A stretch of 64,000 nt of DNA from Bdellovibrionota bacterium (GTDB lineage: Bacteria > Bdellovibrionota > Bdellovibrionia > Bdellovibrionales > JAEYZS01), in contig CAUJDY010000063.1 of NCBI GenBank assembly GCA_963169805.1, positions 5,479 through 69,478 on the forward strand. The letters run 5' to 3'. The notes beneath the pieces are model-generated. The model did not search any database and had not been told where the DNA came from. It was given only the letters and a program-made list of their open reading frames with translations. Both the position numbers and the translations under genes were made by a program. Shown piece after piece: positions 1 to 64,000 of this stretch. Numbering within the stretch: the first letter of the stretch is position 1; each line of letters opens with the position of its first letter.

Positions 1-13
1 GGGAATCACCTGT

Positions 14-1075
14 TCACCCGCTTAAATTCTTTCGGCTAATTCCCAGCCAGATGGTAGATACAAGTACAACAGATACGATAGATAATACTATAGAAGTATG
101 TCTCATATTAGTAACAAAGAAATTCGGAAGAAAAATAAAGAGAGACATCAATAAGGACGCAACTTCAAATATTATGTTATACAGATGACTTTTGAAATCA
201 AAAAATAAATTAGTAAGAACCAAAAACATAAAATAATGAATTCCTGATACAGCAGTAAAATGATTATTAGGTATCAATTCAAGTGATGTGAGCATAAATG
301 CAAAACCAAGAATTATATAATAAATCCGAATACGATCGGTCTTAAGTACCAATGAGTATCTACGTTTCAGCAAAGCGTACAGAATACACATTCCCAAAAT
401 GATAGGGAACAAAGAAAAAAAATGGCTCAAATACGTTTGAGATAAAAAGAGACCTGTCCCCAGAACACTCACAACCCATAAAAAAAATGGAAGAGGCCTT
501 GCAGACAATTTCTCAATTACAAAAGCTCCAAATACTCCAAACAGTAGGATCGTAAGAAAAACACGTACTAACTGAAGAGGCGTAATATTTTGATCCAATC
601 GTGATAATACCACTAAACATACAATGGATAGAGCAGCCATTATAATAGAAATTGGAATGCTCTTAGCAAGCCCCTTTACTTTTGAATAAATACTAACAGC
701 AAAAAAAAGCCATACAACTAATACAAGAGCAGATGAAATATGAGCCAAAATGCCATACCCAGAAACTAAAAAACCAACGGTCGACAATACTAAAAGGAGG
801 CAATAGAAAATCTTTAAGCGTTGCCCACATATCCAAACTTTGCTCTTTTCAAAGTGATGCCAGATCATAGGAAATAAAAATCCAAAAAAACCTAAATGAG
901 AATGAGCTCTACGAAAATCCAAAAACATTAGGTCAGTAAAGAAACCAGAATACTGCAAACGCAAGATCAGTCCACCACTCACAGCACACAAAAGACTGTA
1001 GAATGCAATATTATACCAACTATTTTTTGCTGAGAAGAATTTTAACAAACTTATGACTCCAAACCAAAAGACCAA
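14..1075 (-). CDS. polytopic inner-membrane protein, possibly a distant NnrS-like protein
   Basis: 353-aa ORF that is almost entirely hydrophobic helices. 'RRAHSHLGFFGF' resembles the His-containing helix of NnrS-type membrane proteins. It is the last gene of the nirK-nirV-sco-nnrS string. The 56-nt overlap with the upstream ORF suggests the true start may be internal. Confidence 0.45.
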   Translation of the reverse strand: MVFWFGVISLLKFFSAKNSWYNIAFYSLLCAVSGGLILRLQYSGFFTDLMFLDFRRAHSHLGFFGFLFPMIWHHFEKSKVWICGQRLKIFYCLLLVLSTVGFLVSGYGILAHISSALVLVVWLFFAVSIYSKVKGLAKSIPISIIMAALSIVCLVVLSRLDQNITPLQLVRVFLTILLFGVFGAFVIEKLSARPLPFFLWVVSVLGTGLFLSQTYLSHFFSLFPIILGMCILYALLKRRYSLVLKTDRIRIYYIILGFAFMLTSLELIPNNHFTAVSGIHYFMFLVLTNLFFDFKSHLYNIIFEVASLLMSLFIFLPNFFVTNMRHTSIVLSIVSVVLVSTIWLGISRKNLSG

Positions 1076-2135
1076 TTGAAAACAGATACACAGAAATAGT
1101 CATCATGTGTCCATTCAAATCCACCCCTGCATGACTACGGATCATACTTGCTAGTATGATAAATCCACCAACCATTAAGAGTCTTAAAGATTTTGTTTCA
1201 TAATCTAGACTTTGTTGTCCGTGAGCAAGCATTACTCTTGATCCAATCATGAGGGTAATAAGAACAAAAACGCCAATATAAACTAAATGAAATATGGCTA
1301 TGCTATTAACTCCATATACATTTAAACTTAAGGACGCAATTAAAAGTAAAACTCCAAGCTTCAATAAATATGAAACATAGCTAAATGTTGTAGGCTTCTT
1401 AAATACACCAAAATATTTAAAGGCCATTACCAAAACTGCAACAAGCTTTAAAAACGAGCCTAATTGTGAGTACCTAAAAGCCTCTAATAGAAATCCACTA
1501 TTAAGAGTCAACGCCAAAGAAAACATCAATAACTGATTGTTTTTTGGATCCGAAATGTTAGGCATAAGCGCATTGGGACTTCTTGAAACAACAGGTATGA
1601 GCCTGCTTCCAAGCCCTAGAATAAGGTTTAATACAAAAGCCTCCCCAGAGAGTTTATAAAAAACAGAATAATCTTCCTGGCGATATACAAATAGAATGAC
1701 ACCCACAATAGACTGGAGAATTGCAAACGGTAAAAAATAAAACCCTGCAAATGGTATTTTCTTATGAATTAAAAAACGCCTCGCCAAAAAAATACATAAG
1801 ACTAACAACTGAAATAAGAAAAAATAAACCGACATCTCTATTTGATTTCTAATGTTAAGTGCTAGCTGTATAAAAACAGATAAAATAACAAAAAAAAGTT
1901 CTGCAAAGTGAATCTGAAAAGTTGATGTCATTTTGGGTACGGCAGTCATTAGAAATCCTGTAATAAAAGACCATAGAAACGACATAAACATAATATTAGC
2001 GTGAGCCTGCCTAGGGTAAAAGCTTATCAACCTATTCTGAAACAATATCCAAAGAAAAACGCCTATTAATGCAGAAACAATTCCGAGGGGAAATAAAATT
2101 TTATATGGATCTATACTATCTTCATCGGATGCCAT
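1020..2135 (-). CDS. nnrS: NnrS family haem/copper membrane protein (NO-stress associated)
   Basis: 371 aa with about 12 predicted TM helices. 'RQAHANIMFMSFLWSFITGFLMTAVPKMT' matches the NnrS signature region (HAHEMLFGF...LTAVPNWTG type). It sits in a nirK cluster. Confidence 0.7.
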   Translation of the reverse strand: MASDEDSIDPYKILFPLGIVSALIGVFLWILFQNRLISFYPRQAHANIMFMSFLWSFITGFLMTAVPKMTSTFQIHFAELFFVILSVFIQLALNIRNQIEMSVYFFLFQLLVLCIFLARRFLIHKKIPFAGFYFLPFAILQSIVGVILFVYRQEDYSVFYKLSGEAFVLNLILGLGSRLIPVVSRSPNALMPNISDPKNNQLLMFSLALTLNSGFLLEAFRYSQLGSFLKLVAVLVMAFKYFGVFKKPTTFSYVSYLLKLGVLLLIASLSLNVYGVNSIAIFHLVYIGVFVLITLMIGSRVMLAHGQQSLDYETKSLRLLMVGGFIILASMIRSHAGVDLNGHMMTISVYLFSIGLLVWSHKFVKILLSKK

Positions 2136-2144
2136 GCCTTATCC

Positions 2145-2690
2145 CTAGTCTTTAAAAGCCTTCACTATAGGCTCGATATCTGCAGATAAACTTTCTATCT
2201 TAGCAATTCGAACCCCCTGCTCATTGAGTACACTAATAACATTCGAATGTGAAAACTCACCGTCTTCAAGCTCCTTAAAACTAATCCCCAAAACGACTGC
2301 CAGTTCTCTTGCAACTAAATCACTTCCAGCCGATAGAAAAGTCCACTCCGATTCACTCAGAGAGCGTGACTTCATATACTTTTTTAAGTGTTCTGGCGTA
2401 TCTCTCTTAGGATCAAACGATGCAAGAACAATTCTGTATTTACCTTTATTCGCTTTTTCAATTTTTCTTTCTATCTCTTTTATTTTTGAGATAGTCATGG
2501 GGCAAGCATGAGGACACTTTGTATAAACCATCCCAATAATCACTTTTTTCCCTGCAAATTCTTTTAGAGATACAGCCTTATTGTTTTGGTCCTTCCAATT
2601 TGAATTTAAATGATATATCGAGTCCTTTGGAAAGTTAGCAAAAGACATCACACAATAGAATAATACTAAACCACTAACGATAAACTTCAT
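2145..2690 (-). CDS. SCO1/SenC family copper chaperone (thioredoxin fold)
   Basis: CxxxC motif 'CPHACP' in a 'VYTKCPHACPMT' context, with a downstream 'FDPKRDTPE...L' segment typical of SCO proteins. The ATG at 2690 forms an ATGA overlap with the nirV stop at 2687, so I prefer it to the longest-ORF start at 2705. Confidence 0.8.
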   Translation of the reverse strand: MKFIVSGLVLFYCVMSFANFPKDSIYHLNSNWKDQNNKAVSLKEFAGKKVIIGMVYTKCPHACPMTISKIKEIERKIEKANKGKYRIVLASFDPKRDTPEHLKKYMKSRSLSESEWTFLSAGSDLVARELAVVLGISFKELEDGEFSHSNVISVLNEQGVRIAKIESLSADIEPIVKAFKD

Positions 2691-3472
2691 AATGACCTCA
2701 CACATCTAAAACCTAAATTCCAAACTGAACTATTACCCTTGAGACTTGATCTAAAGGCAAACCTCATAAAGGCTGCATAATCTTCTTTATTTGCGCTAGA
2801 CATGCCCCCTGCTCCACAAAACATATCTTTATTAAAAGACACATCTTCACGACTTTCACCAGTTACAAATGCTGAGTTAAAATCCTCAACCCACTCCCAA
2901 ATCAGACCATGCATATCCCAAATGCCGTACATGTTTCGGTAGATACTGCCAACAGCCTTAAGTTTTTCGCCTTTTGTCTCTCCATACCAATCTAATATTC
3001 TTCGCAAAAACTTTTCATCTTTATTTGCATCGCGAATTTTTTCAGAGGCTGCTGCCAAAAACTCCCATTCTGCTAAGGTTGGAAGTCTCATTTTATGATA
3101 GGAACAAAAAGCCCGAGCAGCAAACCACGAAACTTCTGTGATTGGTATTTTTTCACTTTTTCCATCAAAAGAAGTTAAATAAGTTCCATCGGCAAAAATT
3201 TCTGAGACATTTTCTTTTGTCCAGCTCGGATTCTTCATTAAGAAATCTACATAGTCCTTTTTAGTAACAGGATAAACCATAACCTCAAGAGCTCCCACCT
3301 TGTAAGGCTTCATTTTAGAGGCCTTTTTTCCCTTTGTTGATTTAGGAACCATCCAAAAAGGAGTGAGCTGACCCGGAGGCGTTTTGGTTAATTCTAGACT
3401 TGAAGACGCAGAAAGGGTCATGCTGTAAACTAAAATAAATAAAAAGCAAAACCCCTTCATACACATGATCAA
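2687..3472 (-). CDS. nirV: NirV-like accessory protein (formylglycine-generating-enzyme/SUMF1 domain)
   Basis: '[10 protein letters not shown]' and the C-terminal 'NLGFRCVRS' are FGE-sulfatase domain hallmarks. It has a signal peptide and lies immediately downstream of nirK, as nirV does in other clusters. The start is ambiguous: TTG 3472, ATG 3466 or ATG 3460. Confidence 0.75.
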
Positions 3473-4893
3473 TGTCCTCCTGCAGGAGCCGTCAACTTAA
3501 CATCTGCAACGTCTTTTGGAGTGACTACTTTTCCAGAATTACCCCATGTGCTGTAGACGTAAGTTAGAACATTTGCGATCTCTTCATCACTTAAACCTAA
3601 TGCAGGCATGACGCTGTTGTAATTAGATCCATTGACAACAATTGGACCAGATAATCCATTCTTCACAACACCGATGGCTCTTTTCGCATCTTTATTGAGC
3701 CAGTCTGAGTTTGCGAGAGGTGGAAATGCGCCACTAATACCTTTGCCATCTGGCTGGTGGCATGCCGCACAGCTTTGCGTATAGATGTTACGACCTAATT
3801 TGATTCTGTCTTCTAGGGTTGCTGCCATTGTGACTTTCTCTGCATCATTCACTTTCTGAATAGCTCCGCCCTCTGGGAGATAAACATTATCCGCAGTTTT
3901 ACCTGAATAAATAACTTTATCTTCTGGACCTTCTACTTTAATTAACCCTAAAGAACCTTTATTAAAAGTTCTAAAAATGGAGTGATCAACCATGACCAAA
4001 CTTCCAGGCACTTCAACTTTAAAATCAACAATTGTTGATCCGCCTGCTGGCACAAGAGTCGTTTGAATATTTTGATTTATCAGATCACCACCTTCAACAT
4101 AGACCTTATCAAAGATTTCTCCAATTACGTGAAAGGAAGAAACTAAATTTGGTCCACCATTACCAACATAGAGTCGAACGGTTTCACCAACCTTAGCAGT
4201 AAGTGCCTTATCTCCTGTCAAAGCATTCGCTGCACCATTAAATACAACATAGGTTGGGTTTTCATCGATAGCTTTTTCCATATCAAAAGGTTGATAGCCT
4301 TGTTTTCCATACTTACCTTTTGTATAAAAATCTCCCTGCATAACATAGTATTCTTTGTCTACTTTTGGCATTCCCTCTTTAGGTTCAACCAAAATAAGTC
4401 CATACATGCCGTTTGCGATATGCATTCCCACAGGAGCCGTTGCACAGTGATACACGTAGAGTCCACGATTGATCGCTTTAAATGAAAAAACACTTTCATG
4501 GCCTGGTAAAGTGAATGAAGCCGCAGCTCCACCGCCTGGCCCAGTCACGGCATGTAAGTCAATATTGTGAGGCATCTTGGATGAAGGATGGTTTTTTAAG
4601 TGAAACTCAATTAAGTCGCCTTCCTTAACACGAATAAAACTACCTGGAACTGTTCCTCCGAATGTCCAGAACGTATAATCTACTCCATCAGCAATTGGAG
4701 CTTTTTTCTCGATCACTTCGAGATTCACTATCAGCTTTGTATTGTGTTTGCGGTTGATAGGAGGAGGAACCATAGGAGGAGCCGTCAAGACCGCGACTTC
4801 CTCTCCCTTAATTTCTCCTGATGTATTGGTATCCTTAAAACAGGATACTAAAGTTAATCCTAATAAACTTAGGATAAATAAAAACTTGCTCAT
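3469..4893 (-). CDS. nirK: copper-containing nitrite reductase NirK, lipoprotein form with C-terminal cytochrome c domain
   Basis: Type 1/type 2 Cu ligand motifs '[16 protein letters not shown]' and '[20 protein letters not shown]'. Canonical lipobox 'LTLVSC'. C-terminal haem c motif CAACH at 3757..3771. GGGAGG RBS upstream. Confidence 0.95.
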
Positions 4894-4949
4894 AGTGGCC
4901 TCCCGTGGTGTTTCTACTACGATATTACTGTTAATTGAAATTGTATAGT

Positions 4950-4963
4950 ATGATTTAGGTCAT
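4950..4963 (-). promoter_or_regulatory. Crp/Fnr-type box ATGATTTAGGTCAT upstream of nirK
   Basis: 14-bp dyad with its centre 63 bp upstream of the nirK ATG. A TAATAT -10-like hexamer (complement of 4922..4927) lies 32 bp from the box centre, which gives class II (-41.5) geometry. Same motif as at 11353, 13733 and 18266. Confidence 0.65.
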
Positions 4964-4965
4964 TC

Positions 4966-5670
4966 TCAACTAGAAGTCGCAGACATTTCTTCGATGATTT
5001 TGTCTAATTTTAGGACTTTTATTTGTTGGTCTTGTGTCTCAATGATGCCCTTTTTAGACCAATCGCTCATTATACGAATGACAGACTCAACAGATGCCCC
5101 AAGACTATCAGCAATTTCTTTGCGCGTAAGAGGCAATGGCAGTGTCGACTCGTCGCCTTCATACTTGTTCAGGATATCTATAAGCAGAAAAGCAATTTTT
5201 GCTGAAAGAGGAGCTTTTAAAAGAGTTTTTTGAGTCTGTAAGCTACCTATACGCGTAGACAGGAGCCCTTGAATTTTAAAAATCAGATCCGTCTGTGATT
5301 TCCATTTTTGTAAAAAAACTTCTCTTGGAATTTTTAAAAATCGAGATGGACCCATTGCATAAGACGAAACTGGATATATGGGGCTAGGTTGCGCCATGAT
5401 AAATGCGGCTATAATATCGCCTGGTGTTGAAAAGTGAACAATCGTGTCTTCACCGTTTGGATTGGGTCGAGACAACTTATAAGCACCACTTAGAACAATA
5501 CCAAAGCTATCCGCCTTTTGCCCCATTTGATAGAGTAGCTGCTTATGTTTGCTAACAATAATCTCACCTGACGTACACAAATCTAGCAATTGATCTGCAC
5601 TGTACCCTTCAAACACTTTAAAATTTAGTAGCTCACTCATTGCTGCCTGTAAGGCTATCGATTTTCCCAA
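4966..5670 (-). CDS. Crp/Fnr family transcriptional regulator (Dnr/NnrR-like, no FNR Cys cluster)
   Basis: N-terminal cNMP-binding-like beta-roll and a C-terminal HTH 'TRKEIADSLGASVESVIRIMSDWSKKGII', with the E..R recognition residues of FNR-type helices. It lacks the N-terminal Cys cluster of true FNR. Confidence 0.85.
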   Translation of the reverse strand: MGKSIALQAAMSELLNFKVFEGYSADQLLDLCTSGEIIVSKHKQLLYQMGQKADSFGIVLSGAYKLSRPNPNGEDTIVHFSTPGDIIAAFIMAQPSPIYPVSSYAMGPSRFLKIPREVFLQKWKSQTDLIFKIQGLLSTRIGSLQTQKTLLKAPLSAKIAFLLIDILNKYEGDESTLPLPLTRKEIADSLGASVESVIRIMSDWSKKGIIETQDQQIKVLKLDKIIEEMSATSS

Positions 5671-5736
5671 AATAACACCTTTGTTATAGAGAAATTCATA
5701 CCTAGGAGCTTGTGCGTCGTCAATAACAGTGAATAT

Positions 5737-6330
5737 TTAGCCTGAAATTGATCTTTTAACTAATGATCTGTGCCGGACTTCGTCATGAGATGGCTCTTCC
5801 AAGCAAAGATTCCGATACGGTTTAAATACCAACTCATCCTCAAAATGAGAGTGTTCTTCAAAGACGATCTGAAATCTATGCATCAATTTTATAAGATCCT
5901 CTAGGTCATTATTTTCTTTTTGATAGCTTGCAAGTCTACCCATTATTCTTTGAATAATCTTTCTATCCTCCTGATGTTCAAGCTCCATGCTTTCTAGCAT
6001 GGGCGTAAGATTTTTATATTCCCCAGTTTCAAGAGACTTAAGTATCACTGCGAAGACAATATTTTCTTCGAGTAGCGTGTGAAATTGTAATCTCTGAATA
6101 AGATACAAAAATAAGTTTTTTGCCTCTATTAACAAACTTCCTTCACTTGTATCTCGTATAACATAAGAATCAAACTGACCAAGAATCTCCTCAATATCTG
6201 CTGCAAGCGTTCGATGGAACTGTAGGACGACATTGCGAATTCTTTCCTCTATAATGTTTTGCTTCGTTTTAGTTGCATTCATACCCATATTATCTCTAAA
6301 TTGCTGCCACCGAAGTATGATGCAAATCAC
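5737..6330 (-). CDS. hemerythrin-like / RIC-like di-iron protein (tentative)
   Basis: Repeated H...E/EE helices ('FHTLLEENIVF', 'LEHQEDRK', 'FEEHSHFEDELVF') typical of HHE cation-binding domains. It lies between norD and the Crp regulator. The start may be the ATG at 6288. Confidence 0.5.
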   Translation of the reverse strand: MICIILRWQQFRDNMGMNATKTKQNIIEERIRNVVLQFHRTLAADIEEILGQFDSYVIRDTSEGSLLIEAKNLFLYLIQRLQFHTLLEENIVFAVILKSLETGEYKNLTPMLESMELEHQEDRKIIQRIMGRLASYQKENNDLEDLIKLMHRFQIVFEEHSHFEDELVFKPYRNLCLEEPSHDEVRHRSLVKRSISG

Positions 6331-6360
6331 ATAGATTTATACTTTTGCCACTAAAATAAA

Positions 6361-8196
6361 CTATTTAATAATATCACGTAAAATATGAAACAAACATGGG
6401 GCTAGTTTTTTAGGACTACTAACTACAAAGTATCTCTTGAACATTCTACTAAAATATTCTTTTTCTCCCTTATCAATTAATACTGCAATGGTAAAAATAC
6501 CTTCTGTCTCAAGTTCTGCACAGGCTTTTTTAATATCCTGGATACCATGCACTCCTTCATATGTGTCTAAATCAGAAGGTTTTCCATCTGTCAGAAGAAT
6601 TAGTATTTTCTTTTTTGCATCAGACTTTTTTAGGTAGCTTCCGGCATGACGTATAGAGGGACCTAGCCTCGTGTATCCTTGAGGCTCAACTATATCGATA
6701 TTTTTATAAAAATTCGCCCAGCTATCACTTTTTCTTTTTACAAAATTAAAAACGCAGTTTTTTCGTGTTGCCGACCATGTCCCCGCAATTTGAACAGTCT
6801 GCATTAAACCATCAAAAACAAGTCCCATCATGACCAAGGAGTCTTGTATGACATTAAATATACGAGTGTTTTCTACCCAGGAATCCGTTGATAGAGATTG
6901 ATCAAAAAGTAAAAATACTTCTGCATCACGTGAAGTCTTCTTCTTTGACATAAAAAGCCTTGGCGCACGATGAACTGATCCATTCACTCTATCTGCAGCG
7001 AATCGAACACACTCATCCATATCCAGTTCTGCTCCGTCGACTTGTCTATTGAACCAAACTGGCTGGTTCACCAAACGCTCGAGTTCGTATTTATAGGATT
7101 GGATTTCTGACGCAAACTCTTTTGAAACACAATCTTTTAATACCGAAGAATGCGCATTGACACATGATTGTTCTGTTAAAGTACAGTAGTTCTGCTTGTA
7201 AGATTGTTTTTTGGAAAACCACTCAGGATAAAGAAATTTACTATCAAGAATTATATCATTTTCGTTTTGATTAGACACAAATATCTGATTCATATCTGCT
7301 GAATAAAATGACTGAGCAGCCTCACCTTGAGAGGTCACATTCGACATATCAAGCTCTTGTAGGGCATCTAAATGATCTTGAAGTTGATCGTCTCCAGATT
7401 CTAACCTATACCCGCCTGAATAATCATCCGCGGTTTCCATTTTCTCAAAGGAGTGAGAAACAGGGTTATACTCTTTTTTTTTCTCATTTAAATTCACTTT
7501 TTTGATAGGGCTTGATTGAATCTTTCTAAACTCTGTCATTTCTTTTTTTCTTGTAATCAAAGCCCCTTCAAGACTATCAGCATCCAAAACAGCTGCATCT
7601 ACCATATTGTGAACAGTCGAAAATTGTAGATAATTTGGTAATTCATCTTTTGCTTTGAAGGTCATTTTTGGGATGAGCACATCTGAAGATATCGATCTTG
7701 ATAATGTCTGGATGCGCCATACAGAAATCAAATCCAAGGGCCCTTTAGAAGGCGCTTCTTTTCCAATAGATTCAAGATATCCTTTTTGAAAATCCTTAAA
7801 CCCAATAAAAACTTCATCCAGATATAAATTTACATCTACATGCCGTCTTAAAAACTCAACCCTCTTTGAGATCAATGAATCAGTCTTATCTTTAGAATAA
7901 ATTTTTAATTTTTTTGTAGCGCATGCTAGTAAGGTTAAGTACAAATATGAATTCTTGTTATTACAATGATTCTTTGACCAATAAATTCTTTCAGGCAAAT
8001 AAAGCATGTCTTCTATAAACCCAGTGTAAGATTTTGAAGGAACTATTTGTTTTAATTCACCTGATCCCAATACATATTGGCCAATTGCATTTACATAAGA
8101 TCTCACATCGCTTAACTGAATGACCTCTAACTGAGATTTATCTCTCTTAACTTTACTATTCCAAATTTTTTGAAATAAATCCTCTACAAATCCCAT
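6361..8196 (-). CDS. norD: nitric oxide reductase activation protein NorD (C-terminal vWA domain)
   Basis: 611 aa. The C-terminal vWA has 'FLLFDQSLSTDS' (MIDAS-like) and 'LILLTDGKPSDLD'. It follows norQ directly. Confidence 0.85.
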   Translation of the reverse strand: MGFVEDLFQKIWNSKVKRDKSQLEVIQLSDVRSYVNAIGQYVLGSGELKQIVPSKSYTGFIEDMLYLPERIYWSKNHCNNKNSYLYLTLLACATKKLKIYSKDKTDSLISKRVEFLRRHVDVNLYLDEVFIGFKDFQKGYLESIGKEAPSKGPLDLISVWRIQTLSRSISSDVLIPKMTFKAKDELPNYLQFSTVHNMVDAAVLDADSLEGALITRKKEMTEFRKIQSSPIKKVNLNEKKKEYNPVSHSFEKMETADDYSGGYRLESGDDQLQDHLDALQELDMSNVTSQGEAAQSFYSADMNQIFVSNQNENDIILDSKFLYPEWFSKKQSYKQNYCTLTEQSCVNAHSSVLKDCVSKEFASEIQSYKYELERLVNQPVWFNRQVDGAELDMDECVRFAADRVNGSVHRAPRLFMSKKKTSRDAEVFLLFDQSLSTDSWVENTRIFNVIQDSLVMMGLVFDGLMQTVQIAGTWSATRKNCVFNFVKRKSDSWANFYKNIDIVEPQGYTRLGPSIRHAGSYLKKSDAKKKILILLTDGKPSDLDTYEGVHGIQDIKKACAELETEGIFTIAVLIDKGEKEYFSRMFKRYFVVSSPKKLAPCLFHILRDIIK

Positions 8197-8197
8197 A

Positions 8198-8968
8198 TTA
8201 TATCGCTAAATTAATTAAATCTTTTAAAGCTCCAACAATTTGTCTGTCTTCAGAAAGAGGTTCAGCAATTGAGATATGACAAGCATCCCTAGGGTCCATT
8301 CCATCGACAATTAATTGAGAAGCTCTTACAAGTAAACGAGTTGATACCGTTTCACTTAACTGATATTCCTCCATTTTTCTAATTCTATTAGCAATAGACA
8401 CAATTTTTTTGGATATATCTTTAGGTACGTTTGTCAATTCACACAAAAGTATGTGTTCAAGATCTGGCTCTAGATACGACATGTGAATTGTTACAAACCT
8501 CTGTTTAGTCGAATTTTTTAATTGCTTGATTCCTCTTTGATACCCCGGATTATAACTTGCAACAAACATAAAATTTGAATGCGCTTTTACAACTTCAGAT
8601 AACTTATCCAAATAGATTTCTCTTCTATGATCTGTTAAAGGGTGTATAGCTACGACCACATCCTCTCGTGCTTCTGCAACTTCATCAAGATACAATATTG
8701 CTCCCTCACGTACTGCCTGAGTGATAGGACCATCTTTCCAAACAGTTTCTCCCCCTTTAATAATATAGCGCCCAAGCAGGTCCGCTGCATTTGTATCCTC
8801 ATTACAAGCAACACTGTAGACCTTAAGACCAAGCTTACTAGCCATGTGAAGGACAAGCTGAGATTTTCCACAGCCGGTTGGTCCTTTGATCATAAGAGGT
8901 ATTCTACTTCGAAAACATCTTTCAAATACCTCTACTTCGTTTTGGTTTGATAAAAATAGTTCATTCAT
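8198..8968 (-). CDS. norQ: NorQ/CbbQ MoxR-type AAA+ ATPase
   Basis: Walker A 'GPTGCGKS' and Walker B 'ILYLDEV'. The size (256 aa) and the position between norB and norD fit. Confidence 0.9.
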   Translation of the reverse strand: MNELFLSNQNEVEVFERCFRSRIPLMIKGPTGCGKSQLVLHMASKLGLKVYSVACNEDTNAADLLGRYIIKGGETVWKDGPITQAVREGAILYLDEVAEAREDVVVAIHPLTDHRREIYLDKLSEVVKAHSNFMFVASYNPGYQRGIKQLKNSTKQRFVTIHMSYLEPDLEHILLCELTNVPKDISKKIVSIANRIRKMEEYQLSETVSTRLLVRASQLIVDGMDPRDACHISIAEPLSEDRQIVGALKDLINLAI

Positions 8969-8972
8969 GAAC

Positions 8973-10301
8973 CTAGCCTCCTACTTTTCCAACTGGCCTT
9001 CCAAATCTGATAAAGTTCCACACGTATGCTATTATTCCTAGAGTAAAGAGTGTTGCTGCTAAGACAAGCCCAAGAAAGTGGACCTCGATTTCTTTTTGAA
9101 CAGCTAAAAAATCAAGCCCAACTTTCCTCTCCAAATACACCTGCGCAATACCCGCAATGCCAAAGGCCACTGTCATTGAAACCATTCCAATATTTGAAAC
9201 CCAAAATGCAAAAACGTTTGCGTTTGAATCTTGCAACTTACGACCTGTTAAATGTGGCATTGCATATGTGATAATTCCAAGAACAAGGCACGCATATGCT
9301 CCCCAAAAAGCAAGATGGCCATGCATAGCTGTTACAAGTGTTCCATGTGTGTACATATTCACTTGAGGTAATGTATGAGCGAAGCCTAGAAATCCAGCTC
9401 CTACAAATGACATCACAGCACATCCGATAGTCCAGAGCATCGCAACTTTATTGTCAGGATTGCGACCGCCTTTCTTTGCCATTGCAATTGCATAAATGGC
9501 CATTCCTAAAAATGCAACTGGCTCCAAAGCACCAAAGACCCCACCAATCATAAGCCAATACCTTGGTGTTCCAATATAGTAATAGTGGTGTCCTGTCCCG
9601 AGTATTCCACTCAAGAAAGTAAATCCAACAATCACATAGAGCCATTTTTCTATAACCTCTCGATCCACACCGGTGAGTTTGATAAGTAAAAATGAAAGTA
9701 TGGCACCCATGATAAGCTCCCAAACACCTTCAACCCAAAGATGCACTACCCACCATCTCCAGTATGAGTCATGAGTTTGATGATCTGTTGGTATCATTCC
9801 TGGTAGATACAAAAGCGCGGCCGTTAAGAGTCCAAAAAATAAAACCAAACTTGTTGTTGTATATCTCTTTCCCTTCCATATTGTACCGCCGATAATTCCA
9901 ATAAACAAAAGCACGTCGACCACGACTAAATAATCTAATGGACGGGGTATTTCTAGGAACTTTCGCCCCTCCCACCATTGAAAGTGAAATCCAATAATTG
10001 CCGTAACTCCAACCAAGACAAAAGCAATGAGTTGAACGTAAGCCCACTTGACCGATAAGATTTCTCGATCAGCTTCCTCAGGAATTATATAATATGCAGC
10101 TCCCATAAACCCTGAAAGCAACCACATGACTAATAAATTTGTATGCACGGCTCTTGCCACATTAAACGGAATCCACTGATGAAGACCATCAAGTCCCATG
10201 TGAGCAAAACCCATTATAAACCCATAAACAAGCTGCAGACTAAAGAGAAGCATACAAACTGCAAAGAACCAGTATGCAACTTTTTGTGATTGATATTTCA
10301 T
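8973..10301 (-). CDS. norB: nitric oxide reductase large subunit NorB (cNOR type)
   Basis: Begins 'MKYQSQKVAYWFF', with 12 TM helices and haem-copper oxidase His ligands (HLWVEG, GTGHHYY, AMHGHLAFWGAY). ATGA overlap with norC. Confidence 0.95.
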   Translation of the reverse strand: MKYQSQKVAYWFFAVCMLLFSLQLVYGFIMGFAHMGLDGLHQWIPFNVARAVHTNLLVMWLLSGFMGAAYYIIPEEADREILSVKWAYVQLIAFVLVGVTAIIGFHFQWWEGRKFLEIPRPLDYLVVVDVLLFIGIIGGTIWKGKRYTTTSLVLFFGLLTAALLYLPGMIPTDHQTHDSYWRWWVVHLWVEGVWELIMGAILSFLLIKLTGVDREVIEKWLYVIVGFTFLSGILGTGHHYYYIGTPRYWLMIGGVFGALEPVAFLGMAIYAIAMAKKGGRNPDNKVAMLWTIGCAVMSFVGAGFLGFAHTLPQVNMYTHGTLVTAMHGHLAFWGAYACLVLGIITYAMPHLTGRKLQDSNANVFAFWVSNIGMVSMTVAFGIAGIAQVYLERKVGLDFLAVQKEIEVHFLGLVLAATLFTLGIIAYVWNFIRFGRPVGKVGG

Positions 10302-11023
10302 TTCACTTTCTCCTTCTTAAGAGTCGAGAGATATGCTGCCAATTCTGTAATTTCCTCTTCTGAAAGTGGCAACTTTGGCATCTTTGAGTCTGGTTTGATG
10401 GACATTGGATTTCTCAACCACTCTTTGAGATAGTTAATATCCCGAAGCTCACCGATTAAATCCAAAGCAGGGCCAACCTCTCCGCCTTGACCATTTAATT
10501 GGTGGCATGCAACACACATTTGATTAAAGATTTGAGGCCGATTTTCATTTTTAACAACAGCATCTAACTCTGAAGTTGCACCGTCCGCTTTTGGAGAAGC
10601 TGTCTTTATAAGATCAGGTTTAGGCGGAAATCCATTTAAATCCATATTTCCGACCCAAATTAGAAATGCAGTCAGGTCGTTAATTTCCTGTTCTGTCAGC
10701 TTATAATTAGTCATCTTACGTTGACCTGGATACATGGCCTCTGGATCTCTGAGCATAGCTTTTATAAAAGCTTCACCTCGTCTTTCAAAAACTTTAGTGA
10801 GCTCTGGAGCATAATAGGCTCCCTCCCCCATAATGGTATGACACCCCATACAGTTTTTGGTATCGAAAAGATGCTTTCCTCGAATAACTTCCTCAGTCAA
10901 ATTCTGGGATTTTGTTTGGTCTGGAATTCTTTGAAATGTATCAATTGTTAGACCAATAAAAATTGCAGAAAATGCAGCTGTACCAAACACGAAAAATGCT
11001 TTGGCTTGCGACTTTGTTAACAT
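10298..11023 (-). CDS. norC: nitric oxide reductase subunit NorC fused to a second class I cytochrome c domain
   Basis: N-terminal TM anchor plus 'NCMGCHTIMGEGAYYAPEL' (NorC signature). A second CxxCH (CVACH at 10502..10516) with a downstream Met-Pro ligand region adds about 90 aa beyond a typical NorC. Confidence 0.9.
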   Translation of the reverse strand: MLTKSQAKAFFVFGTAAFSAIFIGLTIDTFQRIPDQTKSQNLTEEVIRGKHLFDTKNCMGCHTIMGEGAYYAPELTKVFERRGEAFIKAMLRDPEAMYPGQRKMTNYKLTEQEINDLTAFLIWVGNMDLNGFPPKPDLIKTASPKADGATSELDAVVKNENRPQIFNQMCVACHQLNGQGGEVGPALDLIGELRDINYLKEWLRNPMSIKPDSKMPKLPLSEEEITELAAYLSTLKKEKVK

Positions 11024-11033
11024 GAGAATCTCC

Positions 11034-11300
11034 TTAGCCGCCGCACATTCCGCAGCATCCTACTTTACTTTCATTGACTTTTTTTATTTCTGCCTGAGAG
11101 AGCCCATCCTTATTACCAACCAACTCAAACTTTAAATTCTCAACCTGAGCACCAAGAAACTGTCTTTTGACTTCATCAAGACTTTCATTTGATGCAATTC
11201 GAAAACTTTCTCCTGCTCTTAGACCTTCATACATAGAAAACAAAAGACCCGATCTATGAGAAGGTTCAAAAACATCTAAATTAATTGTAGTTACGACCAT
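11034..11300 (-). CDS. DUF2249-like small protein with C-terminal CCGMCGG tail
   Basis: 88 aa. 'INLDVFEPSHRSGLLFSMYEGLRAGESFRI' resembles the DUF2249 (TusA-like) pattern often found with hemerythrin/nor genes. GGAGG RBS. First gene of the nor operon. Confidence 0.55.
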   Translation of the reverse strand: MVVTTINLDVFEPSHRSGLLFSMYEGLRAGESFRIASNESLDEVKRQFLGAQVENLKFELVGNKDGLSQAEIKKVNESKVGCCGMCGG

Positions 11301-11352
11301 ACTTGCCTCCTTATTTAAGCTTTAAGGTATATGAGGTTTTCACCAATAACAT

Positions 11353-11366
11353 ATGATCTAGATCAT
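11353..11366. promoter_or_regulatory. Crp/Fnr-type box ATGATCTAGATCAT in the divergent nor / hemerythrin promoter region
   Basis: Perfect palindrome. Its centre is 60 bp from the minus-strand start at 11300 and 55 bp from the likely plus-strand start at 11415. -10-like hexamers lie about 31-32 bp away on both sides (TATACC on the minus strand; TAGCAT at 11389..11394 on the plus strand). Confidence 0.65.
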
Positions 11367-11414
11367 TTCATGGATTCATTTTTTCCCTTAGCATCAGAAT
11401 CAGGAGAACTGCTA

Positions 11415-11993
11415 ATGAATTCAGCATCTATAGCGCATCCTCTTTTTCAGGTGCTAATGGAGGAACACAAAAAAATTCTATCAAAACTGGCCCAGATAGA
11501 CTTGTCCCCTCGTAGGGACCAGTGGCTACCACTCCTCGATGAGATCATGCAGCTCATCGAGATGGACCATCACTTTAAAGAAGAAAAGCTTCTCTTCTCG
11601 CGCATCTATATGAACCCTAAAATCAATGCAGGAGGTCCGATGTGCAGCCTATTTTTTGATTTTCATATGTCCGAAAAAATCAAGGAACAAGTTGAGCGCA
11701 TTACCTCAACCCCACTTATGATAGAGCCCCACCAAGAAGATATTCTCAAAACACATTGTCCACTCACTTTGCCAATCGAAGAGCATCAGGCGGGAAAAGA
11801 TTTGCTGAAATATATCATAAAAAATATGACACATCTGAAAGACAAAGAAATTTCGCAATATTTGTCTCTCTACAAACAAATTCAATTTTCACACATACAA
11901 AAGGAAGAAAATTGTCTCTATCACCTGTGCTCAAACCTTCTAACATCTCAAGAAGCCGATGAAATTCTAGAGTTATGGAATCAAAAGGAATAA
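11415..11993 (+). CDS. hemerythrin (HHE cation-binding) domain protein
   Basis: 'EMDHHFKEEKLLF' and 'HIQKEENCLYHL' are HHE motifs. I moved the start from the longest-ORF position (11331) to the ATG at 11415, which has an AGGAGA RBS 7 nt upstream. The longer ORF would swallow the Crp box. Confidence 0.6.
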   Translation: MNSASIAHPLFQVLMEEHKKILSKLAQIDLSPRRDQWLPLLDEIMQLIEMDHHFKEEKLLFSRIYMNPKINAGGPMCSLFFDFHMSEKIKEQVERITSTPLMIEPHQEDILKTHCPLTLPIEEHQAGKDLLKYIIKNMTHLKDKEISQYLSLYKQIQFSHIQKEENCLYHLCSNLLTSQEADEILELWNQKE

Positions 11994-11997
11994 AAGT

Positions 11998-13689
11998 ATG
12001 AAAAAGGCATGTACACCTAGAGAGCTTTCCTTGAAGAGTTTTTTTGTAGGACCACAGGCAGAAAACGCAGATATTCTACTCCGACAAATTCAACTTATTT
12101 TAGAGCAATGGATTGATTGGAGGAAGAGTTATTTTCCGCACGATGGGCCAGCCATATCTTATGAGGATACAATTAATAATGATTTTATCAAAAATATAAA
12201 GAAAATGAATCGAGAAACAAAAAATCTTTTAAATCAATTTTCAAAGGAAATACCAAAATTTTCCCCACGCTACCTAGGACACATGTTCTCAGAAATATCC
12301 ATGCCTTCTATAGTAGGTCACATGATTGCTCTTCTTCATAATCCAAATAATATCTCTAGAGAGTCCTCTTGGGTGGGCACAGACATTGAGCGGCTCTCAA
12401 TTTTAGAATTAAGTCGTATGGTGGGTTATACAGATAAAGCTATTGGACACTTTACGTCTGGAGGAACAATTGCCAATTTTGAGGCTATACTACGATCAAA
12501 ATACAAAATAACTAAATCGATTCTCTCAAGCCACAAAAAAGATTTTAATGATGCATGCTATGCAACTCACCCCTTAAATAGAACATTTCAAGTGACTCTT
12601 AGCGATCTAGAAATTTATAAGAAAATACAAAAAAAATATAAATTGGATTTCGCAGGACACACACTTCTTGTACCTGACAGCCAACATTATTCGTGGACAA
12701 AAGGAGCTTCTCTTTTTTCGATAGGACAAAATAATCTCGCAAAAATTCCTCTTAATAAATATGGTCAAATGTCCATTAAGCATCTGAAAAAGACCATTGA
12801 TTCATGCCTCAACCAGAAGAGACCCATCGCATGTATCACCAGCGTTTTTGGTACTACAGAGCTTGGAACGGTTGACTCAATTAGCGAAATTCAACATACA
12901 TTAAATACCTATAAACAGAAATATGGTTATCAGTTCTGGCATCACGTTGATGCAGCTTATGGAGGCTTTTTTGCATGCGCAAAAAATAATCCTATTTTTG
13001 ATAGCAGTATTCTGCAATCCATTCAAACCCTACCAAGCACATCTTCGATTACGATTGACCCTCACAAATTAGGATATGTCCCTTATTCTGCAGGAGTGTT
13101 TCTATGCCAATCAAGAGAGGATTACTATATTCACAAAACAGTTGCTCCTTATGTTAACTTTGATACTGATAAGGACTTGGGCCCCTATACCATTGAGGGT
13201 TCAAGGCCTGCGACTGGAGCGGTGGCACTTTATCTCTCATCTAAATGCATTGGCTTAGACAATAGCGGCTATGGAAAGATTCTTGAAAGAACGATCTCTT
13301 CTGCTAAAAAATTTAAAGAACTTGCCTCTCATGCTAAATCTCCGCTTCTTTTTGTGAGTACAGTTGGCACAAATATCGTCTGCTTTGCAATTGGATCTCA
13401 AGGCGAAAATTTATCAAGTGTGAATAAACGAACTCTAAAGTTTCTTGAACGTGCTATGAAAAAGCAAACAACCCCTCACAAAAAAACATTCTTTATCTCT
13501 AAAACACACCTCTCACGCAATTACAGTAGTCTCATAAAGCATTTTTGTGCTGAATCGAATTTGAAGATGGATACAAATGATCTACCTTTAGCTCGAATTA
13601 CTTTTATGAATCCATTTGTAGATTCAAGACATTCAAAAACGGCGTATTTACAAGATTTTGTGAAATATATCAAATCGTTGTGTAAATAG
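11998..13689 (+). CDS. PLP-dependent group II decarboxylase (tyrosine/glutamate decarboxylase-like)
   Basis: 'SGGTIANFEAIL', 'HVDAAYGG' and the PLP-lysine motif 'DPHKLGYVPYSAGV'. Confidence 0.8.
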   Translation: MKKACTPRELSLKSFFVGPQAENADILLRQIQLILEQWIDWRKSYFPHDGPAISYEDTINNDFIKNIKKMNRETKNLLNQFSKEIPKFSPRYLGHMFSEISMPSIVGHMIALLHNPNNISRESSWVGTDIERLSILELSRMVGYTDKAIGHFTSGGTIANFEAILRSKYKITKSILSSHKKDFNDACYATHPLNRTFQVTLSDLEIYKKIQKKYKLDFAGHTLLVPDSQHYSWTKGASLFSIGQNNLAKIPLNKYGQMSIKHLKKTIDSCLNQKRPIACITSVFGTTELGTVDSISEIQHTLNTYKQKYGYQFWHHVDAAYGGFFACAKNNPIFDSSILQSIQTLPSTSSITIDPHKLGYVPYSAGVFLCQSREDYYIHKTVAPYVNFDTDKDLGPYTIEGSRPATGAVALYLSSKCIGLDNSGYGKILERTISSAKKFKELASHAKSPLLFVSTVGTNIVCFAIGSQGENLSSVNKRTLKFLERAMKKQTTPHKKTFFISKTHLSRNYSSLIKHFCAESNLKMDTNDLPLARITFMNPFVDSRHSKTAYLQDFVKYIKSLCK

Positions 13690-13732
13690 ATGCACAGTCC
13701 CTCAAAAATATACTTTTTTGTGATGCGTATTT

Positions 13733-13746
13733 ATGACCTAGATCAT
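13733..13746 (+). promoter_or_regulatory. Crp/Fnr-type box ATGACCTAGATCAT upstream of nrdJ
   Basis: Same dyad motif, with its centre about 100 bp upstream of the nrdJ ATG. A TATCAT hexamer at 13769..13774 lies 32 bp from the box centre. Confidence 0.6.
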
Positions 13747-13838
13747 AAGCGCTCTGCCCTAAACTTAATATCATATGCGTATGCTTTGGAATTCACACGA
13801 TTATGACAAAGCAACATTGAATTCACCTAGGAGGGATC

Positions 13839-16421
13839 ATGGAAGTAACAACAGAAACTTCAGCTAGAGGTACAGAGACAAAAACTAGCCAAAAAGATTT
13901 AAATTCACTAACTGCAAGATCAACGCAATTCAATAATGATTTTTCAAAGGAAGTCTTTGACCTTACATATAAATATACAAATGAGAAGTCGATCAATGAC
14001 AGACACCTAGCTATAGCCAAAGACCTAGCGAGTGTGGAAAAAACAGAGCTACAATACTATTGGGCTACAAAATTCTTAGACCTCCTTGAAGACTTTAAAT
14101 TTGTACCCGGAGGGAGAATTACTTCAAACGCAGGAACTGGTCTTAAAGGAACAACCTACATCAATTGTTTCGTAAGCGGCTTCAGAGGCCAAAATCAGGA
14201 TTCTATGGAATCCATTATGGATGAACTGAAAAGACAAGCATTGATATTAAAGTCTGAAGGTGGATATGGATTTTGTGCTGACGTACTACGCCCAAGGGGA
14301 TCGTTTGTGGAAGGCATTGGAGGTGATTCTCCTGGAGCCGTAAAACTTCTAGAGATGTGGGATACACAAAGTTCCGTGATAACAGCAGGAAGTGGACTTA
14401 AAAAAAAACACACTAAAGGAAAGACTAAGATTCGAAAAGGTGCTCAAATGGTCACAATGTCAGTGTTTCATCCTGACATTGAAGAGTTTGTCACCTCAAA
14501 ACAAACTCCAAATCACCTAACAAAATTTAATATGTCCGTTCTTGTTTCCGATGAATTTATGAATGCGGTTGAGAAGAATTTGAGTTGGAAGTTAGAATTT
14601 CCCGACTATGAACTTGCAAAAAAACAGTACAAAGAATCATGGGATGGAAATCTAAAGCTTTGGAAGGAAAAAGGATACCCCACTAAAGTTTATAAAGAAT
14701 ATGCCAATGCCAATGAGCTTTGGAATCTTATTATGCAATCTACGTATAATAGAAACGAACCCGGAATACTTTTTTCAGATACCATTAATAAACTTAATAA
14801 TCTTTATTACGACGAATTTATAAATGCAACAAATCCATGCGGAGAGCAGGTTCTTCCAGTGGGAGGTTGTTGCCTGCTGGGATCTATCAATTTAACTCAG
14901 TTTGTCGATATCAAAAAAAGCGACTGGGACTACAAAAAACTTCAAGAGTATATTCCCATTGCTGTACGATTTATGGATAACGTGAATGATAAAACTTCTG
15001 TTCCACTTGAAGAACAGAGAGAAAATTTGAAAACTAAAAGACGCATTGGCCTAGGTATTATTGGTTATGCTTCTGCTCTTATGATGCTCAAAATTAGATA
15101 TGGCTCTGAGGAGGCTCTCACCAAAACTGAGGCCTTGTCGAAGTTTATTATGAACCAGGCCTACAAAGCATCTTCTCTAATTGCCAAAGAGAAAGGAAGC
15201 TTTACAAAGTTTGATAAGGAAAAGTATTTACAGGGTCAGTTCATTAAAAATCTAGATGAGGACACGATTGAGTCTATCCAGAAAAACGGTATGCGAAACA
15301 GCCATTTACTTTCTATCCAGCCCACAGGCAATAGTTCTGTTCTAGCCAATAATATTTCAGGAGGTCTAGAGCCGCTTTTTATGACAAAGTACATCCGAAC
15401 TTCAGTTCAGCCCTTCCCTCCTGAAGGAATGTCAGTTCCTCAAAAAATTGACTGGCAGAATAAAACATTTAGCTGTGACTCCAACACAACAGAATGGAAG
15501 TGGGCACAAGAGGGAGATGAAAACCTTTTAGTAACAAATTATCATGGAGAAATTTGGAAGTTTGATGCTTCAAGAGGTCTTTTAAAAGAATCGCAGATTA
15601 AGGATTATGCTGTTTACTTTCATGAAAATAACAAAACCTGGGAGGACAAAGCCGATTGGACAGCAACTGCTTACGAACTTAAAATTGACGATCACATTAA
15701 AACAATGAAGGTTCTTTCTAAGTACATAGATTCTGCAATGTCTAAGACTGTGAATATACCAAACGACTACCCCTATGATGATTTTAAGAGACTGTATATG
15801 GATGTTTACAAATCTGGAACAATTAAAGGATGCACATCCTACCGAGATGGTACAATGACTTCTGTCTTATCTTTGCAAAGCACATCTGAAAAATTAAATC
15901 TTAAAGGTGTCCCAAGAACAAAAGCTATTAAAAGACCAACAGTTTTAGATTGTGATATTCATCAACTGACGACAAATCAAGAGAAGTGGGTTGTACTAGT
16001 TGGTTTATTAGATGAAGATCCATACGAAGTTTTTGCGATGAAGCAAGATCGACTTTTCTTACCCAACAAGCTGAAACGTGGAAAACTCATCAAGGCGAGT
16101 TCTGGAGTCTACAACTTGGAAACTGAGGATGGCTGGAATCTCGAAAATATTAGTACATTTTTTGAATCGAATGAACAAGAAGCTCTCACACGTATGATCT
16201 CAACGGCTCTAAGACATGGAGCTGATATTGAGTTTATTGTGTCACAACTTATAAAAAGTGAAGGAACCATAAACTCATTTTCAAAAGCGATTGCTCGAAC
16301 TTTAAAAAAATATATTTCAGATATTAAATCCATGAAGTGTTCAGATTGTAAGGGATCGAATATCATTATTTCTGAGGGATGTTTTTTATGTAAAGACTGT
16401 GGCAGCAGTAAATGTAACTAA
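13839..16421 (+). CDS. nrdJ: class II (adenosylcobalamin-dependent) ribonucleotide reductase
   Basis: Active-site finger loop 'NPCGEQVLPVGGCCLLGSINL', 'TTYINCF', 860 aa, and a C-terminal CxxC...CxxC tail. AGGAGG RBS. Confidence 0.9.
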   Translation: MEVTTETSARGTETKTSQKDLNSLTARSTQFNNDFSKEVFDLTYKYTNEKSINDRHLAIAKDLASVEKTELQYYWATKFLDLLEDFKFVPGGRITSNAGTGLKGTTYINCFVSGFRGQNQDSMESIMDELKRQALILKSEGGYGFCADVLRPRGSFVEGIGGDSPGAVKLLEMWDTQSSVITAGSGLKKKHTKGKTKIRKGAQMVTMSVFHPDIEEFVTSKQTPNHLTKFNMSVLVSDEFMNAVEKNLSWKLEFPDYELAKKQYKESWDGNLKLWKEKGYPTKVYKEYANANELWNLIMQSTYNRNEPGILFSDTINKLNNLYYDEFINATNPCGEQVLPVGGCCLLGSINLTQFVDIKKSDWDYKKLQEYIPIAVRFMDNVNDKTSVPLEEQRENLKTKRRIGLGIIGYASALMMLKIRYGSEEALTKTEALSKFIMNQAYKASSLIAKEKGSFTKFDKEKYLQGQFIKNLDEDTIESIQKNGMRNSHLLSIQPTGNSSVLANNISGGLEPLFMTKYIRTSVQPFPPEGMSVPQKIDWQNKTFSCDSNTTEWKWAQEGDENLLVTNYHGEIWKFDASRGLLKESQIKDYAVYFHENNKTWEDKADWTATAYELKIDDHIKTMKVLSKYIDSAMSKTVNIPNDYPYDDFKRLYMDVYKSGTIKGCTSYRDGTMTSVLSLQSTSEKLNLKGVPRTKAIKRPTVLDCDIHQLTTNQEKWVVLVGLLDEDPYEVFAMKQDRLFLPNKLKRGKLIKASSGVYNLETEDGWNLENISTFFESNEQEALTRMISTALRHGADIEFIVSQLIKSEGTINSFSKAIARTLKKYISDIKSMKCSDCKGSNIIISEGCFLCKDCGSSKCN

Positions 16422-16430
16422 TCTAACAAC

Positions 16431-16456
16431 AAAGCCCTTATTTAAATAAGGGCTTT
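16431..16456. terminator. bidirectional intrinsic terminator between nrdJ and hemJ
   Basis: Perfect 10-bp stem aaagccctta / taagggcttt with loop tttaaa, lying between convergent genes. It overlaps the hemJ stop codon. Confidence 0.7.
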
Positions 16457-16872
16457 GTATAGGCTAAAATACAAACGACTATCAGAATAAGAGTAGGAAC
16501 TTCATTTATGATTCTGCAAGATTTCGAAGTCAGTAAAAGATGTCCTTTTCTGAACTGAGTAAAAACATAATAAGAATATAAGTGATAACAACCAAGAAAA
16601 AAAACAAACGTCAGTTTAATATGGATCCATATTTGCTGTAGCAATAGCGGATTTAACACCAACATCCATACACCAAAGGTAAGGGTCAGAATTGAGGCCG
16701 GAAGCATAATATATGTCAGTAACCGATACTCCATCGTTATGAAAGTCTTGCACACCTTTGGCTCATTCCAATTTTCGACATGGTATACAAAAAGCCTAAA
16801 TATATAAAAAAGACCAGCAAACCAAGAGACGACAAAAATAACATGAAGCGCTTTTACAAGTTGATAGCTCAA
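16438..16872 (-). CDS. hemJ: protoporphyrinogen IX oxidase HemJ (CopD-like membrane protein)
   Basis: 'KALHVIFVVSWFAGLFYIFRLFVYH' is the HemJ family signature. 144 aa with 4 TM helices. It abuts the hemN stop. Confidence 0.8.
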   Translation of the reverse strand: MSYQLVKALHVIFVVSWFAGLFYIFRLFVYHVENWNEPKVCKTFITMEYRLLTYIMLPASILTLTFGVWMLVLNPLLLQQIWIHIKLTFVFFLGCYHLYSYYVFTQFRKGHLLLTSKSCRIINEVPTLILIVVCILAYTKPLFK

Positions 16873-18219
16873 TTAAACTCCCGATGAAAACCTCTTAGGT
16901 TCTACCTGATTCATTGCATATTTATCAATCTTATTACAAATATGGCGTGTAAAAGGTTTTCCTTGCTCCGTAATAATGAGCTTATCTTTATTCACTTGAA
17001 CAAGCCCCTCTTGCACCATATCCGCAAATAAATTGACGTCCATGATTTCCCATCTCAAAGGTGTCCAATACTGAGTCATTAGATTCAATATATAACTTTT
17101 GATTTCAAGATCCTCATCTGTAAATAAATGTCCCCTTGAAACAGGTATGACGCTATACTCTAAAACATCTTTATAATATTCATCTAATGTTTTTTTATTT
17201 TGTTGGAATCCAAATAAAGATTCTGAAATAGCACTGACTCCAAGCCCTAATAGTACATCAGTAGCATACTCAGTATATCCCATAAAATTTCTATGCATGG
17301 ATTCATTATTGCTTGAATCTGCGATTGAATCAGATGGAAGAGCAAAATGGTCAATGCCAAGAGGAATATACCCTGCTCCTGAAAAAATATCCCTAGCAGC
17401 ATCAAAAAGAGCTCGCTTTTCACTTCCCTTTTTAATTTCCATCCTCTGGAATCTATTTTGGGCAGGACGCATCCACGGAACAACCGCCAAACTATAGAGC
17501 GCAATTCTATCCGGTTTTAATTCCATCGTTTTTTTTGCAGTTTCTTTAATAGAATCACTCGTTTGACCTGGCAACCCATAAATTAAATCAAAGTTTATGG
17601 ATTTGTAACCCAGTTCTCTGGCCATTAATACACAGTTTTGAACAACCTCGAAGGGTTGTATGCGGTTTACATTTTTTTGGACCTCAATATCAAAATCCTG
17701 CACTCCCAGAGAGATTCGATTAAACCCCAAATCTCTAAGAACCTTCAATTGTTCAAAAGTGCAACGTCTTGGGTCTACCTCAACGGCACCTTCAAATTGA
17801 CTAAAATCTATATTTAAATTTGTGAGGATGGGATCTAAAAGCTTAGTTAAGTTTGCTGCATTAAAAAAGGTCGGAGATCCACCTCCTAAGTGAATTTGTC
17901 TTATTTTTCGCTCCTTTAAAATGGGAACTTTCTGAAGGTACAATTCCCACTCTTTATGTATAGCCTGAATATACTTATCCTCTTTGGAGTGATCCTTTGT
18001 TATCACATTATTACAGGCACAAAACGTACATAAACTTTCACAAAAAGGAAGATGCAAGTACAAGCTCCAAGTTACATCTTCTTTCTGCATCGACTTTTCG
18101 AGCAATAAAGACCATAGATCACGACTCAAGTTGTTCTTCCAGTACGGGACAGGAGGATAACTTGTATATCTAGGAACGGGTGTATCGTATTTATCAAATA
18201 AATTAAGATGGTTGCTCAT
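16873..18219 (-). CDS. hemN: oxygen-independent coproporphyrinogen III oxidase (radical SAM)
   Basis: Radical-SAM CxxxCxxC 'CESLCTFCAC', 'HLGGGSPT', 448 aa, and an N-terminal 'PRYTSYPP' HemN motif. Confidence 0.9.
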   Translation of the reverse strand: MSNHLNLFDKYDTPVPRYTSYPPVPYWKNNLSRDLWSLLLEKSMQKEDVTWSLYLHLPFCESLCTFCACNNVITKDHSKEDKYIQAIHKEWELYLQKVPILKERKIRQIHLGGGSPTFFNAANLTKLLDPILTNLNIDFSQFEGAVEVDPRRCTFEQLKVLRDLGFNRISLGVQDFDIEVQKNVNRIQPFEVVQNCVLMARELGYKSINFDLIYGLPGQTSDSIKETAKKTMELKPDRIALYSLAVVPWMRPAQNRFQRMEIKKGSEKRALFDAARDIFSGAGYIPLGIDHFALPSDSIADSSNNESMHRNFMGYTEYATDVLLGLGVSAISESLFGFQQNKKTLDEYYKDVLEYSVIPVSRGHLFTDEDLEIKSYILNLMTQYWTPLRWEIMDVNLFADMVQEGLVQVNKDKLIITEQGKPFTRHICNKIDKYAMNQVEPKRFSSGV

Positions 18220-18265
18220 AAATTCACCTCTGAGGCTAGGCTAACATAGTACAGTCGACCTAACT

Positions 18266-18279
18266 ATGATCTGCGTCAT
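18266..18279 (-). promoter_or_regulatory. Crp/Fnr-type box ATGATCTGCGTCAT upstream of hemN
   Basis: Same dyad, with its centre 53 bp upstream of the hemN ATG. -10-like hexamers (TAGCCT/TATGTT on the minus strand) lie 27-32 bp from the centre. Confidence 0.6.
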
Positions 18280-18314
18280 ACCCCTATTCGTAGATAACAA
18301 TTTATTTTTAGACT

Positions 18315-19382
18315 GTGAGAAAGAATAAAATTTTTCGTTTTTTTTGCTCCCTAAAGCTAGCAGTCATCATCCTGCTGTCTCTTATTTTTATTTGCGCCTA
18401 TGGGACGATTCTAGAGTCCCAATATGATAGTAAGACTGCTTTAGCGCGCGTCTATCAGTCCTGGTATTTTATAGCTGTTCTCATACTACTTTGTCTTAAT
18501 CTATTAGCCGTGATGATTGATAGACTGCCCTGGCGCCCTCGCCATGCCAGCTTTCTCCTTGCACATAGCGGTATTATTATACTTCTACTAGGGGCAGCTG
18601 TTACATATCTATGGGGAATTGAAGGAACATTAGAGATTGAAAAATCAATGCAGACTTCAACGATCTATACATCTGATTCAGATTTAAAAATATTCAAAAA
18701 AAGTAATGACGGAACTGTTACTTTACTTTACGAAAAAGAAATCAATATTTATAAAATGATACCTTTTGAAATATATATTAATAACCTTGGTGATCTAAAA
18801 TTCACAAAAGGTCACCCTTACGGCATTCCCAAAGAAATTTTATTTAAGCTTGCTAAAAGAGACACTTTAAATGAACAACAGACAGACTATATAGAACAAA
18901 AGAAGCCTACTCCTATGTCTCATCCTTTTCTGGACTTTGAAGTCAATTCTGAAAAGCACCAGGTTGGTCTGAATTCCTTTAAAAAATTTAAAGTAGATGA
19001 TGACGAAATCTTTGTTACCTATGGCAACAAGAGACTTGAACTCCCATTCACAGTTAAATTGTTGGAATTTAATATTGATCGGTACTCAGGTACAAACAGT
19101 GCAAGAGATTATGTCAGCAAGATTTCAATTAATTCGAATATACCTATCAATATCAGTATGAATCAGCCCCACAAGTATCTAAACTACACCTTTTATCAAT
19201 CTTCATTTCAAACAAATATCAATGGAGAGCCCTACAAAAGTATACTCACAGTCAATAGTGACCCTGGAAGGTTCTTTAAGTATCTAGGCTCACTCCTTGT
19301 GATTTTAGGTTCATTCCTGCTGATGTTTTACAAGAATGATATGAGCAGTAGCAAAGCCAAAAAAAAAGCCCTACAGATGTAG
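18315..19382 (+). CDS. ResB/Ccs1-like cytochrome c biogenesis protein (short form)
   Basis: N-terminus 'FRFFCSLKLAVIILLSLIFICAYGTILES' matches the ResB family start. Large periplasmic middle region and a C-terminal TM helix. GTG start. Confidence 0.65.
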   Translation: MRKNKIFRFFCSLKLAVIILLSLIFICAYGTILESQYDSKTALARVYQSWYFIAVLILLCLNLLAVMIDRLPWRPRHASFLLAHSGIIILLLGAAVTYLWGIEGTLEIEKSMQTSTIYTSDSDLKIFKKSNDGTVTLLYEKEINIYKMIPFEIYINNLGDLKFTKGHPYGIPKEILFKLAKRDTLNEQQTDYIEQKKPTPMSHPFLDFEVNSEKHQVGLNSFKKFKVDDDEIFVTYGNKRLELPFTVKLLEFNIDRYSGTNSARDYVSKISINSNIPINISMNQPHKYLNYTFYQSSFQTNINGEPYKSILTVNSDPGRFFKYLGSLLVILGSFLLMFYKNDMSSSKAKKKALQM

Positions 19383-19388
19383 GGCTTT
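19365..19388. terminator. bidirectional intrinsic terminator between the ResB-like and DUF4382 genes
   Basis: 9-bp stem aaagcccta / tagggcttt with a 6-nt loop, flanked by an A-run and a T-run. It overlaps the ResB-like stop codon. Confidence 0.65.
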
Positions 19389-19418
19389 AACACACGTAAC
19401 GTGTTTTGATTGAAGTGA

Positions 19419-20168
19419 TTATAAATCGTTTGGATCTCCAATGACGGGAATTGGATCTACGTGATCTTCATACTCTTCAAAACCTGAATCATCTCCACCA
19501 CCTGTATTACCATCATCGCCATCCACAAGATCTTCTTCAGGGACATCAACAGGATCATCCAAGATAATATCACCACGATCTACTTTAGTAAATGATGGCA
19601 ACTTCAACACTGGCTTTAAAAGACAATCACCGTTACCAAGTATATTCACTGATTTAAGTGCATCAAAATCTATTAACATAGAATAAGAACTCTCACTATC
19701 AAACGTAACAGGTTGATTCAGTATAATTTTAATACCCGTTTTAGTAGCACTTGGAGTTCTTAATTCACATCTTGAATCATCTGATTTAATAGCATGATTA
19801 TTGGCAGACTCAAGAATCATACGTATTTGCTTAACCGTGATCCCATCTGGCATAGAAAGTTCAGCTAATGGAAGAGTAACGCCATCTCTTAATGTAAGAA
19901 GATTCAACATCCCTAATCCCTGGGCTATCAATAAACGACCTTCCCTACCATCTCTTTCTAAGACGAGTTCAACGTGTTTGATATTTACGTTAACTTCCTT
20001 GAGATCTTCTCGAGGAGCGTCTGTTAATAAGACTTTAAAATTATTGGGAGCAGTTGCGTAGTTTGCCGCATTAAAACCACCATCGACTCCACCGGATCCA
20101 CCACCACCTGAACACGCGACTAGCGCCGTGGCTACAGTACACCTTATCACACTATTAAGAAATCGCAT
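19419..20168 (-). CDS. DUF4382-like lipoprotein
   Basis: Lipobox 'ALVAC' followed by a Gly-rich linker. 'FKVLLTDAP...EVNVNIKHVEL' resembles the DUF4382 pattern. Acidic C-terminal tail. Confidence 0.6.
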   Translation of the reverse strand: MRFLNSVIRCTVATALVACSGGGGSGGVDGGFNAANYATAPNNFKVLLTDAPREDLKEVNVNIKHVELVLERDGREGRLLIAQGLGMLNLLTLRDGVTLPLAELSMPDGITVKQIRMILESANNHAIKSDDSRCELRTPSATKTGIKIILNQPVTFDSESSYSMLIDFDALKSVNILGNGDCLLKPVLKLPSFTKVDRGDIILDDPVDVPEEDLVDGDDGNTGGGDDSGFEEYEDHVDPIPVIGDPNDL

Positions 20169-20377
20169 ACGTCCCCCTAATTCTTAATATTATTATCTCT
20201 TTTACTTACCTCCATTTTATCGCAGTTCTGGATAAACATAAAAAAATAAAAAAAAAGAACGACTCGAAATCGAATGCGGTTGAACAGATCAAAACTATTT
20301 ATGAGAAAGTTTTAAATATTGAAAATATTTTGGACACTCGATTTTATAGAATATCAAATTGAGATTCTATCCGTACC

Positions 20378-21634
20378 CTATAACAATGTAGGATCAACAA
20401 TTTCTTGATGTGCCTCAGGCGTACACCCCATCTGTCCTTCACCTAAATCTAACTTGAATCTATGCTTTTTAAAAAACGCCTTTTCTGCCAGATCAACTTC
20501 AGGATTGATAATTTCTGGAGGAAGCGTCGGACGATCTAATATATCAAATTTTGCCTTTTTATATGTCTCAATTTGTTCCGTTGTAAGGCTTTCCATATAA
20601 ACCTGATATTCATCAAATGTGGTACAGATCACTTCTGGCAAAGAGCATACTAATTTTGAAAAATCAGATAAAGCATGCCAGTACGCCCCTCCATTCCATG
20701 TTGAAAAGTGATGCCCAATATTCACTGGGGATCTATTTCCATTGTAACTTTTCACAAAATAATTCAGATAACTGAGTAGCATTTGCTTTTTGTATTTGTC
20801 AGCATTTGCGGGATCAGGCTTTGCTCCTGAATGATAAGCATAAAAATTAAAATCCATGGCAATACTCATCCTACTTGTTCCGGCGATAGGAATATACCCA
20901 AGCGGCATCTCCCAGGTCCCGTAGGAGTTTTTTGATGGCCAGGTTCCAATAGGGGCACTCTTACTTGAATCGTATGTATAGCTGTGAAGAATTTTATTTT
21001 CACCTATGTTTACATAATTTCTTGCCAAGGTCTCCCACATGGCTCTATTCACACCAAGCTGTGGAGCTCGCAACCCTTTAAGCTGTCCCTCTAGTGTCTG
21101 ATGCCAGATATCTATATTCATCTGATCGTTTGGAGTCAGCTGATTGTTTTCAAATACAAAATGCAAAAGCCAGTGAAATGCATCAAACTCTAAGGACCAC
21201 TCTTCAAACGTCCAATTCTCCCCCTGCTCTTTACCATTCCAAACTAAGTATCCGCCATCAAAATGGCCGTTTACATGAGAAGACATTTTATGGCCTTCCT
21301 GTGTAGCAAGATGTACTTGTTCAAGACGTTGCAATAGATCGTCTTGATCCTTACCAAAGCCAATAGCTGATCGACCTCCATTTGGTCGTCTTGGTCCTTT
21401 ATAAAGTTTTTTATTTGTATCCGTTAAAAAATAGACGCCACTGATAAAATATGTAAAGTCTGCCTGTGCACTATTCCCCATCTCTCGAGTTGCTTGCCAC
21501 ATTGGTATTGAAAGAGATCCATCATAGGAAATAATAACATACTGAGGAGGCCTTGGATAATTTGAAGTTCCATATGCAACTCTCATCTCAATTAAAGAAA
21601 CAAGAACTATGAACCCCAATGCTATTAGCTTCAT
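20378..21634 (-). CDS. secreted hypothetical protein, possibly polysaccharide deacetylase-like
   Basis: Start moved to the ATG at 21634 (GGAGG RBS, gives a signal peptide). 'IISYDGS' and 'HVNGH' loosely resemble NodB motifs 1 and 2. The functional call is weak. Confidence 0.35.
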   Translation of the reverse strand: MKLIALGFIVLVSLIEMRVAYGTSNYPRPPQYVIISYDGSLSIPMWQATREMGNSAQADFTYFISGVYFLTDTNKKLYKGPRRPNGGRSAIGFGKDQDDLLQRLEQVHLATQEGHKMSSHVNGHFDGGYLVWNGKEQGENWTFEEWSLEFDAFHWLLHFVFENNQLTPNDQMNIDIWHQTLEGQLKGLRAPQLGVNRAMWETLARNYVNIGENKILHSYTYDSSKSAPIGTWPSKNSYGTWEMPLGYIPIAGTSRMSIAMDFNFYAYHSGAKPDPANADKYKKQMLLSYLNYFVKSYNGNRSPVNIGHHFSTWNGGAYWHALSDFSKLVCSLPEVICTTFDEYQVYMESLTTEQIETYKKAKFDILDRPTLPPEIINPEVDLAEKAFFKKHRFKLDLGEGQMGCTPEAHQEIVDPTLL

Positions 21635-21740
21635 AAATGCCTCCACTCTGGATATTACACATAACAATACATAAAAATTCAAAATAAATTTTTCTTTATT
21701 TTATTTGAGATTTAGCGAAGTTTCATGCAAAGTAAATTTT

Positions 21741-22937
21741 ATGGGTTTACCTTTAATTTCAAGCATATTGATACTTGTTATATTCGCACGTCTTTTTGGG
21801 CAGATTTTTATCAAACTCAAGCAACCCAGCGTGCTCGGTGAGCTTTTTGCAGGGATTATACTAGGCCCTTCACTTCTTGGATGGGTTGAACGTTCAGACG
21901 CACTTAATGGCGTTACTGAAATTGCGGTCTTCTTAATTGTGCTCCAAGCAGGGCTAGAAATTGATGCTAAAGATATTTTAAATTCTATGAAAGGGCGTGG
22001 CTTTTTACTAGCATGCCTTGGATTTTTTATCCCATTTTTTTCTGCATATTTTGTCGGCCATCTTTATGATTTTACAACACTCAAAACATTAATTCTATCA
22101 ATCTGTATATCTATTACAGCACTGCCAGTAGCTCTCAGAATTTTAGAGCAATTTAAAATTTTAGATACCGACATAGCACGATATTCCCTCTCCACGGCTA
22201 TCTTGAACGATATTGTTGCCCTCCTTATTTTAGGAGTCATCCTGTCTCTTCCAGAAAATATCAGTTCCGTTGATGTCCTACAGGCAGTTGCAATAAAGGG
22301 AGCCAAGCTTGGATTTTTGGCTGCATCAATTTTATTCATGTACTCATTCATTCGAAAGCTCGATCGAAAAGGCGTTAAAGTTTATAAATACCTCGAAAAA
22401 CTCGAACAGTATCTTGGGTCTGAAGCTCTGTTTGCATTTATGATTATTTTCGTATTAGCTTTTAGCTCGCTAAGTGAACTTTTGGGCTTTCATGCGATTA
22501 TTGGAGCATTTTTTGGAGCACTGCTAATCGATAGAAAGTTTTTTCTTCCGGAAAGATTTCAGCAAATCAACCAGAATTTAAATATTGTATCGAATGGATT
22601 TCTAGCCCCCATCTTTTTTACAGCCCTGGGGCTGAAATTTCAGGTACAGTCGCTCAACTCATTTGGATTTATTGGTTTAGTTATTTTTGTAGCAATTGCT
22701 AGTAAAATCTTTTCTGGATACATTGGAGGGCGTATTATTGGAATGCCTCATAGAGAGGCTATGGGTCTTGGCGCCATACTGAATGGGCGCGGTGTCATGG
22801 AATTGGTTGTTGCTAGTATTGCATATGAGAAGGGACTTATTGGTCCAACTATTTTTACAACACTCATGCTCATGGGTATTATTACAACTTTTATAACTCC
22901 ACCGCTGTTTCAGTATGTCTACAATCGAAAATCCTAA
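21741..22937 (+). CDS. cation:proton antiporter (CPA2 / Kef-type Na+/H+ exchanger family)
   Basis: About 12 TM helices and an N-terminal 'ARLFGQIFIKLKQPSVLGELFAGIILGPSLLG' CPA2 signature. Start placed at the ATG at 21741. Confidence 0.8.
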   Translation: MGLPLISSILILVIFARLFGQIFIKLKQPSVLGELFAGIILGPSLLGWVERSDALNGVTEIAVFLIVLQAGLEIDAKDILNSMKGRGFLLACLGFFIPFFSAYFVGHLYDFTTLKTLILSICISITALPVALRILEQFKILDTDIARYSLSTAILNDIVALLILGVILSLPENISSVDVLQAVAIKGAKLGFLAASILFMYSFIRKLDRKGVKVYKYLEKLEQYLGSEALFAFMIIFVLAFSSLSELLGFHAIIGAFFGALLIDRKFFLPERFQQINQNLNIVSNGFLAPIFFTALGLKFQVQSLNSFGFIGLVIFVAIASKIFSGYIGGRIIGMPHREAMGLGAILNGRGVMELVVASIAYEKGLIGPTIFTTLMLMGIITTFITPPLFQYVYNRKS

Positions 22938-23619
22938 ATACTGGGCTTACCTACAAGCTTCAGAATTATTGTACTATAAATCTGAGACTCAAACCGTCAT
23001 ACAAACTCCATTTACGCCTATCACTGAGCTAATAGACTACATCTATACACACCATCCCGATAAAGCGTTATCAATTCTCAGAAACCCATTTATTACAAAT
23101 TATGAACTCACACCTATATGCAGGGAAACTCTCAAAGTCTGTGCAAAAAGAGTACGAATTGATCCACTTTTTAGTCCTGAAGTGGGAGTTCGTCATACGT
23201 ATTTTAATAAAGCAATATCAAATGAGTTTCTAAACTTTGTAGGTAGGCCTTCTTCTCTCACCGAGTGCTTCGAGCTTATTAAAGCTCTAACCAAGACACA
23301 GAAAAATGAGAGCGGATATCCCATTTTTGCGATTGCGCTTTCTCAGGATAATAAAATACTCGCACTTCAAAAAAATTTAAGTCTTATTTCTAAAACTCAC
23401 CATGCAGAGACGCTGCTCTGCCGCGAATACTTCTTAAAGTATAGAAGGCCATTCCCAAAGCACACACGAATCATAACCTCATTGCAGCCATGTCGGATGT
23501 GTGCCGCCCATATTACACAAATGATAGAGGAGCCCAAAGTCTACTATTTGCAAAAAGATACAGGACCCTTCTCTAGAAATACATTGGTTTCTCATATAGA
23601 AGTTCAAGTCGAACTTTAG
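22915..23619 (+). CDS. divergent zinc-dependent nucleotide/nucleic-acid deaminase-fold protein
   Basis: 'HHAE' followed about 28 aa later by 'PCRMC', the CDA-fold Zn-binding pair. The roughly 160-aa N-terminal region has no motif I recognise. 23-nt overlap with the upstream antiporter gene. Confidence 0.55.
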   Translation: MSTIENPKYWAYLQASELLYYKSETQTVIQTPFTPITELIDYIYTHHPDKALSILRNPFITNYELTPICRETLKVCAKRVRIDPLFSPEVGVRHTYFNKAISNEFLNFVGRPSSLTECFELIKALTKTQKNESGYPIFAIALSQDNKILALQKNLSLISKTHHAETLLCREYFLKYRRPFPKHTRIITSLQPCRMCAAHITQMIEEPKVYYLQKDTGPFSRNTLVSHIEVQVEL

Positions 23620-23640
23620 AATACTATAGCTAAAATATAT

Positions 23641-25503
23641 CTAAGGTTCGCTTTGAACATCTTTACGAAAATCGAGGGCCTTATTTGAGAAAAGGAGTTC
23701 CTGGCTATACTTTGTAAATCCTAGACCAATTAAACCATTTTCCACAGCTTTATCTGTACAGGGAATAGGTTTTTTTAATTCAAAATCTATTCGCCAATGA
23801 TAACATTTTTTATCTTCCAAGTTTTTAATATTCCATTCTACAAAATCCTCATCGACTATTACACCAAGCCTCTGCGAATTGTAGTACTCAGCAAATCTTC
23901 TTTGAGTTTTGGAAAAAAGGGAAACTCCTGTCATTCGGCTCTCTTCAATTCCCAAAAGATCTAAGATCGTTGGAGCAATATCTCTTTGTGAAATCGCAAA
24001 ATCAAAATACTGAGCCTGTAGGTTTTTCGAGTAAATTGCAAAGGGCAGCCGGAAGCCATTATAATTTGAAGATGTCACATGTGAGGTATGATCTGAGACC
24101 AACACATACAGAACAGGATGCTCCCAGTTTTGGGATTCTACTTTGTTAATAAAATCTCCCAAATCCTTATCCGCGCTATGCAAAACACTTCTATTTTTTT
24201 CTTGCACCGTTTTGTTTCCAAAAACGTAGGACTCACCTTTTCTGAGATTTAAATCATGAGTTGTGTTAGTGCCAATACTAAACAAAAATGGCTCTGGCGC
24301 TTTTTTCATTTCATCAAAGACCCATCCATACAAATCACTATCAAACAAACCCCAGCTGTTTTTTTCAACAGTATCATACTGAGGATATTCTTTTTTACCA
24401 CCCGTCATTATAAACCCAGTCTTATATGTAAATGCACCCACGCCACTGGTCATATTGTTGGTTCCCTGAAGGTAAGCAGTATACCAGCCCCTCTCTTTTA
24501 ATATTTGAGGCAAGCAAGCATATTTCTGATTTTCTAAATGGTTAAACATAATCGCTTTACCAAGAGGATTTTGGTAGCTACAAAGAGAAGAAAACATCCC
24601 CTCTGTTGTGCGCTTCCCTCCTGCAAGAGTTACTGCCGTCGTAATTGATTTCTTCCGAATCGAATCAAAGACAGGAGTCACATTTTGAGAGTAACCGTAA
24701 CTTTGACTGTACTCGGCTGCCCATCCTTCTAAAAATATAATAATAATATTATATTTTTGAGGTACTGGTTTCTGTGCTTGCTCCCCTTCATAAACTTTTT
24801 GAGCGTAATCTTTTGGATTCAGGTTCTCAGGAAACACAATCGGCTCTGGCTTTAAATAACGACCAGATACAAAACTATAAAAAATAGCATAGGCACCATT
24901 AAGTGCAATTTGTGCCTCTGTATGCCCTCCAGCCTTATAGGCAAGAGCAGGATTCTGAGGAATACCTGTGAGTCCTCCTCGAATAGAGATTAAAGTTATA
25001 AATATACAAACAAAAATTTGAGCTACGACGGATTTTAAATTAAATTGATCCGTCCAAAATGATATTTTTTTTAAATACATTGATAGAATAAAAACAACAG
25101 TTGCTGCTGCTGAAAAGTAGAACCAGTAATTGACAAGATAGGTCCCAAGCTCCCCTAGAGAAGTAAAAAAATCCCATATTTCGTAAGATAAGTGTCTATT
25201 AGCTTCCTGAAAATACAAGAGATCAGCAATCAAACACACCATGAGTAAGATATAGGGTATCGAAAATAAAACAGCTCTTGAGCTGATAAAGACAATCAGA
25301 GTAAAAAGAAAACTTAAAGCTCCTGCCATTGCAAAATCAAAGCGAAGGCCAAATAAAATTGCAGATTTTAGAATATCCCAACTCAGCCACCCAAAATTCC
25401 AAGCAAAATAGATTCGAAATAGACATGATATGAGAGTCAAAATTAAAAAATGTGTTGCAAACGTCTTAGCAAATTGAAGTGTTTTCTTTTGGTTCATACA
25501 CAT
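23641..25503 (-). CDS. LTA synthase / phosphoglycerol-transferase family membrane sulfatase-fold enzyme
   Basis: Five N-terminal TM helices plus an extracytoplasmic alkaline-phosphatase-superfamily domain ('FLEGWAAEYS', 'TTEGMFSSLCS', 'VLVSDHTSH'). Confidence 0.75.
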   Translation of the reverse strand: MCMNQKKTLQFAKTFATHFLILTLISCLFRIYFAWNFGWLSWDILKSAILFGLRFDFAMAGALSFLFTLIVFISSRAVLFSIPYILLMVCLIADLLYFQEANRHLSYEIWDFFTSLGELGTYLVNYWFYFSAAATVVFILSMYLKKISFWTDQFNLKSVVAQIFVCIFITLISIRGGLTGIPQNPALAYKAGGHTEAQIALNGAYAIFYSFVSGRYLKPEPIVFPENLNPKDYAQKVYEGEQAQKPVPQKYNIIIIFLEGWAAEYSQSYGYSQNVTPVFDSIRKKSITTAVTLAGGKRTTEGMFSSLCSYQNPLGKAIMFNHLENQKYACLPQILKERGWYTAYLQGTNNMTSGVGAFTYKTGFIMTGGKKEYPQYDTVEKNSWGLFDSDLYGWVFDEMKKAPEPFLFSIGTNTTHDLNLRKGESYVFGNKTVQEKNRSVLHSADKDLGDFINKVESQNWEHPVLYVLVSDHTSHVTSSNYNGFRLPFAIYSKNLQAQYFDFAISQRDIAPTILDLLGIEESRMTGVSLFSKTQRRFAEYYNSQRLGVIVDEDFVEWNIKNLEDKKCYHWRIDFELKKPIPCTDKAVENGLIGLGFTKYSQELLFSNKALDFRKDVQSEP

Positions 25504-25693
25504 CCTTTAAAAGTAAATTCTCAATTTGAGAAAACTCAAAAAAATACGACTATTATTCTTTTGACAGGTGTTCTCTTCAGTTCAGGTATATTCACTTATA
25601 TCTTCTCAAATCGAGATTGGTCAATTGTTTCAAAGACTTAACCCTTGGCACCACACTTGCTTTATAGATGTATAGGTACGGGGGGTTAGGGTT

Positions 25694-26389
25694 ATGGAAA
25701 ACTTAATTAGATTCAATAAAGCTGTGTTAATGACTGGGGTTTTACTTTGTTCATCTGTAGCACATGTCTCATTTTTAGAAATGTCTCACTCTGAGATCAC
25801 TTACACACAGTTGCACCAAAAAGAGCTTGTTGGAAGCAAGCGCGCACCTCAAAGTTTGGATGATTCCAAAACATCTGAAATCATCTCTAGAATTGTTTTA
25901 TCTGAAGTAAGAAGACATTTACCGAAAAAATTTAAGAGCCAAGCACTACGCATATCTGAAACCATTGTCGAAGAAGCAAACCGCTATAAGATGGATCCTC
26001 TTTTTATTCTTTCTATTATACGACAGGAATCTAAAATGAATCCTGTAGCGATTGGAAGCGTTGGAGAAATTGGGCTTATGCAAATTCGTCCATGTACGGC
26101 TAAATGGTTAAACGATAAGTATAAAATCGTTAAAACAGTCGATTTAAAAAACCCAATGACGAATATTAAGATTGGTAGTTTCTTCTTAAGTACTCTAAGA
26201 CAGTCCTTTAACGGCCAAAGCCAGTATTACATTTCTGCATACAACATGGGAGCTGCCAAAGTACGACAAAAACTCAAACAAAAATCTAAGCCTGAAATAT
26301 ACGCAAAACATGTTATGAAACACTACTTAGGCTATATGGGTGATCTTGACTCTGTGAATGCTGTTGAAAAAGTAGCCTCTATCAAGTAA
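25694..26389 (+). CDS. soluble lytic transglycosylase (SLT domain)
   Basis: 'IIRQESKMNPVAIGSVGEIGLMQI' and 'AYNMGAAKV' are SLT catalytic-Glu motifs. Signal peptide present. Confidence 0.85.
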   Translation: MENLIRFNKAVLMTGVLLCSSVAHVSFLEMSHSEITYTQLHQKELVGSKRAPQSLDDSKTSEIISRIVLSEVRRHLPKKFKSQALRISETIVEEANRYKMDPLFILSIIRQESKMNPVAIGSVGEIGLMQIRPCTAKWLNDKYKIVKTVDLKNPMTNIKIGSFFLSTLRQSFNGQSQYYISAYNMGAAKVRQKLKQKSKPEIYAKHVMKHYLGYMGDLDSVNAVEKVASIK

Positions 26390-26631
26390 AAAATAGCTGG
26401 TCCCAACGCCGGAATAGATCATTTCCGGCACCCGAATACAAACGGTTTTTAAATCCTCATAAAGTTTTAATGAGGCCCGTTTAAAGTTTACTCAGTTTTG
26501 GTAAAAACACCAAAAAACATATGTTAAATTGCTTATTTAGCCCATTTCCATAAAATGTAGATCGAACCAATACTCAGCATGCTTAACCTCACGATGCACG
26601 GAGGATAACATAGCTGGAACTGAGGACTGGC

Positions 26632-28989
26632 TTGAATATAATTGTAGGTCATTTTAAAAATTTTATCGGAAAAGCACTTAGCTGGGCTCAATTTCGAATG
26701 CTGTTATCGATTCTTTTGATCGTTCAAATGGCAATGCCCGCAGCCCACGCACAGACACTACCTCGTATTGGCCAAATCAATCACTTACCAAATTTAGTAC
26801 CCGATGAAAGAGCTATGTTTGATGTGGATCGTACAATGTATGATCGATCTCCAGAAGATATCCCCGCTGAGCTCAAACAAAGACTTGAATCCCAATTCCA
26901 ATTATCTATCCAGACAATTTTTGAAACACTCTTTTTGCATTCAGGCTTATATGAGAAATTTGAAACTCAACAGAAATCTTTAGGTAGAGACGAGCTGATT
27001 GAGCGGCTCAAAGAAAAGTCTGACAAGCTAGGACTCACCTATGACATTGAAAACGTAGGCAAAGCAGAGCTGATCCTTTTAGGACGTGGTAAATATCAAA
27101 TGCCTGTCACAATGATTCGATTAAATAGCGGACGCTATGTCATGTTCCTTGATAAAAGTTTATATGATCCTGAAATGTTTAAACAGGAAATCCCAAAAGA
27201 TCTTCCTCAAAATGAAATAAACCTTGAGATGAAACTCAGATCTATTGCCAAAGGACTTGTTCACGGATTGGTTTCTGAAATTTTAATTTTTGGAAAAAAA
27301 GGAGGGCCACATATCCCTCTCTATAAAATTATGAATCCTCAAACAACTCAAGAAGATATCCGCGAACAACTCACAGAAGAAATACGACCTCTTGCGGATC
27401 GATATTCGGAAATTGAGGAAGATCTACTTAAGGTTGAACTTACGGACCGAGAAAGAGAAAAGCTTCTAGCCGAGCGAGAAGTTATTGAAGAAAATGTTTT
27501 AAAACTACAAAAAAATAAAGACTCTTTTCTAGGTAAAATGGTTGTCTCTGGTGCTGTTAATATGTCTGCTGGAGAAACTGGACTTGGTCTCCCTATTACA
27601 GTCATTTACCACAATCAGGGGCAATTTATTGGGCGTGAAAATTTAGAACGACCACATGAGGACACTCTTAAAGACTCTATTCATAAATGGGCAACTTACG
27701 CAAAAGCAAATTACGAAAGCATACATATCGATTGGGATCCTGTTTATAAAGAAAAGGGAATTAAAAAGTTAAAAGTCTTCATGAAAGGAGATCTTTACTT
27801 TCAGTACTTAAATGTCCCATGGCAAGTTGTGCTCGCTTTAGCTTCTGGATATATGCTCACTTTTGTGACAGATAATGCTCCAAACTGGGCTGCACTGGGC
27901 ATGAACTCTCTCTTCATAGGTCTTCTTGTGGGACTTAATATTCGGACATTTTTAAAATGGAGCTTTTCAGGAACGGAACTTTCTAAATCTCTCAAAGATA
28001 CTTCGGTTGGTATTCTTTTTGGGATTACGGCCTATATGTTTGATCCGGCAAAATCACTTTCAGATGTCGCATTGATCACATGGGCATCCATCATTGGATC
28101 TCAATTCTTAAAGAACCTCGTAAAAAAAGGTCCAAGAGAATATCAGGCTTTCAAAAGGCGCTCAGGACAAACAAGAGGTGAACTTGCAACGCCTATTGAA
28201 AGACAATATCTCCAGTGGTGGGGAAAAAACGGAAAGCCCATAGGAAACTATGAAGTTAAAATACCTTTTAAATTGGTTCGATCCTATTTAGAAAAAGCTG
28301 GTATTTTACGTACCGAAAAAATAGGAGAAGTTCCAAGAGAGATCAGAAAAGACTCTATGCTTTCTACTGAAATGATCTTAAAAACATTTATACCAAAAAC
28401 GATGTCTACATTCAGCATATTGCTTTTTCCTGTCTACGCGTTGATTGGACCCTACTGGGAATACGAAAGCGTAAAGGATAAGGAGCGCGTAGCAAATGAA
28501 TACGCAAAACAACATGGCGCGAACACACCAAAATCTAAAGCATACCAAGAAGAAGCTCAGAAAGCGCGCAAGCAATGGGAAAACTACACAATACTAGATA
28601 AATACACGTTTGCAGCTTATGGATTTGATCTCAGTAAATTAAAATTTATGGATTCAAAAATTTTTGAGTACGGAGTAGTAGTTCCCTCTCGCTACTTGGG
28701 ATACTACGTTACAGTTTATTCTGATGTGATGCAAAAAATTGAAGCCCTACTAAAGGATGTATGGCTTTTTATGACGTACATATATAGTAAAAAATCTAAT
28801 GAGGGTCGTATCCAAAAATATGTTGGAATTTCTCTATACAAATTAAAAGTTAGACAAAAAGAAAAGCAAATGAGATCTAGAAACATCATCAACATGAACT
28901 ATCCTTTAAAACGGGAAACAGCGGAAAGCTTGCGGCAACGACGAGAAGTCTACTTTGCTCCAGCAAACTGCATGGGGTACTTTCGGTAG
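26632..28989 (+). CDS. large secreted/membrane protein of unknown function (paralog A)
   Basis: 785-aa ORF. Signal peptide ending 'AAHA|QTLP', an acidic coiled-coil-like stretch, then several TM helices. C-terminus '...NCMGYFR'. TTG start. No family recognised. Confidence 0.6.
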   Translation: MNIIVGHFKNFIGKALSWAQFRMLLSILLIVQMAMPAAHAQTLPRIGQINHLPNLVPDERAMFDVDRTMYDRSPEDIPAELKQRLESQFQLSIQTIFETLFLHSGLYEKFETQQKSLGRDELIERLKEKSDKLGLTYDIENVGKAELILLGRGKYQMPVTMIRLNSGRYVMFLDKSLYDPEMFKQEIPKDLPQNEINLEMKLRSIAKGLVHGLVSEILIFGKKGGPHIPLYKIMNPQTTQEDIREQLTEEIRPLADRYSEIEEDLLKVELTDREREKLLAEREVIEENVLKLQKNKDSFLGKMVVSGAVNMSAGETGLGLPITVIYHNQGQFIGRENLERPHEDTLKDSIHKWATYAKANYESIHIDWDPVYKEKGIKKLKVFMKGDLYFQYLNVPWQVVLALASGYMLTFVTDNAPNWAALGMNSLFIGLLVGLNIRTFLKWSFSGTELSKSLKDTSVGILFGITAYMFDPAKSLSDVALITWASIIGSQFLKNLVKKGPREYQAFKRRSGQTRGELATPIERQYLQWWGKNGKPIGNYEVKIPFKLVRSYLEKAGILRTEKIGEVPREIRKDSMLSTEMILKTFIPKTMSTFSILLFPVYALIGPYWEYESVKDKERVANEYAKQHGANTPKSKAYQEEAQKARKQWENYTILDKYTFAAYGFDLSKLKFMDSKIFEYGVVVPSRYLGYYVTVYSDVMQKIEALLKDVWLFMTYIYSKKSNEGRIQKYVGISLYKLKVRQKEKQMRSRNIINMNYPLKRETAESLRQRREVYFAPANCMGYFR

Positions 28990-30993
28990 TTGGTGATTCA
29001 AGGTGGGGGGAACAACTTGAAGACGGCAACAGAGATTCAGCACACGGTAAGTCACAGAAAATCTACAAAAAATATTTTTCTAAAATTCATTTACTTAACT
29101 CTTATTGTAACATTTAGCACACAATCAGCCACAGCTCAGGGGCTACCATACTTATTTGATAGTGAACGGCAACAAATTGATTTGAATCAATATGCAAAAT
29201 CTGTAGAAAACATGACAGAAGACGAAAAGCATTTTTTTGAAACTCTACTGGCAGAACCTGTGCGCGAGACAGCAGACTTACTCCTTCTCCTTGAAACACT
29301 CGAAATAAAAACCAAAAATTTAAAAAGTCAAAAAATAGATGTCGAAAATCGCATCCTAAACTCGAACGCAAAGAATGAAGTCGCTATTGAACTGCCAGGA
29401 ATTGGAACCGCTAAGTATGTTGTTTTAGGATATGGTTTAAGCGCTAGAATCTTTACTCAGGTATATGTTTATAGATCTAATACAACCTATAATCTCATAG
29501 ACACGAACATTATCGATCTTCACCAATGGGACGGAGCTCATGTCTCAAAGAAAACGACCCGTTATGTTTCTTTTGATCAAGATGGTAACCGTATCGAACG
29601 AGACTATATAACAGTAACAAAAAAAGATGGAACTCAAGAGCTTTTAACAGAAGAGCAGTACAGAATTAAACGTCGTCACATTAAAATGTGGAAAGAATAC
29701 TACTCACAAAAAAATGCTCAACTGATAACACGAACTCAAATCCACGCAGATTTTATCCCCCTCGAACGACAAACAGAAAACGGCACCCCTGAAGGCACAA
29801 AAGCATTTATTCAAGCTATGATTGATGAAGCCGTTCAAAGAGAAAATGCTATCAAACACGACCATCATCACACACGTGCTGACTTTGGAATGAATGTTGT
29901 GAATATTTTTATTAACGAATCACGTGTTGTAGATAAGCACGTCTTAAATCCATATAAGGAAAACTCAGGTGTTAACTCCCTTCTCAATTATGTTCGATCG
30001 ATCAAAGAAAATACAAATGCTGAATGGGAACACTGGGATGGAAAAAGAAGCCTTAAAACATTTAATACCGGTGACTTTCGTACAACGTGGAGATCACTTT
30101 TTTTTCAGGAGCTTCTCACAATTCCTCTAGCTATGGCACTGACTCCCGACAAGCCCTATGTAGGACCTCTCCTTACACTTGTCTGGGGCGTTGTTGTTGG
30201 ATTTTATAATAAGATCTATAGAAATGCTCAAAACTACGCAAGATCACCTGCAGAAAAAAATATTGTCGTTTCCCTTGTTTCAATTTCATATAACTACGCT
30301 TTTGGTATTTTAATGTTTGGAATTGAAGGACTTAGTCTTACCACTTTAGAAGGTCTTTCAACTCATTTGTTCTTATGGATCAATGTTTGGATTAGTAGTT
30401 GGGCTAAGGTCAAATTTCAGGCAATACCCATTGCAAGAGAACGTTCTCGTATGGTTCCAAAGGAGCTCAATATCTTAGGTTTCAAAATCAAGTGGGGCCC
30501 AAGCGATGAGGCTCAAACTGCAAGCAATATTACCAGTGCATTTAAATTTATGGATCTGGCAGATAAGACCCCTCTTTTTGGACCTGCTGAACTGAAACTT
30601 ACAATAGGCAAATTACTATTTATTGGTTCGGGATTCCTCGTTCATCTGGCCTCAATTTGGTATACATACAAACATGATCTCCCTGAGAAGAAAGCCTTAA
30701 AAGAAGAATGGATGAGATATCATACCCTTAGAAAACCATTTCTTACAAAAGAGCAAATTAAAAACATGAAAAACCTCGATGATATCACGTTAAAGTATCC
30801 GTATACGGATACTCGCATCGTGATCCCTCTTGCTGGTATCATTCAAGATATTTTAGAAACAGTATTAATGACGAGTCTAAACTTAGCTAAAAAGCTTCCG
30901 TCAGTATGGGATTCAATATCTCAAAACTCTAAAAACCTTATTGAGTATAGCAATAGAAAACTTGATCAAAGAAACTGTCGAGCTTACTTTTAA
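28990..30993 (+). CDS. large secreted/membrane protein of unknown function (paralog B)
   Basis: Signal peptide ending 'SATA|QGLP' and the same overall layout as the upstream gene. C-terminus '...NCRAYF'. The likely real start is the TTG at 29017, 6 nt after GGTGGGGGG. Confidence 0.6.
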   Translation: MVIQGGGNNLKTATEIQHTVSHRKSTKNIFLKFIYLTLIVTFSTQSATAQGLPYLFDSERQQIDLNQYAKSVENMTEDEKHFFETLLAEPVRETADLLLLLETLEIKTKNLKSQKIDVENRILNSNAKNEVAIELPGIGTAKYVVLGYGLSARIFTQVYVYRSNTTYNLIDTNIIDLHQWDGAHVSKKTTRYVSFDQDGNRIERDYITVTKKDGTQELLTEEQYRIKRRHIKMWKEYYSQKNAQLITRTQIHADFIPLERQTENGTPEGTKAFIQAMIDEAVQRENAIKHDHHHTRADFGMNVVNIFINESRVVDKHVLNPYKENSGVNSLLNYVRSIKENTNAEWEHWDGKRSLKTFNTGDFRTTWRSLFFQELLTIPLAMALTPDKPYVGPLLTLVWGVVVGFYNKIYRNAQNYARSPAEKNIVVSLVSISYNYAFGILMFGIEGLSLTTLEGLSTHLFLWINVWISSWAKVKFQAIPIARERSRMVPKELNILGFKIKWGPSDEAQTASNITSAFKFMDLADKTPLFGPAELKLTIGKLLFIGSGFLVHLASIWYTYKHDLPEKKALKEEWMRYHTLRKPFLTKEQIKNMKNLDDITLKYPYTDTRIVIPLAGIIQDILETVLMTSLNLAKKLPSVWDSISQNSKNLIEYSNRKLDQRNCRAYF

Positions 30994-31262
30994 AGAGTTC
31001 GAGTTAAAGATTTAACTTCATAGTTTGCTTTCTTTTCAATTGCATCTCGAATACTTTGATCTGTAACAGAAGCGGGCGCCTGAATAACAACTTGCTTTAA
31101 CTTCGTATTCACGTCCACTTTTTGAATGCCAGAAACACTCTTGAGAGCCTCCGTTATTTTCTCAGCACAGGAACTACAAACAATTTTCGGAACAGAAAGT
31201 GTAATTGTGTCTGCAAACACTGACGAACAAGACAATAAAGCTGCAAATAGTAATGCTTTCAT
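30990..31262 (-). CDS. periplasmic heavy-metal-associated (HMA) domain protein, MerP-like
   Basis: Signal peptide plus a ferredoxin-like HMA fold with 'VCSSCAEKI' (CxxC). Confidence 0.75.
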   Translation of the reverse strand: MKALLFAALLSCSSVFADTITLSVPKIVCSSCAEKITEALKSVSGIQKVDVNTKLKQVVIQAPASVTDQSIRDAIEKKANYEVKSLTRTL

Positions 31263-31263
31263 T

Positions 31264-31629
31264 TTAAACTCCTAATATAAATGGTAATATATAAGCGAAT
31301 ATAAACCCAATTAAATACATGGTCCAAGACAAAATAAGAATTATTAAACTCCACTTCCTGACAACCTTACACACCTCAGCTTGCTCGGGATCAATGGGAC
31401 AAGGGGCATTTCTTGCTTTGTAGAAACTTATTGAGCCTAAACTCAAAAGTATTCCTCCAATCAAAAAAAGCCATTTTTTATTTTCTGTCAGCACGATGAG
31501 CTGGGGAAAAACATCTACTATTCCAACCACGACTGCACCAAATCCTAAGCTAATCAATAGCGAAGGAAGAGCACAGCATATAAGAGTGGAAAACGATGTA
31601 AATAAACTTAAATAGGCCGCGAATCTCAT
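31264..31629 (-). CDS. MerT-like thiophilic-metal transporter
   Basis: 121 aa with 3 TM helices. Vicinal Cys pair in TM1 ('LICCALPSLLISLGFG', compare MerT 'CCLGPLVLIALGFSG') and a second Cys pair in the loop ('CPIDPEQAEVC'). Confidence 0.6.
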   Translation of the reverse strand: MRFAAYLSLFTSFSTLICCALPSLLISLGFGAVVVGIVDVFPQLIVLTENKKWLFLIGGILLSLGSISFYKARNAPCPIDPEQAEVCKVVRKWSLIILILSWTMYLIGFIFAYILPFILGV

Positions 31630-31904
31630 CCTCTGTGAACTCCTGTAATTTTGTATCCGGAATCCTCATCAATTACTTTATAAATTTCCTCATCTGATAA
31701 CTTTTGCCCATCCTTCAACTCCAAAATTAGCATCTTCTGATCCATTTCTACTTTTATAGTCTGGACCTGAGATAGTTCTTTAAATTTTGATTCAACTTTT
31801 GAAAAACAGAGAGGGCATACAAGTCCTGAAACCTTAACTTCTATCTTCTCGCCAGCTAAAGCTAAGCTTGATATCAAAATGATACTCATCAGAAACATTC
31901 GCAT
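31626..31904 (-). CDS. periplasmic HMA domain protein
   Basis: Signal peptide plus a 'VSGLVCPLCFSKV' CxxC metal-binding motif. Confidence 0.7.
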   Translation of the reverse strand: MRMFLMSIILISSLALAGEKIEVKVSGLVCPLCFSKVESKFKELSQVQTIKVEMDQKMLILELKDGQKLSDEEIYKVIDEDSGYKITGVHRG

Positions 31905-31918
31905 ATAGATCTCCTTTG

Positions 31919-32554
31919 TTAATAATCCAACATCAAATTAATTAAAAATCCACCCCTGTGAGGGGCTCCAATTTCCCACATTACGTTTTTATAAAAAAAT
32001 CTCATGAGTGGAGTGACATCAATCTGACTTGTTTGAGCACGGTTTTGACTCACCTGAACCATATACCAACTCCACAACTCATAGTAACTGGCCGGATAAG
32101 CTGCAAATCCTGCGCGAACTTGGTAGGTATCTGACAACGTTTCAACATCATTTTTTGAATACTCATGCTTGATCATCAAGAAATGTTTTGTTGTTTCCCA
32201 GTCAGCTTGTACTCCATACAAATAAACTCCAGAGTCATCCTCAGAAACATCATACTTGGATTGCCCATAGCCCACGTAAGCATAAATATTCGCTTGCGAG
32301 TCCTCATTATTCCAACGCTTTAATAAAAATGTTGTCATAGGAATATAGGATTGAACACTCTCTCCATTTTCATACTCAAAACGATGGTACCGTAATCCAA
32401 GCCCCCAGTAATACTGTAGTGAGTAGATTGTATCAAATTGAGTAGACTCTTCCATAATCTCTGACATGAGAGAGATGGTCCCTTTTGGGCGCACCGGGTG
32501 AGCCTGGGCACCTATACAACCCATTAACAACATCATAACGACTATTTGCTTCAT
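31919..32554 (-). CDS. putative outer-membrane beta-barrel protein (unknown function)
   Basis: Signal peptide, alternating aromatic/polar strands rich in Tyr/Trp, and a C-terminal aromatic residue ('...LMLDY'). First gene of the HMA/MerT string. Confidence 0.4.
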   Translation of the reverse strand: MKQIVVMMLLMGCIGAQAHPVRPKGTISLMSEIMEESTQFDTIYSLQYYWGLGLRYHRFEYENGESVQSYIPMTTFLLKRWNNEDSQANIYAYVGYGQSKYDVSEDDSGVYLYGVQADWETTKHFLMIKHEYSKNDVETLSDTYQVRAGFAAYPASYYELWSWYMVQVSQNRAQTSQIDVTPLMRFFYKNVMWEIGAPHRGGFLINLMLDY

Positions 32555-32604
32555 ACAAGCGACTCCTAACTATGACCTACTTAATACCATACGTATCCAG
32601 AACC

Positions 32605-32638
32605 TTTTTTGTGACACTTTAAATAATGTCACAAAAAA
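32605..32638. promoter_or_regulatory. perfect 12-bp inverted repeat (TTTTTTGTGACA-N10-TGTCACAAAAAA) in a divergent promoter region
   Basis: Lies nearly midway between the metal operon start (32554, minus strand) and the ECF sigma start (32693, plus strand). The run orientation rules out an intrinsic terminator, so it is a candidate operator. Confidence 0.45.
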
Positions 32639-32692
32639 TGGCCTATATACGTATTACTTGATTAAGGTCATAAGAGTTGTCCATAATGGGAT

Positions 32693-33217
32693 ATGGGCAA
32701 TTTATATAATGACCTTAATGATGAAGAGTTAATGATGATGTATGTAAATAATGACGCCCAAGCATTTCGTGTATTATTCGAAAGGCACTCACCTAAGGTG
32801 TACGGTTACATTTATAAAAAAATACAGAACCAAGAAAAAGCACAAGACCTTTTGCAAACTGCATTTCTTAAACTTCATGAGAATAAAGATAAGTACAAAT
32901 CTGATTTTCCATTTCTCAATTGGTTTTTTGTTATTATCAGAAATACAATCATAGATGATATACGTAAAAATAAGATTAAATGGACGGAGCTAAAAGATTC
33001 CATTCCATCACCTGAAACCATAAGTACTCCAGATATCACCCCTCACATCCAATCAGCACCTGAGGCTTACAGAGAAGCTCTCTATCTAAGATATGTAGAA
33101 GACAAGGATTTTTCAGAAATTGCACAAAAACTTAATACATCAGAAGCAAACATAAGAAAAAAAATGAGCCGTGGAATTGAATATATCAAGCAGAAGATGA
33201 AAGGAGGGGCATCATGA
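32693..33217 (+). CDS. ECF (group IV) sigma-70 family factor
   Basis: Region 2 ('FRVLFERHSPKVYGYIYKKI...LLQTAFLKL') and region 4 HTH ('FSEIAQKLNTSEANIRKKMSRGIEYIK'). Confidence 0.85.
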   Translation: MGNLYNDLNDEELMMMYVNNDAQAFRVLFERHSPKVYGYIYKKIQNQEKAQDLLQTAFLKLHENKDKYKSDFPFLNWFFVIIRNTIIDDIRKNKIKWTELKDSIPSPETISTPDITPHIQSAPEAYREALYLRYVEDKDFSEIAQKLNTSEANIRKKMSRGIEYIKQKMKGGAS

Positions 33218-33744
33218 ATTCCGAATTTAAAGATTTTCTAAATTCTCCTACAAAAGAAGTACCTGATACAATTAAAACTTCTCTTACAAACAGAATTCTT
33301 ACAGAAATAAAAATCGACAACACTCCAATTCTACAAATTTTTGCCAAGTACTTTGTTGTAAATCTGGGGGCTGGATCTCTCACCCTTCTTGTATGCCCGC
33401 AATTTGGTATTGGTCCCTTAGGCGGAGGACATGGAATTGCTCATCATTTTATGCAATTTGGCATGTGGGCCTGTGGATTATTTTGTGCGAGTGTCTTTTT
33501 TATTTCGAGTCATATGTTATCTCTGGCTCTACTTCATCGTCGTGAACTCAGACGCATTTACAATTTTAAGATCTCCATTCCACTCGCAATAGCATTGTCG
33601 CTACTCATACTTATGAGCACTGGCTATACAATTAACTTTGACCCTATGTTTTTTAGATTTGATTTTATTGTTGGATGGATACTAGCGGCAGTGATGTTAA
33701 CATATGTAGCCTTTGAGGCTCGCTTTAGACTTCTAATAAGATAG
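33214..33744 (+). CDS. putative membrane anti-sigma factor (NrsF/DUF1109-like)
   Basis: ATGA overlap with the sigma gene. Polytopic, with a His/Cys-rich segment 'GGGHGIAHHFMQFGMWACGLFCA'. Confidence 0.5.
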   Translation: MNSEFKDFLNSPTKEVPDTIKTSLTNRILTEIKIDNTPILQIFAKYFVVNLGAGSLTLLVCPQFGIGPLGGGHGIAHHFMQFGMWACGLFCASVFFISSHMLSLALLHRRELRRIYNFKISIPLAIALSLLILMSTGYTINFDPMFFRFDFIVGWILAAVMLTYVAFEARFRLLIR

Positions 33745-34335
33745 TTAATAAAGAGGACCCAGTACACACCGAGGGTCTGGATATTTTTCTAAAGACTTCA
33801 AAAGATCTTTTTCATGCACAACGCCAGGCATGTCACACTTGATGGGCCGTTCATAACTCAGCTGAAAATGAACATGAGGATTCCATCCACCATTCTCATA
33901 CCTATCCCCCATCCAGCCTATAATGTGACCAGATTTTATGGATTGCCCTGGTGTTATATTATCATATGATTTTTGACTTAAGTGACCGTACAGAGCGTAT
34001 AGCAACACTCCATCAAAAATATGTTCTGTAATAAGAGTGTACCCGTAATCTAACTTAAAGGAATTATAGGCCTTCATAAATACAGAGCCATCATAGAATG
34101 AGTAAACAGGGGTCCCCACAGGTCCTCCTATATCGATCCCCATATGTATATCTCTTTGATCTAAGTACAATTCTCCTTTGTACATGTTCTTTCTTTTTTC
34201 GTTGTACTTTCCAATACCATATGGAGTCTTTAATATTCTGTCCTCATCATATCCATTTGTAAAATCATAAACTTCATAATCTCGTGGCAAATGTACGATT
34301 GGGCTATACGTATACTTTGAAAAATCAATTTTCAT
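33745..34335 (-). CDS. M23 family metallopeptidase (LytM domain)
   Basis: 'HMGIDIGGPVGTPVYSFYDGSV' (HxxxD) and 'NPHVHFQL' (HxH). Confidence 0.8.
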   Translation of the reverse strand: MKIDFSKYTYSPIVHLPRDYEVYDFTNGYDEDRILKTPYGIGKYNEKRKNMYKGELYLDQRDIHMGIDIGGPVGTPVYSFYDGSVFMKAYNSFKLDYGYTLITEHIFDGVLLYALYGHLSQKSYDNITPGQSIKSGHIIGWMGDRYENGGWNPHVHFQLSYERPIKCDMPGVVHEKDLLKSLEKYPDPRCVLGPLY

Positions 34336-34739
34336 GAACTTAAACCAACAGCCTTAAGCCATTCTGGAGTAGGATCAATAAGCCTTCTTTTAACAGTATC
34401 AAATAAACCAATTGTAAAATGCGCAGTACAACAAACCTCACCCTTATCATTTAGAATATTCTGTTCAACTTCTCCAATCTTTCCTTCGTACTTAACGACA
34501 TGAGATTGAATACGAATTATCTGACGAACCTTGAGCTCCTTTTTAAATCGTATTTTAATTTCCAAAATAGTAGGCCCCATTTTTTTTTCATAAATTTCCT
34601 TCAAACCAAATCCACCTTGAGTAATCCAATCCCAACGAGCTTCCTCTAAAATTTCCAAGTATGTTGCATTATTAACGTGCCCGAATGTATCAAGATGCTT
34701 TTCAAGAATCATGAGCTCATATGTGTGTGTATTAAACAT
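34332..34739 (-). CDS. acyl-CoA thioesterase (4HBT / YbgC-like hotdog fold)
   Basis: 'LDTFGHVNNATYLEILEEARWDW'. Start moved to the ATG at 34739 (AGGTGA RBS). ATGA overlap with the downstream M23 gene. Confidence 0.8.
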   Translation of the reverse strand: MFNTHTYELMILEKHLDTFGHVNNATYLEILEEARWDWITQGGFGLKEIYEKKMGPTILEIKIRFKKELKVRQIIRIQSHVVKYEGKIGEVEQNILNDKGEVCCTAHFTIGLFDTVKRRLIDPTPEWLKAVGLSS

Positions 34740-35130
34740 AAAAAATTTCACCTGCAAATTGTACCTATTATTAGCTTAAGCTAAATAATAGATGTTAGTT
34801 AGTCGGTTAACTGATCAGTTAATTTTATTTAAAAACTTTCCTATTGAATTTAAAAAAGAATATATATTTCAATATATCGAATGTAAAACAAAAATAAAAC
34901 ACATACCAGTGTACATAGCTAGAAATGTTTAATTTTGAGTCTAGACCTTTCCTAAATACAATCAAATTGATATACTGTAGTTGTACGCATCCAAAGGAAA
35001 AGGATGTCTTTATGTTTCTAGCAACTCAAAACAAATATCTTAAGTTTCAGAATGATACTGATGGTTAGCTAAGACCTTCTTTCTCATCATTGTTTTATCT
35101 ACTACGAACTCAAATACAAGAGAGGTCTAT

Positions 35131-35784
35131 ATGTTTCCCTTTAATTTTGAACCCTATCATAAACTCAAAAGACGCTATAAGAAAATAGATGGTATTACCG
35201 TCATAGAAATGAATTTAAAAAACGCAGACTATCTATTTGATGGCCGTGACCCTGCCCCATTCCGTGAAAAAGACTTAGATGAAGATGCTGTGAAGTATAT
35301 TGTCACATCTTTACGCGAAATTGATGAAACCGAAATGGTACGACTAAAAATTCACATGACACAACCGAGAGGCCCCAAAGACCATATTGAAGCGATTCAA
35401 GATGCCATTAGTACTTTTTTTTCGTACGAGGCAGAAATGAAGAGATCTGAACGAGAGCATATTTTTAGAATGGCTTTTAAATCGCTTATTATTGGCATGA
35501 CGGTGCTATCTATTTGCCTCTATCTCACCCAATACTTGGAAGGACAGCAGAGCTTTGTAACCAAATTTTTATCTGAAGGATTGCACATCCTAGGTTGGTA
35601 TTCGATGTGGAAGCCCGTTTATTTTGGTCTTTACGAATGGTGGCCTATTCGAGAAGATGAGTTGTTACTTTTGAAAGCTGCTAATATGGATATTGAAATT
35701 GTTTATGCCCAAGAGAATCGAAATACAGTAATTGAAGAAACTGTAACTTCATCTCTAGCGCACTACAACCCTATCTATAAGTAG
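35131..35784 (+). CDS. hypothetical membrane protein
   Basis: 217-aa ORF with a soluble N-terminal half and two or three TM helices in the C-terminal half. No motif recognised. Confidence 0.45.
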   Translation: MFPFNFEPYHKLKRRYKKIDGITVIEMNLKNADYLFDGRDPAPFREKDLDEDAVKYIVTSLREIDETEMVRLKIHMTQPRGPKDHIEAIQDAISTFFSYEAEMKRSEREHIFRMAFKSLIIGMTVLSICLYLTQYLEGQQSFVTKFLSEGLHILGWYSMWKPVYFGLYEWWPIREDELLLLKAANMDIEIVYAQENRNTVIEETVTSSLAHYNPIYK

Positions 35785-35796
35785 TTGCACTAAAAG

Positions 35797-36846
35797 TTAT
35801 AACCACTTTTTGCGGCGATAAAAGACAATCATTCCTGCAGCAATGACAGACATTAAAGTCAAGACAAAGAAATATCCGAATTCCCATTGGAATTCGGGTA
35901 TATTATTAAAATTCATACCATAGATTCCAACAATAAAAGTCAATGGACTAAAAATAGAAGTAAAAATTGTGAGAACTCTTAAAATCTCATTAAGTTTTCT
36001 ATTGAGAGATTGATTGTACGATTCTGTTAAGCTTCCAAGAAGTTCTTTACATGAATCCAACTGCCCCACAACCTGAATTGAATGCTCAAGTGAATCTCTG
36101 AGGTACATTTTAGTTCGAACTCCTATATCTTCGTGCTCACTTCTACAAATAGCAGACAAGGAATCTCTTAGTGGTAACGCTGCTTTTCTTAGATACAAGA
36201 GTTCGTTTTTAGCATTACGAATGATCTTCGGTAGAGTATCGTTTGTATCGATATCCAATTTTACATCTAAATCCTCAATTTTATTTTCAAACACGTTCAC
36301 TGTTTGAACATAGTTATCAACCATTGAGTCTACCAAGGCATAAAAAAGGTAATCTGCTCGAGAAGAGCGAATGCGCCCTTTACCTTGACGTATTCTTGCT
36401 TTGACAGGTTCAAATAGATCATCTGAGTTTTCATGAAATGAAATAACAAAGTTTTTACCTAAGAACAAACTGACCTGTTCATATTCTACAGTAAGCGGTT
36501 GCGCATCCATTTTGACAGACTTCAATATCATAAAAAAGAGATCATCTACCTCTTCTGCTTTTGGCTGATGATTTGTGTTTAGAACATCCTCAAGCCAAAG
36601 TCTATGAATTCCAAAAAACTTTCCAACTTCTTCAATAACTTTTGTGTCGTTCAATCCTTTAATATCAACCCACGTCACAGTATCATTTTCATCTGTATTG
36701 TCTTTACATTGCTCTATATTTTGAACTTCAATTTCTGAATAGAAAGTTTCGTTGTAATCGATGATATTGATTTTAACTTTTTCAAAGTTATCACCAATAT
36801 ATACAAGCGATCCAGGCGGCAGCCAATTTTTTTGCGTCGAATCCAC
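35797..36846 (-). CDS. corA: CorA family magnesium/cobalt transporter
   Basis: C-terminal 'IYGMNFNNIPE' (GMN motif) between two TM helices. GTG start. Confidence 0.9.
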   Translation of the reverse strand: MDSTQKNWLPPGSLVYIGDNFEKVKINIIDYNETFYSEIEVQNIEQCKDNTDENDTVTWVDIKGLNDTKVIEEVGKFFGIHRLWLEDVLNTNHQPKAEEVDDLFFMILKSVKMDAQPLTVEYEQVSLFLGKNFVISFHENSDDLFEPVKARIRQGKGRIRSSRADYLFYALVDSMVDNYVQTVNVFENKIEDLDVKLDIDTNDTLPKIIRNAKNELLYLRKAALPLRDSLSAICRSEHEDIGVRTKMYLRDSLEHSIQVVGQLDSCKELLGSLTESYNQSLNRKLNEILRVLTIFTSIFSPLTFIVGIYGMNFNNIPEFQWEFGYFFVLTLMSVIAAGMIVFYRRKKWL

Positions 36847-36922
36847 GATGTACCTCTACAGAACATACATCGGAGCTTTATCTCTATAACTCAATGAAAA
36901 GACACAACTTATGTAAATGGAA

Positions 36923-37996
36923 CTAGTCTAATGTCTGAATCAGTTTAAAAAAATCAAAAATTGCGATGACGGGGCTATGATCAGAAGCATTCGTTTTTCT
37001 CTGTGCCTTTGTTCTTGGTAGATCTTTTGGAGCTCCACGATTGTCATAGTATGGAAGAACAAATGAGTCTTTTAAAAAAGGAACCAAAACTGGTGTTAAG
37101 AGTATCCCATCAAGTTGATGATGCTCTGCTTTTCCGTTCCCAAAATAGGTATGCGTGATTTTGTCTGCAAACATATTTTCTCTGACCAAAGAAACACTAT
37201 CTGATAATTTTGCATGTCTGAAAAACCCATTAAATTCTGGAGAAAAATTATGGGCATTATTAAAGTCTCCAGCTATTAAAATAGGATGAGATAAACCATA
37301 TTTAATTTGATATCTTTGAATAATTCGGGTTGCTCTATTAGCTTGCGCTTCTCTCATAATTAAAGAGTCTTTGTCTGTGTTGTAAGTACCATCTCCCTGA
37401 CTAATCACACGAGGTCTCATTGATTTTAAATGAGCTCCCATCACTGTTAATATTGGGATTTGGTCATATTTAGGATCATACACTTGTAATGTTGGAAGGT
37501 CTCTTGGGAAGACTTCTTTTACAACCTGATCCATTGGATCTAGCCACATCTCACTGAGATGAGATTCAATCTGAAATTTAAAGGGCAATGTTTTCCTAAC
37601 AAAAAAAACAACGTAGAGGCCACGTTTATCTTTTGTAGCTGTCGAATAAATATTAAATTCTTCATTCAAAAATTCTTTATTAAATAGTCTCGCAGATCCC
37701 AAACTTTCTACTTCTTGAGCAATCATAATATCAAACGGATGTCGAGCAAAAGTCTCTGCCATTTGCTCCAATGCCCATCTTGGTTTTTGTGTCATTTGAA
37801 TGGTATCGTTCTTTCGTATGTCCCCTAAATGTAAGTAAAGGTTGAGCATGTTGTACGTAACGATTCGAAGTTCTTTGATACTTTCGACGGCCTGAGAATA
37901 TTTGCGGACTGGAGCTACGAAATACTTATAGCACCCTTGCCCATAAGAAGCGGAACATAAAACAACAAATAGAAGAAACAATCCCCTCAACATCAA
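36923..37996 (-). CDS. secreted endonuclease/exonuclease/phosphatase (EEP) family protein
   Basis: Signal peptide. 'IVTYNMLN', 'IAGDFN' and the C-terminal 'SDHSPVIAIF' are EEP catalytic motifs. Confidence 0.8.
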   Translation of the reverse strand: MMLRGLFLLFVVLCSASYGQGCYKYFVAPVRKYSQAVESIKELRIVTYNMLNLYLHLGDIRKNDTIQMTQKPRWALEQMAETFARHPFDIMIAQEVESLGSARLFNKEFLNEEFNIYSTATKDKRGLYVVFFVRKTLPFKFQIESHLSEMWLDPMDQVVKEVFPRDLPTLQVYDPKYDQIPILTVMGAHLKSMRPRVISQGDGTYNTDKDSLIMREAQANRATRIIQRYQIKYGLSHPILIAGDFNNAHNFSPEFNGFFRHAKLSDSVSLVRENMFADKITHTYFGNGKAEHHQLDGILLTPVLVPFLKDSFVLPYYDNRGAPKDLPRTKAQRKTNASDHSPVIAIFDFFKLIQTLD

Positions 37997-38152
37997 GCCC
38001 CCCTTGAATGATAAAGAGGGTAACGAAAGCTTATATACTTAGCTAGAGGTAGGAAAAAGCACCTTAATGTGATGAAAAAAGTCACTATTTGAGTCCTAAA
38101 AATAGGCACCATAAATTGTATTTATTGTAAATAATAAGAGCTAACAGAAATA

Positions 38153-39979
38153 TTACTTGAGACTTTGCTCAGAAAAATCACTGGAAGACTTGAAGTACGT
38201 GGGTACTTCTGTTGTTCCGTATGGAATCACCCCTTTTTCAGTAACAGGAGTAACATGTGTATTTAGCCAACGAGTCACGACATCGGCTTCGTAGTCCGTA
38301 GATGCTGATTCTATGTTTATATTTGAAAAGGTTTTCAAATCAATATCAAATTCACGACTTGTATAACAGAATACGTTATCAGCAAATCTATAATCAGATT
38401 TACGGCACGTGAATCGTCCTTGAGCGTCTCTTTTATTTTTATCTAGATATGTGACTCGTAACTTTGTTTTATTCCATTCTTTTTCATAGAGCCATTCGTA
38501 TTGAGCAAATACAAGCATCGACGATTTTTTAGGAGCCTTGATATACTGAAGTTTTGCGACATGCGTAGCTTGATTGATCTTGAATGCAGAGTGTTTAAGT
38601 ATAAATTCTCTTAGCAAAGTTGATAATGTTGGCCAACCATTGGCAACATTAAACGCACAGTGGCTTCCATTTTGAAGAGCAATCAAACCAATATGAGAAT
38701 CATGATTCTTAATTTTATTAAAAAGTAGATCGGAATTTTGCTCTGAACGTACAATAAAATCATCTTTGGCATGCACCACCAAAGTGGGTGTTTTGACATG
38801 ATCTGTATATGTTGTAAAATTATTAAAATCCCAGAATTCTCTTTCGCTTTGGATTCTAACACCTTCAAAAGGTTGATAATCCCAAGGAGTTTTTTGCATT
38901 TTTCTGCTGTAGCTACGTATAGCCCCCTCTTTCACTGCATTTGTAATTTGAGATTGAGACCAATCGTCATCTTCTTGAAGTAGCTCACCTAAGACGGGTA
39001 CATATTTAAATACATTTTTGAGTAAGTTGTATGTAATAAAGGAATAGATTTTTCCCAGAGGGGTTTCTGCAAAAACATTATTGAGCGCATTCTCTAGATT
39101 AACAACAGGGCAAAGAGCCATAACGCTTTTGACGTTGTTTTCGCTAAGATAAGAATTATAGACACCGGAGAATAAAGCTCCATTTCCACCTAAGCTCACA
39201 CCAAGGATATGAATATCTTCAATATAGGATTTATATACGGAATTTTTATCTGTGAGCTGTTTTATGATTTCATGAAACTGTCGTCCCTCATCAAAACCAC
39301 CCATCGCAAGAAGACCATTGTCTTTAATGAATTGCTCCCCAGTAACATTGCCTAAAAAGAGAATGTGGAAGGGACTTTCATCAAATAACTGCATAATTAG
39401 ATTTTTGGATACAGCAGATTCAGCAGCATTTCCATAAACTCCATTACGAATAATCACAAGTGGTCGCTTTTTTTCATCTTTCAACCCTAGAATACCTCGC
39501 ACTTTCAGCTTGTCGTCATCATATTCAAAAACAATATTTTGTAACTTGGCATTACTTTTTAAAGGATAGTTAACTAGAGAATAGTTTAGTAAGCTAACGA
39601 GTGGATTTGTATTAAATCGAGAAAGCTCAGAACTGCAATTGAACATCCAATTTTGAAGAACTTGAGCGAGGTCTGATGTTTTTTCATAAGGTTGGCGCAC
39701 TAAAGACTCGAGACGTGAATAGTGACACTCTGAGCGAATGTAGGATGTGTACGCCCCACTTGTATTATATCCAGAATTAAACACAGACTTAATTTCCGAC
39801 ATCTGCGGCTGGTCTTGGATTATTTTAAATTGAATAGGATCAAAAATATAATCTTCTTTAAAAAACTCAGCTTTAAGGTCACGCGCCTTGAGAAAATCTC
39901 CAGTTATGGGATTAACAATTTGCTCTGCTTGTAATTGAATACAAGCCGTTAACAAAATTGCTAGTAACAAAAACCTCAT
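38153..39979 (-). CDS. alpha/beta-hydrolase-fold lipoprotein (unknown substrate)
   Basis: Lipobox 'LLTAC', nucleophile elbow 'GVSLGGNGA' (GxSxG), and a downstream 'HAKDDFIV' / 'GSHCAF' Asp/His region. Confidence 0.6.
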   Translation of the reverse strand: MRFLLLAILLTACIQLQAEQIVNPITGDFLKARDLKAEFFKEDYIFDPIQFKIIQDQPQMSEIKSVFNSGYNTSGAYTSYIRSECHYSRLESLVRQPYEKTSDLAQVLQNWMFNCSSELSRFNTNPLVSLLNYSLVNYPLKSNAKLQNIVFEYDDDKLKVRGILGLKDEKKRPLVIIRNGVYGNAAESAVSKNLIMQLFDESPFHILFLGNVTGEQFIKDNGLLAMGGFDEGRQFHEIIKQLTDKNSVYKSYIEDIHILGVSLGGNGALFSGVYNSYLSENNVKSVMALCPVVNLENALNNVFAETPLGKIYSFITYNLLKNVFKYVPVLGELLQEDDDWSQSQITNAVKEGAIRSYSRKMQKTPWDYQPFEGVRIQSEREFWDFNNFTTYTDHVKTPTLVVHAKDDFIVRSEQNSDLLFNKIKNHDSHIGLIALQNGSHCAFNVANGWPTLSTLLREFILKHSAFKINQATHVAKLQYIKAPKKSSMLVFAQYEWLYEKEWNKTKLRVTYLDKNKRDAQGRFTCRKSDYRFADNVFCYTSREFDIDLKTFSNINIESASTDYEADVVTRWLNTHVTPVTEKGVIPYGTTEVPTYFKSSSDFSEQSLK

Positions 39980-40084
39980 AAGCCAACTCCCCCAAACACG
40001 CAGCTTCTCTGCAATGTGGCTAATGATTTTTCGGAGTTAACTCATAAAAGTTAAAGTAGAACTTCAACAGACCTAAGACCATAA

Positions 40085-40226
40085 AAGGTACCAGGTCGCT
40101 TTTCCGAATCATCCGGGTTATTTTTGATTTGGATTGTAATTATGCTAGATAGATAAACTTGCGTGAAATTATTTCTACTCAGATTAAAATAAGCATGGAT
40201 GATTCGGAAAAGCGACCTGGTACCTT
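40085..40226. repeat. REP doublet (REPIN-like): perfect 30-bp inverted repeats around an 82-bp spacer
   Basis: 40085..40114 aaggtaccaggtcgcttttccgaatcatcc is the exact reverse complement of 40197..40226. The left copy continues ...gggttatttttgatttgg and is about 88% identical over about 49 nt to the repeats flanking the RAYT gene at 51275/52126. Confidence 0.8.
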
Positions 40227-41220
40227 AGACACCGGTAGAGGTCTTGACTCGCTCCAAGACATGCTTTGCCTTTTGTCGCGCTTTCTCTGCTCCCTCCGCA
40301 AGAATTTGATCTAACTCTGTGGGGTTTTGTATTAAGGCATTGTACTTATCACGCAGAGGCGTTAGCACCTTATCCATACTTTCAAAAAGTGCTTGCTTTG
40401 CATCGCCCCATCCAATTCCTGTTTCAAATCTTTTTGCTAAAGTGGCTATTTCATCTTGAGATGCAAACTCTTTATATAATTGAAAAATAACCGAGCCCTC
40501 TGTTTGCTTTGGAGCTTCTGGTGGCAACGAATCTGTTTTAATTTTCATAACTAATTTTCGTAAGGATTTACTCTCCGCAAATAACGGAATTGTATTATCA
40601 TAACTTTTACTCATTTTTTGTCCATCAAGACCAGGGATAACTTTTGAATCCTTTTGAACTACGGCTTGAGGAATTTTTAGAACTTGAGATTTATAGGTAT
40701 GATTAATTTTTTGAGCAATGTCTCGAGCTATTTCTAAGTGCTGAATCTGATCTTCACCCACAGGAACAAAATCCGTATCAAAACTCAAAATATCACTCGC
40801 CATCAATATTGGGTACTGATACAGCCCCATATTAACACCAAAATCAAGATCCTGCTTACCTTCTTGTTCATTGAGTTGAACTTTTGCTTTATAAGCATGA
40901 GCACGATTCATTAACCCCTTTGGACAATAACAGGAAAGCACCCAAGCAATCTCAAATATTTCTGGAACATCAGACTGTCGATAAATGATTGTTTTTTGAG
41001 GATCAAGTCCGCAAGCAATCCAAGCCGCTGTGACGTGGTAAGTATTATCGCGCAGCTCTTTGGCATCTTGAATTGTGGTTAGAGCGTGATAATTTGCAAT
41101 AAAAAATAGAGATTCATGTTCTGCTTGTGCCATATGCAAGGCTGGACGAATGGCCCCAATGTAATTTCCTATATGAACATTTCCAGTAGGCTTAACCCCT
41201 GTTAATACTGTCTTTTTCAT
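40225..41220 (-). CDS. trpS: tryptophan--tRNA ligase
   Basis: HIGH-type 'GNVHIGNYIG' and 'KMSKS'. 331 aa. Confidence 0.95.
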   Translation of the reverse strand: MKKTVLTGVKPTGNVHIGNYIGAIRPALHMAQAEHESLFFIANYHALTTIQDAKELRDNTYHVTAAWIACGLDPQKTIIYRQSDVPEIFEIAWVLSCYCPKGLMNRAHAYKAKVQLNEQEGKQDLDFGVNMGLYQYPILMASDILSFDTDFVPVGEDQIQHLEIARDIAQKINHTYKSQVLKIPQAVVQKDSKVIPGLDGQKMSKSYDNTIPLFAESKSLRKLVMKIKTDSLPPEAPKQTEGSVIFQLYKEFASQDEIATLAKRFETGIGWGDAKQALFESMDKVLTPLRDKYNALIQNPTELDQILAEGAEKARQKAKHVLERVKTSTGV

Positions 41221-41328
41221 AGCACCTCTAGCAGCAATTGGACTGAAACAACGATTCTGCCACCAATATTGCTTAAAATACCCCTCATGACAACCCTAAA
41301 TAGGCTGAGATTTTAAACCGATAAGCTG

Positions 41329-42303
41329 GTGATGAAACATATCGAAATGGTTCCGGTCGCAGTTGAGCTTTTTTTCACGGGTTTAAAAACCGAGATGGAT
41401 ATTTTTATTCAACTTTCGGATCAAAAATATGTTTTGATTAATAAAGCTGGGCAACCCTTTGATTTGGAACGCCTAAAACGATATAAAAATAAAAAAATCA
41501 CCCACCTACATATCCGTAAAGATGACTATCATATTTTTGCTATGAAGCAAATTTCTATAGCTGGTATTGTTGTTCAAAATGAAAAATTCCCTAACGACAA
41601 AAAAACAGAAGTTCTTTCAAAAATTGCAGAAAGTGTTTACAAAGCTATAGAAACTCTGGGGCTCGATGTGACAAGCTTTGAAGCAGCAAAAAACCTCACC
41701 CAACACGTCATTAATTTGGTAGAAAGTGATGCTAGCTTGAGCAAACTCTTTGAAGCTTTAGCACGCTCTTCGGAAATCACGCTCAAACACTCGATTGCAG
41801 TAGGATTTATTGCACCAATGATTGGTCGAAACCTCTCTTGGTCTCGTACAGAGACTCTTGAAAAACTCTCCCTGGGTGGGCTGCTACATGATATTGGAGA
41901 AAAAGAACTACGCCCCGATATTCTTGAAAAATCACGCGCGGACATGTCGTACGAGGAACTCAAAGAATATGAAAGTCATCCTTATAGAGGAATGATGATC
42001 CTTTCCTCTTTGAAGTTTATTCCGGAAGATATTATTTCTATTGTTTATGAACACCATGAAAACTCCATGGGTCATGGGTTTCCGCGCAAACTGTGGGATA
42101 TGAAGATCCACCCTCTTGCACGAGTTGTGATTCTTGCAAATACATTTTCAGAACTCACTTTAAGCCAATTTGATAGCGTTCCAAGTATGACTCCACAAGC
42201 AGCAATTGAGCACATAGAAAGAGTCATGGGACAGCCTTTTAATAAGGAAGTATTCAACGCTCTTAAAAAAATCCTTAAGCCCGTCCAAAGAAAAGCAAGC
42301 TAA
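41329..42303 (+). CDS. HD-GYP-type (HD superfamily) phosphohydrolase domain protein
   Basis: 'LLHDIGEKEL' and 'HHENSMGHGFPRKL' (a variant of HHExxDGSGYP). Confidence 0.7.
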   Translation: MMKHIEMVPVAVELFFTGLKTEMDIFIQLSDQKYVLINKAGQPFDLERLKRYKNKKITHLHIRKDDYHIFAMKQISIAGIVVQNEKFPNDKKTEVLSKIAESVYKAIETLGLDVTSFEAAKNLTQHVINLVESDASLSKLFEALARSSEITLKHSIAVGFIAPMIGRNLSWSRTETLEKLSLGGLLHDIGEKELRPDILEKSRADMSYEELKEYESHPYRGMMILSSLKFIPEDIISIVYEHHENSMGHGFPRKLWDMKIHPLARVVILANTFSELTLSQFDSVPSMTPQAAIEHIERVMGQPFNKEVFNALKKILKPVQRKAS

Positions 42304-42343
42304 TATTTTCAATTATTATGATACAATAAAAGAATCTCTGCCC

Positions 42344-43276
42344 TTGAGCGACTCTTGCAGATATCCTGAGTTTTTGGAAAGGCCTCCCTTGCAGAAACTC
42401 AAAACTTCATCACTACCAGAAGAAAAAAAGGGATTTTTAACCGCAATCGCATGCTATGTGATTTGGGGATCTGTTCCGATTTATTGGAAACAGATACAGC
42501 ATATTCCTGCGCTTGAGCTTATTTCTCACCGAATCATCTGGTCCTCTCTTTTTTGTATTGGATTAACTCTCATATTAAGAAATCAGCGTAAGGTCTTTGA
42601 AACTCTTAAAAAATCTTTTTGGACTTTAGTTCTCACAACACTTTTAGTTTCAACAAATTGGCTCGTATTTGTTTGGGCAGTGAACGAAAACAGAATTATT
42701 GAAACAAGCCTTGGTTATTACATGAACCCAATCCTCAACGTTGTCTTTGGAGCCTTTCTTCTTAAGGAAAAACTGACCAAACTCCAAATTGGGTCTACAC
42801 TACTTGCTGGGCTTGGCGTTTCCTACCTGCTCCTGACCGCAGGATTTTTTCCCTGGGTGTCACTGACCCTCGCCATCACCTTTGCTCTTTATGGATTGAT
42901 ACGTAAAGTTGCTCCTGTAGATCCCCTTGCAGGCCTCACGCTAGAAGCAACGCTCATGATTCCTTTGGCTCTGATTTATACCTACACCTCCTACACATCA
43001 GGGACCACAAACTTTGGAAATAGCTCATTTGAAACATTAATGATGATAGGCGGAGGAATCGTAACACTTGGGCCACTTCTGCTCTTTCTTTACAGTATCA
43101 AAAGAGTCCACTTATCTACTATGGGTTTTTTACAATTTATAACGCCCACGACGACTTTTCTTTTGGCTCTTTTCCATTACAAGGAACCCTTAAGCTCCGA
43201 TAAATTAATCACATTTGGATTTATTTGGTTTGCAGTCATTTTATATTTATCAGACCTGAAACTCAAATCGCGCTAA
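42344..43276 (+). CDS. rarD: RarD/EamA family (DMT superfamily) transporter
   Basis: 10 TM helices. 'KKGFLTAIACYVIWGSVPIYWK' matches the RarD N-terminal signature. TTG start. Confidence 0.75.
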   Translation: MSDSCRYPEFLERPPLQKLKTSSLPEEKKGFLTAIACYVIWGSVPIYWKQIQHIPALELISHRIIWSSLFCIGLTLILRNQRKVFETLKKSFWTLVLTTLLVSTNWLVFVWAVNENRIIETSLGYYMNPILNVVFGAFLLKEKLTKLQIGSTLLAGLGVSYLLLTAGFFPWVSLTLAITFALYGLIRKVAPVDPLAGLTLEATLMIPLALIYTYTSYTSGTTNFGNSSFETLMMIGGGIVTLGPLLLFLYSIKRVHLSTMGFLQFITPTTTFLLALFHYKEPLSSDKLITFGFIWFAVILYLSDLKLKSR

Positions 43277-43323
43277 ACTGAAAACTCCGGTGACAAACAG
43301 GCAAAAACTGCTAGTATATTGCC

Positions 43324-44043
43324 ATGTCTGATATTTTAATTGCGAGTATTCTTATCTTTTTATCAACATTTATACCTTCCTTGATTCCTCTCATTTTGGA
43401 TAAAAAATCTGTACAAATTCAGCTGCTAATGAGTTTTGTAAGCGGAGTCCTTATCGCAGTGACCTTTTATCATCTCATCCCCCTAAGCGTTCAACTTCAG
43501 AAAGAAAATTTGGGCTACTATATTTTGCTAGGTTTTTTAATATTTTACATTCTCGAACGATTTATTATTGTTCATCCATGCCAAGAACATGGCTGCGTTT
43601 CTCACCACATAGGTATTGGAGCACTCATAGGCTTATCGCTCCACTGCCTACTTACTGGGTTCTCTTTAGGCATTGCGATTGATGGAACTAAATTTGCAGG
43701 AACCTCTCTGTCTCCCCTGCTTTTTGCAATTTGCGTCCACAAAATCCCCGAGAGTTTTTCTCTATCCACCTTACTTGTTCAATCTAAGATCTCCACACAA
43801 CGAGTCTTCATCTACTTACTCATATATTGCTTTATGACACCTCTTGGTATCTATCTTTCAAAAGAGAGCCTCATCAACTTTGGCTTAAATCAATCTTTGT
43901 ACAGCCTGTTTGCAATATCCACAGGAACTTTTATCTATATTGCCACAAGCGATCTACTCCCGCAGATACATCGACGCGGACGAGAAAGATTTGTGCACTT
44001 ATTTGCATTTTTGACTGGCGTTATATTAATACTCGCGATTTAA
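43324..44043 (+). CDS. ZIP family divalent metal (zinc) transporter
   Basis: 8 TM helices. 'HKIPESFSL' and 'HCLLTGFSLG' are ZIP metal-site motifs. Confidence 0.8.
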   Translation: MSDILIASILIFLSTFIPSLIPLILDKKSVQIQLLMSFVSGVLIAVTFYHLIPLSVQLQKENLGYYILLGFLIFYILERFIIVHPCQEHGCVSHHIGIGALIGLSLHCLLTGFSLGIAIDGTKFAGTSLSPLLFAICVHKIPESFSLSTLLVQSKISTQRVFIYLLIYCFMTPLGIYLSKESLINFGLNQSLYSLFAISTGTFIYIATSDLLPQIHRRGRERFVHLFAFLTGVILILAI

Positions 44044-44081
44044 TACAGAAATAATGCAAGCTCTAATCAACGGAGATTTTC

Positions 44082-44885
44082 ATGAAAATCGATCTTATTT
44101 TTGAAAAACTTTGGAAGCAGTATACACAACTTAACCCTCAAGCTGAAAAAATCCACGCACTCCTAAAAGCAAGAGGTGAAACCGTTTTAAACGATCATGT
44201 TGCCTTTAGAACTTACAATCTTGCAGAGGTTGGAATTGAGAAGCTTGCAAAAGTATTTAAAAAAAATGGGTACATCCCAAAAGGAGAATACCATTTTGAA
44301 GAAAAGAAACTCTACGCTATCCATATGGAGCATGAAAACAAAATTCTACCCAAAGTCTTTATTAGCGAACTACTTGTAAATAAGTTTTCAAATGAAGCTC
44401 AAAAAATAATAAAAGATCTCGTTCAACAAGTTTCGAAATCTCAAATTGAGCAAGATGATTTTTGTATGTCCGGCCGCCTGTGGAAAACGACACATAAAAC
44501 CTATGAATCCCTTTTGAAAGAGAGCGAGTATGCAGCTTGGATGAGTGCTTTTGGATTTTGTGCCAATCATTTTACAGTTAATGTGAACAACCTTAAAACC
44601 TTCCCTACCCTTGCAGACTTAAATTCTTTTTTAAAGCAAAACGGATTCCCGCTCAATGCAAGTGGTGGCGAAATCAAAGGTTCAAAGGATGTCTTTCTTG
44701 AGCAATCCTCTACACTCGCAGGCAAGACAGCCGTCTCATTTGAAGATGGAACCTTTGAAATACCAACTTGCTATTATGAATTTGCAAAAAGGTACCCGCT
44801 CGCCAATGGAGAACTCTACCAAGGATTTGTAGAAAAATCTGCCGATAAGATTTTTGAAAGTACAGATAGAAAACTTCAAATGTAG
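44082..44885 (+). CDS. DUF1338 / HglS-YdcJ-like 2-oxoadipate dioxygenase-decarboxylase family protein
   Basis: 'NDHVAFRTYN' and 'FCANHFTVNVN' resemble the metal-binding His motifs of the family. Confidence 0.6.
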   Translation: MKIDLIFEKLWKQYTQLNPQAEKIHALLKARGETVLNDHVAFRTYNLAEVGIEKLAKVFKKNGYIPKGEYHFEEKKLYAIHMEHENKILPKVFISELLVNKFSNEAQKIIKDLVQQVSKSQIEQDDFCMSGRLWKTTHKTYESLLKESEYAAWMSAFGFCANHFTVNVNNLKTFPTLADLNSFLKQNGFPLNASGGEIKGSKDVFLEQSSTLAGKTAVSFEDGTFEIPTCYYEFAKRYPLANGELYQGFVEKSADKIFESTDRKLQM

Positions 44886-45198
44886 TTTTCGTAGACACTT
44901 CCAAAAACTTAGGCTCCAGGTCCTGTAAAGGAATCATACACTTTTTTGAAACAGGCGCCCCTAAGATCTATGTCAGGTATTAAAAAATTAAATAGATTCA
45001 GATATTCGTAAAGTTTCCCTAGACCTCTGTCGAGAGATTGTTAATGATCTGAGCAAAAACTTCCAGAATAAATGTTCAGAAAACTAACCAGAATTTAGTC
45101 AGTTACAAAAGTTTAAGCACTTCAATTTAATTTCCTAGAATATAACCCGCCCAAACCTTGGCACAGTCTATGCCTTATAGTCCCTTGAGGAGACTTGT

Positions 45199-52126: not shown

Positions 52127-55100
52127 TAGATTCGAAGCGGGAGAGGGCGAGGTAGAGAGCAGGAACCACAAATAATGTAAGTAGCGTAGAAAAAATTGTA
52201 CCTCCAACTATTGAAAGCCCCATAGGAGTACGCGTTTCCGAACCCATCCCTGTTCCTATCACAAGAGGCAATGCCGCAGCGACCGTTGCCACAGATGTCA
52301 TAATGATTGGACGCAAACGCACCGGACAAGCATCAACCAACGCCTTACGAATATCTGCAACTCCTTGAGATCTTGTATGGTTTGTAAATTCCACAAGTAA
52401 AATAGAGTTCTTCTTTGCTATCCCCATCAATACAATCAAACCAATAAATGAAAAAAGATTTAAAGATTGGCCAAAAATCCAAAGCGTAAATAACGCTCCC
52501 GTCACACTAAAAGGTAAAGCCATTAAAATTGAAAAAGGATGTACAAAAGAATTAAACTGCACTGCCAAAATAAGATATGCTACTAAAACTCCTATGAGCA
52601 AGGCAGCATAAAGACTCGAAAAAGCCTGACTAAACCCCGCCGATGCTCCTTCAAGCGCAAAAGAATAACCCGTTGGTAAAATTTCTTGTGCAATTTTCTT
52701 AGCTTCATCTAAGACCTTTGATTGAGATTGTCCAGGAGCTAAATTTCCAAAAACAGAAATAGATCGTGTACGATTCACCCTAGAAATGGACTGAGTGGTT
52801 TTTTCTTCTACAACCTCTACTAAATCTTTTAATGATACCAAATTCCCAGCACCATTTCTGACATATAGTGCTTTTATATCTTCTTGAGATCGTATTAAAT
52901 CATCTGGGATTTTATATCGAATATCGTAGCGTCTTCCATCTGCTGTATATCGACCACTCCTTAAACCTCCGACAGCTGCAGATAATAGTTGACCAACAGC
53001 CTCAATACTCACACCTCGATCTGCCATAGCCTCGCGCTTAGGCTTGATCAAAAGCTCTGGGAGTCCTTCTCGATAGTCTGAATCTAAATCTACAGCTAAG
53101 TTTTTTTCTTCCAGCTTTTTTATCAACTCCTGAGCTTTCTGATTCAAGACTTCTAAGTTTGGGCCTCTGAGCCCTATCGCTACCGGATTTAACCGTCCCG
53201 CCGTCAGATTACGAGCAGAAATATCTCTCATGTTCACGCGAACACCCTTGAGATCCTTAAACTTCTCTCTGAGCTTTGCCATCACTTCAATATGCGTAAG
53301 TTCTCGTGAATTTTTTGGCTTCAAAACAATCGGACTAAAAATACTCCCCACACCTACAGAAACAATGAAAGCCTCAACCTCTTCTACTTCAGAAATTTTT
53401 TGCTCTACAATTTTAGAGATTCCATTCGTTTTTTCTAAAGAATCTCCAGGACTAGTTTGAGCATTTAATATAATTAAATCTTGATCCTGTGCTGGAACAA
53501 ATTCTTGCTTAACCTTGAAGATCAAGAGCAAAGATGCTAGAAAAACGACTGTCGATACAATCAAAACTTTCCACTTATGATCCAACGTATGAACTAGGAT
53601 TCTTTGGTAAGACTTTGCCAGCTTTTCAAATTTATCTTCTAAGTAGTGCTCAAATTTACCAATCTTAGGTTCATTTCTCAAAAACGTTGCTGCCCTCATT
53701 GGAGTGACTGTGACGGCTTCCAAAAGAGACAGTAAAACAGCTGCCGATATTGTCACTCCAAATTGATAAAAGAATTTACCAATAATTCCGTCCATAAAAA
53801 TAACAGGCAAGAAAATAGCAACAACGGCAAGTGTCGCTGCAATAGCAGCAGGAAGAACTTCTTTTGCTCCATCTGCAGCCGCTTTGAAAGACCCCTTACC
53901 CATTCTGTAGTGTCGAACAATATTTTCAAGGAGCATAATTGCGTCATCGACAACAATAGAAACTGCTAAAGTTAAAGCAAGAAGCGTAAAGAGATTAAGT
54001 GTAAATCCAGAAAAATATAAAATCAAAAAAGTTCCAACAATTGAAGTTGGAATAGAAAATAAAATATTTATTGCTGCCTGATAGCTTCCCAAAAACAAAA
54101 AACATACTAAAATTGTAATAAAAGCAGCGACCCACAATTTTTCTGTTGTGAGATCTACAGTCGATTTTGTGGATCTCGTAAAGTCCACATTGATTCTATA
54201 ATTGTAACCTGGAGGGAAAGAAGATTTTATCTCTTCAAGTTTATTTCTAACAGCCTCTGCGACATCAACCTCATTTGTTCCACGTTGCTTGAAGATACGA
54301 ATGGCAACAGTTTGCTGTCCTTTGTAGCGAGCAACCCTTCTAACATCAGAAAGCCCATCCTCTACTCGAGCTACATCTTTAATTCGAATGGAGCTTTCAC
54401 TAATGAGTTGGCCACCTCGCCTTAGGATCAAAATATTCTCAACATCTTCTACGTTCGAGGCCTCTCCAAGCCACCGTACACGCAATTCACGTTCACCATC
54501 AGTAAATTGTCCTGCCGCACTTTCCAAATGCTGCGTATTAAGTGTTTCAATAATATCGTTAATCGTTAATTCATAGCGCTCGAGCTTTTTTGGATCGAGC
54601 CAAATTCGCAGATTCCTCTGGCTAAATCCGAAGGCACTTACTTGCCCTACCCCTGGTAAAAACTGTATTTGATCAATCAAATATGTATCTATCCAATTGA
54701 GAATATCACGCAGAGCAAGGTCTCCATATATTGAGACAATCATAATAGGCTCTTCTTCTGGATTTTCTTTTCTGACGATTGGAGGATCTACACCAGGAGG
54801 GAGCCTGAACTCACTGATCGCCGCTTGAGCCTCTTGGAGAGCAATATTCACATCTTTATCGATATCAAACTCAAGCGTAATTCTACCTGATCCTTGGCTC
54901 GCCTGAGATCGCATTTCCTTGATCCCTTCAACACTCAGTAGCCTTTGCTCAATAGGATCAATTAACTCAGACTCTACAACCTCTGGTGCAGCCCCCTCAT
55001 AACTTACTGAAATATTTAAAACAGGAAAGTCGACATCAGGAAGTTGACTCACACCCATACGATTCATACAAATCGCACCAAAAACAATTAAGCTAAACAT

Positions 55101-55151
55101 CAGAACCCATGCAAAAACGGGCCTTCTTAGCGATAACTCAATTAGATTCAT
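52104..55151 (-). CDS. RND superfamily efflux transporter (AcrB/HAE-type)
   Basis: 1015 aa. N-terminus 'LSLRRPVFAWVLMFSLIVFGAICMNRMGVSQLPDVDFP', 12 TM helices and two large periplasmic loops. Confidence 0.95.
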   Translation of the reverse strand: MNLIELSLRRPVFAWVLMFSLIVFGAICMNRMGVSQLPDVDFPVLNISVSYEGAAPEVVESELIDPIEQRLLSVEGIKEMRSQASQGSGRITLEFDIDKDVNIALQEAQAAISEFRLPPGVDPPIVRKENPEEEPIMIVSIYGDLALRDILNWIDTYLIDQIQFLPGVGQVSAFGFSQRNLRIWLDPKKLERYELTINDIIETLNTQHLESAAGQFTDGERELRVRWLGEASNVEDVENILILRRGGQLISESSIRIKDVARVEDGLSDVRRVARYKGQQTVAIRIFKQRGTNEVDVAEAVRNKLEEIKSSFPPGYNYRINVDFTRSTKSTVDLTTEKLWVAAFITILVCFLFLGSYQAAINILFSIPTSIVGTFLILYFSGFTLNLFTLLALTLAVSIVVDDAIMLLENIVRHYRMGKGSFKAAADGAKEVLPAAIAATLAVVAIFLPVIFMDGIIGKFFYQFGVTISAAVLLSLLEAVTVTPMRAATFLRNEPKIGKFEHYLEDKFEKLAKSYQRILVHTLDHKWKVLIVSTVVFLASLLLIFKVKQEFVPAQDQDLIILNAQTSPGDSLEKTNGISKIVEQKISEVEEVEAFIVSVGVGSIFSPIVLKPKNSRELTHIEVMAKLREKFKDLKGVRVNMRDISARNLTAGRLNPVAIGLRGPNLEVLNQKAQELIKKLEEKNLAVDLDSDYREGLPELLIKPKREAMADRGVSIEAVGQLLSAAVGGLRSGRYTADGRRYDIRYKIPDDLIRSQEDIKALYVRNGAGNLVSLKDLVEVVEEKTTQSISRVNRTRSISVFGNLAPGQSQSKVLDEAKKIAQEILPTGYSFALEGASAGFSQAFSSLYAALLIGVLVAYLILAVQFNSFVHPFSILMALPFSVTGALFTLWIFGQSLNLFSFIGLIVLMGIAKKNSILLVEFTNHTRSQGVADIRKALVDACPVRLRPIIMTSVATVAAALPLVIGTGMGSETRTPMGLSIVGGTIFSTLLTLFVVPALYLALSRFESKKVPGHF

Positions 55152-55171
55152 AACTACCCCTACTTTATTCT

Positions 55172-56455
55172 CTAGTTTTTATCGCCCACGAGTTGCGCCA
55201 ACTTAAGTTCTAATAACTTTAACTCATAAAATGATTCTTCACGGTTTTTCTTTGCCTCAAGATAATTATTTAAAGAATTAAGGAGTTCTAAATTTGAAAC
55301 TAACCCCAATGAAAGCTCTCTATTATAGAGTTGATAATTCTTGCGTGCAGTTTCTAGAGATTTTTCATAAATTTTAAAAAGTTCAAAATTTTTTGTCAAA
55401 GCTCCGTGCTGATTCCGGATCTCAACTTCAGTATCTTTCTTAAGCCCCATCAACTTTGCACGCTCTTGGTGTTTCTTCCAACGAGCCTCTGATGTTTCAG
55501 CTTTGACTCTTCCCCCTTCAAATAAAGGTATTTCGAGAGTTAGTTGCGCTGCGTACTCCCGCCCTTCTTGCGTAGAACTTAGCTCTCCATAACGAGCATC
55601 TAAATCTAAGTATAACTCTGGCAAATGCTGAGCTCTTGCAATTGACTCATTTTTTTCTGCAATAAAGAGATTCTTTTCCTGAATTTGAATTTCAGGGGTT
55701 TTAGATATTTTATTCAGATAGTAATCAAGAGGCTTAATCGTTTCTGTCACTTCTGGAGACTGAAGAGAAACATTTTTTGAAAAACTCGTAAGTCTTGCAA
55801 AAACCTCTCGTTCTGAACTGAGATCTGTTTCTATTTGCCCCAGTTGTATCTTGATAGATTGATTTTGAAGTTCATTAGTTAAAAAATCGACTTGCTTTGA
55901 TTTTCCTATACTCACTCTTTTTCTCAAAAGCTCGACTCTTTTTGTTGAAACCTTCTCGATTTCCTTTAAAACATCGAGAGTACTTTCTAGCAAAACAATA
56001 CGGTGATAAGTTTGGGAGACAGTTAAGTACAAATCTAAATTTGTCTTTTGTATTTCAAGATCTGTAACCTCAACATTTGCATTTTCTCTCTGGATACCTG
56101 AAAAAAGACCACCTTGAAACAAAGGTTGCCTTAAATTTAAGCCCACAGTCTTGCGCCTTGTCTCCGTTTCTACATCTGTATTCTTATTTTTAAAGCGTGT
56201 GTCTGTGTATTGCCCCTCAGCGGTGAGGCTTGGATAGAGATAAGATTTTGCCTGATTTAATCTAGAGCGAGATTGCTCCTTCACGCTTTGATTACTGAGG
56301 CGATAGTCCTCAACTTTAAGCGCAGCTTCATAGGCCGCATCTAAACTGACAACTTGACTTGCAGAAACAACGGCACCTGTGTATGCTGTGATCAGAGCCA
56401 ATAAAAATTTCCCAGCATGTACTTCGAATCGATCACCAATCACAAGTCTGATCAC
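55172..56455 (-). CDS. TolC-like outer membrane efflux protein (OEP family)
   Basis: Signal peptide and tandem OEP repeats ('LDAAYEAALKVEDYRL...YPSLTAEGQY', 'RQPLFQGG', 'EIPLFEGG'). Confidence 0.85.
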   Translation of the reverse strand: MIRLVIGDRFEVHAGKFLLALITAYTGAVVSASQVVSLDAAYEAALKVEDYRLSNQSVKEQSRSRLNQAKSYLYPSLTAEGQYTDTRFKNKNTDVETETRRKTVGLNLRQPLFQGGLFSGIQRENANVEVTDLEIQKTNLDLYLTVSQTYHRIVLLESTLDVLKEIEKVSTKRVELLRKRVSIGKSKQVDFLTNELQNQSIKIQLGQIETDLSSEREVFARLTSFSKNVSLQSPEVTETIKPLDYYLNKISKTPEIQIQEKNLFIAEKNESIARAQHLPELYLDLDARYGELSSTQEGREYAAQLTLEIPLFEGGRVKAETSEARWKKHQERAKLMGLKKDTEVEIRNQHGALTKNFELFKIYEKSLETARKNYQLYNRELSLGLVSNLELLNSLNNYLEAKKNREESFYELKLLELKLAQLVGDKN

Positions 56456-56625
56456 AAATTCATCTCTCTTTTAGACTTTTAAAAACCGCTTTTTCTCTTG
56501 GTACAGTCTAATCTTTTATAAATGAATTTGAAAAGTAGTTTTTAGACTTTCTTGTGTTAGGGATTATTAACAATTTCCTAAAGTATAATCTTATAATTTC
56601 AGTAACGATGAGGTTTTAATTTCTT

Positions 56626-57885
56626 ATGAGTAGCAGTCCACAAGCTGATTCTATTGAACAGGATCAACCCATTCAGCCCGCCAACTCTTATAACTGGCTT
56701 TTTATTGATTTAAACTCCTATTTTGCGTCCGTCGAACAGCAGATTCAACCTCTCTTGCGTAAGAAACCCGTAGCCGTTTGTGCCGTGATGGCCGATAGTT
56801 CTGCTTGCATTGCTGCGAGTTACGAAGCCAAAGCTTTTGGTATTAAGACAGGAACCCGAATTGGTGATGCGAAGCGGATGTGCCCAGGACTTATTTTAGT
56901 AAAAGCTCAGCATGAAATGTACGTGGACTACCATCAAAAAATTACTGAAGCGATTGAACGATGCCACCCCATTACATCTGTGCACTCTATCGACGAAGTT
57001 GCACTCCGCTTATCAGGCAGAGATCGCAACGAAGAAAATGCCCTGGCACTGGCTCACGATATTAAAAAATCTATTTACTCAGTCGGAAGCGAGCTAGGCT
57101 GCTCAATTGGTATCTCGACCAACCGCTTTCTCTCAAAACTTGCATCTGATATGCAAAAACCAAATGGATTAATTTTATTATCCCAGAGGGATCTTCCTCA
57201 CAAACTCCTCCATCTAAAATTGAGAGATATTCCAGGAATTGGATCTAAAATGGAGGAACGCCTTCATCGCCACAATATCCGAGACATGCACCAACTTTTA
57301 GCCTTAGATGTACATTCTATGAGAGAGATTTGGGGCGGCATTTGGGGTGAGCGTATGCACAAGTGGCTACGCGGAAATGATTTTGATGTTGAGAATGGTA
57401 AAAATAAATCTTTCAGTCACGAACATGTTTTGCCGCCCAACCTTCGTAATCCAGATGGAGCTTTTGCCATTGCACAGAAACTTTTACTAAAAGGAGCTGT
57501 GAGGTTGAGGCAACATCATCTATGGGCTTCTCGTCTTTATGTTGGGCTGAGATATATTGATCAATATAAGTGGTCTCAAGAAATTAAGATGCTAGAATGC
57601 CAAGACTCATTAACTCTTCTCGAAGCTCTTCAGCTTATCTGGAAAGATGTCCCAAGAAGATCTGCACCTTTAAAAGTTAACATCGCCCTTTTAAACCTAA
57701 TTGACGACAAAGAACGAACTTTCTCGCTTTTTGAGAATACGAAAAGATTGAGACTCTCCCAAGCTGTCGATAGCCTGAACATGAGGTATGGAAGAAATAC
57801 CGTCTACTTTGGAGGGGTTCATAACATCAAAGCAGCAGCTCCCACTCGCATTGCTTTTTCTAGCATTCCAGATTTTACAGTTTAG
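56626..57885 (+). CDS. dinB: Y-family DNA polymerase (DinB/Pol IV-like)
   Basis: 'FIDLNSYFASVEQ' and 'SIDEVAL' catalytic acidic motifs, plus a 'DIPGIGSK' HhH. Confidence 0.8.
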   Translation: MSSSPQADSIEQDQPIQPANSYNWLFIDLNSYFASVEQQIQPLLRKKPVAVCAVMADSSACIAASYEAKAFGIKTGTRIGDAKRMCPGLILVKAQHEMYVDYHQKITEAIERCHPITSVHSIDEVALRLSGRDRNEENALALAHDIKKSIYSVGSELGCSIGISTNRFLSKLASDMQKPNGLILLSQRDLPHKLLHLKLRDIPGIGSKMEERLHRHNIRDMHQLLALDVHSMREIWGGIWGERMHKWLRGNDFDVENGKNKSFSHEHVLPPNLRNPDGAFAIAQKLLLKGAVRLRQHHLWASRLYVGLRYIDQYKWSQEIKMLECQDSLTLLEALQLIWKDVPRRSAPLKVNIALLNLIDDKERTFSLFENTKRLRLSQAVDSLNMRYGRNTVYFGGVHNIKAAAPTRIAFSSIPDFTV

Positions 57886-57941
57886 ACTGCAATTCAAGCT
57901 TAAGAGTTGCTCTTTTCAAACCAAAAGCGTAGACAGTTCCT

Positions 57942-59228
57942 ATGACTATTTGGAACGTTAAAAAAGGACAAGATTTTAGAATTCGCGCTCAACATCCATG
58001 GGTTTTCTCTAATGAACTTACTGTAAGCCCAAAAGGAATAAAACCAGGCGAAATAATTGAGCTTCAAACTCAAAACGGAGAGTTCTTGGCACTGGGCTAT
58101 GGCAATCCACATTCTCTGATCGCCTTTCGAGCTCTTTCTTTTACACCAGCACAAATAACACAAGATTGGCTTCTTGAAAAATTACAAAAAAGCTGGGAGC
58201 GCAGATTCCAAATGGGTTTAAGAAATAGCCAGCGAATTTGTTATAGTGAAAACGATCTTCTTTCTGGTCTAATTGTAGATCACTATATTGTTGAGCAAGA
58301 TGGAAAGAGGGGACAGGTTTTTGCAATTCAAGTTTCAACGTATGGAATGGAAAAATTGATTGGCGCAGACCTCCTAGAGTTCTTTAAAAAATTTCACCAA
58401 AAAACTCTTAACTTCCACAATATCCCATGGTCGCATACAGGATTAGTTTTAAGAAATGACATCAACCAAAGAAAACTTGAAGGACTTGATCCTCAAAAAC
58501 CAAAGACTCTCAAAAATATTGAATTCATGGATTTAAACAATATTCCAATTTGCGTTGATAATTTTAAGGGAGATACTTTAAAAATCTCCACAAATCTTGC
58601 AGAAGGGCAAAAAACAGGATTTTTCTTAGATCAAAAGCACAATATCAATCTTGTCTTATCTCAGCTTGAAAGAATGTGGAGAATCAAAAAACCTGCAAAA
58701 TTTAAAGTTTTAGATATTTGTAGTTATGTGGGTCACTGGTCAACTCAGCTTGCGGCTTTTGCGCAAAAAATGGAAGTTCCAATTGAAATCGTAACTGCGG
58801 ATATATCAGAAAAGGCTCTCGATTTTGCTCAAAAAAATGTTGCACAGTACAACCCTGCACAAAACGATAGCCTCGCAATTGATGTTTTAGATGAATTGGT
58901 TCATTTACAAGATCAATCTTTTGATTTAGTTGTATGCGATCCGCCAGCATTTATTAAAAATAAAAAAGACTTACCAAAAGGCCGTCATGCTTATTTGAAA
59001 CTCAACAGCCAAGCTTTACGCCTTACCAAGCAAGGTGGACTTCTTGTAAGTTGCTCTTGTAGTGGAATTTTTTTGAAAGAGTATCTACAAGAGACTTTAG
59101 CAAAAGCTGGAAAAAGAAATCAGAGAAGCGTTCATATTTTGCTAGAAGGCGGACACGGATTGGATCACATGCACCTTCCTTCTTTCCCAGAAGGTTTCTA
59201 CCTCAAAATGTTCCTCTGCCTTGCATAG
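57942..59228 (+). CDS. rlmI: 23S rRNA m5C methyltransferase RlmI-like (PUA + class I SAM MTase)
   Basis: 'HPWVFSNEL' PUA-type N-terminus, 'VLDICSYVG' SAM motif I, 'CDPPAF' motif IV, and 'LLVSCSCS'. Confidence 0.8.
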   Translation: MTIWNVKKGQDFRIRAQHPWVFSNELTVSPKGIKPGEIIELQTQNGEFLALGYGNPHSLIAFRALSFTPAQITQDWLLEKLQKSWERRFQMGLRNSQRICYSENDLLSGLIVDHYIVEQDGKRGQVFAIQVSTYGMEKLIGADLLEFFKKFHQKTLNFHNIPWSHTGLVLRNDINQRKLEGLDPQKPKTLKNIEFMDLNNIPICVDNFKGDTLKISTNLAEGQKTGFFLDQKHNINLVLSQLERMWRIKKPAKFKVLDICSYVGHWSTQLAAFAQKMEVPIEIVTADISEKALDFAQKNVAQYNPAQNDSLAIDVLDELVHLQDQSFDLVVCDPPAFIKNKKDLPKGRHAYLKLNSQALRLTKQGGLLVSCSCSGIFLKEYLQETLAKAGKRNQRSVHILLEGGHGLDHMHLPSFPEGFYLKMFLCLA

Positions 59229-59244
59229 GTGCGGCGCACCTTTT
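59227..59244. terminator. short GC hairpin between convergent rlmI and the FN3 lipoprotein gene
   Basis: aggtgc-ggc-gcacct followed by ttt. The stem is only 6 bp with a 3-nt loop. Confidence 0.4.
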
Positions 59245-59247
59245 ACC

Positions 59248-59610
59248 TTATTCGGGGAGGATGCGGAAGGAGTGAGATTGAGAAGGATCGATGTCGTTGA
59301 TGACGATATCAAGTTGAGCAACACCAGGCTCTGCATCAAGAGATCCACGTATCATTGGCCCATCATCTGTATTGTCGTAGACTAAATAAGACTGAGCATC
59401 TTCTAAAGCTGCCCACTGCAACTTAACGCTTGTTTCACTCACCCACTCAACTGAGTGAGGCTCAATAACGACTTGTTCACTACGATTCTGAATAAAAATA
59501 CCTTCGTCATCCCCATCATCCTCGCTACAAGAAACGAGCAGCACATTCCAAAGTGCTAAGCAAATTATCATCAGAAAAAGACGTACGTATTTTTGTTTTA
59601 AGAATTCCAT
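59248..59610 (-). CDS. small lipoprotein with a fibronectin type III-like domain
   Basis: Lipobox 'LLVSC'. 'PHSVEWVSETSVKLQWAALEDAQSYLVY' is an FN3-like pattern. Confidence 0.5.
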   Translation of the reverse strand: MEFLKQKYVRLFLMIICLALWNVLLVSCSEDDGDDEGIFIQNRSEQVVIEPHSVEWVSETSVKLQWAALEDAQSYLVYDNTDDGPMIRGSLDAEPGVAQLDIVINDIDPSQSHSFRILPE

Positions 59611-59685
59611 AAAATCAGGCTAACAGGTACAAATCTGAATTGGTACTCGACATCCGGCTAGAAATTCACTTATTCTTCTAAACAT

Positions 59686-61461
59686 ATGGAACAAAGTCTA
59701 ATCACCATTAGTATCGTTTTTCTCATGACGGCAGTTTCTATTGTTCCCCTCTTCAAAAAACTCGGTCTTGGAACTGTTTTAGGTTATCTCACAGCAGGAG
59801 CTCTCCTTGGCCCCTGGGGCTTTAAAGTTGTATCCGACGTAGATAAGATTTTGCACTTTTCTGAGTTTGGCGTAGTAATTCTTCTTTTTCTGATTGGTCT
59901 AGAACTAAAACCTCAGCGCCTATGGGTCATGCGAAAACCAATTTTTGGATATGGTAGTGTTCAAGTTTTTTTTACAACTGCGCTTATTTTTGGAGTCTGC
60001 CGTGCTCTTGGGCTCTCTTCAACAAGCAGCCTTATTATTGGTCTTGGCCTTTCCCTTTCCTCAACTGCTTTTGCTATTCAAATGCTCACAGAAAAAAACT
60101 TAATCCAATCACAATTTGGACGTCTCAGTTTTTCTATTCTTCTTTTTCAAGATATAATTGCGATTCCAGTTTTGGCTCTTATTCCACTTCTCGCAAGCGA
60201 CAGCTTTGAACTTTCTCCTTCACAACTTCTTTCTGCACTTCAGGTTTTAGCTGTCCTAGCAGCTATCATTATCTGCGGAAGATACGTTTTAAAACCTATC
60301 CTAAGATATGTTGCCAATACCCGTGCTCGCGAGATATTTACTGCTGCATCTTTGCTCCTCATTCTGGGAGTGAGTTATCTTATGCTATCCCTTGAACTCT
60401 CAATGGCACTGGGTTCATTTTTAGCAGGCGTCGTCCTTTCTGACTCTGAATACAGACACCAACTTGAGGCCGACATGGAGCCCTTCAAAGGATTGCTATT
60501 AGGACTCTTCTTTATGTCAATTGGAATGACTGTTAATTTTGGAGTTTTAGGGCAAAACACTTTACTCATATCACTTCTTCTCTTTCTTCTGGTTTTTGGG
60601 AAATTTATTGTAATTTACGCTCTTGGAAAGAAGTACGATTTGAGTAATAACTCTTCAATAAATATGGGACTCACCCTGTGCCAAGGCGGAGAATTTGCTT
60701 TTGTTGTCTTTGGACTTGCAAGTCAGTTTAATATAATCAATCAAACAACAACAGACATATTATTTGTGCTCGTAACACTTTCCATGCCAGCATCTTCCCT
60801 TATTTTTTTGGCACACGAAAAATTAGTAACCCCACGTTTAAATAAGAGAGCAGATCAGGAGTTTGATTCATTACCAGATCATGCACCTGTTATAATTGCT
60901 GGATTTGGCCGAGTGGGGCAAATTCCAGGTAGACTCCTTCGCCATCTTAATATTGATTTTACAGCACTCGAATTAGATGCAGAACAAGTTCACACTGTTA
61001 GGAAGTTTGGAAATACCATTTACTACGGAGATGCTTCACGTATTGATTTGCTTGAATCAGCAGGAGCTGAAAAAGCCAAGGTATTTATCTTGGCAATTGA
61101 CGATGTAGAGGCCTCGCTTCGAACAGCTGAGATTGTCCGAGAAAGGTTTCCTCATCTGAAAGTATTTGCACGTGCAAGAAATAGGGATCACACATTTAAA
61201 CTTATGGAACTTGGCATTACTAATATTTGGAGAGAAACGTTTTACTCATCACTAGATATGTCGCGAGCTATTTTTAAAGAACTTGGTCACTCAGAAGAAA
61301 AAATTGAAAAGACCTTTAAATTATTTGTAGAACATGACCAAAAAATGCTTTCAGAGCAGTTCAAAGTTTATAAGGACGAATCTCAACTCATTACTCAAAG
61401 TAAGCTAGGAACGCAGCAGTTAACCGATGTTCTAAGAGCTGATGAGAATCAAGACGTCTGA
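59686..61461 (+). CDS. glutathione-regulated K+ efflux-type CPA2 transporter with C-terminal RCK/TrkA-N domain (KefB/KefC-like)
   Basis: 13 TM helices and a Rossmann motif 'VIIAGFGRVGQ' in the C-terminal domain. Confidence 0.85.
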   Translation: MEQSLITISIVFLMTAVSIVPLFKKLGLGTVLGYLTAGALLGPWGFKVVSDVDKILHFSEFGVVILLFLIGLELKPQRLWVMRKPIFGYGSVQVFFTTALIFGVCRALGLSSTSSLIIGLGLSLSSTAFAIQMLTEKNLIQSQFGRLSFSILLFQDIIAIPVLALIPLLASDSFELSPSQLLSALQVLAVLAAIIICGRYVLKPILRYVANTRAREIFTAASLLLILGVSYLMLSLELSMALGSFLAGVVLSDSEYRHQLEADMEPFKGLLLGLFFMSIGMTVNFGVLGQNTLLISLLLFLLVFGKFIVIYALGKKYDLSNNSSINMGLTLCQGGEFAFVVFGLASQFNIINQTTTDILFVLVTLSMPASSLIFLAHEKLVTPRLNKRADQEFDSLPDHAPVIIAGFGRVGQIPGRLLRHLNIDFTALELDAEQVHTVRKFGNTIYYGDASRIDLLESAGAEKAKVFILAIDDVEASLRTAEIVRERFPHLKVFARARNRDHTFKLMELGITNIWRETFYSSLDMSRAIFKELGHSEEKIEKTFKLFVEHDQKMLSEQFKVYKDESQLITQSKLGTQQLTDVLRADENQDV

Positions 61462-61625
61462 TATGATCTTGCGCTAACTCACCCTACAGTTTTTTCATAA
61501 TCAACTGTGTCTCAATTTTTATAAGTTATTCTCATATTGCTTAATTTTTTTGCTAATCAAAATATTTATAAGAGTCTTTTTACATTATAGATTAATCTTC
61601 AAAAATCGTTTTCCGGGGGGAATTC

Positions 61626-62894
61626 ATGAACAAAATAGCTCTCATTATTCTTTTAGGCATATACTCTGTTGCACACACACAGCTAAGTCCATCCTATGAT
61701 GCCAATACACGCTGCCAACGCATAAAAAACTCTTTCACACTTAATGGGAGCAATGTAAATGCTCTGATCTCTTTGAGTTGCAGTGCGCTTTCGCATGTAG
61801 AAAATGAGCAAAAAAATATGGTATACGAAGATAGCGCAACTCTTTTTCATCAGTGGCAAACAATAAAGACTATGAGAGGATACGAAGTTAAAGGATATTG
61901 CAGTATCCCCTATCCAGCTCTTCAGAAAAATATCTTTGAAAGACATCGTATTGATTTAAAATTTTCTACAAACTCACCAGAAGAAATATTTATTGAGGGT
62001 ACAATCGCTGGTAAGCACATTGACTTAATGCTGAATCAAAATTCATTTCTAGATACGAATTGCCCCGTCTACGAACAAACATCTCTAAGACTTGAGCGTA
62101 TCAATTTGGGTATTGGCTTTGGTATGACATATTTAATAGATATGCTTCAGAGTAAAAGAACCGGAGCGAGTCTCAGTGTTTTAAAACATGAAAATTGGAT
62201 TCAAGGTCAAAATAGTATAACAAGTTTTTCAGGGCTAGGACTTCAATACCGTATGAGTCAAATTAATGGGAGACAGCTTGTTTTATCAGCAGCAGAATCT
62301 TCCTCTTCAGCAGAGCTGCATATCAGATCTTCAAACTACCTTGAGTACGCTGAAGATACTCCGTTTACGAAATTCAAATTCGACACATTTAGCCACCCAC
62401 GCGGATTTTTGCACGCAGATCTACCTGTTAATCACAAGTTCCAAGCCTATCCTATTCAAAATGGCGCGCAAGTGGTTGGTTGTACCTCTTTGATTTATGA
62501 TGGCGAGCTTGATATTCCTCAGAACGTAGATCTTGACGTTTGTAAGCAAAAAATAAACAACTCAGAGCTTAAACATCTGCAAGGCAGAACCCTCAATCAG
62601 GCTACTCAAGTAAAAAAAGACACACATAACAATAGCACATACCAACTTCATCTAAAAATTGAAAAATACTTGAATCAAAAAAATGGAAAGGCACAGCGAT
62701 ATGCTCCGCAACCCCACACCCACCAAATGGGCTATTCAAGCTGGACAAAAGCAGATATTCAGAGGGGATTTGTTGTGACTCAAAGAATTTTTCAAGTACA
62801 GCAAACTAGCATTATTGTAAGGGAGATTAGATATAACTCAAATGGCAAGGAATTAAGATACACTTATACACTCAACCTAGACGAGATTCCCTAG
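61626..62894 (+). CDS. secreted hypothetical protein
   Basis: 422-aa ORF with a signal peptide ('LLGIYSVAHT|Q'). No motif recognised. Confidence 0.5.
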   Translation: MNKIALIILLGIYSVAHTQLSPSYDANTRCQRIKNSFTLNGSNVNALISLSCSALSHVENEQKNMVYEDSATLFHQWQTIKTMRGYEVKGYCSIPYPALQKNIFERHRIDLKFSTNSPEEIFIEGTIAGKHIDLMLNQNSFLDTNCPVYEQTSLRLERINLGIGFGMTYLIDMLQSKRTGASLSVLKHENWIQGQNSITSFSGLGLQYRMSQINGRQLVLSAAESSSSAELHIRSSNYLEYAEDTPFTKFKFDTFSHPRGFLHADLPVNHKFQAYPIQNGAQVVGCTSLIYDGELDIPQNVDLDVCKQKINNSELKHLQGRTLNQATQVKKDTHNNSTYQLHLKIEKYLNQKNGKAQRYAPQPHTHQMGYSSWTKADIQRGFVVTQRIFQVQQTSIIVREIRYNSNGKELRYTYTLNLDEIP

Positions 62895-62944
62895 GTACTA
62901 TATTTTTCTTTTCAAGAATACACAGTTATTGGCATAATGAACTT

Positions 62945-63310
62945 ATGAAGAATTTTTTTTTGAAAAATTTAGATAAAGTTAACTTTACACTTATTTTAAT
63001 TATTTTAGTTTATATTCTTTCAAATGAATTCAACTTAACTCAAAAATCTCGAATCAATATTACTCAGCAGGAAATAGCCTCTAAGGCTACAAACTCATAC
63101 GTACCCAAAACTGTGACCATGAGAGAACTTATAACTAAGGGGTATCGCTCACAGTACAAGATTATCAGTGTTAATGGGCAAAACTTTGATAACTCAGATG
63201 AAGCTTTAACCGCGGCTAGAACACATGATCTTAATAAATCAGATTTAAAAATTGTTTTCAAAGACGACCAGAATAGCACAAAAACAATCGTATTAAGTGC
63301 TTCTGAGTAA
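62945..63310 (+). CDS. hypothetical membrane-anchored protein
   Basis: 121-aa ORF with one N-terminal TM helix. No motif recognised. Confidence 0.4.
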   Translation: MKNFFLKNLDKVNFTLILIILVYILSNEFNLTQKSRINITQQEIASKATNSYVPKTVTMRELITKGYRSQYKIISVNGQNFDNSDEALTAARTHDLNKSDLKIVFKDDQNSTKTIVLSASE

Positions 63311-63312
63311 TT

Positions 63313-64000
63313 TTATTTAATATTTAATGCTTTTTTAATTTTTTCTATATCGGACTTAAGCTGCTTGTTCTCTGCTTCAAGTTTTTGATTTGCTTGCTCT
63401 AAGCTCGCAATTTTTCTTTCTACATTTTCCATCCGAGACTCAATACTTGTGATTTGTTCTTGAGACATTTCACATTTGTTATTTAACTCTTGGATGGCAT
63501 TAATGGCAGCCCAGTGTATTGGATCCACGTTAAGTTGATAATAACCATCTTCTCTTAGAGAAACTGCATCAGGAATAATGCTCATAACTTCTTGAGCCAC
63601 AAACCCAATTTTATCTCCTTCTGAATCCATACCAATAGGATTATTTTTTATATAATTATATCGTGCAGTTTTTAATTTTAATATTTCATTTAGTCCATAC
63701 TCATAAGGACGAATATTTTCTTTTAATCTTCTATCTGAAATATTCACCCACGTTGTTGTACCATCAGTTTTACCAGCTCCACCTGCTACTTCGAGTGCGT
63801 ATGTTGTTGGAGCACGACCAATACCAAGTCTGTTATTTGCGAAGTCACCTTCAATTAAATTATTTGCGGCTGCATCCGTATCGATCACAAGACGATTTGC
63901 TGTTGATGTTGATGCATTTCTACCAATAACAATACTACCACTTGCACTCACGTTTGATCCAAATCCTATAACTGTACTTTGCGATACAGAACCACCGTAT
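63313..64000 (-). CDS. tail-fibre-like protein with C-terminal intramolecular-chaperone (Peptidase S74-type) domain, 5' end outside the window
   Basis: 'SDRRLKENIRPYEYGLNEILKLKTARYNY...GFVAQEV...IPDAV' is the S74 auto-processing chaperone signature, followed by a coiled coil. The frame stays open upstream of the GTG at 63951 to the window edge (…GGSVSQSTVIGFGSN…). Confidence 0.7.
   Translation of the reverse strand, partial: YGGSVSQSTVIGFGSNVSASGSIVIGRNASTSTANRLVIDTDAAANNLIEGDFANNRLGIGRAPTTYALEVAGGAGKTDGTTTWVNISDRRLKENIRPYEYGLNEILKLKTARYNYIKNNPIGMDSEGDKIGFVAQEVMSIIPDAVSLREDGYYQLNVDPIHWAAINAIQELNNKCEMSQEQITSIESRMENVERKIASLEQANQKLEAENKQLKSDIEKIKKALNIK

Follow-up and report, generated by a model that had tools for sequence, protein, structure and literature searches.

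To our knowledge, the regulation of N-oxide metabolism is essentially undescribed in the phylum of the Bdellovibrio-like bacteria. The nearest characterised system is that of DNR, which is of proteobacterial lineage (Pseudomonas aeruginosa/stutzeri, beta-proteobacteria). DNR is a Crp/Fnr-family protein without an Fe-S cysteine cluster, and its operator, CTTGAT-N4-ATCAAG, is a 5-N4-5 palindrome with a TGAT/ATCA core located near −41.5. Like FNR and NnrR, it is a class II activator. DNR and NnrR control nir, nor, nnrS, dnrN and hemN (PMC1274295), Dnr activates nrdJ via an Anr/Dnr box in P. aeruginosa (PMC4860495), and His139 of DNR coordinates haem (PMC8510549). Pseudomonas and Burkholderia already provide documented cases of nrdJ and hemN within an NO-type regulon (PMC4860495, PMC1274295).

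NnrR, from the alpha-proteobacteria, belongs to a separate branch of the Crp/Fnr family. It is an NO-responsive activator of nirK, nor, nnrS and hemN, lies inside the nir-nor cluster, and has the box TTGCG-N4-CGCAA (PMC1274295). FNR of the E. coli type senses O2 with a [4Fe-4S] centre, for which it has three N-terminal plus one central cysteine; its sites have a TGAT-N4-ATCA core with an outer T, and it activates anaerobic functions such as hemN. The HcpR subfamilies of Crp/Fnr proteins also control N-oxide genes, though with other targets (hcp/frdX) and other motifs, and they provide a precedent for half-sites that change together with recognition-helix substitutions (TGTGA, TTGAC, GTAAC; Rodionov et al. 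2005).

The locus analysed here lies in a 64 kb stretch of Bdellovibrionota DNA (the window). Its sequence gives good support to the reading that it carries a denitrification/NO regulon of the ordinary type, run by a DNR-like regulator, with a box that differs from the classical FNR/DNR box by one base per half-site. The box, TATGAY-N4-RTCATA, shares palindrome architecture, core and predicted approximate position with the DNR operator, and core and spacing to the −10-like hexamer with FNR sites; its outer base is A. The sequence, ATGAY-N4-RTCAT with an outer A, matches neither the NnrR box nor the classical FNR/DNR box. The box motif was not found in the literature searched.

The box motif and its genes

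The preliminary description had reported one dyad, ATGAY-N4-RTCAT, at four sites serving nirK, nor and a divergent hemerythrin gene, nrdJ, and hemN-hemJ. A search for ATGAYNNNNRTCAT returned exactly four matches in the window (Table 1). Dinucleotide shuffles averaged 0.41 matches and never exceeded 2, so that four matches were reached in 0 of 100, and the Poisson probability of at least four given 0.41 expected was 8.5 × 10−4. Long ORFs leave 5.9% of the window uncovered, and all four matches fell there, a placement with P ~1.2 × 10−5 under a uniform spread of sites. The relaxed core TGAY-N4-RTCA alone was not enriched in the window (11 observed, 5.9 expected). The outer base was A in 8/8 half-sites of the four boxes, and it is this outer A/T base that gives the motif its specificity. 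The canonical TTGAT-N4-ATCAA occurs once in the window, at 29177, within a coding region. A PWM built exclusively from other genomes ranked the four sites at the top, with 18–23.7 bits; because the exact pattern served as the seed for PWM and site lists, the core columns look more informative than they are.

Table 1. Boxes, −10-like hexamers and adjoining genes in the window
Feature	Position	Strand	Remarks
nirK (fused cytochrome c), nirV-like FGE-sulfatase-domain gene, SCO1/SenC, nnrS	1020..4893	-	tightly packed
-10-like TAATAT of nirK	4922..4927	-	starts 22 nt past box 1
Box 1 ATGATTTAGGTCAT	4950..4963		18.0 bits (other-genome PWM); between regulator stop codon (4966-4968) and nirK
Crp/Fnr-family regulator, DNR-like	4966..5670	-	
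hemerythrin-1 (hemerythrin-domain protein)	5737..6288	-	weak similarity to RIC/YtfE di-iron repair family
Candidate box 5 GTGATTTGCATCAT	6317..6330	- (sequence as given)	one mismatch; upstream of hemerythrin-1
88-aa gene, norC (two CxxCH), norB, norQ, norD	6361..11300	-	
-10-like TACCTT of nor operon	11324..11329	-	23 nt past box 2; alternative TATACC 11326-11331
Box 2 ATGATCTAGATCAT	11353..11366		20.0 bits; perfect palindrome, common to divergent nor and hemerythrin-2 promoters
-10-like TAGCAT of hemerythrin-2	11389..11394	+	22 nt past box 2
hemerythrin-2, PLP-dependent decarboxylase	11415..13689	+	
Box 3 ATGACCTAGATCAT, nrdJ	13733..13746		23.7 bits
-10-like TATCAT of nrdJ	13769..13774	+	22 nt past box 3; alternative TAATAT 13766-13771
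nrdJ, class II (adenosylcobalamin) ribonucleotide reductase	13839..16421	+	
hemN (oxygen-independent coproporphyrinogen III oxidase), hemJ (UPF0093)	16438..18219	-	
-10-like TAGCCT of hemN	18238..18243	-	22 nt past box 4
Box 4 ATGATCTGCGTCAT, hemN	18266..18279		20.8 bits

Family models agreed with the gene assignments, each above its cutoff: NirK with TIGR02376 (358 bits, cutoff 296), NrdJ with TIGR02504 (460 bits, cutoff 400) and HemN with TIGR00538 (388 bits, cutoff 325). The genes from nirK to nnrS probably form one operon. The real start of hemerythrin-2 is 11415, which AGGAGA precedes, and that of hemerythrin-1 is probably 6288 or 6282, rather than the GTG of the ORF at 6330. The annotated portion of the window showed no hcp gene.

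The candidate box 5 probably represents a fifth box, ahead of hemerythrin-1 and, through hemerythrin-1, of the regulator gene. Its score of 11.8 bits lies inside the range of shuffle maxima and is not significant alone. GATAAT follows 22 nt past it, and one related locus has a box at the equivalent position.

Conservation and promoter geometry

The comparison set comprised 36 non-redundant related loci, with regulators 41–76% identical. Across these, the 20.7 kb of intergenic DNA contained 20 copies of ATGAT-N4-ATCAT, and the 275 kb of coding DNA, 13 times as much, contained 7; the density between genes was 38 times higher. In this unbiased palindrome count, ATGAT-N4-ATCAT was by far the commonest perfect 5-N4-5 palindrome in the intergenic DNA, the runner-up having 3 copies. 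The outer base was A in 77/94 half-sites (82%) and T in 1/94 (1%). The box recurs ahead of nirK, the 88-aa gene with nor, hemerythrin genes, nnrS, nrdJ or nrdG-nrdD, hemN and the gene of the regulator, and nosZ is a further recurrent target.

Each of the four site positions in the window is kept in other genomes. At nirK, the arrangement of box, 22–23 nt gap and TAnnnT recurs in 11 further loci amid otherwise diverged sequence; when 12 nirK promoters were anchored and compared, conservation was confined to the box, the TAnnnT and the ribosome-binding site. The box in the divergent nor/hemerythrin region is kept in at least eight loci. Those of nrdJ and hemN are each kept in four, and in one of these the distance to nrdJ, 99.5 nt, equals that in the window. 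These data bear on whether the box could be a chance AT-rich palindrome in AT-rich intergenic DNA. The genome has a G+C content of 38%, and box versions with one or two mismatches showed no excess in the window (65 observed, 63.5 expected), which would fit chance. The exact sites are nevertheless enriched and exclusively intergenic, and their positions persist across diverged genomes. The comparative data already refute chance, to which we give a negligible probability.

Measured from the box centre, the start codon lies at 63.5 nt for nirK (ATG), 59.5 nt for the 88-aa gene heading nor, 55.5 nt for hemerythrin-2, 99.5 nt for nrdJ (ATG) and 53.5 nt for hemN (ATG). A divergent ResB-like gene starts 42.5 nt from box 4, on the side opposite hemN. 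The spacing to the −10-like element is conserved. TAnnnT starts 22–23 nt past the box end at all five promoters of the four boxes, and its position peaks there in 18/40 site-gene pairs (P ~6 × 10−14). Weak examples among the hexamers are TAGCCT and TACCTT. The distance of 29.5–30.5 nt from box centre to TAnnnT fits −41.5/−42.5, so the boxes would be centred near −41.5, the position of a class II activator, as deduced from the −10-like hexamer alone. On these points the preliminary description held: the four-site dyad, its genes, its nature as one shared cis-element, the class II-like spacing and the outer base swapped relative to FNR were all borne out.

Could the box instead be a repressor operator lying over core promoter elements, with the genes derepressed during denitrification? 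At nirK, a sigma-70-like pair, TTGAGA-18-TACAAT, brackets the box in a geometry suited to repression. The pair is absent, however, from the 11 orthologous nirK promoters, in which TAnnnT at +22/23 is kept, and promoter-like −35/−10 pairs show no excess there overall (36 observed, 42.8 expected in the region). The characterised relatives DNR, FNR and NnrR, moreover, activate. Repression therefore appears highly improbable, and we infer that the boxes serve activation.

The adjacent regulator and its signal

The gene next to box 1 encodes a protein with PF00027 (cNMP-binding), PF13545 (HTH_Crp_2) and PF00325 all over their cutoffs. Its AlphaFold model (pLDDT 88.8) combines an N-terminal beta-roll of the cNMP-binding type with a long dimerisation helix and, at the C-terminus, a helix-turn-helix of the Crp type, the fold shared with FNR. 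Every top Foldseek match was a Crp-family protein, the best TM-score being 0.67, to P. gingivalis HcpR. The family profile searched against the PDB placed DNR first (3dkw, 96 bits, E = 1.6 × 10−26; next match 72.6 bits), although identity to DNR is only ~22% and closeness was judged from profile scores. The regulator reached no curated NCBIfam family cutoff. It is not FNR proper: it has a single cysteine, C32, and so lacks the four-cysteine cluster, and it scored 38.4 bits with the FNR model NF008365 (cutoff 228).

The preliminary description had named this protein, as a Cys-less Crp/Fnr member, as the obvious candidate binder. The cysteine part was wrong, as C32, together with His42, is invariant in 25 homologues. 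The binder part has fared better, because the box co-occurs with orthologues of the regulator, often straight after the regulator's stop codon. The recognition helix reads V194-E195-S196-V197-I198-R199, and its E-x-V-I-R is invariant in the 25 homologues and recurs in paralogues found in related loci. In DNR the helix is E193-T-F-S196-R197 (E-x-x-S-R). The outer A in place of T is probably due to Ile198, which stands where the E--SR helix of DNR and FNR has its serine.

The same helix bears on a different possibility, that the boxes are real but are bound by another Crp/Fnr member coded outside the window, instead of the adjacent regulator or in a cascade with it, like ANR and DNR in Pseudomonas. 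One candidate would be a second paralogue group, which adjoins hemerythrin-2 and nor in many relatives; eight of the related loci hold two paralogues each. As both groups have an E-[SAT]-V-I-R helix, both should read the same box, and since only the window was seen here, another member could be binder or co-binder. On the other hand, the window contains a single Crp/Fnr gene, with none just past its left edge, and the group invariably found alongside the box is that of the main orthologues, whose stop codon is in many cases directly followed by it. An outside binder thus seems unlikely. Overall, we consider it likely, on sequence grounds, that the boxes form the operator for the DNR-like regulator, which would activate the predicted regulon from promoters of the class II kind.

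What the regulator senses is harder to transfer from DNR. In the HMMER alignment to 3dkw, DNR His139 and His187, both haem ligands, correspond to Gly141 and Ser189, so that haem/NO sensing is not simply transferable. The regulator might therefore bind the boxes in response to something other than NO, in a hypoxia rather than an NO programme, the signal being O2/redox via Cys32 (with His42) or a small ligand in the cNMP-like pocket. The invariance of both residues, the failure to reach any curated family cutoff, and the presence of hemN and nrdJ/nrdDG, classic anaerobic replacements, would agree with this. The missing four-cysteine cluster nonetheless leaves no place for an FNR-type Fe-S centre, the core targets (nirK, nor, nnrS, hemerythrin/RIC-like) are centred on NO, as in the DNR, NnrR and NsrR regulons (PMC1274295), and two haem-NO sensors, DNR and HcpR, are among the nearest relatives by sequence and fold. 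A signal other than NO seems rather unlikely. The signal is most likely NO, possibly plus low O2, given the lack of FNR-type Fe-S cysteines and DNR as nearest characterised relative. Of the coordinated low-oxygen/NO programme proposed in the preliminary description, the shared box and recurrent targets stand; the programme resembles those of DNR/NnrR (NO) more closely than that of FNR (O2).

The predicted regulon

The regulator would be a DNR-like protein of a Bdellovibrionota-specific subfamily, binding as a homodimer to the 16-bp palindrome, which would be centred some 41.5 bp ahead of each transcription start. It would activate, in class II fashion, sigma-70-type promoters that have a −10 hexamer and no usable −35, a single dimer at box 2 serving both divergent promoters. 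The predicted regulon comprises nirK-nirV-sco1-nnrS, the 88-aa gene with norCBQD, the two hemerythrin genes, the PLP-dependent decarboxylase, nrdJ and hemN-hemJ. The regulator gene is probably carried along behind one of the hemerythrin genes and would then be positively autoregulated. By this scheme NO would be made and removed, iron centres protected or repaired, and those steps in dNTP and haem synthesis replaced that depend on O2 or are sensitive to NO.

We also put forward, tentatively, a broader proposal: a Bdellovibrionota-wide Crp/Fnr subfamily combining a change from TTGAT to ATGAT by Ser-to-Ile substitution, sensing by Cys32/His42, and a ribonucleotide reductase switch. If all three held jointly, the altered half-site would insulate the NO/denitrification regulon from FNR-type regulators in the same cell. 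A signal site on Cys32/His42 (e.g. Cys/His-ligated haem or metal) would replace His139/His187 of DNR, and the cell would switch to its genome's own O2-independent, NO-insensitive ribonucleotide reductase, nrdJ here and nrdDG in relatives.

The general understanding of how such regulons work is unchanged by these results. They offer a high-confidence predicted regulon and operator for the denitrification/NO genes of Bdellovibrio-like bacteria, and a clean natural test of a Crp/Fnr specificity rule, pairing a single recognition-helix change, Ser to Ile, with a single base change, T to A. The link of NO-responsive regulators with O2-independent ribonucleotide reductases and haem synthesis would thereby extend to another phylum.

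Box motif in the window and in related loci

The motif ATGAYNNNNRTCAT had exactly four matches in the 64 kb window, at 4950 (nirK, box 1), 11353 (nor and the divergent hemerythrin-2 gene, box 2), 13733 (nrdJ, box 3) and 18266 (hemN-hemJ, box 4), while dinucleotide-preserving shuffles gave a mean of 0.41 and a maximum of 2 matches (Poisson P(≥4) = 8.5 × 10−4). On a crude gene map, long ORFs covered 94% of the window, and 4/4 sites fell within the remaining 6% (P ~ 1 × 10−5 under a uniform spread). These data bear out the four-site motif proposed in the preliminary description. The looser core TGAY-N4-RTCA was not enriched in the window (11 observed, 5.9 expected), and one- and two-mismatch versions of the motif occurred there at chance level, indicating that specificity is carried by the outer A/T pair.

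A PWM trained only on sites of other genomes, and then run on the window, ranked the same four sites at the top (18.0–23.7 bits). Next came a one-mismatch fifth site at 6317–6330 (11.8 bits), for which the score alone was not significant; related locus L001 has a box at the matching position, before a hemerythrin gene. The PWM match at 32658 (9.8 bits), upstream of an ECF sigma factor gene (32693–33217), was under the shuffle maxima and was excluded from the count. The intergenic region 5′ of this gene (32572–32722) contains three weak box-like sequences (32572, 32658 TTGATTAAGGTCAT, 32709), none significant, and an inverted repeat, TGTGACA-N10-TGTCACA, at 32610–32634.

Related loci were collected by scanning metagenomes with aligned regulator homologues (41 loci), by look-ups of HemN homologues and the window NnrS (six further loci), and by a genome-contig scan using the regulator protein alone (one relative, L001). 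A census of all perfect 5-N4-5 palindromes in 36 non-redundant loci, blind to the proposed motif, was topped by ATGAT-N4-ATCAT. This palindrome occurred 20 times over 20.7 kb of intergenic sequence and 7 times over 275 kb of coding sequence, a 38-fold density ratio; the runner-up had 3 intergenic copies. The same target genes recurred at loci whose regulators were 41–76% identical to that of the window: nirK, the 88-aa gene with norCBQD, hemerythrin genes, nnrS, nrdJ and the regulator gene itself. Positional counterparts were found for the nirK box in 11 other loci and for the nor box, usually common to a divergent hemerythrin or paralogue gene, in at least 8. The nrdJ box had counterparts in L042, L012, L044 and L043, the last with the same distance to the start as in the window (99.5 nt), and the hemN box in L043 (55.5 nt), L044 (57.5 nt), L047 (59.5 nt) and L045. 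In L047, the boxed hemN-hemJ pair is sited apart from any nir or nor gene. Further boxes in relatives precede a nosZ-cytochrome c gene, a chemoreceptor gene and a HiPIP gene. This strong phylogenetic footprinting, a comparison of sequences, supports reading the sites as a shared regulon, as had been suggested.

In relatives without nrdJ, the box precedes nrdG-nrdD, encoding the class III reductase. A conserved NrdR-box-like element, TTGACTATATCTAGTGG, follows this box in L017 (10742–10760), L020, L019, L021, L022, L039 and L010; the pairing upstream of nrdG suggests that the anaerobic reductase is under dual control. In L045 (7521–9787), nrdD-nrdG replaces nrdJ, and the box separates it from the divergent hemN; a second Crp/Fnr paralogue follows an nnrS-linked membrane protein in this locus.

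Genes around the boxes

Matches to Pfam and NCBIfam agreed with the gene names first assigned to the region. NorC (10298–11023) has 241 aa and two CxxCH haem motifs. The 88-aa protein (11034–11300) has no Pfam match and ends in a C-terminal tail, GCCGMCGG; its gene is a constant head of the norCBQD operon in this lineage (at least 7 loci). The PLP-dependent decarboxylase (11998–13689), encoded between hemerythrin-2 and nrdJ, is tyrosine-decarboxylase-like but under every family cutoff, and its gene adjoins hemerythrin-2 in L004 and L044 and nrdJ in L033, L034 and L044.

Genes of the window near the boxes, identified with Pfam/NCBIfam, with −10-like hexamers of the boxed promoters, and hemerythrin-1 start/box regions in four loci
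Feature	Position	Strand	−10-like hexamer
NirK, with fused C-terminal cytochrome c domain	3469–4893	minus	TAATAT
After nirK: NirV-like FGE-sulfatase-domain protein, SCO1/SenC, NnrS			
Crp/Fnr regulator	4966–5670	minus	
Hemerythrin-domain protein (hemerythrin-1)	5737–6330		
NorD, NorQ, NorB, NorC, headed by 88-aa gene	6361–11300	minus	TACCTT
Hemerythrin-2 and PLP-dependent decarboxylase, divergent from nor	11415–13689	plus	TAGCAT
NrdJ	13839–16421		TATCAT
HemN and HemJ	16438–18219	minus	TAGCCT
ResB-like protein, divergent from hemN-hemJ			
Hemerythrin-1 start/box region, window	6282–6330		
Hemerythrin-1 start/box region, L001	707–756		
Hemerythrin-1 start/box region, L004	9890–9939		
Hemerythrin-1 start/box region, L007	3308–3357		

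Site anatomy and promoter geometry

The full box consensus was the 16-mer TATGATCTAGATCATA, with a 5′ T in 27/35 sites, a 3′ A in 31/35 and a preferred spacer of yTAg. In 47 intergenic TGAY-N4-RTCA sites, the outer base of the half-sites was A in 77/94, G in 10, C in 6 and T in 1. The swap of this base relative to the FNR box, noted previously from the window, is thus borne out, and the departure from the FNR/DNR half-site (TTGAT) is systematic.

With sites oriented toward their downstream genes, a TAnnnT hexamer was found 22 or 23 nt past the box in 18/40 site-gene pairs from other genomes, over a background of ~2.4% per offset (P ~ 6 × 10−14). Every window site keeps this spacing, by which 29.5–30.5 nt separate the hexamer from the box centre. 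On the assumption that the hexamer serves as the −10 element, the box would be centred at about −41.5/−42.5, the class II position overlapping the −35 region. Across 12 anchored nirK promoters, the only conserved parts were the box, the hexamer and the ribosome-binding site. A scan with the generic sigma-70 −35/−10 consensus gave no enrichment. Repressor geometry was considered at box 1, where a single −35/−10 match overlaps the box; this match is missing from orthologous nirK promoters. NsrR was rejected as the binder: its published motif, ATGyAT-N5-ATrCAT (PMC1274295), is spaced differently, and the box is positioned as for an activator.

In four loci, 41.5–42.5 nt separate the hemerythrin-1 start codon from the box centre. 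The codon coincides with the predicted transcription start, so the mRNA may be leaderless.

The candidate regulator and its proposed regulon

The candidate binder, encoded next to nirK, combines a cNMP-binding-like domain with a Crp-type HTH, and its structure is predicted with confidence to have a Crp-family fold (pLDDT 88.8). It reached no curated NCBIfam family (best FNR, 38 bits where the cutoff is 228), and a Foldseek search of the PDB with the model did not separate Crp subfamilies. With a profile of 25 homologues, the top-scoring solved relative was Pseudomonas aeruginosa DNR (3dkw; E = 1.6 × 10−26, 96 bits; next 72.6 bits). The protein had been described as Cys-less, which is wrong; it has one cysteine, C32, invariant as is H42. 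With a single Cys, an FNR-type four-Cys cluster is impossible.

The recognition helix, V-E195-S-V-I198-R199, is invariant across the regulator family. In FNR the helix is E209-x-x-S212-R213, with Ser212 in place of Ile198, and in the specificity-swap work of Spiro and Guest the Ser of E--SR reportedly contacts the first T of TTGAT. DNR, with E193-T-F-S196-R197, also has Ser at this position. Co-variation of Ile198 with the outer A is a plausible inference. His187 is a haem histidine of DNR and aligns to S189 of the regulator. The haem histidine His139 (PMC8510549) aligns to G141. NO, perhaps plus hypoxia, is the most likely signal, given that Fe-S ligands are lacking, that the protein is related to DNR and that the core targets centre on NO, though the sensor residues differ from those of DNR.

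Paralogues in many related loci carry E-[SAT]-V-I-R and so should recognise this box as well. Only one Crp/Fnr family member is encoded in the window, and no second paralogue was found just beyond its left edge, where copZ/copA lie instead. The promoter of copZ and a copA-like ATPase gene in L048 (2385–4302, just past window position 1) is of the MerR/CueR type (TTGACC, then a long spacer with an inverted repeat, then GATGAT) and lacks the regulon box.

In the proposed mechanism, a regulator dimer would bind each box and recruit RNA polymerase from the class II position, box 2 driving two divergent promoters. It would thereby switch on the nitrite and NO reductases, NnrS, hemerythrin/RIC-like proteins, the O2-independent class II ribonucleotide reductase, the O2-independent coproporphyrinogen oxidase with HemJ, and the PLP-dependent decarboxylase. 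From the probable fifth box, it would activate hemerythrin-1 and then the regulator gene behind it, giving positive feedback.

The logic and content of this regulon are already known from earlier work. Rodionov et al. (2005) described the DNR box CTTGAT-N4-ATCAAG, the NnrR box TTGCG-N4-CGCAA and several HcpR variants, recognition-helix residues that co-evolve with half-sites, and a core target set of nir, nor, nnrS and dnrN to which hemN is added (PMC1274295). Crespo et al. (2016) found P. aeruginosa nrdJ to be activated Dnr-dependently via an Anr/Dnr box (PMC4860495). As a system, then, the regulon is of moderate-to-low surprise. It differs from known systems in its lineage, the ATGAY half-site, the recognition-helix Ile and the missing DNR haem ligands. 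The motif string was not found in the searchable literature (a scope outside which subscription journals and RegPrecise fell), nor did the searchable Bdellovibrionota literature address this regulator.

Positions 22915–23619 encode a protein with a Bd3614-like deaminase domain, which marks Bdellovibrio-type genomes. Together with the names borne by the closest homologues, it puts the organism in the Bdellovibrionales or a group close to them. In B. bacteriovorus, hemN belongs to a hemE-N-Y-H operon that lacks the box, making this cultured species an unsuitable model for the hemN site. The finding is of use chiefly in two ways: as a clean regulon annotation for Bdellovibrio-like denitrifiers and as a testable case of specificity, one residue against one base.
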